DNA from: a virus
Lineage: Duplodnaviria; Caudoviricetes
Length of the DNA: 37,286 nt
Virus record (IMG/VR): IMGVR_UViG_3300011339_000690
Coordinates: 1-37,286 of that record
Direction: 5' to 3' (one strand)
How positions within the stretch are numbered: position 1 is the stretch's first letter; each line of letters begins with the position of its first letter. Under the pieces are notes generated by a model. The model was not told the DNA's origin. It saw only the letters and a list, made by a program, of their open reading frames with translations, and ran no database searches. Positions 1 to 37,286 of this stretch are shown here, in pieces. The position numbers and the translations under genes are program-made.

Positions 1-1191
1 CGCCTTGGCGATGGTGGCGGCAATAGTGGTATTACAGGGTTTGCTACACCTAAGACGGTGTATTGGAGCCTTGCAGCAGGTGGCAACTGGAGTGCTACAG
101 CATGGGCTACATCCAGTGGTGGCACCCCTGCTCTAGCCAACTATCCAATCCTTGGCGACACGGTTATCTTTGATAACGCAGGTTTGAATACGTCTGCAAC
201 AGTGACAGTAGATCGTGCGTTTGCCATAAATAATATTGATTTTTCTACCAGATCAAACGCAATGACGTTTGCTACTGGTACAGGATCGCGAGGTGTAAAC
301 GGTAATTTTACAACATCTTCCGCAATAACTTTTTCGGGAACAGCCCAATTGTATGTTGGTGGCTGGAGTGGTACATCTACATTTACGTCTGCCGGAAGAA
401 CAATATCGTTTTTTATTATTGTGTCTGTAGGCCCAACTGGAAATTTGGTGTTCGCCGACAACTATACTTCAACTAACGGAATAGGTCTTTATTCAGGAAG
501 TGTTGACTTAAATGGAAAAACTTTTTCTTTTGCTGTCACCATTAACTCACAAACGTCAACAATTACTACTGTTAATCTGAATGGCGCTACAATTACGTCA
601 AGTCTTGCTGGCGTTACGCTGAATGTTTCTGCCGCCCTTGGTTCTGTTGGATATAAAACATTCACAGGAACCTGCGCATTTAACTGTTCCAGCGCATCAG
701 CCAAATCTGTTCAGAATGGCGCAATGGCAGATTTGTCAGGGTTTACGTTTGTAAACACTGGTGCAGGCGCTTTGACGTTTACCAACGTTGTAATTCCCGG
801 CTTCACTGACGGGCGGTATGGCACCTATGGCGACATCCAAACCACGGTTCGCCCTGCCACGATCAATTTTGTCGATGGTCAGACGTTCCAGTTCAACAAC
901 TTCACAATCTCCGGCACCTCCGGCAACCTTGTGACGTTGCAGTCTAGCCTAGCAGGCACCAGAGCAACCCTGCTCAGCCCCAACGTGGTCAACAGCGTAT
1001 CGTTCTGCTCTATCAAAGACTTGAACGCCATCAACACCATGGGCTATGGCGAATGGCAAGCCTATACTACCAATGGAAACGTGGACGCTGGCAACAACAC
1101 CGGATGGCTGTTTAGCCCTGCTACCCCTTCAACCGCACCAAGGCCCACAATCAGGCTGAGGTCTTTGGCTCAACGAGGAAACATGACATGA
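1..1191 (+). CDS. C-terminal part of a large Thr/Ser/Gly/Asn-rich beta-helix (adhesin-like) virion protein, 5'-truncated
   Basis: Frame is open from base 1 (RLGDGGGNSGITGFATPKTVYW...). The repeat YW..GGNW...W..SSGG.P...P...D.V.FD is shared with the ORF at 36704. Confidence 0.75.
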   Translation, partial: RLGDGGGNSGITGFATPKTVYWSLAAGGNWSATAWATSSGGTPALANYPILGDTVIFDNAGLNTSATVTVDRAFAINNIDFSTRSNAMTFATGTGSRGVNGNFTTSSAITFSGTAQLYVGGWSGTSTFTSAGRTISFFIIVSVGPTGNLVFADNYTSTNGIGLYSGSVDLNGKTFSFAVTINSQTSTITTVNLNGATITSSLAGVTLNVSAALGSVGYKTFTGTCAFNCSSASAKSVQNGAMADLSGFTFVNTGAGALTFTNVVIPGFTDGRYGTYGDIQTTVRPATINFVDGQTFQFNNFTISGTSGNLVTLQSSLAGTRATLLSPNVVNSVSFCSIKDLNAINTMGYGEWQAYTTNGNVDAGNNTGWLFSPATPSTAPRPTIRLRSLAQRGNMT

Positions 1192-1493
1192 CCATGAATA
1201 TCAAAGGGGTGACCAGTTGCCTCGGTTACCAACAGATCACCTCCCTGTCAGCAGCCACCAGCCTGACCGTTCCTTCTGTGGATCGGTTTGGCAACAAGGT
1301 GATGCCTACGATGGCCTTGATCATTTGCGAGACTCAGAACGTCCGTTGGCGGGATGACGGCACGGCCCCTACGGCCTCTGTCGGGATGCCCTTGACAGTT
1401 GGGACGGCCTTGCAATATGACGGAGACTTGAACAGAATTCAGTTTATTGAGCAAACCGGCAGTGCCAAGCTGAATATCAGCTATTATGCTTGA
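1188..1493 (+). CDS. Hypothetical small beta-rich protein, probably virion-associated
   Basis: ATGA overlap with the upstream gene; lies in the head module. Confidence 0.7.
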   Translation: MTMNIKGVTSCLGYQQITSLSAATSLTVPSVDRFGNKVMPTMALIICETQNVRWRDDGTAPTASVGMPLTVGTALQYDGDLNRIQFIEQTGSAKLNISYYA

Positions 1494-1541
1494 TGACAAA
1501 CCCTACTGGCGGGGAACACCAGGGTACTTACGGGTACAACA

Positions 1542-2312
1542 ATGTCTGATGATGTAAGCGTAGTGGACGCTCAAACCACGCAGGAACCGGTACAGACGGC
1601 AGTATCGGCCCCCGAGATCAGTACGCCGGAAGACAACCAGCAGGTTTCCAAGACCTTCACTCAAGAAGAGTTGGATGCCATCGTTGGAAAACGTCTTGCA
1701 AGAGAACAGCGGAAGTGGGAACGGGAGCAGCAACTGCGTATGCAGGAACTGCAAGCCAAAGCCCCTGCCGAGTTGCCTACTGCCGACCAGTTTGAGTCTG
1801 TGGAAGCCTATGCGGAAGCACTGGCCACCCAAAAGGCTGAAGAACTGCTGTCTAAGAAGGCTGCTCAACAGCGGGAGCAAGAGGCCATCCGAGCCTACTA
1901 TGACCGTGAAGAAGAGGCGATGGACAAGTATGATGACTACAAACAAGTGGTCTACAACCCAAACATCCCTATTTCATCGGTCATGGCTGAGACTATCCGT
2001 GAAAGCCACATCGGGCCTGACCTAGCGTATTACCTGGGCAGCAACCCACAAGAGGCTCACCGGATCAGCCAACTGCCGCCGTACTTGCAGGCTAAAGAAA
2101 TCGGGAAGTTGGAACTCAAATTTGAGTCCAATCCTCCTGCGAAGAAAACATCGTCTGCACCTGCTCCAATCAATCCGATCACCCCAACGGGTGGTGGCGG
2201 TGGACGGTACGACACCACAGACCCACGGTCTATCAAGACCATGACGGCATCTGAGTGGATCGAAGCCGAAAACCAACGGATGATGAAGAAGTTGCAGTCA
2301 CAACGCTACTAA
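1542..2312 (+). CDS. Scaffolding protein
   Basis: Acidic, helical (KTFTQEELDAIVGKRLAREQRK), directly upstream of the coat gene. Confidence 0.85.
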   Translation: MSDDVSVVDAQTTQEPVQTAVSAPEISTPEDNQQVSKTFTQEELDAIVGKRLAREQRKWEREQQLRMQELQAKAPAELPTADQFESVEAYAEALATQKAEELLSKKAAQQREQEAIRAYYDREEEAMDKYDDYKQVVYNPNIPISSVMAETIRESHIGPDLAYYLGSNPQEAHRISQLPPYLQAKEIGKLELKFESNPPAKKTSSAPAPINPITPTGGGGGRYDTTDPRSIKTMTASEWIEAENQRMMKKLQSQRY

Positions 2313-2325
2313 TTAGGAGACAGCC

Positions 2326-3528
2326 ATGTCTAACAGCTTACTTACAATAGACATGATCACTCGGAAGGCCCTCCAGATCCTGGAGAACAACCTGGTGATC
2401 ACCCGTAACGTCAACCGCGCTTACGACGACTCTTTCGCCGTCGAAGGTGCCAAGATCGGTTCTACCCTGCGTATTCGTCTGCCTGACCGCGCTCTGGTCA
2501 CTGACGGTGCCGCCCTGCAAGTTCAGGACGACAACGAACAGTTCACCACGCTGACGGTTTCCAGCCAGAAGCATATCGGCATCAACTTCACCTCCGCAGA
2601 ACTCACCATGCAGTTGGATGACTTCGCAGAGCGTGTACTGAAGCCTCGCGTAAGCCAGCTTGCAGCCTCTATTGATGCTGACGTAGCCAACGCTTACAAG
2701 AGCATCTACGCTTCCGTTGGTACTCCTGGTACGACCCCCGCTACTTCGCTTGTCCTGCTTCAGGGCCAGCAGAAGCTGAACGAAGCCGCTGCCGGTATGG
2801 CCCCCCGCTACGCTACGGTTAACCCCGCTGCCAACGCTGGTCTGGTCGAAGGCATGAAGGGCTTCTTCAACCCCGTTGACACGATCAGCCGCCAGTTCAA
2901 GGCCGGTATGATGGGTCAGGGCGTGCTTGGCTATGACGAGATCAACATGTCTCAGTCTGTTGTCAACCACACCAACGGTGACTGGGGTACTGGTATCACG
3001 ATCGGCACCACCGTTTCCAGCCAAGGCGCTTCCAGTGCAAGCATCAGCTTCACCGGTTCCAGCAAGACTTGGAAAGTGGGCGATGTGTTCACGATCTCCA
3101 GCGTCTACGCTGTTAACCCACAAACCCGTCAATCGACTGGTTCGCTCCAGCAGTTCGTTGTGACTGAAGACCTCACGGCTTCTACCAGCGGCACTCTGAA
3201 GTTCAGCCCTGCGATCTACACCAGCAGCCAAGCTCTGGCCACTGTTGATAGCTTCCCGCAGTCTGGCGCAACCGTCACGATGCTCGGCAACGCCAACGGT
3301 TCCTACGCTCAGAACCTTGTGTACCATAAGGACGCCATCACGTTCGCCACGGCTGACTTGCTTCTGCCACAAGGCGTTGACATGGCTTCCCGTCAGGTTC
3401 ACAACGGTATCTCCATGCGTATCGTTCGCCAGTACGACATCAACAACGACCGTATGCCTTGCCGTATCGACGTCCTCTATGGCTACTCGGTCATCAGACC
3501 GCAGATGGCTTGCCGGATGTGGGGCTAA
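2326..3528 (+). CDS. Major capsid protein (P22 gp5 coat family)
   Basis: Motifs KIGSTLRIRLP, NLVYHKDAITFATADL, RIDVLYG; AGGAG RBS; strong codon bias. Confidence 0.95.
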   Translation: MSNSLLTIDMITRKALQILENNLVITRNVNRAYDDSFAVEGAKIGSTLRIRLPDRALVTDGAALQVQDDNEQFTTLTVSSQKHIGINFTSAELTMQLDDFAERVLKPRVSQLAASIDADVANAYKSIYASVGTPGTTPATSLVLLQGQQKLNEAAAGMAPRYATVNPAANAGLVEGMKGFFNPVDTISRQFKAGMMGQGVLGYDEINMSQSVVNHTNGDWGTGITIGTTVSSQGASSASISFTGSSKTWKVGDVFTISSVYAVNPQTRQSTGSLQQFVVTEDLTASTSGTLKFSPAIYTSSQALATVDSFPQSGATVTMLGNANGSYAQNLVYHKDAITFATADLLLPQGVDMASRQVHNGISMRIVRQYDINNDRMPCRIDVLYGYSVIRPQMACRMWG

Positions 3529-3555
3529 TAGGTTAACTAACAGGAGATTACGACA

Positions 3556-3966
3556 ATGGCACTTCCTAATGGAGCTTCTGGCTATCAAGTTGGCGCAGGT
3601 AATACCAGCGAACCTAACCTTGTTGCCCGTCCTGCACCAGTTGCACTTACTTCTGGTGTAACGCTGACTTCCGCTCAACTTGTTAATGGTCTGATCCTTG
3701 GTAGCCCCGGCAGTTCTGCTGCCTCTTACCAACTTCCGACTGTTGCTGATCTTGAAGCTGACATCAGTTCTGCTCGCGAAGGTCACACTTTTGACTTTTC
3801 GGTTATCAACGTCGATGGTTCTGGCTCGGGTGTTATCACCCTGACTACGAACACTGGTTGGACGCTGGTAGGTCTGATGACGGTTGTTGCAACTGCTGGT
3901 ACCGCTCAAGCTTTCCGCGCTCGCAAGTCGGGCAGCGGCGCTTGGACTCTGTACCGCATCGCCTAA
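3556..3966 (+). CDS. Putative capsid decoration/cement protein
   Basis: Follows the coat gene, AGGAG RBS, coat-like codon usage, followed by a terminator. Confidence 0.65.
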   Translation: MALPNGASGYQVGAGNTSEPNLVARPAPVALTSGVTLTSAQLVNGLILGSPGSSAASYQLPTVADLEADISSAREGHTFDFSVINVDGSGSGVITLTTNTGWTLVGLMTVVATAGTAQAFRARKSGSGAWTLYRIA

Positions 3967-3973
3967 CCTGATC

Positions 3974-3996
3974 GGCCCTCGAAAGGGGGCCTTTCT
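3974..3996 (+). terminator. Intrinsic terminator (weak U-tract)
   Basis: GGCCCTC-GAAA-GGGGGCC stem-loop followed by TTTCT. Confidence 0.7.
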
Positions 3997-4010
3997 CCAA
4001 GGAGAACATC

Positions 4011-4445
4011 ATGGCTTACAATACCAAGTCCATCGGTATTGCCTATGAAGACCAGTACATCAGCAGCGGTCAAATCGACTCTACCCCTATCGGTAGTGCC
4101 GGTGCGTCCACTGGTGCATTTACTGTTCTTTCGGCTACCCAACTCAAGTTGAACGCTCCGGTCACCAAGACTGCATCGTTCACCCTGGGCGACACCGAAA
4201 ACTTCATTATCGCCAACGGTGCATCTGCCAACGTCACGGTTACCTTCCCAACTGCCTCTGCCAACACTGGTCGAGTGGTTGTGATCAAGAACCTGTCTGG
4301 CACTTACACTGTCATTTCGGCTGGCTCCAACGTGAAGCCCCTTGCTTCCGGTACTGCTGGTACGGCCATCCTTGCTGCTACGGCAGGCAAGTACGCTGTA
4401 CTGGTTTGTGACGGGACTGATTGGGTCATCATGGCTGCTGGCTAA
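4011..4445 (+). CDS. Putative head fibre/decoration protein
   Basis: IDSTPIG...TGAFT fibre motif and VTFPTASANTGRVVVIKN...DGTDW beta-domain; AAGGAG RBS. Confidence 0.6.
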   Translation: MAYNTKSIGIAYEDQYISSGQIDSTPIGSAGASTGAFTVLSATQLKLNAPVTKTASFTLGDTENFIIANGASANVTVTFPTASANTGRVVVIKNLSGTYTVISAGSNVKPLASGTAGTAILAATAGKYAVLVCDGTDWVIMAAG

Positions 4446-4450
4446 AGGAG

Positions 4451-4474
4451 AGGGGGTTTCGGCCCCCTTTTTTT
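4451..4474 (+). terminator. Intrinsic terminator
   Basis: AGGGGGT-TTCG-GCCCCCT stem-loop followed by a T run. Confidence 0.85.
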
Positions 4475-4477
4475 ACT

Positions 4478-4675
4478 ATGTACGATATCTACCTTCGACA
4501 CCCCCGACACGGCACCAAAGTGGCTATCTCTGAGATGGAAGCCCGTGGTGATGAGGAAAACGGGTGGGTGCGCTATAATCCCGATACGCCATCTGATGAA
4601 GATGATGCGGCTCCCGTTGTGAACGAACTGGAAGTGAGAAGGCGAGGTAGGCCACCAAAACAACATCAAGGGTGA
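4478..4675 (+). CDS. Small hypothetical protein with C-terminal AT-hook-like motif
   Basis: ATG at 4478 just after the terminator; ends RRRGRPPKQHQG. Confidence 0.7.
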   Translation: MYDIYLRHPRHGTKVAISEMEARGDEENGWVRYNPDTPSDEDDAAPVVNELEVRRRGRPPKQHQG

Positions 4676-4678
4676 CGC

Positions 4679-5392
4679 ATGAGCTATACAGCCAAGCAAC
4701 TTATTGAAGGTGCATTGAGACTGATAGGCCAGTTGGCTGAAGGCGAAACGGTTGGCTATGACACGGCCAACGATTGCTTGCTTGCCATGAACCAGATGTT
4801 GTCCTCTTGGTCTACGGAACGCCTGTCGGTCTTCTCCACGCAGGATCAGGTTTTGACATGGCCTGCCAACACCATCAGCCGGACTCTCGGCCCTACTGGT
4901 GATTTGGTAGCGACTCGCCCGATCCTGGTAGACGACAGCACTTACTTCCGAGATCCCTCGACCAACGTGTCGTATGGGATCAAAATGATCAACCAATCCC
5001 AGTACAACGGGATTGCGGTCAAGACCGTCACCTCAACGTATCCACAGGTGATGTGGGTCAACATGACCTACCCTGACATTGAGGTCTACATCTATCCCAA
5101 GCCCACAAGGGCATTGGAGTTCCACTTTGTATCCGTGGAACCACTGTCTGAAGCGGCTGACCTGAATACGGTACTGACCTTTCCCCCAGGCTACCTCCGG
5201 GCATTCCGGTACTGTCTGGCCTGCGAGATTGCCCCAGAGTTTGGGGTAGAACCACCTCCGCAGGTGGTGAAGGTGGCCATTACCAGCAAGCGGGATCTGA
5301 AGCGGATCAACAACCCAGATGACGTGATGAGCCTGCCGTACTCGGTAGTAGCCAACCGTCAACGCTTCAACATCTATGCGGGCAACTATTGA
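4679..5392 (+). CDS. Head-tail connector (P22 gp4-like DNA stabilization protein)
   Basis: LIEGALRLIG...LLAMNQMLSSW and FPPGY...LACEIAPEFG motifs; position before gp10. Confidence 0.8.
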   Translation: MSYTAKQLIEGALRLIGQLAEGETVGYDTANDCLLAMNQMLSSWSTERLSVFSTQDQVLTWPANTISRTLGPTGDLVATRPILVDDSTYFRDPSTNVSYGIKMINQSQYNGIAVKTVTSTYPQVMWVNMTYPDIEVYIYPKPTRALEFHFVSVEPLSEAADLNTVLTFPPGYLRAFRYCLACEIAPEFGVEPPPQVVKVAITSKRDLKRINNPDDVMSLPYSVVANRQRFNIYAGNY

Positions 5393-8274
5393 TGAAGACG
5401 CCGATTCTTGGTGGGTATGCCGTAGCACGGTCGGTCAATGCTGCCGACAACCGTTTGATGAACCTCTACCCCGAGGCTACGCCAGAGGGTGGCAAGACAT
5501 CAGGATTCCTTACCCGTTGCCCTGGGTACAAGTACGTTTCTGACGTAGGGTCTGGCCCTATCCGTGGCCTGTGGACGTTTGGCGGTTTCCTGTACGTTGT
5601 TTCGGGCGTGGAACTGTACAAGGTTGATAATGCTTGGACGGCCACCCTGTTGGGGACGGTATCGGGTTCTGGCCCTGTCTCCATGTCCGACAACGGCGAC
5701 CAGCTGTTTGTGGCCTGTAACCCACGATCATACACCTACAGCGTGGCATCCAACCTGTTTGCCGAGATTACCGATCCTGATTTCCCTGGTGCGGTGACGG
5801 TAGGCTTCATCAACGGCTACTTCGTATTCAACGAACCCAACAGTCAAAAAGTCTGGATCACCTCCTACCAGGATGGTGCCAGTGTTGACCCGTTGGAGTT
5901 CAGCTACACCGATGCCAACCCTGACAACCTGTTGAGCCTAGTGGTCAACCGGAACGAAATCTGGATGTTTGGCACCACCTCCACTGAGGTCTGGTACTAC
6001 AGCGGCGACATAGATTTCCCTTTGGCCCGTATTCAGGGTGCCTTCAACGAGATTGGCTGTGCAGCCCCGTACTCCGTTGCCAAGCTGGACAACACGGTGT
6101 TTTGGTTGGGATCTGATCCCCGTGGTAACGCCATGGTCTACAAGGCTGCTGGCTACGGCGCTCAACGGGTATCCACCCACGGCATTGAGAAGGTGCTACA
6201 GGGCTATCGATTCGTTGGGGATGCCATTGGCTACTCTTACCAGCAGGAAGGCCATACGTTCTACGTCTTGTCTTTCCCGTCAGCCAATGCCACTTGGTGC
6301 TTTGATGCTGCCACCAACGAATGGCATGAGCGGGGATCTTGGAAGCAGGGTCACTACAATCGCCATCGGTCTAACTGTCAGGCCAACTTCAACAACACGA
6401 TTGTGTTGGGTGACTTCCAGTACGGGAAGCTCTACGAATTTGATCTTGAATACTACAAGGATGACGTGGGTACTCAGCGGTGGGTACGGTCGTGGAGAGC
6501 GTTGCCACCCAATGCCAACAACTTGAACCGGACGGCTCACCATAGCTTGCAGGTGGAGTTGGAGACTGGCACAAGGACAATAGAGTCAACAACCACCTCG
6601 CCTATCCCGCCTTCATCTGGCACCACACTGTCATATAACGCCGAATGGAGCGTCAATCATAGCAATTTTGAAATTGTCATTGATAACAATGGTCATGACA
6701 TCAGCAATCCTAATGGCCCATCTGCTTATTCGTATTTGTCGGCTAGGTCTGTTAAGACATGGGCAACAGGGCTTTATTACTTTGAGTTGACTTACACCGT
6801 TCAAGATCCCGCCGCTGTTTTGTACATTGGCGTTGGAGAGTGCGTATACGACTTTTATGAGCGAATTGGGTATGCCGCAACATCTTGCGGGCCAGGATAT
6901 GTTGCTGACGGGGCCGGAGTAATTCCAAATGAAATATATAACGCTGCACAATTTTTAAGCGACTTATCTGCATTTGGTGATGCAGCTCAAGGCGATGTGT
7001 TGATGGTGGCGGTAAGATGCGGTGAAAATAGCGCTTGGACGAATGGTTCATTTTTGAACCCGTCAACGCCTAGTTACATGGGTGGAAATGTTTGGTTTGG
7101 TCGCAATGGGGTTTGGTTTAATGGCGATCCTGCTACTTTTTCTGGCGGGGCCTCCATATTTACTTTGTACGGGCAGCCTTTATCACCGCGCACAGCATTT
7201 CTTGCTCCATACGTTACCTTGTTTGGATCATCAACCACTCAAAAAGTTACCGCTAACTTTGGCGACAGTGCGTTTGCTTACACACCGCCAACAGGATACA
7301 AACCGTGGAACCAAGACAACCCAAATCAATACAATCGTTTTAATTCGGATCTTCCAGCAATTGGACAATCAATACCAACAGTAACGTCTACATCGGTGTT
7401 TGTTGATAACGAGATTCCAGTTTATGATTTTGGAGTTTCTGAGTTTTCTGAAACTACTGGCAAGTTTTATCTTGAAGCAAGCGGTTTTGTAGGGACTGGA
7501 GATGTAGGTGATCCGTTAGCACAAGGGTTTATTAGCTTTGGTGAAGGCGGAATGGATCTTAACTACCAGCCAGCCAATTACAATCCTATTCCTTTGTCGA
7601 TATACCAATCAACAGAAGTCTGCGCATTTGATTTTGTGGCATTTGCTAATGAAAACATACCACCTTCAGGAATAACTGTTTCTGGAGTTAAGTACAACTC
7701 TGGCCTTCAAGCTTATTCGGCATCTACATATCCTATTGACCCCAACGTAAAAGCCGTTGGTCAAAATCCGAATGAAAAACTGATGATCGCTATAGACTTT
7801 GATGCAGGAAAGCTATGGGTAGGATCAAAAGGTGTATGGAGCGGCGATCCAGTAGCGGGAACTGGTCAAGTATGGGACTTTACGCCTAACAACGAGTTGT
7901 ATGTTTATGCGGGATTAAACACGCTAAACAGTGGTGTAGGGTCATTTTCTGTTAACGTTAATTTCAATCCTTCATCGTTTCAATATCCAATTCCCACTGG
8001 CTACACCGTATTCAACAGTTCAGGCGTCACCACTGCTACTTCTGAGCGCATCCCCAAGGTGCTGCTCCGTTGGTCAGACGATGGTGGCCACACATGGTCA
8101 AACTACTACGACCGTGAAATGGGAGCCTTGGGTGAGTACTGGACTCGGGTGATCTGGCGTCGATTGGGCATGGCCACCAAGCTCCGGGATCGGGTGTATG
8201 AACTGTCAGGCTCTGATGCAGTCAAGATTACCCTGACTGGCGCTGAACTGATCCTGTCGGGGACTAACTCATGA
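5392..8274 (+). CDS. Tail hub / packaged-DNA stabilization protein (P22 gp10-like) with a large tandem SPRY-like insertion
   Basis: gp10-like N-terminal ~390 aa (NLYPE, IWMFGTTSTEVW, YQQEGHTFYVL) and C-terminal LRWSDDGGHTWSN...WRRLG flank a ~490 aa insert. Confidence 0.85.
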   Translation: MKTPILGGYAVARSVNAADNRLMNLYPEATPEGGKTSGFLTRCPGYKYVSDVGSGPIRGLWTFGGFLYVVSGVELYKVDNAWTATLLGTVSGSGPVSMSDNGDQLFVACNPRSYTYSVASNLFAEITDPDFPGAVTVGFINGYFVFNEPNSQKVWITSYQDGASVDPLEFSYTDANPDNLLSLVVNRNEIWMFGTTSTEVWYYSGDIDFPLARIQGAFNEIGCAAPYSVAKLDNTVFWLGSDPRGNAMVYKAAGYGAQRVSTHGIEKVLQGYRFVGDAIGYSYQQEGHTFYVLSFPSANATWCFDAATNEWHERGSWKQGHYNRHRSNCQANFNNTIVLGDFQYGKLYEFDLEYYKDDVGTQRWVRSWRALPPNANNLNRTAHHSLQVELETGTRTIESTTTSPIPPSSGTTLSYNAEWSVNHSNFEIVIDNNGHDISNPNGPSAYSYLSARSVKTWATGLYYFELTYTVQDPAAVLYIGVGECVYDFYERIGYAATSCGPGYVADGAGVIPNEIYNAAQFLSDLSAFGDAAQGDVLMVAVRCGENSAWTNGSFLNPSTPSYMGGNVWFGRNGVWFNGDPATFSGGASIFTLYGQPLSPRTAFLAPYVTLFGSSTTQKVTANFGDSAFAYTPPTGYKPWNQDNPNQYNRFNSDLPAIGQSIPTVTSTSVFVDNEIPVYDFGVSEFSETTGKFYLEASGFVGTGDVGDPLAQGFISFGEGGMDLNYQPANYNPIPLSIYQSTEVCAFDFVAFANENIPPSGITVSGVKYNSGLQAYSASTYPIDPNVKAVGQNPNEKLMIAIDFDAGKLWVGSKGVWSGDPVAGTGQVWDFTPNNELYVYAGLNTLNSGVGSFSVNVNFNPSSFQYPIPTGYTVFNSSGVTTATSERIPKVLLRWSDDGGHTWSNYYDREMGALGEYWTRVIWRRLGMATKLRDRVYELSGSDAVKITLTGAELILSGTNS

Positions 8275-9164
8275 GCTTGACCCGCATTCCTGGTAATCAG
8301 GTGCCGGTGCTAGAGAACAACGGGTTGATGAGCCGGGAGTGGTATCGGTTCTTCTACAACCTGTTCCAAATCACCGGCGGTGGCTCATCGGACATCACCC
8401 CTGCTGAGTTGCAGGCTGAGGTGGATGCCCTTGATACGGCGGTGGCTGGCCTGACGGTTGACGTGAACACCCTTGATACCCAGGTAACCAATCTGGACGG
8501 TTCGGTGAATGCCCTGAGCAACCAAGTGGCGGCTGTAGAGGATGAGGCCAACTATTCGTACCTTGAGCCGCCAAATGACACCAGTGAGTTTCAGAAGGCC
8601 ATACAGGACGCCAAGTTGAGCCAAATGGAGTCGGCAATCAACGAATTGGCTACCGTTGTGCAGGGTGTGGGGCTTAACCCGCCTGTGTTCGTCAACAGCG
8701 AGCTTGGGATTGGGTCGTTCTATGACACCACTACGTTTGTGCCTGCCGCCATCAACACGGCGTATGCCATTACTTTCGACACATCGGTGATTGAGAACAG
8801 CATATATAGAGGGTCTACGACCAGCAGGATCTATGTGACCAATGCCGGGGTCTACAACTTCCAGTTCTCGGCTCAGTTGGACAATACCAGTGGTGGCGAC
8901 CATGCCATCTATATCTGGTTCCGGGTCAACGGGACTGACATTGCCAACTCCGCCAGCCAAGTAAGGCTAAGAGGCAATAACGGGGAGTTATTGGCAGCAT
9001 GGAACATCTTTCTGAGCATGGCCGCAGGCGACTATTTTGAACTAATGTATTCTGTAGATGATACTGCTGTACGGATATTGGCTCAGGCCGCAGTCAGCCC
9101 CGTGCCGGCCATACCCTCGGTCATATTGACCGTCAACCAAGTGTATAGCCCTTACGGGCATTGA
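8271..9164 (+). CDS. Tail needle (gp26-like) with coiled coil and C1q/TNF-like knob
   Basis: MSREWYRFF N-terminus, heptad repeats, C-terminal AGVYNFQFSAQL...AGDYFELMY beta-sandwich; follows gp10. Confidence 0.65.
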   Translation: MSLTRIPGNQVPVLENNGLMSREWYRFFYNLFQITGGGSSDITPAELQAEVDALDTAVAGLTVDVNTLDTQVTNLDGSVNALSNQVAAVEDEANYSYLEPPNDTSEFQKAIQDAKLSQMESAINELATVVQGVGLNPPVFVNSELGIGSFYDTTTFVPAAINTAYAITFDTSVIENSIYRGSTTSRIYVTNAGVYNFQFSAQLDNTSGGDHAIYIWFRVNGTDIANSASQVRLRGNNGELLAAWNIFLSMAAGDYFELMYSVDDTAVRILAQAAVSPVPAIPSVILTVNQVYSPYGH

Positions 9165-9171
9165 GGACTTT

Positions 9172-9507
9172 ATGACCATAGTGGTATCGGCCATCATACC
9201 GGCCAAGACAGCAGAGAACACCCAAACGACGCAGTACACGTCTACGGGGGTATCTACCATCATTGACAAGTTCACGGCTACGAACTACTCGGCAAGCCCT
9301 GCTACCCTTAGCGTCAACTTGGTGACCTCTGCTGGCTCTGCTGGAAACAGCAACCTGATCACCAAGACCAAGACCCTGTTGGCCGGTGAGGTGTTTACCT
9401 TCCCTGAGTTGGTGGGTCAGGTGCTGAACGCAGGTGATTTCATTTCAACGATTGCCGGAACTGCATCGGCCGTCAACATCCGGGCCTCTGGCCGGGTAAT
9501 CTCATGA
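9172..9507 (+). CDS. Hypothetical small beta-sandwich tail-module protein
   Basis: GAGGA RBS; ATGA-coupled to the next gene. Confidence 0.7.
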   Translation: MTIVVSAIIPAKTAENTQTTQYTSTGVSTIIDKFTATNYSASPATLSVNLVTSAGSAGNSNLITKTKTLLAGEVFTFPELVGQVLNAGDFISTIAGTASAVNIRASGRVIS

Positions 9508-10343
9508 ATGATCTGGTAGTGGCTGCAACCAAGGCTATTCAGGCTTTCAACTCTCCACAAGAGGTTGAACAGGCGCTTATGCACGTTGAACAGGCCATAG
9601 CCCCCTTGGTTCACCACTTTGGCCCAGGTATCGCCATCAGGGAAATGAGCCTGCCTGCCGGTGTATTGATGTTGGGCCACAAACAGAAGTATGAGCATCT
9701 TTGCATCCTGTTGGATGGTGAAATGCTGGTGAAGCTGGAAGAGAACGATGAGCCTGTCCACATAGAGGCCCCCGCCCTGTTCACGGCCAAGCCTGGGCAG
9801 AAGATCATGTTCACCATTACAGACTGCGTGTTCCAGAACGTGTATGCCTCAGACCTGAAAGATGGGGCATCCGTTGAAGACCATTTCATCGAGAAGAACG
9901 ACAACTTCTACCAGAACGAAGCCATGAAGTTTGCCTATGAACAGATGGATAAGGCGGCTGACCGTGAAGACTACTTCAAGTTCTTGGTTGAGTTGGGCAT
10001 GGATCATTTTGACTTCCTCAAGACCTTCATGGCCGAGCCTGTCAACATGATCGAAAGCGGCATCACCCAGTTGAGTCCGTCACCTATTGAGGGGGTTGGC
10101 CTGTATGTGACCTGCCCTGTCATGGCTGGCGAGGTCATCATGCCTGCCACGGTTAACGGGGTTCGCACCCAAGCGGGCCGGTATGTGAACCATAGCCGTC
10201 ACCCTAACTGTAAGATGGTGCTAAAGGCTGATGGCGAATATGACTTAGTGGCACTGGAAACCCTGTACGGCTGTGTTGGTGGCAATGCAGGTCAAGAACT
10301 CACAGTTGATTACAGGCACTTGTTTGCCTTCATGAAGAGGTAA
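9504..10343 (+). CDS. Cupin-like + SET-domain protein (putative lysine methyltransferase)
   Basis: SET motifs SPIEGVGLY, RYVNHSRHPN and GQELTVDY; N-terminal cupin-like GHKQKYEHLCILLDG. Confidence 0.8.
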   Translation: MNDLVVAATKAIQAFNSPQEVEQALMHVEQAIAPLVHHFGPGIAIREMSLPAGVLMLGHKQKYEHLCILLDGEMLVKLEENDEPVHIEAPALFTAKPGQKIMFTITDCVFQNVYASDLKDGASVEDHFIEKNDNFYQNEAMKFAYEQMDKAADREDYFKFLVELGMDHFDFLKTFMAEPVNMIESGITQLSPSPIEGVGLYVTCPVMAGEVIMPATVNGVRTQAGRYVNHSRHPNCKMVLKADGEYDLVALETLYGCVGGNAGQELTVDYRHLFAFMKR

Positions 10344-10348
10344 GAGAT

Positions 10349-11173
10349 ATGTCAGCAGTAATGGCTGCGATGGTGATAGGTGGGGCGCAACTAGGTGCCG
10401 GTGTCCTTGGTGCTATGGGGTCACGCAGTGCCGCTAAGCGTCAAGAACGTGCTGCCAGACGTGCCTTGGCGTTGCAGCGACAAATGTTTGCCACCCAGCA
10501 AGCAAACCTTGAACCCTTCCGGGCTAGTGGTGTTCGCGCCCAAAACGAACTGATGAAACTGCTTGGCCTTGGTGGCGATACCCAGGCTGAGGGCTATGGG
10601 GCACTGGCTCGGGATTTTGGGATGCAAGACTTCCAGCAAGACCCTGGGTACGCCTTCCGAATGTCTGAGGGCTTGAAAGCTTTGGAACGCTCCGCTGCCG
10701 GTAGGGGTGGTGCTGCCTCTGGTGCCGCTATGAAGGGGATCACCCAATATGGACAGAATCTGGCCTCTCAAGAGTATCAAAACGCTTTTAACCGATATAT
10801 GGCAAATCGCCAATCTCGCCTTTCGCCTTTGCAGAACCTTATGGGCATGGGCGCCGGTGCTGCTTCAGGTCTGTCTAACGCTGCTGGCCAATTTGGACAG
10901 GTTGGTGGTCAGAGTTATGGGGATATAGGCAATGCCCAAGCAGCAGGCATCATGGGGCCAATCAATGCACTGGCTGGTGGTATTGGCGGGGCAGTGAACA
11001 CTTATCAGACTGGCCAGTTGATAAACTCGCTGAGGCAGGGTGGCGGTGGCTTTTACGGCGGTGGAAGCATCTACTCCAACCCAGGGGAATTACAGTCGGG
11101 TGTCACTTCATTGAGCGGCCCCGGTGGTTCATATTTGGGCGACGTCAATCTTCTCCCCAATAGCCTTTCGTAA
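10349..11173 (+). CDS. DNA ejection/transfer protein (P22 gp7-like)
   Basis: Hydrophobic Gly/Ala N-terminus; FQQDPGYAFRMSEG and YGQNLASQEYQNAFNR motifs; synteny. Confidence 0.8.
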   Translation: MSAVMAAMVIGGAQLGAGVLGAMGSRSAAKRQERAARRALALQRQMFATQQANLEPFRASGVRAQNELMKLLGLGGDTQAEGYGALARDFGMQDFQQDPGYAFRMSEGLKALERSAAGRGGAASGAAMKGITQYGQNLASQEYQNAFNRYMANRQSRLSPLQNLMGMGAGAASGLSNAAGQFGQVGGQSYGDIGNAQAAGIMGPINALAGGIGGAVNTYQTGQLINSLRQGGGGFYGGGSIYSNPGELQSGVTSLSGPGGSYLGDVNLLPNSLS

Positions 11174-11184
11174 GGAACAGAATC

Positions 11185-12867
11185 ATGCCTATTAATCCAG
11201 CCATAGCCATGAGTTTTCAAGCTCCCAAGTTTGAAGACCCCATGAACCGTTTGGTGCAAGCGGAGCAGATCAAAGCGTACCAACAGAACGCGCTCGCCAA
11301 GCAAATGGAAATTGAAATTGCTCGACGCGAAATGGATCAAAAAAGTGGTTTGCGAAATTACTTGGCCGCTATGAAGTCAGGTGAGTCACTCAGCCCTGCC
11401 GACTTGGCTCAGTTTGGCGAAACTGGTTTGAAGTACGGCAAGTTGATACAGGAAATGGAAGCGCAGCAATCGACCAAGCGAAAGGCAGATACTGACGCTG
11501 CTATGAAGATCCATGAGTATTACTTGACCGGGGTACCTGAACTCAAAACCGTAGATGACGCATTCAACTGGGCTAAGACCTATCGAAGCGACCCTCGTCT
11601 GAAACCGCTTACGTCGGGAATGTCAGACGAAGAGGCTTTTGCACGACTGCCGAAAACACCCGAGGCACTCGAGCGGTGGAAGTCGAATCTGTTGGTGCCG
11701 TTCAAGGACCAGCAGCAGCGCAGCACTGATCAGTTGAAGAATCTCGACGCAGAGATCAACAGCCTCACTGGCAAACTGAATGCCTATACCCCTGAAGGCG
11801 TACTGACAACAGATCCGGCAGTTGCTCAACAACTTGCCGTTCTGCAAGCACGACGCGCTCAGTTGGTGGGCGGCATGGGCGCACCTGCTGCCGGTGGTCA
11901 ACCGATGCCTCCGGATCTGACTGGAGCTATAGAAGGCGTGCAGCCTTCTGTGGTGCCGCCGCCTGTTGCTCCAGATAGCGTCCCAGGGCTTCGCACGCTT
12001 CCGCAGCTTCCGACCGATCAAGCTGTTCCAACTACGCTCCCGTCGCGGCCCGGTGATCAAGGTAAAATGGTACCTCTTGCCGGAGCACCGGAAGATGTGA
12101 CTACACAGGTTGCAAAAGCCCGAGCGGATATTGCTGAAAAACAGCAAGACATCAAGTATCAGGCTGAGTTGAGAAAGAACAAGCCCAAGGTAATAAACCA
12201 AACGAAGTCTGCATTCGCGTCGCTTGATGAACTTGCGTCAAACGTCGATAAACTACTTGGAGATGTCATTGGTGAAGATCCTACTCAAGCTTCATCGTAT
12301 GCTGGACATCCTGGATTGAGTGACGTCAGCGGAAGATTTTTGGGAACTGAAGCCGGTAAAGAATATCTTGGTAGATTCAAATCTGACGAAGCCGCAGATG
12401 CGTTTGAAACTCAAAAAACGCTTAATTCCCAGAAATTCATGGGGTCGATTGAGCAGTTGAAAGCATTGAGTCCGACAGGATCTACTGGTTTGGGTGCGTT
12501 GGCTGTCAGAGAAGGTGAAGAACTTAAAAATGCTTTTGCTGACATAGGATCTGCGCGAAATACCGAAACGTACAAACAGAAGCTTATTGAGTTTAAAGCC
12601 AAGCTTGATCGCGTCAAAAGACGCCTTGCTGAAGGGGTTAACACTGAGTATGGCGAAGATGTCATACCAATGTCCGATTTCGGTGGCGGCGGTGCTACCG
12701 GTGAAGACATGACGCTGATAGGTACTAATCGTAAAGTGCCTACTCAAGCTCCAACTTCTGCGGGATCAAAAGTACCATTGGGTCCAAAAATTGGAACTAT
12801 TGAAGATGGGTATAGATTCAAAGGCGGCGATCCTTCCAATAGCGCAAATTGGCAAAAGGTAGAATAA
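11185..12867 (+). CDS. DNA ejection protein (gp20 position)
   Basis: Helical protein, second of the ejection trio; GLGALAVREGEEL motif; C-terminal GYRFKGGDP...NW. Confidence 0.65.
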   Translation: MPINPAIAMSFQAPKFEDPMNRLVQAEQIKAYQQNALAKQMEIEIARREMDQKSGLRNYLAAMKSGESLSPADLAQFGETGLKYGKLIQEMEAQQSTKRKADTDAAMKIHEYYLTGVPELKTVDDAFNWAKTYRSDPRLKPLTSGMSDEEAFARLPKTPEALERWKSNLLVPFKDQQQRSTDQLKNLDAEINSLTGKLNAYTPEGVLTTDPAVAQQLAVLQARRAQLVGGMGAPAAGGQPMPPDLTGAIEGVQPSVVPPPVAPDSVPGLRTLPQLPTDQAVPTTLPSRPGDQGKMVPLAGAPEDVTTQVAKARADIAEKQQDIKYQAELRKNKPKVINQTKSAFASLDELASNVDKLLGDVIGEDPTQASSYAGHPGLSDVSGRFLGTEAGKEYLGRFKSDEAADAFETQKTLNSQKFMGSIEQLKALSPTGSTGLGALAVREGEELKNAFADIGSARNTETYKQKLIEFKAKLDRVKRRLAEGVNTEYGEDVIPMSDFGGGGATGEDMTLIGTNRKVPTQAPTSAGSKVPLGPKIGTIEDGYRFKGGDPSNSANWQKVE

Positions 12868-12869
12868 TT

Positions 12870-14474
12870 ATGGGCGCTGCACCGTGGGAAAAATATCAAA
12901 CTGCTCAACCGACTCCAGCGGGGTCTGCGGCTCCTTGGGAAAAATACACCAAAGCGCCTGCAAAACCTCAGGCCAGTACGCTCGAGATCATCAGGCAGGC
13001 TCCAGGGAGAGCCGTGGCCGGTGTCGCGGAAGGTATCGCTCAGACTCCTGAGAACATCCTCAACTTGGCGAAGATGGCGTATGGCACAGGGGTTACCGCG
13101 GCAGGGTTTCCCGGAATGGCTCCTTCCGTCGAGTCGCCTCCGCAGCGGATCATCCCGTTGCTTGAGATGACTGGAATCCTGCCACCACTTGGTGAAATGA
13201 CGCCGGGGCAGAAGGTACTGAACACCGGTCTGCAGGCCGGCTTGGCAGGCTTGGTATCGCCCGCTGCAGGGGCTAGAGAAGTGATGTCCACTGGTCTGAA
13301 GGGGGCACTGGGCGGGGCTGCAGGCGAGGCGGTCACGCAACAGACCGGCAACGAACTACTGGGGTTGGCCACTACATTGGCTACTCCAGGGTTGGCCACC
13401 AAGGCGGCTCAGTCTAGGCAAGCTTCCCTGCAGGCTCAAACGCCCAAGCTGAACGCATTGGCCGAGGCTCGAGCCGCCGGGTACAAGGTTGTCCCGAGTG
13501 ATATCGAACCTACGATGGGCCGCCGCTTGGTTGAAGGCATTAGTTCTCGAGAAGCCCTTGAGTCATCATTGGCAGCAAAGAACCAGAAGGTCACTGACCG
13601 GTTGGCACGGCAAGCATTGGGTCTTACCAAAAGTGATCCTCTTGATGAGAACACGCTCAAGAAACTTCGGACCGAAGCATATGAGACTGGGTACAAACCT
13701 ATTGAACAGGCAGGACGGATCAACGCTGATGTTGATTATTTGCTTGAACTGAATGACGTCGGACGAAAATACGGTAGCGTGACGCCGTCATTCCCAAAAG
13801 CAGCCAAAGATGAAGTTGAAAAAATTATTAAAGCTCACAGAGTGAACGGATTTGAAGGACGTGACGCTCTCAAGCGCATTAGTGACCTGCGGGCTGACGC
13901 TACCGCGGCATTTAAGCGAGATGAGAATGATCTTGGGTCAGCCATGCGGGGCGTTGCTGACGCACTCGAAAACCAGTTGGAACGGCACTTAAACGTTAAT
14001 AACGCTGGTGCAGTAGATCGATTCCGGCAGGCCCGCATTCAGATGGCCAAGACCCATGCGGTCGAAGCGGCGATGAAACGCGGAGAGGGGTCTGTGGATG
14101 CCACCAAACTGGCAAATTTATTCCAGCGGAAAGCACCATTAACGGACGAACTGGCGACAATTGCCCAGAGTGCAAATGCGTTTGGTAACGCGTTTCGACA
14201 ACCCGGCAAGGCCAAAGCGGCTGCAGATTTGGTTACGCCGGTTTCTTCAATATTAGGTGGGTTCGCGGGGAATGTCCCCGGTGCAATTGCTGGTGCTTTA
14301 GCGCCCGCCTTAGTCAGAGGCGGCGCTCGAGCGTACTTGGGTACCCCTTTGGGTCAGCGATCTGCTACGGTTGGCGTCAAGAACGTATTGTCAGAATTAA
14401 GCGGCCAAAACATTTCTGACCCACTTGTCCTTAATGCACTGCTGGCGAGTATCGCCGCGAACAGGAGCGAATAA
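12870..14474 (+). CDS. DNA ejection protein (gp16 position)
   Basis: Ala/Gly-rich with amphipathic segments; ATG at 12870; duplicated AAPWEKY at the N-terminus. Confidence 0.65.
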   Translation: MGAAPWEKYQTAQPTPAGSAAPWEKYTKAPAKPQASTLEIIRQAPGRAVAGVAEGIAQTPENILNLAKMAYGTGVTAAGFPGMAPSVESPPQRIIPLLEMTGILPPLGEMTPGQKVLNTGLQAGLAGLVSPAAGAREVMSTGLKGALGGAAGEAVTQQTGNELLGLATTLATPGLATKAAQSRQASLQAQTPKLNALAEARAAGYKVVPSDIEPTMGRRLVEGISSREALESSLAAKNQKVTDRLARQALGLTKSDPLDENTLKKLRTEAYETGYKPIEQAGRINADVDYLLELNDVGRKYGSVTPSFPKAAKDEVEKIIKAHRVNGFEGRDALKRISDLRADATAAFKRDENDLGSAMRGVADALENQLERHLNVNNAGAVDRFRQARIQMAKTHAVEAAMKRGEGSVDATKLANLFQRKAPLTDELATIAQSANAFGNAFRQPGKAKAAADLVTPVSSILGGFAGNVPGAIAGALAPALVRGGARAYLGTPLGQRSATVGVKNVLSELSGQNISDPLVLNALLASIAANRSE

Positions 14475-15460
14475 TGTCAATCTTGACCCCCATGCCGGTG
14501 ATGCAGTTCTTCGACAACAACGGTGACCCGTTGGCCGGAGGCAGGCTGTATACCTACGAAGCAGGCACCACTACCCCCTTGGCGACTTATACCGACGAAA
14601 CAGGCGGTACAGCCAACCCAAACCCTGTGGTTCTTGATTCGGCTGGTCGGGCCAATATCTGGCTTGCCACTACCGACCTGTATTACTGGGAACTGGAAGA
14701 TTCAGCAGGCAGTCAAATTTGGACGGCTGACAACATCGGTTCTGTGTCCGGCACTGCTGATGTCTCTGGCCCTGCGTCTTCAACGGACAATGCGGTTGTC
14801 AGGTTTGATGGCGTGACCGGCAAGATCATCCAGAACAGTAGCGTGATCATATCGGACGCTGGTGCTGTCTCTGCTGCGTCCCTGTCGTTGACCACGGCCC
14901 TGTCGATTGCCAACGGTGGTACGGGATCTACCACGGCAGCAGGGGCTAGAACCAACCTGGGCTTGGGCAACCTTGCCGTATTGGGCAATGCCGACTACGG
15001 GGACATCACCGTCAGTGGTGCCAATAGCGATGTATGGACGATTGATAACAACGCCGTGACTCGGGCCAAGATCATCGATGGTGCGGTGAATGGTGCCAAA
15101 CTGTCAGGCGCTCAGACTGGAGACGCTCCGGTATACGGCATACGGGCATGGGTGAGCTTTGATGGTACGGGTGCTGGTGCCACCAGGACAATCCGTGGAT
15201 CTGGCAACGTAACCTCGGTAACAGACAATGGGACGGGGGATTACACCATCAACTTTACGACTGCCATGCCTGATGCCAACTACGCTGTGGCAGGCTGTAC
15301 GGGGGGTGCTGGTGGTACGTCTACCAACGGCGGGATAGTGGTTTGCTTTCCTTCCTCTGGTAGCCCCATCTATACCCTGTCTGCCGTCCAGATCGAGACG
15401 TTCCTGCCCGGTGGTGGCAACACTGACCGGCCCTATGTCAGCGTGTGGGTAGTGAGGTAA
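14474..15460 (+). CDS. Tail fibre/tailspike with P22-type head-binding N-terminal domain
   Basis: QFFDNNGDPLAGGRLYTYEAGTTTP...NPVVLDSAGRA; C-terminal RAWVSFDG...NVTSVTDNGTGDYTINF. Confidence 0.85.
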   Translation: MSILTPMPVMQFFDNNGDPLAGGRLYTYEAGTTTPLATYTDETGGTANPNPVVLDSAGRANIWLATTDLYYWELEDSAGSQIWTADNIGSVSGTADVSGPASSTDNAVVRFDGVTGKIIQNSSVIISDAGAVSAASLSLTTALSIANGGTGSTTAAGARTNLGLGNLAVLGNADYGDITVSGANSDVWTIDNNAVTRAKIIDGAVNGAKLSGAQTGDAPVYGIRAWVSFDGTGAGATRTIRGSGNVTSVTDNGTGDYTINFTTAMPDANYAVAGCTGGAGGTSTNGGIVVCFPSSGSPIYTLSAVQIETFLPGGGNTDRPYVSVWVVR

Positions 15461-15462
15461 TC

Positions 15463-15684
15463 ATGGACCGGATCATCTATGCTAGAGCAGACGGTGGTGT
15501 GTCGATAGTGACTGCCACCGATGAATGGCAGGGGACGTTGGACGAACTGGCCCGGAAGGTTGTTCCACATGGAACACCGTACAAGCTTGTTCACCATACC
15601 GACCTGCCAACCGATAGAGCATGGCGCGACGCTTGGGTACTGGAAGACGACTTTGTACCCGATGGTTTAGGGGAAGCACGATGA
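15463..15684 (+). CDS. Putative tail fibre assembly protein (N-terminal-type module)
   Basis: GAGGT RBS; KVVPHGTPYKLV...LPTDRAWRDAW motif; directly after the fibre gene. Confidence 0.6.
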   Translation: MDRIIYARADGGVSIVTATDEWQGTLDELARKVVPHGTPYKLVHHTDLPTDRAWRDAWVLEDDFVPDGLGEAR

Positions 15685-15911
15685 TCAAAGTGGACATCAA
15701 CAAAGCCAAGAACATAGCCCACAACATCCGTAGACAGCAGCGTTCCAAAGAGTTTGCCCCCTTGGACGACCTGATTTCTAAGCAGATTCCAGGGTGGGAA
15801 GGTGCCGAGGCCAAGCGCCAGGTGATCCGTGACAAATACGCTGCCCTGCAAGACGACATCGATGCCGCTGGTGATGTAGCAGCCCTCAACAGTGTTCTGG
15901 TGCGCTTATGA
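15681..15911 (+). CDS. Putative tail fibre assembly chaperone (C-terminal-type module)
   Basis: ATGA overlap; KAKNIAHNIRRQQRSKEFAPLD...RQVIRD motif. Confidence 0.6.
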   Translation: MIKVDINKAKNIAHNIRRQQRSKEFAPLDDLISKQIPGWEGAEAKRQVIRDKYAALQDDIDAAGDVAALNSVLVRL

Positions 15912-16117
15912 GCGAACAAATCGATCCGGTGCAGTACGGCGTGTTGCTCCAGAAAGTGAACACGATGGAAAAGGAAGTGTCCGAGCTAAGGCGAGACATG
16001 CACCAGTTGCTGGAACTCGCCAACAAGTCTAGGGGTGGGTTTTGGGCAGGCATGGCCGTGGTGTCAGGCTTGTCCACTGCTGCGGGGTTTGTAATGGCCT
16101 ATTTTGGGAAGCACTGA
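15908..16117 (+). CDS. Coiled-coil protein with C-terminal TM segment (holin/antiholin- or XhlA-like)
   Basis: Coiled coil followed by hydrophobic GGFWAGMAVVSGLSTAAGFVMAYF; in the lysis cassette. Confidence 0.6.
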   Translation: MSEQIDPVQYGVLLQKVNTMEKEVSELRRDMHQLLELANKSRGGFWAGMAVVSGLSTAAGFVMAYFGKH

Positions 16118-16118
16118 C

Positions 16119-16289
16119 ATGAAAGAGTATATCCGTGACCGACTGCAAGAACCGTCCACTTGGCGAGGCATGGTCTTGATCTGCACTGCTTTTGGCGTGC
16201 CGATTGCCCCTCAGATGGCTGAGGCCATCATCACCATCGGGCTTGCGCTCTCTGGCGGCATCGGCGTCCTGACCTCGGATAAAAAATGA
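16119..16289 (+). CDS. Putative holin (2 TM)
   Basis: RLQEPSTWRG followed by two hydrophobic segments; overlaps the lysozyme start. Confidence 0.7.
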   Translation: MKEYIRDRLQEPSTWRGMVLICTAFGVPIAPQMAEAIITIGLALSGGIGVLTSDKK

Positions 16290-16732
16290 AAGCCCTGTAC
16301 GATCTGGTCAAACAGTTTGAGGGATGCAAGCTGAAAGCCTACAAATGCCCCGCTGGGGTGTGGACTTGTGGCTGGGGTAGTACGGGGCCGGATGTCACAG
16401 AGAACACCACCTGGACGCAACAGCAGGCCGATGACAGGCTGGAACGGGATCTGGGAAGGTTCATCAATGGCGTGGTCAGAACCAGCCCTAACCTGATGGC
16501 TCACCCCAACCGGCTAGCGGCTGTCACAAGCTTTGCCTACAACGTGGGCATCGGGGCGTATCAGAAGTCCACCATGAAGAAAAAGATCGATGCTGAGGAT
16601 TGGTCTGGTGCGCAGGCTGAGTTCAGCCGGTGGACTAGAGCTGGTGGCAGGGAGTTGCCTGGGTTGGTCAGACGCAGGCAGGCAGAGGCTGAGTTATTTG
16701 CCACTCCACATCAAAACGATAAGGGCGGCTAG
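16286..16732 (+). CDS. Endolysin, GH24 phage lysozyme
   Basis: FEGCKLKAYKCPAGVWTCGWG (E-x8-C-x5-T), SFAYNVG, GLVRRRQAEAELF. Confidence 0.93.
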   Translation: MKALYDLVKQFEGCKLKAYKCPAGVWTCGWGSTGPDVTENTTWTQQQADDRLERDLGRFINGVVRTSPNLMAHPNRLAAVTSFAYNVGIGAYQKSTMKKKIDAEDWSGAQAEFSRWTRAGGRELPGLVRRRQAEAELFATPHQNDKGG

Positions 16733-16772
16733 GGTTACGCTGATCAGCAGAACCCCTGCCGTTAAGTCCGTG

Positions 16773-16973
16773 TCAGTCATTACTTATCCCATGCGCCCGT
16801 TCGATTGTTTTAACGTAGCATTGAGCGTGATACACAACTCCGGGCGCATCCGATTTGTATTGCTGTCCTACCTCAAATTTGCCGCCACAGTGATAACAAC
16901 GATGTGGCAGGAAAGATGTCATGCATCGGCATTCGGCGCGAAGCATACAGCATCTGTCGCATCTTTCATTCAT
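16773..16973 (-). CDS. Small Cys/His Zn-finger-like protein
   Basis: CxxC pairs and HxxC; GGAGG RBS; ends ERAHGISND. Confidence 0.6.
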   Translation of the reverse strand: MNERCDRCCMLRAECRCMTSFLPHRCYHCGGKFEVGQQYKSDAPGVVYHAQCYVKTIERAHGISND

Positions 16974-17023
16974 GACTCACCTCCAGCAATCATGGCCACC
17001 GTCAATCCCATGCGCCCGTTCGA
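16786..17023. repeat. 19-bp perfect direct repeat ATCCCATGCGCCCGTTCGA at 16786-16804 and 17005-17023
   Basis: Read directly; both copies encode ERAHGI near the ends of adjacent genes. Confidence 0.9.
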
Positions 17024-17354
17024 CGACTCGCACCAGTTCGCGCATAGTGCAACCGTTGGGCGGCAATTCAAGATTGTCGATCTCCTCATCCGTCAGCGAC
17101 TTGCGGGCTGGTGGGTAGGTGTAGAGTGGCGCAGTTTTCCATCCGTCTGAATCTTCAGGTTTCCAATCCGTAGCCATTATGTGGCAATGGGTATCATTCA
17201 TCAGCATCCACGCCACCGGCTCCTGCTCCGGCTCGGCCAGTGCTTCGCGGATGGCTGATACAGCGGAGTCACACTTGAAGAATGGCGCTCCGTTTGTTTG
17301 ATAGTCTTCCAATGCTTCCAGCGCCAGTTGTAGCGCTTCACGATGCTTGCTCAT
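16977..17354 (-). CDS. Hypothetical phage protein (EPVAW...PLY accessory family)
   Basis: Likely start 17354 (ATGA overlap); REALQLALEALE, EQEPVAW, LTDEEI motifs. Confidence 0.7.
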   Translation of the reverse strand: MSKHREALQLALEALEDYQTNGAPFFKCDSAVSAIREALAEPEQEPVAWMLMNDTHCHIMATDWKPEDSDGWKTAPLYTYPPARKSLTDEEIDNLELPPNGCTMRELVRVVERAHGIDGGHDCWR

Positions 17355-17542
17355 ATCTTCCTTCCCATCGTAATGTTCTTCTGCGCCCTGACCTTGCTGT
17401 TGTCCCATGACCAGATCTCCCCATCCTGCCCAAAACAGACCCAAAGCAAATTGTGTTCCGGGCCGTAGTCGATCACCAAATGGGCCAATGCAGGCCCTTT
17501 AGGCGTATCCAAGGGCAACGGCGGGTTGAGTTGCTGGATCAC
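17351..17542 (-). CDS. Hypothetical phage protein
   Basis: Translationally coupled on both sides. Confidence 0.7.
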   Translation of the reverse strand: MIQQLNPPLPLDTPKGPALAHLVIDYGPEHNLLWVCFGQDGEIWSWDNSKVRAQKNITMGRKI

Positions 17543-17961
17543 TTCCCTGTACTCCCGAAACCACCAGCACCACGGTCTGTGTCGGACAGTTCGCCCTCTT
17601 CAAACGAGACCTGCTGGATGGGGATGATCATGCCCTGGGCTATCCTGTCACCGGGGAAAACATCTAAGGCAAAGAACCCATCGTTTTTAATCAGCGCCTT
17701 CACCTCTCCCCGATAGTCTGAGTCCACTACCCCTACGCTGTTGGCGAGTGATATGCGCTTGACCCCGTGTCCTGAACGGCTGTACAGCATCAAGGCGTAA
17801 CCCTCCGGCACCTCAACGGCAATCCCTGTACTAACGGCCTGCATGTCTTCCGCCCTGACCGTGACCCTTTCGGCGCTGTAAAGATCAAAGCAGGCAGCAC
17901 CTTTGGTGGCATACGTTGGCATCATGGCTTCTCTGGCAAGCCGTTTGAACTTCACGATCAT
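17539..17961 (-). CDS. dut: Trimeric dUTPase
   Basis: Motifs AACFDL, SRSG, GVVDSDYRGE, DRIAQ, RGAGGFGSTG. Confidence 0.97.
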   Translation of the reverse strand: MIVKFKRLAREAMMPTYATKGAACFDLYSAERVTVRAEDMQAVSTGIAVEVPEGYALMLYSRSGHGVKRISLANSVGVVDSDYRGEVKALIKNDGFFALDVFPGDRIAQGMIIPIQQVSFEEGELSDTDRGAGGFGSTGK

Positions 17962-18170
17962 GCCTGCGACCTCTCAGCAAATGACACCAGTTCGTCAGCG
18001 CAGTCATCAATCAACTCCTCTGCTGTCTCAGCAAACTCGCATTTGCCGATTTCCATCATGCTGTCGATGTTGCTGACATAACGCCAGTACGGGTGATTGT
18101 CTGCACTACTGGCTATTTTCCGGAACGTAGACCTCAGCATGGTCAACGCTTGTTTCTGATCCTGTGTCAT
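17958..18170 (-). CDS. Hypothetical protein
   Basis: ATGA coupling; AAGGAG RBS. Confidence 0.65.
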   Translation of the reverse strand: MTQDQKQALTMLRSTFRKIASSADNHPYWRYVSNIDSMMEIGKCEFAETAEELIDDCADELVSFAERSQA

Positions 18171-18340
18171 ACCAACTCCTTCAAATCGAACAACGTCTTC
18201 AGTTCTTTCCGCAACGGACTCACGTCCAGTTCCGGATGCTTGTCAGCCAGCAACTCGAGATACCGTAGAGCAGCCCGAGCCTGGGTGTGAGTCTGGCAGG
18301 AGTTGACCACCTTCCACGCCTTCTGGATCAACTCGTTCAT
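18167..18340 (-). CDS. Hypothetical protein (57 aa)
   Basis: Start MNELIQKAW at 18340 overlaps the upstream stop. Confidence 0.65.
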   Translation of the reverse strand: MNELIQKAWKVVNSCQTHTQARAALRYLELLADKHPELDVSPLRKELKTLFDLKELV

Positions 18341-18711
18341 AACACTTTCACCAACTTCTGCAGATACCAAATGGCCTTCTCGGCATTCTCTCGAGCCGAT
18401 CCCTTGTGATCCAGACGCCAGAGATACTTGATGGCGGCGGCTTTGCAGTAGCCTTTGAACTCTTCTGCGCTGAGCGCTGCTTGCAGTGCGTCGATGCATT
18501 CAATCCCTCCTTGGGTGTAGTGAGGCGGATGGTTGACCATATCGTAGTGGTCACCCGTGGGGCCGTTCTGGCCGATCACATCGATGCGGGCCTCGTCGAA
18601 TCTCATCGTCATCTGTCTCTCCTCTGGATGGAAACACGCGCCCGAGCACTCGCCCATGGGATAGCTGCACTCTGGCACCGCGCAAAGTTTCTTGCTCTGT
18701 ACGTTATACAT
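18337..18711 (-). CDS. DUF3310 (SaV / T7 gp1.7 nucleotide-kinase-like) protein
   Basis: DMVNHPPHYTQGGIECIDA...IKYLWR...KAIWYL. Confidence 0.85.
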   Translation of the reverse strand: MYNVQSKKLCAVPECSYPMGECSGACFHPEERQMTMRFDEARIDVIGQNGPTGDHYDMVNHPPHYTQGGIECIDALQAALSAEEFKGYCKAAAIKYLWRLDHKGSARENAEKAIWYLQKLVKVL

Positions 18712-18715
18712 TGTA

Positions 18716-20149
18716 TCACGCTCCTTTTTGTTTTGCCAATCGGTATTCTTTTACGGCGTTGCGAAGCGCGGCCTGCGTGTTTGCCTTCTGATCGAGCGCC
18801 TGCGCCTGCGCCTGATCGAGCGTGTCCTGCATCAGGATGCGGTGGCAGATGACCGGCACACCCTGACCCTGACGGCGTACGCGAGCGTTAAACTGTTCGT
18901 AAAGATCCAGTGACCAGTTAAGACCAAACCACACCAGTATGTGGCCATTTTTCTGCAGCCCGTCGATGCCGTGGCCCATGCTGGCCGGGTGGCCGATCAT
19001 CAGCGGGCAAGTGCCGTCCTTCCACCGCTGCATGGCATTGATCAGGGCGCTCTCCGACTTGCACTCCGTCAGGTTGATCGGGGACAAGTGCTTGAAACGC
19101 TCCATGATCCTCTGGGCGTCGCTACGGTAGGCGTAGGAGCACAGCACGGGTGACCCCTGCGCCTCGTCCAGGATGTCCTCGAGGGCGTCCAGTTTCAGGT
19201 CATGGATCGGTTCCCACAAGGGCATGCCCGCAATCGGGTACATGGCACCGTTGCTGAACTGGAGGCACTTGTTGGTCAGCGCTGCCTGGTTGAACACCTC
19301 CACGTCTGTCCCACTGTCGAGGGTCAGGAAGAACTCCTCCTCGAGTTGTTCGTACTTGGCTCTCAACTCGTCGGGCAGTTCAATCTCGAGGTTGTTGACG
19401 ATCAAGTCAGGCAACGGGTTGTAGTCCTCTGCAGACATCTCGAGGGTGATGTCACCGATCAACTGCTTGATCCCAGTCTCGGTGTCACGGTAGGGAATGT
19501 CCTTGCGGTTGTCGGCGTCTTTCTTGTACCACTGGGTCATGAAGGCGGTCTTGAACTTGCCCAAGCGCTCCCCGCCATCGACTACCAAGTACTGCCCGTG
19601 CAGATCCTTGTACCCGTTGCTGGCGGGTGTGCCGGTCAGGCCGGTGCGCCAGATGAAGTGGTCCAGTACGTTGTCGTCCCGCCTGCCGGAGAACCACGCA
19701 TTGACCCGGTTGGTGGTACTGTTTTTCATCTTACTGACTTCGTCCCACACGACCCCGTTGAACGGGATGGGCTTGCCCTTGCTGATGAAATAGGTGTGCA
19801 GCGTTTCCGCCAGCCACTTCATGTTCTCGTAGTTGATCAGGTAGACGTGGGCTGGACGCATCAACGCCCGGATTCGCTGATCTCGAGTGCCGGTCACCAT
19901 GCTGAACTGCAGGTGCTTGGTATGCACCCACTTCTCAGCTTCCTGCCGCCACACCAGCCGGATGACCCGGATCGGGGCTACGATGACCACGCCCCGCAGG
20001 TACCCGGTGTTGATCAGGTGCGCGATGCTGGTGAGCGTGATGACCGTCTTGCCGAGGCCCATGTCCAACCAGAGCATGCTGGCCGGGTGGCTGCACTGGA
20101 ACCCAACAGCTTTCTTTTGGTAATCGTGGAGCAGTTCAGGCGATAGCAC
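18716..20149 (-). CDS. SNF2-family (SF2) helicase
   Basis: LDMGLGKT, WDEVS, LTGTP, GHGIDGLQ, QFNARVRRQGQ. Confidence 0.93.
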   Translation of the reverse strand: MLSPELLHDYQKKAVGFQCSHPASMLWLDMGLGKTVITLTSIAHLINTGYLRGVVIVAPIRVIRLVWRQEAEKWVHTKHLQFSMVTGTRDQRIRALMRPAHVYLINYENMKWLAETLHTYFISKGKPIPFNGVVWDEVSKMKNSTTNRVNAWFSGRRDDNVLDHFIWRTGLTGTPASNGYKDLHGQYLVVDGGERLGKFKTAFMTQWYKKDADNRKDIPYRDTETGIKQLIGDITLEMSAEDYNPLPDLIVNNLEIELPDELRAKYEQLEEEFFLTLDSGTDVEVFNQAALTNKCLQFSNGAMYPIAGMPLWEPIHDLKLDALEDILDEAQGSPVLCSYAYRSDAQRIMERFKHLSPINLTECKSESALINAMQRWKDGTCPLMIGHPASMGHGIDGLQKNGHILVWFGLNWSLDLYEQFNARVRRQGQGVPVICHRILMQDTLDQAQAQALDQKANTQAALRNAVKEYRLAKQKGA

Positions 20150-20432
20150 GGGACTTACCCCACATGATGTCGAGCACCAGTTTGCCCTTGGCCACGTCGT
20201 CGATTACGAACACGTTCAAGCCGTAAGATTCGATCCTTTCCTGTTCCCGAGTCTGCGGTGCCGTAGACGTTCCGCCGGGTCGCTTGAACTCAATAAAGAA
20301 CACCAGACCTTTAGGGCAAATAAACATGCGATCAGGCACACCCACTCGCCCAGGACTCGTAAACTTGTACACCAACATTCCAAGTTCTTTTGCATATTCG
20401 CACACTCGTTTTTCAATCTGTTTTTCCAGCAT
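20136..20432 (-). CDS. VRR-NUC domain nuclease
   Basis: EKQIE...GVPDR...FIEFKRPGG (PD-(D/E)xK). Confidence 0.9.
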   Translation of the reverse strand: MLEKQIEKRVCEYAKELGMLVYKFTSPGRVGVPDRMFICPKGLVFFIEFKRPGGTSTAPQTREQERIESYGLNVFVIDDVAKGKLVLDIMWGKSRAIA

Positions 20433-22258
20433 TACTGTAACCCTAACGTTAGTTTTTCCACTTCTTTGATGTAATACTCGTAGTCGATGGGCAGCGTGGC
20501 GTCATCGAGGTCATTGCAGACCTGGACGTTCCACCCTGATTCGACTGCGATCTTGCGCCACTCGGTCTTACCCTTCAGCGGTGGCATCCACTTGGTCAGC
20601 GGCTTGCCACCCTTGGCAATGTAATACCGGGTGATGTTCTGCACTTGCTGCTCGCCCCACTGCAGGTAGCTTGACCGCGGCACCTTGGTGCGAAGCATGA
20701 AGTCCATTCGGTCTGGCCAGTTCTCGACGGTCTTGCGGATCGGCGCACCCTCGACCAGTACCTTCTCGGCCACCTTGGGGATCACCAAGCCGCCAGCGTT
20801 CTGGTGCCAACTGGTGACGTACTCGTACGCACCCTTGCGCTTGACGCCACCGTCCTCCCGCACCGCGATGTAATTGTTCACGTCGCGGATCATCATGGCC
20901 TTGTAGGTGACATCCTCGAGGGTCAATCCGGTCTTCATTTCCCAGTGTGTGCGCGCATTCAACACATCGGCCACCAGTGTGCGCGGCACATTGACAGTCA
21001 GACCATCGGTGTTGATCTGGATGATCTGCAGACCGCGTATGGCCATCAACTGCTCAGCCAGCATGCACAGGAGCAACTGACCATTGAGCGTAATCTTCAT
21101 GGTGAACAGCGGGTCATAAAACACACTGAAACGATTATTAGAGTCGCCGTATACGCCGTTAAGAGCCAACTTAAGCATCGCGTTTTCAGCGGTTTTCTTT
21201 CCGTACTGTTTTCGTTGTTCATAGAGCGACTTGTAGATAGTGCAGAATGTCTCGCCCAGGTGCTGCGGGTAAAACCCATTGGCGATGGCGAGGTTGGGGT
21301 AATACGAACTGACATCGAGGTCGATGATAACCATGTCGTCGGTAGACTCGATGATGCGCGACTCGACGGAGCCGTGGATGCCTCCGGTACCGAACACAAA
21401 CTCAAACCCGTCGATGCTGGCGGTCAGGTCACTGAACACGCCCTTGGTTTCGGTAATCTCCTGCTGCTTGAGCCACTCGAGTACCCGGCGAAACTCAGGC
21501 TGATCGAACTGGACCCATGGCAGGATGGCGTCGTTCAGACGCAGCACAGGACGCAGTGTCTGCCGAGGAGTGCGGCCAGCAGGGCCAAAGTCATAACAGG
21601 CTACACCAGCTTCCTCGAGCTTCATGACAAAGTAGTCTTTGCCGATCTTGGTGTCGTTGTGGTTCATGAAGTCGCGATTGTACTTGCGCGTCAGTTCTTC
21701 ACGGAACCGGATCATCTCGAGCGTGTGCTCGTAGAACTTCTTGGTCTGCGCCACATCATGCCGGTTGTACTGGCGCAGGGTCAGGATCTGGTCCTGATCG
21801 AGGATCGTGCCAGGCTTAAACGGCAGGTCTTGAATGGTCTTGGAGCGCATGTTGAACTCGAGCGCCTTCAGACTGGTAGACCGTGCGTTGTTGTCGAAGT
21901 GGTGGATCTTGAACAGGTCGATCTGGTTGATGTACCGATCCCCTGCGTACACCTGATGCGCCCACTTGTCCTCGTCCTGCGCGTCGAACATGGCCTGCAC
22001 CTTCTGGTAGATGATGTCAGGCTGCACGCGGTTCATCTTGATCGCCATGTGCAGGATGGGATAGTCGAACGCCAGGTTGTTGAACCCGATCAGACGTCCA
22101 TTGTGCTGGCGGATGGTGTCGAGGAACTGCAGGAGAGCAGGCCCATCGTTGCGCCAAGGACTGACTTCATACAGCAGGGTGATAGGGTATTCGACGTGCT
22201 CGAACGCTGCGAGGAACACGTTGGGGTAAGTCTCGATGTCGTAAACGTAGTCATACAT
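20432..22258 (-). CDS. Family-B-type DNA polymerase with 3'-5' exonuclease
   Basis: Exo I YDIETY, Exo II GFNNLAFD, Exo III YNRHDV; pol motifs DLDVSSYYPN, KLALNGVYG, QINTDG; ATG at 22258. Confidence 0.9.
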   Translation of the reverse strand: MYDYVYDIETYPNVFLAAFEHVEYPITLLYEVSPWRNDGPALLQFLDTIRQHNGRLIGFNNLAFDYPILHMAIKMNRVQPDIIYQKVQAMFDAQDEDKWAHQVYAGDRYINQIDLFKIHHFDNNARSTSLKALEFNMRSKTIQDLPFKPGTILDQDQILTLRQYNRHDVAQTKKFYEHTLEMIRFREELTRKYNRDFMNHNDTKIGKDYFVMKLEEAGVACYDFGPAGRTPRQTLRPVLRLNDAILPWVQFDQPEFRRVLEWLKQQEITETKGVFSDLTASIDGFEFVFGTGGIHGSVESRIIESTDDMVIIDLDVSSYYPNLAIANGFYPQHLGETFCTIYKSLYEQRKQYGKKTAENAMLKLALNGVYGDSNNRFSVFYDPLFTMKITLNGQLLLCMLAEQLMAIRGLQIIQINTDGLTVNVPRTLVADVLNARTHWEMKTGLTLEDVTYKAMMIRDVNNYIAVREDGGVKRKGAYEYVTSWHQNAGGLVIPKVAEKVLVEGAPIRKTVENWPDRMDFMLRTKVPRSSYLQWGEQQVQNITRYYIAKGGKPLTKWMPPLKGKTEWRKIAVESGWNVQVCNDLDDATLPIDYEYYIKEVEKLTLGLQ

Positions 22259-22280
22259 AACAGTTACCCATAACAAAAGT

Positions 22281-22347
22281 GCCCGGTTTTTTCAGTGGGC
22301 GGGCGGCCACTACTCTCGACGGTTCAGATGGCGTCCGCGCCCGTCGA
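22281..22347 (-). ncRNA. Structured RNA leader: bulged hairpin plus H-type pseudoknot upstream of the DNA polymerase gene
   Basis: Pairings read directly: UCGACGG/CCGUCGA; S1 AGUGG/CCACU; S2 GCCCG/CGGGC; A-rich L3. Confidence 0.55.
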
Positions 22348-23001
22348 TTATTGCGTCAAGAAGGGAGGCAGACCCGGCATCGCGGCGAACGCAGGCGCTG
22401 CAGGCGCAGGAGCCGCACCGGCCACAGCACCAAACAGGCCAGAGGCATCCGTAGCCGCCTCGCCAAACGCCTTGTCGTCACCGGCGAACTGGATGGCGAC
22501 GAGGTCACAGCGAACCCCACGGCCATACTTGTTCTCCTGCAGCCATGGTTTGATCGCGGCATTGACGCGGCAACCACCGTACATCTTACGGGTCAGTTGC
22601 TGATAGGCCATCGTGTTGTTGGGGTCGATGGGCGTACCGTCAGCTTGGATGATCTGCGGGGGCGTGTCACGGCCGCAGGTGATGTAGACGTTGCCCGCGT
22701 AACCATCGTACGGCTGGAACGTTTTTTTGTTCACCTTCTCCTCGCCGCGGCCAAAACAGCGCAGCTTACGCTCCGACTGAATCATCTGCATGGACGCTTG
22801 AGAGTGTTCCTTCCACTTCTCGAGTGCCATGGCACCGTAGACCTGCATGAACTTCAGGAACGCAGGGTGGTCCTGCGGCATGAGCAGTTCGCAGTTATAG
22901 CTGATGCGCTCTTTGCCAGTGGTTTCGATGACCTGGCGCTGCGGCTCAACGAGATGCGGGAAGGACAAACGAACATTGGATACAAGGATGACTTCTGACA
23001 T
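22348..23001 (-). CDS. Single-stranded DNA-binding protein (DUF2815 / T7 gp2.5-like)
   Basis: NVRLSFPHL, MYGGCRVNA, LVAIQFAGDDKAFG; lies between DUF2800 and the polymerase. Confidence 0.88.
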   Translation of the reverse strand: MSEVILVSNVRLSFPHLVEPQRQVIETTGKERISYNCELLMPQDHPAFLKFMQVYGAMALEKWKEHSQASMQMIQSERKLRCFGRGEEKVNKKTFQPYDGYAGNVYITCGRDTPPQIIQADGTPIDPNNTMAYQQLTRKMYGGCRVNAAIKPWLQENKYGRGVRCDLVAIQFAGDDKAFGEAATDASGLFGAVAGAAPAPAAPAFAAMPGLPPFLTQ

Positions 23002-23013
23002 TGGATTTACCTC

Positions 23014-24297
23014 TTACTTTAACCACGCCGGGAGATCCGGCTCATTGTTTACCGCACCGAACATCGATGAGGCATCTGTGACCACAGCAGGACGTGAGTC
23101 CGACTCTGGTACAACGGTCAGCTTACCGGCCATCTTGGTGATGTACTCGTTCAGCCTTTCCAGTTGTTTTTTGCTGAGTTGATTCTTGGAGCCGTCACGT
23201 TTTTCCCAGCTCAACTTCTCAGCCTTGGCAGGACTGACCAGCTTAATTTCATAGATTGCCCCTTTCGGGATTCCCATGGCAACCAGCTTCTCAGCCATTT
23301 CGTCTTCATTGTGCGCCCATACACGGCTACCGCGACCATGGACCAGCTTCAACCCTTCCACCTTCTGACCGCCCTGCAGGCGGCGCATGGCCTCCTCTTC
23401 GACAGCCTCGATCAACTGGCGCAACAGAGGTGCTGCCTCGAGGATCTGGCGCAGTTGAGCACTGTCCATGGTGGCGGGGTTTTTATCGGCACTCTGCTGG
23501 ACGAGATCCAGCGGTGTCGGCGTTTCAACAGGAGCAAACATAACATTTACCTCTTTCATTACAAATTGCGCGTAGGCCGTGCATGCACCCTTGGCCCTGC
23601 AATATTTACACTGCTTCTCACCTGGGGTAAGCGGTGCGTCCGGTGCGCTCGCGTTCGCCAGTTCTGCTGCCAACGATCCAACAACATCGTCGAGGAAATA
23701 CTTTACCGGGAAGGTCACCGTGGTGATCGGTTCCAGGTTTTTCCAGACTAGCTTGGGCTGGATCACTGTCAAGTGAACGGTGTGATACGCCGTGAACAAA
23801 TTGTGCGGCACCTTGAACCCAGCCAACACCCCCACGGCGTACTGCTCCAATTGCTCTCGAGCATCAGTGGGCTGGATACCATCCTTGTAGTCGATGATCT
23901 CGATCTCCTTGGCGTACGGATCATAGATCAGCACGTCAACCGTACCACTCGCGCCCTTACGACCAATCAGGAACTCAGGGTCCACGCGGATCTCAGACTC
24001 GACTTTCATGTTGGGGGTGATGCGCTGACGCAGATAGTTGACCGCCACAGCAACCCGGTTGGCCCGTTCAGCATCGACGACGAACTTGCCCTCATGGTCC
24101 TCGAGGGTATCGCCAATGAAGTTCAACGGGCTGATCAGATGCCCCTTGACGCACAACTCGAGTAACGTGTGGGTGTGCGTACCATCGGCCGCAGCGGGGC
24201 CGGACGGCCCCTCCGGGTATTTGGCTTCCTCACGGATCGAACCGGCGCAGTGCTTGAACCGTACACGACGTGATGGGCTGAACTCATCATGCGCCAT
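23014..24297 (-). CDS. DUF2800 Cas4/RecB-like exonuclease
   Basis: HDEFSPS...C, GTHTH, GTVD, IIDYKDG, QLEQYA, CKYCRAKGAC. Confidence 0.9.
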   Translation of the reverse strand: MAHDEFSPSRRVRFKHCAGSIREEAKYPEGPSGPAAADGTHTHTLLELCVKGHLISPLNFIGDTLEDHEGKFVVDAERANRVAVAVNYLRQRITPNMKVESEIRVDPEFLIGRKGASGTVDVLIYDPYAKEIEIIDYKDGIQPTDAREQLEQYAVGVLAGFKVPHNLFTAYHTVHLTVIQPKLVWKNLEPITTVTFPVKYFLDDVVGSLAAELANASAPDAPLTPGEKQCKYCRAKGACTAYAQFVMKEVNVMFAPVETPTPLDLVQQSADKNPATMDSAQLRQILEAAPLLRQLIEAVEEEAMRRLQGGQKVEGLKLVHGRGSRVWAHNEDEMAEKLVAMGIPKGAIYEIKLVSPAKAEKLSWEKRDGSKNQLSKKQLERLNEYITKMAGKLTVVPESDSRPAVVTDASSMFGAVNNEPDLPAWLK

Positions 24298-24745
24298 TGC
24301 GGAGTGCCTCGACGCCTGCGTACAGAGCAGCGTAGTGGTCGGGGACGATCTCGTTAATGTTTACCACACCGATCGACGTGATGACCTCCTGGATGCGCGC
24401 ACCCTTGGTAGGCCCCATGGTCTTATACGCCTCGGTGACGTACTGGATCATACCCTTGGCGTCCGTAAACGGTACGGCAGGCTTGGGCGGCTCGACCGGG
24501 GCGACGAACGTGGGAGGGGGCGGCATCACAGGCGCTGTGGGTTTGAACCCGTCGGCTTCCATGGCGGCGGCAAGCTGACTGACAGCGGGCTTGATGACTC
24601 GCTCCGTCAGGTCATCTAATTGTGCCGTTTTTGTGTCCGGTGCCTCCACAGGCTGTGCTACAACTACTGGAGCGCGAGCGCCCAAGGCGGCAGTCAGGGC
24701 CGTGATGGCGGCAGTCAGCGCGTCGATCTTTTGTTCAATTGACAT
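24287..24745 (-). CDS. Hypothetical protein (N-terminal helix, Pro/Ala linker, C-terminal helical domain)
   Basis: Architecture typical of the gene preceding DUF2800; AAGGA RBS. Confidence 0.75.
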   Translation of the reverse strand: MSIEQKIDALTAAITALTAALGARAPVVVAQPVEAPDTKTAQLDDLTERVIKPAVSQLAAAMEADGFKPTAPVMPPPPTFVAPVEPPKPAVPFTDAKGMIQYVTEAYKTMGPTKGARIQEVITSIGVVNINEIVPDHYAALYAGVEALRNGA

Positions 24746-24920
24746 ATAACGATTCCTTACTGTTATCAGGTTTTTTGATTACGAGGCGGTCGTCGAGGAA
24801 TGCCTCGACCATTTCACGCAAGATGTCGGACGGCACGCCGTACCGGACCACCTTGGTCATGAAATCTTGATGCGTGTCATTGGACACACGGAAAGTGATG
24901 TACTTGTCTTTTGCTTTCAT
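24735..24920 (-). CDS. Ribbon-helix-helix DNA-binding protein
   Basis: YITFRVS strand followed by helices with SDILREMVEAFL; GGAG RBS; first gene of the operon. Confidence 0.65.
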   Translation of the reverse strand: MKAKDKYITFRVSNDTHQDFMTKVVRYGVPSDILREMVEAFLDDRLVIKKPDNSKESLYVN

Positions 24921-24940
24921 CGGTTTTCTCCGGTTGCTTT

Positions 24941-24972
24941 TTGCATAGTACCACAACTATTATACATTGCAA
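24941..24972. promoter_or_regulatory. Overlapping divergent sigma70-like promoters
   Basis: Rightward TTGCAT-N16-TACATT; leftward TTGCAA-N16-TACTAT with extended TG. Confidence 0.5.
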
Positions 24973-24996
24973 CACAACGTCAAACACGAGAACAAT

Positions 24997-27474
24997 ATGA
25001 GTCTTCAGTCAGTGCAGCAACACCCAGCGTCAGTGGACGCCTATATCAGACACGGATGGAAACTGGTGCCGATCCCACCCGGCACCAAGGGGCCAAGGGC
25101 CATCGGGTGGAACCGGGCTGAGGGGGCTATCAATAGCCAAGCCGATCTGCCACCAGGGTATGGCATCGGTCTAGCCCATGCGTACTCCGGCACCATGGCC
25201 CTCGATATAGATAACTGGGACATGGCGTTGAAGATCCTCAGCGACCAAGGCATCGACATCGCCGCGCTGTACGCGGCCCCAGACGCGGTGATTATAGATA
25301 GTGGACGCACTGGCCGTGGAAAATTGCTGTATCGCATGCCCGAGGGCTATGTGCTCCCCAGCAGAAAAGTGATCCGCGATGCAATCACCGTTTACGAAAT
25401 CCGTTGTGCGACATCAGCCAATCTGACTGTGCAAGATGTCTTACCTCCCTCGATCCATCCTGACACTCAGCAGCCCTACCGCTGGGCAGGCCTCGGCCAC
25501 TGGACCCGCCTACCGCTGATCCCCGAGGCTCTGCTGGCCCTGTGGGAAGCCCAACTGGCCGAGGAGAAGCGCAGCATCATCCCAGTGAAGGATACGTTCA
25601 ACGCCTCATGGGAAGAGATCCAGCAGGCCATCGAGTCCGTCGACCCGAACTGCGGCTATCAGGAGTGGATCACCGTGGGCATGGCCCTGCACTGGGCAGG
25701 CTCGCACACCAGTAACCTCGACCAAGCGTTGGCACTGTGGAACGAGTGGTCGCAGGGCAGTGACAAGTACCCCGGCGAGAAGGGCATCTACAGCCATTGG
25801 GTGTCGTTCAAGCCAGACAAGGCCAACTCGGTCAAGCTGGGCAGCCTTTTCCACATCGCCAAGCGCTACGGCTGGACACGCCCTGACCCGGATGTGAGCC
25901 ACCTGTTCGCCGCAGTCAACACCGAGCACCCTGACCAATTGCTCAAGTCCTGGCGTCCACCCATGCCCTCGATGGACTTCTCCTTGTGGCCCTCGGTGCT
26001 CGGCACTCGAGCACTGCAGGTGAGCGAGTCAGTGGGCTGCGATCCCATGGTGCCGCTGTGGGCGGGCCTGTCGGCCATCTGTGGCGTTGTCGATGCGCGG
26101 ATCAGACTCGAGTTGATGGCAGGCTTCAAGGTGCCTCCTGTGTTGTGGCTCATGACCGTGGGCGACCCTGCTGACAAGAAGTCACCCGGCTCGCGTCCTA
26201 TGATGACGGTGTTGAAGGAGATCGAACTCGAGGACCGTCCCCGCTTCGCCAAGGCCATGCTCGAGTGGGAAGGCAAGGAGGCAGCGTACGGCTCGGCCAA
26301 GAAGGAGTTCCTCAACTGGTCTGCCTCGCCTGAAGCGTTAATGTCTGACCAAGCACCCATGGTGCCAGACCTGCCGCCTGCTCCCGTGCCAGTCAAGATC
26401 ACCGTGTCGGACATCACCAGCCAGAAGCTCGTCCGTCACGCGGCAGAGCGCCCCAGGGGGCTTTTGTGCTACCTCGATGAGATGAACTCTTGGGTACGCA
26501 AGATGTGCGACCGCAACAGCGGCGAGGACCGCTCGGCGTGGGTGGTGTCGTACGAGTCGGAGCGCTACGAGATGGACCGGGTCGGCAGTGGCTCGATCCA
26601 TGCTGACAACCTGGCGGTGTCGGTGTATGGGAACATCCAGCCCACCGTGTTCCATGCCAACGTGGCAGCGCTGGCGGCTGATGGTCTGCTGCAGCGCTTC
26701 CTGCCCGCGGTGCTGAACCCATCGTGTACCAAGCGTGGTGAGCCGATCCCGGAGGAGATGACTAACCAGAAGGATTGGGAGAACCTGGTGCGGCTGGTGT
26801 ACTCCCTGCCGGTGCAGACCTACCGGCTGTCGTTCCCGGCGTTCATGGCCTACCGGGAGTTCCAGTCCTGGTACGAGGAGGCCAAGGCCCGCGAGCGCCT
26901 GCTGGATACGGGTGAGGTGTTCATGACGGCGTTTGGCAAGCTGGAGGGGACCGCAGGCCGGTTGATCCTGCTGTTCCATACCATGGAGGCACCGTTCGCG
27001 CCCGAGGTCAGCCTGTCCATCGTGGAGCGGGTGATCCAGATCGTGAAGGAGTACTTGGTGCCTGCCTATCGGTACACGTTTGGCGAGGTCAGTAAATCTC
27101 TGACGTTCGACCGCTGGGTGGCCGACTATATTATTCAGTATGCCGACCGGGCAACGGTGACGCTCTCGGAGATCAAGCGCAGTGGTCGCAGGCCACTCGA
27201 GGGTGTCACCGGGTGGACGGCAGACCAGTGGGTGCTCAACGCGATGTACAACCTGGAGCAGGTCCACTGGGTGGCACGGATCGACGATGGCACGCAGGAG
27301 CATCGCTCCATGGCCCAGTGGGCGATCAACCCGCGCATCCTGGAGGAGTTCAAGGACTACCGCCGCAAGGTGATCAAGGCCAAGCAGGCCATGGTGGACG
27401 AGATCTATAACAAACAACCGGCCAACAGGCCGCGACCATTGGCACACGGTGCAGGAGAGTTGAACGATGAGTAG
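24997..27474 (+). CDS. Primase-helicase: Prim-Pol (AEP) + PriCT_2 + DUF3987-like ATPase
   Basis: GIGL...ALDID, VLPPSIHPDT..PYRW, EWITVGMALH...WNEWS, GDPADKKS, YLDEM, DGLLQRF. Confidence 0.88.
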   Translation: MSLQSVQQHPASVDAYIRHGWKLVPIPPGTKGPRAIGWNRAEGAINSQADLPPGYGIGLAHAYSGTMALDIDNWDMALKILSDQGIDIAALYAAPDAVIIDSGRTGRGKLLYRMPEGYVLPSRKVIRDAITVYEIRCATSANLTVQDVLPPSIHPDTQQPYRWAGLGHWTRLPLIPEALLALWEAQLAEEKRSIIPVKDTFNASWEEIQQAIESVDPNCGYQEWITVGMALHWAGSHTSNLDQALALWNEWSQGSDKYPGEKGIYSHWVSFKPDKANSVKLGSLFHIAKRYGWTRPDPDVSHLFAAVNTEHPDQLLKSWRPPMPSMDFSLWPSVLGTRALQVSESVGCDPMVPLWAGLSAICGVVDARIRLELMAGFKVPPVLWLMTVGDPADKKSPGSRPMMTVLKEIELEDRPRFAKAMLEWEGKEAAYGSAKKEFLNWSASPEALMSDQAPMVPDLPPAPVPVKITVSDITSQKLVRHAAERPRGLLCYLDEMNSWVRKMCDRNSGEDRSAWVVSYESERYEMDRVGSGSIHADNLAVSVYGNIQPTVFHANVAALAADGLLQRFLPAVLNPSCTKRGEPIPEEMTNQKDWENLVRLVYSLPVQTYRLSFPAFMAYREFQSWYEEAKARERLLDTGEVFMTAFGKLEGTAGRLILLFHTMEAPFAPEVSLSIVERVIQIVKEYLVPAYRYTFGEVSKSLTFDRWVADYIIQYADRATVTLSEIKRSGRRPLEGVTGWTADQWVLNAMYNLEQVHWVARIDDGTQEHRSMAQWAINPRILEEFKDYRRKVIKAKQAMVDEIYNKQPANRPRPLAHGAGELNDE

Positions 27475-27661
27475 TTGGGATGGCGCACGGTTTCAATACG
27501 GCGAGAAGATAATGTCCACGCATACCTCCGTCACCAAAAAGGAACGCGAGAGGGCTGAGATCGAGATGTTGACGGCGCAGTATCTCCTGACCAAGAAGAT
27601 CCAAGAGATTCCCTACGGCGTCAGGACAGACAATCCCAAACCTGACTTTTCTCAAAATTGA
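27467..27661 (+). CDS. Small protein, possibly with a SutA-like RNA-polymerase-binding domain
   Basis: KERERAEIEMLTAQYL..KKIQEIPYG pattern; AGGAG RBS. Confidence 0.5.
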   Translation: MSSWDGARFQYGEKIMSTHTSVTKKERERAEIEMLTAQYLLTKKIQEIPYGVRTDNPKPDFSQN

Positions 27662-27947
27662 AATGGATTCAAAAAATCCTGGAAAAATTGCCCGTAAAAT
27701 TGACTGATTTACCGAACCCATTTTGAAAACGCTGTTTTTTGGCCCGAAATGACCGCAGGTCACTGACTGGCGGTCAGATAGCCCTAGGCGTGCGTGCCTC
27801 GATAGACCCGAAACACGGGTCTAGCGCGCCATGGGTGGCTCTGTGAGAGGCGTTGTCGAGATACCCTGTAGGGGTGTACTGTGTCACATTGTGATACGCT
27901 CCTGAGCCATTCTATGGGCTCTGTGGTTTATGGTCCGTGAATCGCAG

Positions 27948-27981
27948 AAACGACAAAGGGCGCCATGGGGCGCCCTTGTTT
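27948..27981. terminator. Probably bidirectional intrinsic terminator at the convergence point
   Basis: AAGGGCGCC-ATGG-GGCGCCCTT stem with A/T-rich flanks. Confidence 0.75.
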
Positions 27982-27995
27982 ATCCTGGTAGTCTG

Positions 27996-28151
27996 CTAGT
28001 CGTCGTCCTCTTCTATCCAAAGCATATCGGTGTCATATCCCTGATACCGGACCATGGAATATATTTCCGCTTCCGCATGTTCACGCTCGAGATACTTCCC
28101 GATCACTTCCATTCCGTTTATATACCGACAATACAAAACGTAGACTGTCAT
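27996..28151 (-). CDS. Hypothetical 51-aa protein (not in ORF track)
   Basis: MTVYVLYCRYINGMEVIGKYLEREHAEAEI...IEEDDD; ATGA overlap, GGAG RBS. Confidence 0.65.
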   Translation of the reverse strand: MTVYVLYCRYINGMEVIGKYLEREHAEAEIYSMVRYQGYDTDMLWIEEDDD

Positions 28152-28360
28152 ACCATTCTCCCCGTGCTTTCCAGGTTACTAGTCAATGCCTTGCCTTCAC
28201 TGCCATCGCTCCAGCGTATCCTGGCAATGCACGGGCCATCCGGGCGCACGGGCTCGCCCAGGGATAGTATTGTTCCCCGCAGGAACGGTATCGGCCCCAT
28301 GATGTTCCCCGTACTCCGGCACCATTGGGCGCTATAGCGTACTGTGTCGCCTGGTTTCAT
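28148..28360 (-). CDS. Hypothetical small beta-barrel-like protein
   Basis: MKPGDTVRY...RGTI...IRWSDG; GGAGG RBS. Confidence 0.65.
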   Translation of the reverse strand: MKPGDTVRYSAQWCRSTGNIMGPIPFLRGTILSLGEPVRPDGPCIARIRWSDGSEGKALTSNLESTGRMV

Positions 28361-29043
28361 GCGGCCTCCCCGCGATAGAATACGCTTTCCGTTTTGCGTT
28401 TCATTGTCCCATGGGCCCTGAAACCGACGATAACGGCCCTATCCTGGCGTTGGCACAATCCACACGATGCACAAGTAACATCGTCCCTGGATTGTGCGGG
28501 GCACACTATGACAGTGCGGCCCGCGGGAGTGGCAAGCTTTTCTGGCGCGTCAATCGGCAACACTGTGACAACGGGACCGATACCCAGGTCCGATAGTTCA
28601 TCCGCTTGCGCCAGGTTATTTGCCGATAGATTAATCGTGAATCCCTGGCGGTTCGCCCAGTAAACCGCGCCCGCGTTGCGCCAGTCGGTCACCGGCTTGT
28701 GCGTGTAAGTGAATCCACGACGGCCGCGGTTCGCCCGTACCAGGTGCGCCAGTGCTGACCGATCAATAACGTCCCCGTCTCCTGGTAAATCCCCTACTTG
28801 TGCATGGCGCCACAGTTGGCCATCGTCCAGTCGCTCAACGGCCTGACAGTACTCTATCCAGGTGTACCCCCGCACGCCTGCAGTGACTTTACTCCAGTGC
28901 CAAGCCAACGGCCCGCCATCACCATAACAGCCATTCTTTTTTAGTGGGCACGCATCCGGGCACGACTGGCGCCCCATTGTGGATACCGGTATAGGTCCAG
29001 TTTTAGCGTTACCGCTCTTCAATGTGAAATGCACGTTTATCAT
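28357..29043 (-). CDS. Cys-rich putative Fe-S protein (DUF7227/Gp88-like from memory)
   Basis: SGNAKTG, CPDACPLKKNGCY, RHAQVGD, FTYTH, CPAQ...CASCGLC. Confidence 0.7.
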   Translation of the reverse strand: MINVHFTLKSGNAKTGPIPVSTMGRQSCPDACPLKKNGCYGDGGPLAWHWSKVTAGVRGYTWIEYCQAVERLDDGQLWRHAQVGDLPGDGDVIDRSALAHLVRANRGRRGFTYTHKPVTDWRNAGAVYWANRQGFTINLSANNLAQADELSDLGIGPVVTVLPIDAPEKLATPAGRTVIVCPAQSRDDVTCASCGLCQRQDRAVIVGFRAHGTMKRKTESVFYRGEAA

Positions 29044-29071
29044 TTACGTTTACCTTTACATTTACAGTTAC
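29043..29071. repeat. Five 6-bp-period (T/G)TTAC units abutting a start codon
   Basis: TTTAC at 29043, 29049, 29055 and 29061; GTTAC at 29067. Confidence 0.85.
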
Positions 29072-29073
29072 AG

Positions 29074-29093
29074 AAAAGGGGCCTAGTGGCCCC
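29074..29093 (-). terminator. Intrinsic terminator inside the early cassette
   Basis: GGGGCC-ACTA-GGCCCC followed by TTTT on the minus strand. Confidence 0.7.
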
Positions 29094-29109
29094 ATGGTGA
29101 GAGTACTAA

Positions 29110-29343
29110 TCAGAAGTGATGCGCTTCTTTAATGAATATTTCGCGCCCGTATACTTTGTGCTTGTCGCAGGATTGGCAAGGGACGCGCCAGGTATCTGGC
29201 TTTACGCCCAATTGAGTTTTTCCGCATGCCACGCAAAAGCCTTCATTGTCTGGCATTGACATTAGAAACTCGATTGATGGCTTGTATTGTGTCAACCCAA
29301 CACAATTAACATATTTTTGTTTGAGTGGTTTACGGGCCATCAC
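29110..29343 (-). CDS. Zn-ribbon protein
   Basis: GFCVACG...CQSCDKHKVYG. Confidence 0.7.
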   Translation of the reverse strand: MMARKPLKQKYVNCVGLTQYKPSIEFLMSMPDNEGFCVACGKTQLGVKPDTWRVPCQSCDKHKVYGREIFIKEAHHF

Positions 29344-29633
29344 TTACTCCCTTTGACGATATCGCGCACGACTGCACGCCAGTCGGCGCCATCGTATACG
29401 CGCTGGCTAGCGCGCCATTGCTTTTCATAGTCGTATCCCATCAATTCCAATGCCAATTGCGCCCGATACTGCGCCGCGTCAGTCTGCGCCCGACGATAGT
29501 TCACGGGTTGGCTATGTTGCGTTGGGCCATCAATACCTTTCCATGGCATCGTGACAACCCACTGGTTTACAAAACGGATAGGATATATATGTTTCTGCGC
29601 CAGGTGCAGCGCAAGGGTGATTTTCATAATCAC
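29340..29633 (-). CDS. Hypothetical early protein
   Basis: GTGA coupling on both sides; AAGGGG RBS. Confidence 0.65.
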   Translation of the reverse strand: MIMKITLALHLAQKHIYPIRFVNQWVVTMPWKGIDGPTQHSQPVNYRRAQTDAAQYRAQLALELMGYDYEKQWRASQRVYDGADWRAVVRDIVKGSK

Positions 29634-29926
29634 TTCCCCTTGCGTGCCGATACACGCACCACATGGAATGGTGTGCTGTACGTGGTGTGGGCAGTGATCA
29701 ATTGACGCGATGGCTCAAACTTCTGAGCGATAGTCTGCCAGTCTATCTTTTCCCGACCCGGACAGTACGACACACTAGCCCGCGCTAAGATACCATCGAT
29801 GGATTTTTCGCCGGTCGAGACCAGCATATCGCGAATATCCTTTTCGCGTTCCTGCAAACGTGCAATCTCAGCTTTAACTGCCAGTAATTCGTCGACATAC
29901 ATGGAAAAGGGAAGGATGCTATTCAT
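29630..29926 (-). CDS. Hypothetical early protein (coiled coil + beta region)
   Basis: DELLAVKAEIARLQEREKDIR...REKIDWQ. Confidence 0.7.
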   Translation of the reverse strand: MNSILPFSMYVDELLAVKAEIARLQEREKDIRDMLVSTGEKSIDGILARASVSYCPGREKIDWQTIAQKFEPSRQLITAHTTYSTPFHVVRVSARKGK

Positions 29927-29961
29927 GATTACTATTACCTTACTAGTTGTGTGGGTTTACG

Positions 29962-30063
29962 TTACTTAGTGAGTTCGAGAGCGAATACCGCTCCCATGGT
30001 TGCGAACAATGTTACGCCTATCAGCATTGCCAGCCACTCTGGCGGGTGTCCTTGGTCATTCAT
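29962..30063 (-). CDS. 33-aa single-TM peptide (not in ORF track)
   Basis: MNDQGHPPEWLAMLIGVTLFATMGAVFALELTK; GAGGA RBS. Confidence 0.55.
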   Translation of the reverse strand: MNDQGHPPEWLAMLIGVTLFATMGAVFALELTK

Positions 30064-30211
30064 GGGATTGATCCTCAATAGTGAATTGTGAGATAGCGTC
30101 GCGTTTCGTTTTGCCGAATTGTTTTCCGGCGTACACGTTATTTATACGTCTCGTGCAAAACCATCCTTCTATTCCGTTATACGTTACTCGCTCGAAAGAA
30201 TAAGTGACCAT
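30056..30211 (-). CDS. Hypothetical 51-aa early protein (not in ORF track)
   Basis: MVTYSFERVTYNGIEGWFCTRRINNVYAGKQFGKTKRDAISQF...; RBS AAGGGGACACACAATG. Confidence 0.65.
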   Translation of the reverse strand: MVTYSFERVTYNGIEGWFCTRRINNVYAGKQFGKTKRDAISQFTIEDQSHE

Positions 30212-30222
30212 TGTGTGTCCCC

Positions 30223-30408
30223 TTATGGCAGTTTGCGGACTGGCATCCAGACCGTGTCGTTGTGGAGGTTGGCGAAAAAATCCAATAGGTCAGCTTGTGT
30301 ACCGTCGTAGTCCGTGTCCTGAAGAGCGGTAGCCAGTCCATGTACACGGAAAGTCTGATAGACAGTGAGCCAGTGTGCCTTCGTGGTTTGCCTTGCTTGC
30401 GGTTCCAT
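30223..30408 (-). CDS. Hypothetical 61-aa first early protein
   Basis: RBS AAGGGGATCACAATG; directly downstream of the promoter. Confidence 0.65.
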   Translation of the reverse strand: MEPQARQTTKAHWLTVYQTFRVHGLATALQDTDYDGTQADLLDFFANLHNDTVWMPVRKLP

Positions 30409-30442
30409 TGTGATCCCCTTGGTTCGCGTTGTTGATGAATCA

Positions 30443-30471
30443 ACTATATCACTGTGTGTCACAGTGTGCAA
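30443..30471 (-). promoter_or_regulatory. sigma70 early promoter with palindromic operator in the spacer
   Basis: TTGCAC-N17-TATAGT with extended TG; CACTGTG-N3-CACAGTG at 30450-30466. Confidence 0.75.
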
Positions 30472-30656
30472 CATATATAAGCAGTCTTTTGATGCTTTGC
30501 GTGTACTTTGTGTCACTGTGACAATTTGACTCAGTTTCGGGATATCGATTTGCGGAAAAATGGATTTGCCCGCGATTAAAAAAATAGAGTTAACCTACCA
30601 TCTTACGCATGTGGGAGTTTGTCACACCTGGACGATACCGCGGCCCATTTTCTCCC

Positions 30657-30857
30657 CGAATGTGACAATGTGACGGGATCACGCACACTCAATCCCCTGG
30701 ATCACCTGGATCACCTGGATCACCTGGATCACGCACACTCAATCCCCTGGATCACCTGGATCACATGCACGAATGTGACAATGTGACGGGAAGGTACCGA
30801 TTGCGACACCGTGACGGGATCACGCATCGCGTATCACAGTGCGCCAATGTGACGGGA
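30657..30857. repeat. Nested repeat array: 22-bp CGAATGTGACAATGTGACGGGA x2, CCTGGATCA x6, CACTCAATCCCC x2
   Basis: 22-mers at 30657 and 30770; 9-mers at 30696, 30705, 30714, 30723, 30746 and 30755. Confidence 0.92.
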
Positions 30858-30931
30858 AACGGGTCTGCAGGCTCTCGAGCCTATCGAGGCATGCTGTCCC
30901 CTGGAGCGGATTGCATGGGATACCCTAGCAA

Positions 30932-31030
30932 AATCAATATGTTACGCGCATGCATGCTCGAGCCTGCGTGCTCTCGAGCCTATTGCGCCTATGCATGCAT
31001 GCGAAAAAAGCCAATAAAATCAAAGGCTTG
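30932..31030 (+). promoter_or_regulatory. Two IHF consensus sites
   Basis: AATCAAtatgTTA (30932-30944) and AATCAAaggcTTG (31018-31030) both match WATCAANNNNTTR. Confidence 0.65.
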
Positions 31031-31267
31031 CGAGCCCGCGGGTCGATGCGTGCCGACCCGGGGCGGCCAGGGCCAAAGAGGGCGGGGCGGTACTAGTGTT
31101 AACCCCCCAGACACAATTTTTTATTTTTTCAAATGACTCTCGTTGCACATCGTCCAACACTGTCCACCTGCGACAAAGTCACTCAATCCCCATACCTTCA
31201 ACCGTGCTACACTGAACAACACGTTCCATATTCCACATTTCCACCTTTCCACTCTTGGAGGTATTCA

Positions 31268-31834
31268 ATGGAATTGGCACCATCGTTACCGTCATGGTTG
31301 TCTGCCGATACAGTCGATCCGTCACACTCGTCCGATCTCGACAAGCGCAAGCCATCGCCCGAAACACGGGAAATGCTGCACTCTCAGTACGAGTACGTTT
31401 TCATGCGTGTCATCTCCGAAATGGCGCGAGGTCAGCCGCTCCATCAGATCCTCGCCCAAGAGGGCCGCACACTGGACTACAACGACTTCTATCGTTGGAT
31501 GAAGAAAGATCCGCAGCGCCAAGCCCTGTTCCAGGAGGCGCAAGAACTGCGGTCTGAGTTCCACGCGGGCGAGATCCTGCAGATCGCCGATGCAGCCGAC
31601 AGTCTCGAGGACGTCCAGCGCTCCCGTCTGCGTATCGAGACACGACGCTGGCTCATGGGCGCGCACAATAAGAAGCGCTATGGTGAGACGAAGCAGATCG
31701 AGTTGAACACCAACATCTCGATCACCGACGCACTGGCGCAGGCCACCGCCCGAGCCGTCCAGGGTGAGGTGATCGAGCACTCACCCCTCGACTCGCTCAA
31801 CCCCCTCACTTTCCAGCCGTACGAGCAGGAGTAA
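31268..31834 (+). CDS. terS: Terminase small subunit (Sf6-like HTH type)
   Basis: GGAGGT RBS; MARGQPLHQIL...FYRWM, EILQIAD, VQRSRLRIETRRWLM...KRYGE. Confidence 0.85.
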   Translation: MELAPSLPSWLSADTVDPSHSSDLDKRKPSPETREMLHSQYEYVFMRVISEMARGQPLHQILAQEGRTLDYNDFYRWMKKDPQRQALFQEAQELRSEFHAGEILQIADAADSLEDVQRSRLRIETRRWLMGAHNKKRYGETKQIELNTNISITDALAQATARAVQGEVIEHSPLDSLNPLTFQPYEQE

Positions 31835-31843
31835 CCCCGCATC

Positions 31844-33379
31844 ATGCAGAAGCCCCGTTACAGTCCCCAGGACGAGCAGAAGCTGATGAGCACCCTGTGG
31901 TCGCCGTTCATCAAGGACGACCCGGAGGCGTTCGTCATGTTCGCGTTCCCCTGGGGCCAGCCCGGCACCCCACTGGCGCACTTCAAAGGGCCTCGCACAT
32001 GGCAGCGTCAGGTGCTCAGGCAGATCAGGGAGCACGTCCAGAAGAACGGCTCGGCACCCGTCGACATGGTCGAGATGATGCGCCTCGCCCGCTCGTCAGG
32101 CCGTGGGATAGGTAAGTCTGCCCTGGTCAGTTGGCTGATCCTGTGGATGCTCAGCACGCGCCTGGGATCGTCAGTGATCATCAGCGCTAACACCGAGTCG
32201 CAGCTCCGTAAGGTCACATGGGGTGAGTTGGTCAAGTGGGTCGCTATGGCCATCAACAGCCACTGGTGGGAGCCCACGGCCACCACCCTGACCCCCGCGG
32301 CATGGCTGACTGAGCTGGTGGAGCGTGACCTCAAGATGGGTACCCGGCAGTGGAGCGCTGACGGTAAGCTGTGGTCCGAGGAGAACCCGGACGGGTACGC
32401 GGGTAACCACAACCACAATGGCATGATGGTCATCTTCGACGAGGCCAGCGGTATCCCCGACAGTATCTGGTCCGTTGCTGCCGGGTACTTCACCGAGCCG
32501 ATACCCGACAGGTACTGGTTCGCGTTCAGTAACCCTCGCCGCAACCAGGGGTACTTCTTCGAGTGTTTCAACAGCAAGCGGGACTTTTGGGCGGCTGAGA
32601 TCATCGACGCCCGCACGGTCGAAGGGACCGACAAGAACTACTACCAGCAGATCATCAACGAGTATGGTGAGGACTCGAACGAGGCGCGGATCGAGGTGTA
32701 CGGTGACTTCCCTGCTGATGCTGACGGTCAGTTTATTAGCCCTGCGTTGGTCGATGGCGCGGCGGGTCGTGATCCACACGATGACGATCTTGCTCCTGTT
32801 GTCATTGGGGTTGATCCTGCTCGCTCTGGTGCTGATAAGACAGTGGTTGCCATCAGACGGGGGAGAGACCTGGTAGAGATCCGGCGGTTCAGTGGGGACG
32901 ACACCATGGTCACCGTGGGGCGTATCATCGACATCATCGAGGAGTTCAAGCCCGCCCTGGTCAACGTCGACGAGGGTGGCCTCGGGTATGGCATCGTTGA
33001 CCGACTCAAGGAGCAGCGCTACAAGGTGGTCAAGGGTGTCAACTTCGGATGGAAGAGCAAGAACCCGGCAGCGTGGCTGAATAAGAGAGCGGAAATGTGG
33101 GGAACGATGCGCGACTGGCTAAGGTCTGCTAGTATTCCTGCAGACAGGCTACTTAAAGTGGACCTGACGGGGCCTATGATGAAGCCCAATTCCTCTGGAG
33201 CGATCCAGTTGGAGAGCAAGAAAGAGATGAAGTCGCGGGGGATGGCATCGCCAGACTCCGCTGACGCATTGGCGTTGACGTTCGCGTTCCCTGTAGCCTC
33301 ACCAGAGCGGCTGAAGGCCAAGAAGAGCAGGGTTGGGGCGTATCAGGGCCACATGACAACAAGCTGGATGGGTGCGTGA
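31844..33379 (+). CDS. terL: Terminase large subunit
   Basis: Walker A SGRGIGKS, Walker B VIFDEAS, coupling FSNP, nuclease GVDPAR and SPDSADAL. Confidence 0.95.
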   Translation: MQKPRYSPQDEQKLMSTLWSPFIKDDPEAFVMFAFPWGQPGTPLAHFKGPRTWQRQVLRQIREHVQKNGSAPVDMVEMMRLARSSGRGIGKSALVSWLILWMLSTRLGSSVIISANTESQLRKVTWGELVKWVAMAINSHWWEPTATTLTPAAWLTELVERDLKMGTRQWSADGKLWSEENPDGYAGNHNHNGMMVIFDEASGIPDSIWSVAAGYFTEPIPDRYWFAFSNPRRNQGYFFECFNSKRDFWAAEIIDARTVEGTDKNYYQQIINEYGEDSNEARIEVYGDFPADADGQFISPALVDGAAGRDPHDDDLAPVVIGVDPARSGADKTVVAIRRGRDLVEIRRFSGDDTMVTVGRIIDIIEEFKPALVNVDEGGLGYGIVDRLKEQRYKVVKGVNFGWKSKNPAAWLNKRAEMWGTMRDWLRSASIPADRLLKVDLTGPMMKPNSSGAIQLESKKEMKSRGMASPDSADALALTFAFPVASPERLKAKKSRVGAYQGHMTTSWMGA

Positions 33380-33675
33380 TGGCCGAGAAGAAGCGCGACA
33401 AGCCGATCCCCAAGACCACCAAGGGTAAGGGTGCCAACTACCGTCCGACTAAGGAAGGCGCTGGCATGACCAAGAAAGGGGTAGAAGCCTACAAACGGGC
33501 TAACCCTGGTTCCAAGCTCCAGACAGCCGTCACTGAGGACAAGCCTACGGGCAAGCGGGCTGAACGCCGTAAATCCTATTGTGCAAGGTCGGCAGGGCAG
33601 ATGAAACAGCACCCTGAAGCGGCCAAAGACCCCAATTCCAGACTCAGACAAGCTCGTAAAAGGTGGAAATGCTAA
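33379..33675 (+). CDS. Small basic Lys-rich protein
   Basis: 18 Lys in 98 aa; TGATG coupling to terL. Confidence 0.8.
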   Translation: MAEKKRDKPIPKTTKGKGANYRPTKEGAGMTKKGVEAYKRANPGSKLQTAVTEDKPTGKRAERRKSYCARSAGQMKQHPEAAKDPNSRLRQARKRWKC

Positions 33676-33851
33676 TGGCCAAGCCAGGTTTGTACGCAAA
33701 TATCAACGCCAAGAAAGAACGTATCAAGGCCGGTTCCGGTGAAAAGATGCGTAAACCCGGATCAAAAGGCGCTCCTACGGACAAAGCGTTCAAGGAAAGC
33801 GCCAAGACGGCTAAAAAGCCCATGAAGTCGAGGAAATGCGCATGCCGCTGA
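33675..33851 (+). CDS. Small basic Lys-rich protein
   Basis: 14 Lys in 58 aa; TAATG coupling. Confidence 0.75.
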   Translation: MAKPGLYANINAKKERIKAGSGEKMRKPGSKGAPTDKAFKESAKTAKKPMKSRKCACR

Positions 33852-34000
33852 TTAAATCTGGCTCAAAAAAGGCGTTTCGTGAGAACGTGAAGGCCGAGAT
33901 TGCTGCTGGTAAACCCCAAAAGCAGGCCGTAGCCATTGCCTATTCCACCAAGCGTAAGGCTGAAGGCAAGAAAGCCGCCCCTAAACCCAAGAAGAAGTGA
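33842..34000 (+). CDS. Small basic Lys-rich protein (52 aa, not in ORF track)
   Basis: MPLIKSGSKKAFRENVKAEIAAGKPQKQAVAIAYSTKRKAEGKKAAPKPKKK; GAGG RBS. Confidence 0.8.
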   Translation: MPLIKSGSKKAFRENVKAEIAAGKPQKQAVAIAYSTKRKAEGKKAAPKPKKK

Positions 34001-34002
34001 CC

Positions 34003-36156
34003 ATGGCTGATCAAACAGGCATTCAGACGGCAGGCAGAGTCTCCAACGGGGGCAAAGAGAAGCAGAGCAGCGAAGATACGCTCTCTACCATGCGTCATCG
34101 CCTGCAAATGGCAGTGGCTGCGTTCTCCGAAAGCCGGGAGGATGAGGTAGACGACCTGCGTTTTTACGCTGGATCGCCTGACAACCAGTGGCAGTGGCCT
34201 GCTGACGTATTGCAGACCCGTGGTGCTGTCCAAGGGCAGACCATCAACGCCCGTCCCTGTTTGACCATTAACAAACTTCCTCAACACGTCCGTCAGGTTA
34301 CCAACGACCAGCGTCAGCATCGGCCCTCGGGCAAGGTCATCCCTGCCAACGACCAAGCTGATCTGGAAGTGGCCGAGATCCTGAACGGTATTGTCCGGCA
34401 CATCGAGTACATGAGTGATGCCGATGTGGCCTATGACACCGCCTGCGAAAACCAGGTGACCTATGGTGAGGGCTACATCCGGGTATTGACCGAATACATC
34501 GATGAAATGTCTTTTGATCAGGACATCAAGATTGGCCGTATTCGTAACAGCTTCTCGGTCTACATGGACCCGATGATCCAAGACCCTTGTGGCGCTGATG
34601 CCCAGTGGTGCTTGATCACGCAGGACATTACCAAGGCTGAATATGAGCGTCTGTATCCCAACGCAGCGCCTATCACCAGCATCCTTGCCCAGGGTGTGGG
34701 CGATCCCTCGGTATCCGACTGGATCAACGAGGATACGGTTCGTATCGCTGAGTACTTCTACATTGAGCACAAGAAATCCACGCTGAACCTGTATCCCAAC
34801 AACATCACGGCGTTTGCTGGCTCACCCGAGGCCAAGCGCATTGAAATGATGGGGTTGAAGCCCCTGAAGACCCGCGAATCTGCCCGCAAGATGGTGAAAT
34901 GGGGCAAGACCAACGGTTTTGAGTTCCTTGAAGGCCCGCAAGATTGGGCTGGTCAGCACATCCCCGTGGTACGGGTGGTGGGCAATGAGTTTGAGGTGGA
35001 TGGCAAGATTTACCTGTCTGGTATCGTCCGGAACGCCAAGGATGCGCAACGGATGTACAACTACTGGGTATCCGCAGAGACAGAAATGCTTGCCTTGGCT
35101 CCCAAAGCCCCGTTCATTGGTTACGGTGGGCAGTTTGAGGGTTATGAGTACCAGTGGAAGACGGCCAATACGAACAACTGGCCGTACCTGGAGGTCAACC
35201 CCGATGTTACCGATGCCCAAGGCGGGATGTTGCCGTTGCCCCAACGTGCTGCCCCACCTCTCCCCCAAACCGGCTTGATCCAAGCCAAAATGGGTGCTTC
35301 TGACGACATCAAGTCCACAACTGGGCAATACGATGCGTCCCTCGGTATGGCAGGTAACGAACGATCTGGTAAGGCCATCATTGCCCGTGAGCGTCAGGCT
35401 GATACCGGTACCTACCACTTTGTGGACAACCTTGCCCGTGCTGTCCGGCACGTCACCAGGATCATCATTGACCTGATCCCCAAGTATTACGACACCCAAC
35501 GGATAGCGCGGATCATTGGGGTGGATGGCGATACCAAGATGGCCAAGATCGACCCTAGCCAGCCGATGCCGGTACGGGCCATCAAGGACATGGAAACGGG
35601 TGCTACTATTGAGAAGATATACAACCCGTCTGTCGGTAAGTATGACGTGGTGGTGACCACTGGCCCGAACTACATGACCAAGCGTCAAGAGGCTCTGGAG
35701 TCCATGGCGCAGCTTCTGCAAGGCAACCCGCAGTTGTGGGCTGTGGCTGGTGACCTGTTCGTCAAAAACATGGATTGGCCGGGTGCTCAGGAAATGGCGA
35801 AGCGGTTTGAGAAGACCATCGATCCGATGATCATTTCGGATGATGACAAGCCGCCAGCATTGCAAGCCGCTGAACAGCAGATCCAGCAGCTGCAGGGCCA
35901 GTTGCAACAGATGATGGGTATGCTCCAGAACGTCAACAACTCTATGGAAGCGCAGGAGTTGCGGATCAAGGAGTACGATGCTGAGACGAAACGTATCAGT
36001 GCGGTACAGGCCGGGATGACGCCTGAACAGATACAAGACATAGTGCAGGGTACGTTGGCTGCTGCCTTGGAAAGCGGTGATCTGATGCAACCACAGATGC
36101 CGGAAATACAACCTCAACAATTGATGGGCGAACAACCGCCTGAAGGGATGATGTGA
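34003..36156 (+). CDS. Portal protein (P22 gp1-like)
   Basis: DDLRFY..NQW, RPCLTINKL, GIVRNAKDAQRMYNY, GKYDVVVTTGPNYMTKRQE; Gln-rich barrel tail. Confidence 0.93.
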   Translation: MADQTGIQTAGRVSNGGKEKQSSEDTLSTMRHRLQMAVAAFSESREDEVDDLRFYAGSPDNQWQWPADVLQTRGAVQGQTINARPCLTINKLPQHVRQVTNDQRQHRPSGKVIPANDQADLEVAEILNGIVRHIEYMSDADVAYDTACENQVTYGEGYIRVLTEYIDEMSFDQDIKIGRIRNSFSVYMDPMIQDPCGADAQWCLITQDITKAEYERLYPNAAPITSILAQGVGDPSVSDWINEDTVRIAEYFYIEHKKSTLNLYPNNITAFAGSPEAKRIEMMGLKPLKTRESARKMVKWGKTNGFEFLEGPQDWAGQHIPVVRVVGNEFEVDGKIYLSGIVRNAKDAQRMYNYWVSAETEMLALAPKAPFIGYGGQFEGYEYQWKTANTNNWPYLEVNPDVTDAQGGMLPLPQRAAPPLPQTGLIQAKMGASDDIKSTTGQYDASLGMAGNERSGKAIIARERQADTGTYHFVDNLARAVRHVTRIIIDLIPKYYDTQRIARIIGVDGDTKMAKIDPSQPMPVRAIKDMETGATIEKIYNPSVGKYDVVVTTGPNYMTKRQEALESMAQLLQGNPQLWAVAGDLFVKNMDWPGAQEMAKRFEKTIDPMIISDDDKPPALQAAEQQIQQLQGQLQQMMGMLQNVNNSMEAQELRIKEYDAETKRISAVQAGMTPEQIQDIVQGTLAAALESGDLMQPQMPEIQPQQLMGEQPPEGMM

Positions 36157-36518
36157 TGAGTTGCGAAAAGTTTATTGGCAACCTGTTTCTGGCCCGTGAT
36201 GTTACCCATTCCGTTCACCTGAATACCCGTTCTTACGCCAAGCATGTGGCTCTTCAGGAGTTTTATGAGGGCGTTATCCCCTTGGCTGACAAGCTGGCTG
36301 AGGCGTACCAGGGTCGTCATGGCTTGATTGGCCCTATCTCCCTACAGTCTGCCAAGAAGACCAACAATGTTGTGGAGTTCTTGCAGGATCAACTTAAAGA
36401 CATTGAAGAAATGCGTTATGAGGTAGTTGAGAAAAGCGACTCTCCTCTTCAAAACATCATTGACGAAATTGTTGGTCTGTACCTGTCAACGCTTTACAAG
36501 TTGAGGTTCTTGTCGTGA
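36156..36518 (+). CDS. Ferritin/Dps-like four-helix protein (DUF5856-like)
   Basis: HSVHLNTRSYAKHVALQEFYE...DKLAEAYQG...QNIIDEI...TLYKL. Confidence 0.75.
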   Translation: MSCEKFIGNLFLARDVTHSVHLNTRSYAKHVALQEFYEGVIPLADKLAEAYQGRHGLIGPISLQSAKKTNNVVEFLQDQLKDIEEMRYEVVEKSDSPLQNIIDEIVGLYLSTLYKLRFLS

Positions 36519-36700
36519 AGATTGATTTTGAAATCACCAAGAACGGCTACACCTACCGCGATGCTCTGCACCTGCCGGATGACCATGGGTTGTCCGAGGC
36601 TGAGATTACAGCCATGCAAGAAGCACGGTTCGATGCTTGGTATGAGATCGTAACCAACCCGCCTGAACCTGCACCTGAAGAACCTGTTTCGGAGATTTAA
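36515..36700 (+). CDS. Hypothetical acidic protein
   Basis: GTGA overlap; GAGG RBS. Confidence 0.65.
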   Translation: MKIDFEITKNGYTYRDALHLPDDHGLSEAEITAMQEARFDAWYEIVTNPPEPAPEEPVSEI

Positions 36701-36703
36701 CAC

Positions 36704-37286
36704 ATGGCTGACAGATATTGGGTTGGCGGTACAGGCACTTGGAATAACACCAGCACTACTAACTGGTCTGCTACATCTGGCGGTGCTTCTGGTGCATCTG
36801 CGCCTACTAGCGTCGATAACGTGTTCTTTGATGCCAACTCCAACGTAGGCACAGGGACGTTTACGGTAACGACTGGTGGCACTACTCCTGCTTGTAACAA
36901 CTTCCTCGCTTCTGGTCTTGATGGCACGATGACGCTGACCGTCAGTGTGGCATTGAGCGTCTATGGTAATTTCACTGCACAAGCGACTAACTTTGCGGTT
37001 ACTTCCGGTACTGTTGCCATTCAGTTTGTTGGTTCAGGTACTCAGATCATAACCAGTAACGGCGTAACACTGACGACGATAAGCATAGGTTCAGCGACTG
37101 CGTTTCCAACGGTAGAGCTTGCTGATGCTATTAACACTGGCACAAGAACCATAGCTGTTATTGCCGGAACCTTTGACACCAAAGGGTACAATGTTACATG
37201 TAATATTTTTCAAACTTCTAACACGTCTGCATATACAAAAGCTATAAAATTAAATAACTCTACGGTTACTTTGTCTGCAAGCTTAG
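36704..37286 (+). CDS. N-terminal part of the beta-helix adhesin-like virion protein, 3'-truncated (not in ORF track)
   Basis: GGAG RBS; MADRYWVGGTGTWNNTSTTNWSATSGGASGASAPTSVDNVFFDANS..., open to the window end. Confidence 0.85.
   Translation, partial: MADRYWVGGTGTWNNTSTTNWSATSGGASGASAPTSVDNVFFDANSNVGTGTFTVTTGGTTPACNNFLASGLDGTMTLTVSVALSVYGNFTAQATNFAVTSGTVAIQFVGSGTQIITSNGVTLTTISIGSATAFPTVELADAINTGTRTIAVIAGTFDTKGYNVTCNIFQTSNTSAYTKAIKLNNSTVTLSASL

Follow-up and report, generated by a model that had tools for sequence, protein, structure and literature searches.

A cupin–SET protein in the phage IVP-A slot and a match between slot enzyme type and the ejection-protein N-terminus

Directly before the gene for the ejection protein IVP-B, the phages T7, P22 and epsilon15 encode an acetyltransferase-like IVP-A, and one alternative family is described in the same slot (Hardies et al., PMC4819975, in the parts covered here). 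T7 gp13 (PF11090, phrog_308), P22 gp14 (PF11039 DUF2824, phrog_651) and the alternative, phiRIO-1 gp39, all occupy this position before IVP-B/gp7, and the folds of T7 gp13 and P22 gp14 are unrelated to cupin and SET. The covered parts of PMC4819975 name neither a substrate of IVP-A nor a match to the N-terminus of its partner. Nor is a substrate given for this long-known T7 gp13/P22 gp14 assembly slot in the titles, abstract openings and passages that we covered, in which we found no phage cupin–SET protein and no N-terminal capping of ejection proteins.

SET domains are established lysine and histidine methyltransferases, and we know of no firmly established SET enzyme that acts on an α-amine. 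Protein α-N-methyltransferases include PrmA on L11, PilD on type IV pilins and NTMT1, none of which, to our knowledge, has a SET fold. Their chemistry is the same as that predicted below for the cupin–SET protein, but none of them is a phage assembly factor, as is proposed here. α-N-methylation of the Rubisco small subunit and of plastid L2/L16 is also mentioned (PMC3991674, covered in part). Here we describe a cupin–SET gene from a virus (Duplodnaviria; Caudoviricetes) in IMG/VR record IMGVR_UViG_3300011339_000690; the window is the whole stretch of DNA analysed, 37,286 nucleotides.

The cupin–SET gene and its domains

The initial annotation described an open reading frame with SET signatures behind a cupin-like domain, in the position of P22 gp14 and T7 gp13. 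All three signatures were found (Table 1) and the synteny was borne out, with the gene lying directly before IVP-B and after tail hub/nozzle genes. Its ATG overlaps the upstream stop (ATGA), and the gp7-like start lies 5 nt past its own stop. The gene had been placed between a needle region and the gp7-like gene; the gp7-like gene does adjoin it on the 3′ side, whereas its 5′ neighbour is a 111-aa gene with no match in Pfam and PHROG searches. The needle identity given to 8271–9164 was not recovered. Similarity of this region to P22 gp26 was not detected (BLASTP E 0.12), so 'needle region' is a positional label only, and Pfam/PHROG matches at E ≤ 0.001 were likewise absent. Downstream of the gp7-like gene, the sole PHROG match of the two large genes was of the first to phrog_25769 (unknown). 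A search of NCBIfam with the cupin–SET protein returned no match.

Table 1 Features of the cupin–SET locus, in window positions
Feature	Position	Strand	Details
Conserved 111-aa gene, function unknown	9172..9507	+	overlaps cupin–SET start (ATGA)
Cupin–mini-SET gene	9504..10343	+	279 aa, ATG start; phrog_34170 E 2.7e-56; IVP-A (P22 gp14 / T7 gp13) slot
Cupin (double-stranded β-helix) domain	9588..9908	+	~residues 29–135; phrog_12032 E 3.6e-19
Helical linker	9909..10046	+	residues 136–181; model helices 133–149, 151–164, 168–176
Miniature SET domain	10047..10328	+	residues 182–275; GCxGG insertion before ELT
SET motif I (GxG, predicted SAM binding), IEGVGLY	10086..10106	+	residues 195–201
SET motif III (RYVNHS..PN), RYVNHSRHPN	10179..10208	+	residues 226–235
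SET motif IV, ELTVDY, catalytic-position Tyr270	10296..10313	+	residues 265–270
gp7-like / IVP-B ejection gene, predicted partner	10349..11173	+	phrog_598 E 7.2e-39; start M-S-A-V
Partner N-terminal codons (Met-Ser-small-aliphatic), predicted substrate	10349..10369	+	match to enzyme type
Two large genes in P22 gp20 and gp16 positions	11185..14474	+	assigned by position only

The SET assignment holds at the level of both profile and fold. The protein scores 23.6 bits against PF00856 (Pfam cut-off 22.4), and its relatives reach 38.9 bits. The family profile matched MLL1 at E 1.4e-7, and a SET-only profile matched MLL1 (E 1.9e-9) and vSET (E 2.2e-4). In the AlphaFold model (pLDDT 92.6), residues 182–275 agree with MLL1 (Z 9.6, rmsd 2.6, 85 residues aligned) and the SET model agrees with EZH2 (Z 10.3, rmsd 3.2, 97 residues aligned). 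With MLL1/KMT2A, EZH2 and chlorovirus PBCV-1 vSET (A612L, PDB 1n3j), the cupin–SET protein shares its SET fold together with the three motifs (I, III and IV). It differs from these in its SET domain of ~95 residues, its GCxGG insertion, its fusion to a cupin and its place in an operon for phage morphogenesis, where there is no histone to target. It also lacks a post-SET Cys, as had been annotated, with no Cys found after Y270. The C-terminal Cys-Gln of many relatives was considered as a post-SET ligand and rejected, as these two residues arise where the next gene overlaps and its ATG-TCA is translated out of frame; the 279-aa protein does not have them. Across 148 representatives with 27–41% identity to the query, G199, N229, H230 and Y270 are jointly intact in 143 (individually 148/149, 145/149, 144/149 and 145/148). 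This residue conservation is what an active SET core would show.

The cupin half matched tm1459 by Foldseek (E 1.2e-5) and gave Z 11.7 by VIA (rmsd 1.8, 85 residues aligned), in agreement with the cupin-like domain of the initial annotation; the fold is a double-stranded β-helix. Small RmlC-like cupins (tm1459, PpnP) and ADO share this fold at Z 10–12 but only 8–20% identity, and fold likeness at this level shows no function. The match to human ADO, an N-terminal-Cys dioxygenase (Z 10.2, rmsd 3.5, 104 residues), ties with those to many other cupins. In cupin-only relatives a His triad at positions 61, 65 and 114 is invariant (13/13). The cupin–SET protein has Q61/H65/Y114 at these positions, two of the three His being lost, and therefore does not present the three ligands expected of a metal-dependent cupin oxygenase of this type, although the nearby H59 might partly substitute. 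Across the family, H59 is present in 109/144, H65 in 112/144 and K100 in 144/147, position 61 is Gln in 75 and His in 69, and position 114 is Tyr, Phe or Trp in 128/148. Catalysis by this cupin is thus doubtful, and the earlier suggestion that it hydroxylates or demethylates is not supported. The same family includes stand-alone phage cupins that PHROGs label 'short tail fiber', a label that we reject, as the half matching phrog_12032/24280 folds as a small cupin and not as a fibre.

Slot occupants and the ejection-protein N-terminus

In 105 of 106 full-length cupin–SET loci the next called ORF begins next to the stop of the enzyme gene, and 91 of these are gp7 by HMM. We also surveyed the interval before gp7 in 80 gp7-anchored loci. 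As the initial annotation had proposed, it holds interchangeable enzyme folds: cupin, cupin–SET, three GNAT types, a sulfotransferase-like/GNAT fusion or a DDxxD protein, with no slot gene in 3 of the 80. The cupin stands alone in 27 of these loci, as against 11 with SET, and is therefore the core occupant of the slot. Cupin-only relatives also fill the gp13 slot of the T7-like RSB3 and SnaP-R1 and, in P22-like phages, the gp14 slot; the slot gene of P22 itself encodes a GNAT-type protein. The acetyltransferase-like families PF11090 and PF11039 were not matched by the cupin–SET query, whereas the control proteins P22 gp14 and T7 gp13 matched; GNAT-b occupants match phrog_651 weakly (E 0.002). 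The motif that names the DDxxD occupant is invariant in 15/15. Neither a sequence search of PDB nor Foldseek (E ≤ 0.001) gave a match for this protein, and in VIA the first 31 rows were all isoprenoid-synthase folds. The best Z was 10.2, below the bar of ~13 for helical bundles, so prenyl transfer by this protein is still a prediction.

We found that the type of enzyme in the slot matches the first residues of the ejection protein, an observation that is new here. Cupin–SET partners begin M-S-[G/A/S]. In the enzyme-anchored set Ser2 is present in 102 of 105, the rest being two miscalled starts and one Ala, and among distinct N-termini in 81 of 83. Cupin-only partners read M[ST][FMW] in 79/79, DDxxD partners M-[PA]-x-P (Pro4 in 77/78) and GNAT-b partners M-P (Pro2 in 80/80). 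In the gp7-anchored loci MS[GAS] occurs in 11/12 with cupin–SET versus 0/69 of the others. Throughout, start codons and classes were called automatically, with some errors, and the phages sampled are mutually related. Exceptions were seen: Ala2 in some cupin–SET partners (L005, L126, L595) and, in L453, an MSG partner that follows a gene without SET. Nor does Ser2 mark SET alone, being present in 68/79 cupin-only partners. In two long-tailed phages, with tape measure, distal tail and tail protein genes, cupin–SET precedes an unrelated tail protein of 1,200–1,300 aa, which in both likewise begins M-S-S.

Ser2 is encoded by TCN in 71 and by AGY in 31 cupin–SET partners, which have a median identity of 31% and twelve different gene spacings. 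With an ATGA overlap the first base of codon 2 must be A; the codon is then Ser in 22/22 cupin–SET partners, as against Thr in 7/40 cupin-only partners. Residues 2, 3 and 4 carry 1.12, 1.95 and 1.43 bits of information on enzyme class and residues 10–25 carry 0.33–0.72 bits, the signal falling away past residues 4–5. The end of the upstream gene, which is just as closely linked, carries 0.09–0.61 bits (103 loci), a weak control because that gene end is a conserved motif.

We then considered shared descent. In a gp7 tree built after removal of the first 35 residues (81 rows), slot type changes 29 times, and independent pairs agree with the match in 7.8/8 (p ~0.008); for GNAT-b and DDxxD, four pairs each put significance out of reach. 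On the cupin tree, SET-fused cupins appear at three separate places, and the two smaller groups all have MS[GAS] partners. Within one cupin clade, partners begin MSGW with SET (6/6) and MAGW without it (4/4, two of them identical). Rules written in advance from N-termini predicted the upstream gene correctly in 66 of 73 fresh loci, a count that leaves out a broad 'MG' rule (6 loci, 2 in agreement with a class model and 4 in disagreement); no rule applied to 27 of the 106 fresh loci. Recombination evidently carries about the first twelve codons of gp7 along with the upstream gene, and part of the match is explained by such co-transfer.

Proposed function and rival explanations

Since the enzyme varies with the first few residues of the ejection protein, it is likely to modify the tip of that protein. 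We predict with good confidence that the cupin–SET protein recognises the N-terminus of its partner. That it acts during assembly, by SAM-dependent α-N-methylation of the Ser exposed when Met is removed, we put at about 50%. Met is cleaved off before small residues, and in the co-translated partner host deformylase and methionine aminopeptidase would leave Ser-(Gly/Ala/Ser)-(Ile/Val) at the terminus. The cupin, its metal site altered, would dock this hydrophobic peptide, and the SET domain, in which the lobe behind the long lysine channel is mostly absent, would pass at least one methyl to the terminal amine. The capped N-terminus might be protected, or made fit for head loading and for entering the outer membrane later; in sister phages the same job might fall to acyl caps (GNAT), prenyl caps (DDxxD), oxidative caps (cupin) or others. 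Where virion, ejection or host proteins in general had been suggested as targets, the evidence points to the ejection protein, at its N-terminus, and not to the wider set.

An acetylated α-amine normally blocks N-terminal sequencing. The readable N-terminus of mature gp7 from P22 virions after OpdA cleavage counts for this reason against capping, and P22 lacking the first 20 residues of gp7 still gives ~60% of the burst (PMC8402733, in the parts covered). P22 gp7 matures by this cleavage, whereas the relatives studied here start at the hydrophobic segment and apparently need none.

The enzyme might instead methylate Lys in another virion, ejection or host protein, with the cupin alone, for example as a loading adaptor, explaining the N-terminus match. 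Every solved SET relative that we retrieved is a Lys methyltransferase, the cupin occupies the slot more often alone than with SET, and SET-only homologues exist, one of them (L197) without an ejection gene downstream. Lysine as the acceptor, as initially annotated, is nevertheless not supported among gp7 partners, whose conserved feature is the N-terminal Ser: across 78 distinct partner proteins no Lys column exceeds 45%, and 36/89 partners have no Lys in residues 2–30. The co-variation of Ser2 with SET within one cupin clade also argues against this reading, as does the SET-I lobe, which forms the peptide groove and lysine channel of SET protein-lysine methyltransferases. Judged by sequence spacing and secondary structure, this lobe is mostly missing, because GxG and NH lie 29 residues apart (133/145) versus 63 in MLL1. 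We therefore regard a lysine target as rather unlikely. Slot proteins that borrow enzyme folds to serve as peptide-binding chaperones or loaders, holding the hydrophobic N-terminus until procapsid entry with no covalent change, would account for the cupin being kept despite its lost metal ligands and for the readable P22 N-terminus. They would also spare five unrelated chemistries from having to share one purpose, and T7 IVP-A is needed for morphogenesis but not retained in the virion (PMC4819975, in the parts covered). The retention of residues at cofactor and catalytic positions in the SET, DDxxD and cupin-only proteins makes such a purely binding role unlikely.

Multi-step tailoring, in which a cupin that binds metal (through H59/Q61/H65 or, in half of the family, with H61) oxidises the Ser at the N-terminus or its neighbour before SET, and sometimes a glycosyltransferase, acts, is consistent with the retention of H59, H65 and K100 and with ADO among the tied matches. 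A C-terminal glycosyltransferase-like domain is fused to cupin–SET in one locus (L178; Pfam E 0.00095, below cut-off), and a 290-aa gene is fused to, or lies upstream of, cupin–SET in P0123 and 10 loci. Searches of Pfam, PHROG and PDB gave nothing for that gene, however, and its reading as a glycosyltransferase is by eye only; together with the aromatic residue that replaces the invariant His of cupin-only proteins, this makes tailoring quite improbable. Hitch-hiking, in which blocks of genes swap together with the opening codons of gp7 and the enzyme has an unrelated role, draws on genes that overlap or abut and on near-identical gp7 bodies that bear different enzymes and different first 10–15 residues. 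We consider it highly improbable, since Ser2 is held over both codon families, twelve spacings and divergent partners, recurs before unrelated tail proteins, and the signal drops within a few residues.

α-N-methylation of the ejection protein would, if correct, give a minimal SET enzyme a new type of acceptor. More tentatively, tailed phages may possess modular N-terminal capping for the first injected protein, with one slot, at least five unrelated folds and a three-residue code for each, which would explain T7 gp13 and P22 gp14. The five folds in this reading are SET methyltransferase, His-triad cupin, GNAT, prenyl-synthase fold and sulfotransferase-like. Ejection proteins would then be capped post-translationally, perhaps prenylated or acylated, before entering the host envelope, with a bearing on the loading and insertion of DNA-ejection channels. 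The match names a substrate and a mass shift for each enzyme type, and is therefore testable by mass spectrometry and peptide assays.

Extent of the cupin–SET family

A search for longer fusions found none and one for shorter forms found two fragments; both are uninformative, because fusions surfaced by other routes. With 527 clusters at 50% identity (E ≤ 1e-30), the family is large, and cultured hosts that are not pathogenic are available for it. It is entered as phrog_34170 (unknown function) and, in UniProt, as 'SET domain containing protein' from uncultured phages. The main text of the Rhodoferax phage P26218 genome paper does not contain the word 'methyltransferase'. Gp30 of that phage and gp49 of Pseudoalteromonas phage PH1 are named members of the family, annotated only as SET or hypothetical.

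The cupin-SET protein and its genome

The query gene encodes 279 residues. At its 5' end it overlaps the stop codon of a 111-aa gene; the gp7-like ejection gene, its predicted partner, begins 5 nt past the stop of the query. The initial annotation had proposed a SET lysine methyltransferase from three motifs, which we located at residues 195–201, 226–235 and 265–270 with no Cys after them. A SET-profile search bore out the domain assignment (Pfam score 23.6 bits, cut-off 22.4), and the family profile matched MLL1 (E 1.4e-7). The AlphaFold model (pLDDT 92.6, built on 39 sequences) comprises a cupin at about residues 29–135 (Z 11.7, rmsd 1.8, 85 residues), intervening helices and a SET domain at residues 182–275 (against MLL1, Z 9.6, rmsd 2.6, 85 residues). 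We assessed conservation in 149 representatives with 27–41% identity to the query: of the 148 spanning these positions, 143 keep G199, N229, H230 and Y270 all intact together. The GxG-to-NH spacing is 29 residues in 133 of 145 family members, whereas it is 63 in MLL1, and the lobe that binds the substrate peptide is therefore largely missing. Position 61 of the fused cupins is Gln (75/144) or His (69/144), and position 114 is Tyr, Phe or Trp in 128/148; the query carries Q61 and Y114. Stand-alone cupins also occur, with three His invariant across 13 sequences. We conclude that the query, which occupies the IVP-A slot (the position of T7 gp13 and P22 gp14), joins a cupin to a real, conserved and apparently active miniature SET domain; it is a SET-fold protein for which lysine methylation is a less likely candidate activity.

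Features of the window and of relatives' loci (L-numbers) collected for comparison
Locus	Coordinates	Strand	Feature
Window	5389-8274		Tail hub (gp10/Hc3), 961 aa
Window	9172-9507		111-aa gene
Window	9504-10343	+	Cupin-SET query
Window	10349-11173	+	gp7-like/IVP-B partner
Window	17539-29043	opposite	Replication block: dUTPase, DUF3310, SNF2 helicase, DNA polymerase, ssDNA-binding protein, DUF2800 nuclease, DUF7227
L009	5132-6004		Cupin-SET with 290-aa unknown, fused or preceding
L070	3122-7926		Long-tailed phage (tape measure, distal tail, tail protein) with cupin-SET
L082	5854-10358		As L070
L178	4923-6533		Cupin-SET fused to C-terminal glycosyltransferase-like domain
L196	4944-5552		SET domain without cupin
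L197	5327-6109		SET domain without cupin

The 37,286-base record, estimated to be 98% complete, carries P22-type portal, coat, adaptor and tail hub genes and the gp7-like gene by Pfam and PHROG matches. The upstream gene previously assigned to the needle has no detectable similarity to P22 gp26. No integrase turned up in a scan of 34 window proteins, suggesting that this podophage of the P22 type is lytic. The replication block is complemented by a primase-helicase gene on the + strand. The tail hub is about twice the P22 length, with an insertion of ~490 aa (466–952 aa among relatives) separating two phrog_578-matching stretches; by eye it resembles what we take to be repeated SPRY-type beta domains. 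The 111-aa gene, which has no family match, keeps its place immediately ahead of the slot in many relatives, regardless of enzyme type.

By score, 244 of 1,152 candidates were relatives, and a profile search returned 527 clusters with E ≤ 1e-30; relaxing the threshold to 1e-3 gave 5,740. The fusion is present in the cultured phages Rhodoferax P26218 and Pseudoalteromonas PH1. Databases label the family 'SET domain protein' or hypothetical, and one GenBank record names a member after vSET. Titles, abstract openings and passages, with most subscription papers outside coverage, held no description of a phage cupin-SET protein and nothing on N-terminal capping of ejection proteins. Stand-alone slot cupins carry the labels 'short tail fiber protein' or 'tail fiber adhesin' (PHROG 12032 / 24280; RefSeq labels in L085–L087 and L441), which looks like a propagated mislabel. 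The 290-aa unknown, with a DxD-like motif, is found in a relative's protein (P0123), in L009 and in nine more loci. SET domains without a cupin also occur in bacterial genomes, behind primase or helicase-like genes; an ejection-like gene follows that of L196 at short distance.

Occupants of the IVP-A slot

Hardies et al. (PMC4819975) describe acetyltransferase-like slot proteins for T7, P22 and epsilon15, plus one alternative family, and report that the T7 protein is required for morphogenesis and not retained in the virion. Compared with these GNAT-type families, cupin-SET works like a slot factor but belongs to other folds. Full-length cupin-SET loci numbered 106; drawn from IMG/VR and genome contigs as well as the window, they include near-identical copies and leave out partial matches and three annotated records; an ORF was called near the stop in 105, of which 91 were gp7 by HMM. 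Cupin-only genes lie between nozzle and IVP-B in T7-like RSB3 and SnaP-R1, the position of T7 gp13, and before gp7 in P22-like phages, the position of P22 gene 14.

The proposal that the slot holds interchangeable enzymes held up in 80 gp7-anchored loci, which, with classes assigned by profile match or by eye, showed seven occupant types or none: cupin-only (27), GNAT-b (14), cupin-SET (11), GNAT-a (10), DDxxD (6), sulfotransferase-like/GNAT (5), short GNAT (4) and absent (3). GNAT-a occupants exceed Pfam GNAT cut-offs, GNAT-b occupants weakly match acetyltransferase and P22 gp14 PHROGs, and a profile match (93.6%) links the short type to GNAT-b. The sulfotransferase match is below cut-off. 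For the DDxxD protein, the first 31 VIA matches all had the isoprenoid synthase fold (best Z 10.2, rmsd 3.6, 143 residues, below the tool's helical-bundle bar) and Foldseek returned nothing at E ≤ 0.001; the structural comparison points to an isoprenoid-synthase fold, and the protein is a candidate protein prenyltransferase.

The DDxxD protein (L093, L142, L278–L357) is all-helical, with 150 aa and partners beginning M-[PA]-[DNES]-P. Sulfotransferase-like proteins (L110, L130, L135, L157, L168; L444, L458, L467, L476, L508) include 355-aa forms with, by eye, a GNAT-like C-terminal half, and their partners begin M-G-L-A or M-V-[AI]-A. Also by eye, L526 and L599 seem to encode an Asp/Asn-hydroxylase-type 2-oxoglutarate oxygenase before partners starting M-P-W, and L500 and L522 a GNAT-like protein before partners starting M-C-I; T7 gp14 starts M-C-W.

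Slot enzyme and partner N-terminus

The new result is a match between slot enzyme type and the partner's first residues. Among enzyme-anchored cupin-SET loci, residue 2 of the partner was Ser in 102/105 (two exceptions were miscalled starts, one Ala) and in 81/83 distinct N-termini, and residue 3 was Gly, Ala or Ser in all; the window's own partner starts M-S-A-V. Partners of the other types, drawn from the nearest relatives of one query each and so less diverse, began M-[ST]-[FMW] after cupin-only genes (79/79 called, 80 loci; Ser2 in 68/79), had Pro2 after GNAT-b (80/80), and had Pro or Ala at residue 2 and Pro4 in 77/78 after DDxxD. In the gp7-anchored set, MS[GAS] was found in 11/12 cupin-SET rows, window included, versus 0/69 others. 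The unrelated tail protein that follows cupin-SET in two long-tailed phages likewise starts M-S-S. Exceptions are Ala2 partners (L005, L126, L595), an MSG partner behind a non-SET gene (L453), the three loci of 80 lacking a slot gene, and the SET-only gene of L197, which has no ejection neighbour.

Linkage contributes to the match, since the first 10–15 gp7 codons move together with the gene before them; that the match reflects hitch-hiking and nothing else we consider very improbable. Partner residues 2–4 carried 1.12, 1.95 and 1.43 bits on enzyme class, and residues 10–25 carried 0.33–0.72; the upstream gene's last eight residues, equally linked, carried 0.09–0.61 bits (103 loci), although as a conserved motif they have limited scope for variation. 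Ser2 was encoded by both TCN (71) and AGY (31) codons across twelve gene spacings, and at ATGA overlaps residue 2 was Ser in 22/22 cupin-SET partners and Thr in 7/40 cupin-only partners. Residues 36 onward of gp7 (81 rows) gave a FastTree on which slot type changed 29 times. Independent pairs were concordant for cupin-SET (7.8/8, p about 0.008), GNAT-a (7/7, 0.016) and cupin (5.9/8, 0.03); GNAT-b and DDxxD gave 4/4 each, too few for significance. SET fusions fell at three places on a weakly resolved cupin tree (62 rows, 105 columns), and in one cupin clade partners were MSGW with SET (6/6) and MAGW without (4/4, two identical).

With rules fixed in advance, we scanned two collections using gp7 bodies lacking the N-terminus. 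Of 160 loci, 26 had already been seen and 28 were removed: 11 as duplicates, 9 for lack of a callable start and 8 because they were cut upstream. The remaining 106 came from phages still related to earlier ones. Six specific rules were correct in 66 of the 73 fresh loci to which they applied; another 6 came under a broad MG rule and 27 under none. Ten new cupin-SET loci had Ser2 in nine and Ala in one.

Candidate reaction and alternatives

We favour, at a probability of about 0.5, alpha-N-methylation of the partner's Ser: after Met removal the SET domain would methylate the exposed alpha-amine, with the cupin as docking module. Lysine methylation had been the original expectation; the SET fold stands, and a Lys on gp7 is an unlikely target, because across 78 cupin-SET partners Lys reaches at most 45% in any column, and 36/89 have no Lys within residues 2–30. 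Judging from motif spacing, a SET domain without the channel-forming lobe would be better suited to a terminal amine than to a long side chain, and these two points underlie our preference. Lysine methylation of another protein would keep the canonical chemistry and is unlikely. We give still less credence to a non-catalytic loader, to be weighed beside the intact SET residues, and multi-step tailoring by an active cupin, sometimes with a glycosyltransferase, seems improbable.

For P22, PMC8402733 reports that the N-terminus of mature virion gp7, produced by OpdA cleavage, could be read by sequencing and that gp7 lacking its first 20 residues leaves about 60% of burst, which argues against alpha-acetylation there. 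Homologous ejection proteins anchor, according to PMC8954989, in the outer membrane of the host; under alpha-N-methylation, a cap could therefore, speculatively, shield the tip or adjust how the ejection protein is loaded and inserted. The boldest reading, in which a modular system caps ejection proteins at their N-termini, is tentative, a little short of even odds. The enzyme–N-terminus match supplies a named candidate substrate, and a direct test, for a long-puzzling assembly slot.

The tail protein directly after cupin-SET in the long-tailed phages L070 and L082 has 1,200–1,300 aa and a hydrophobic segment. An NlpC/P60 gene occupies the corresponding place in many long-tailed phages, which may be a second tip-processing slot.
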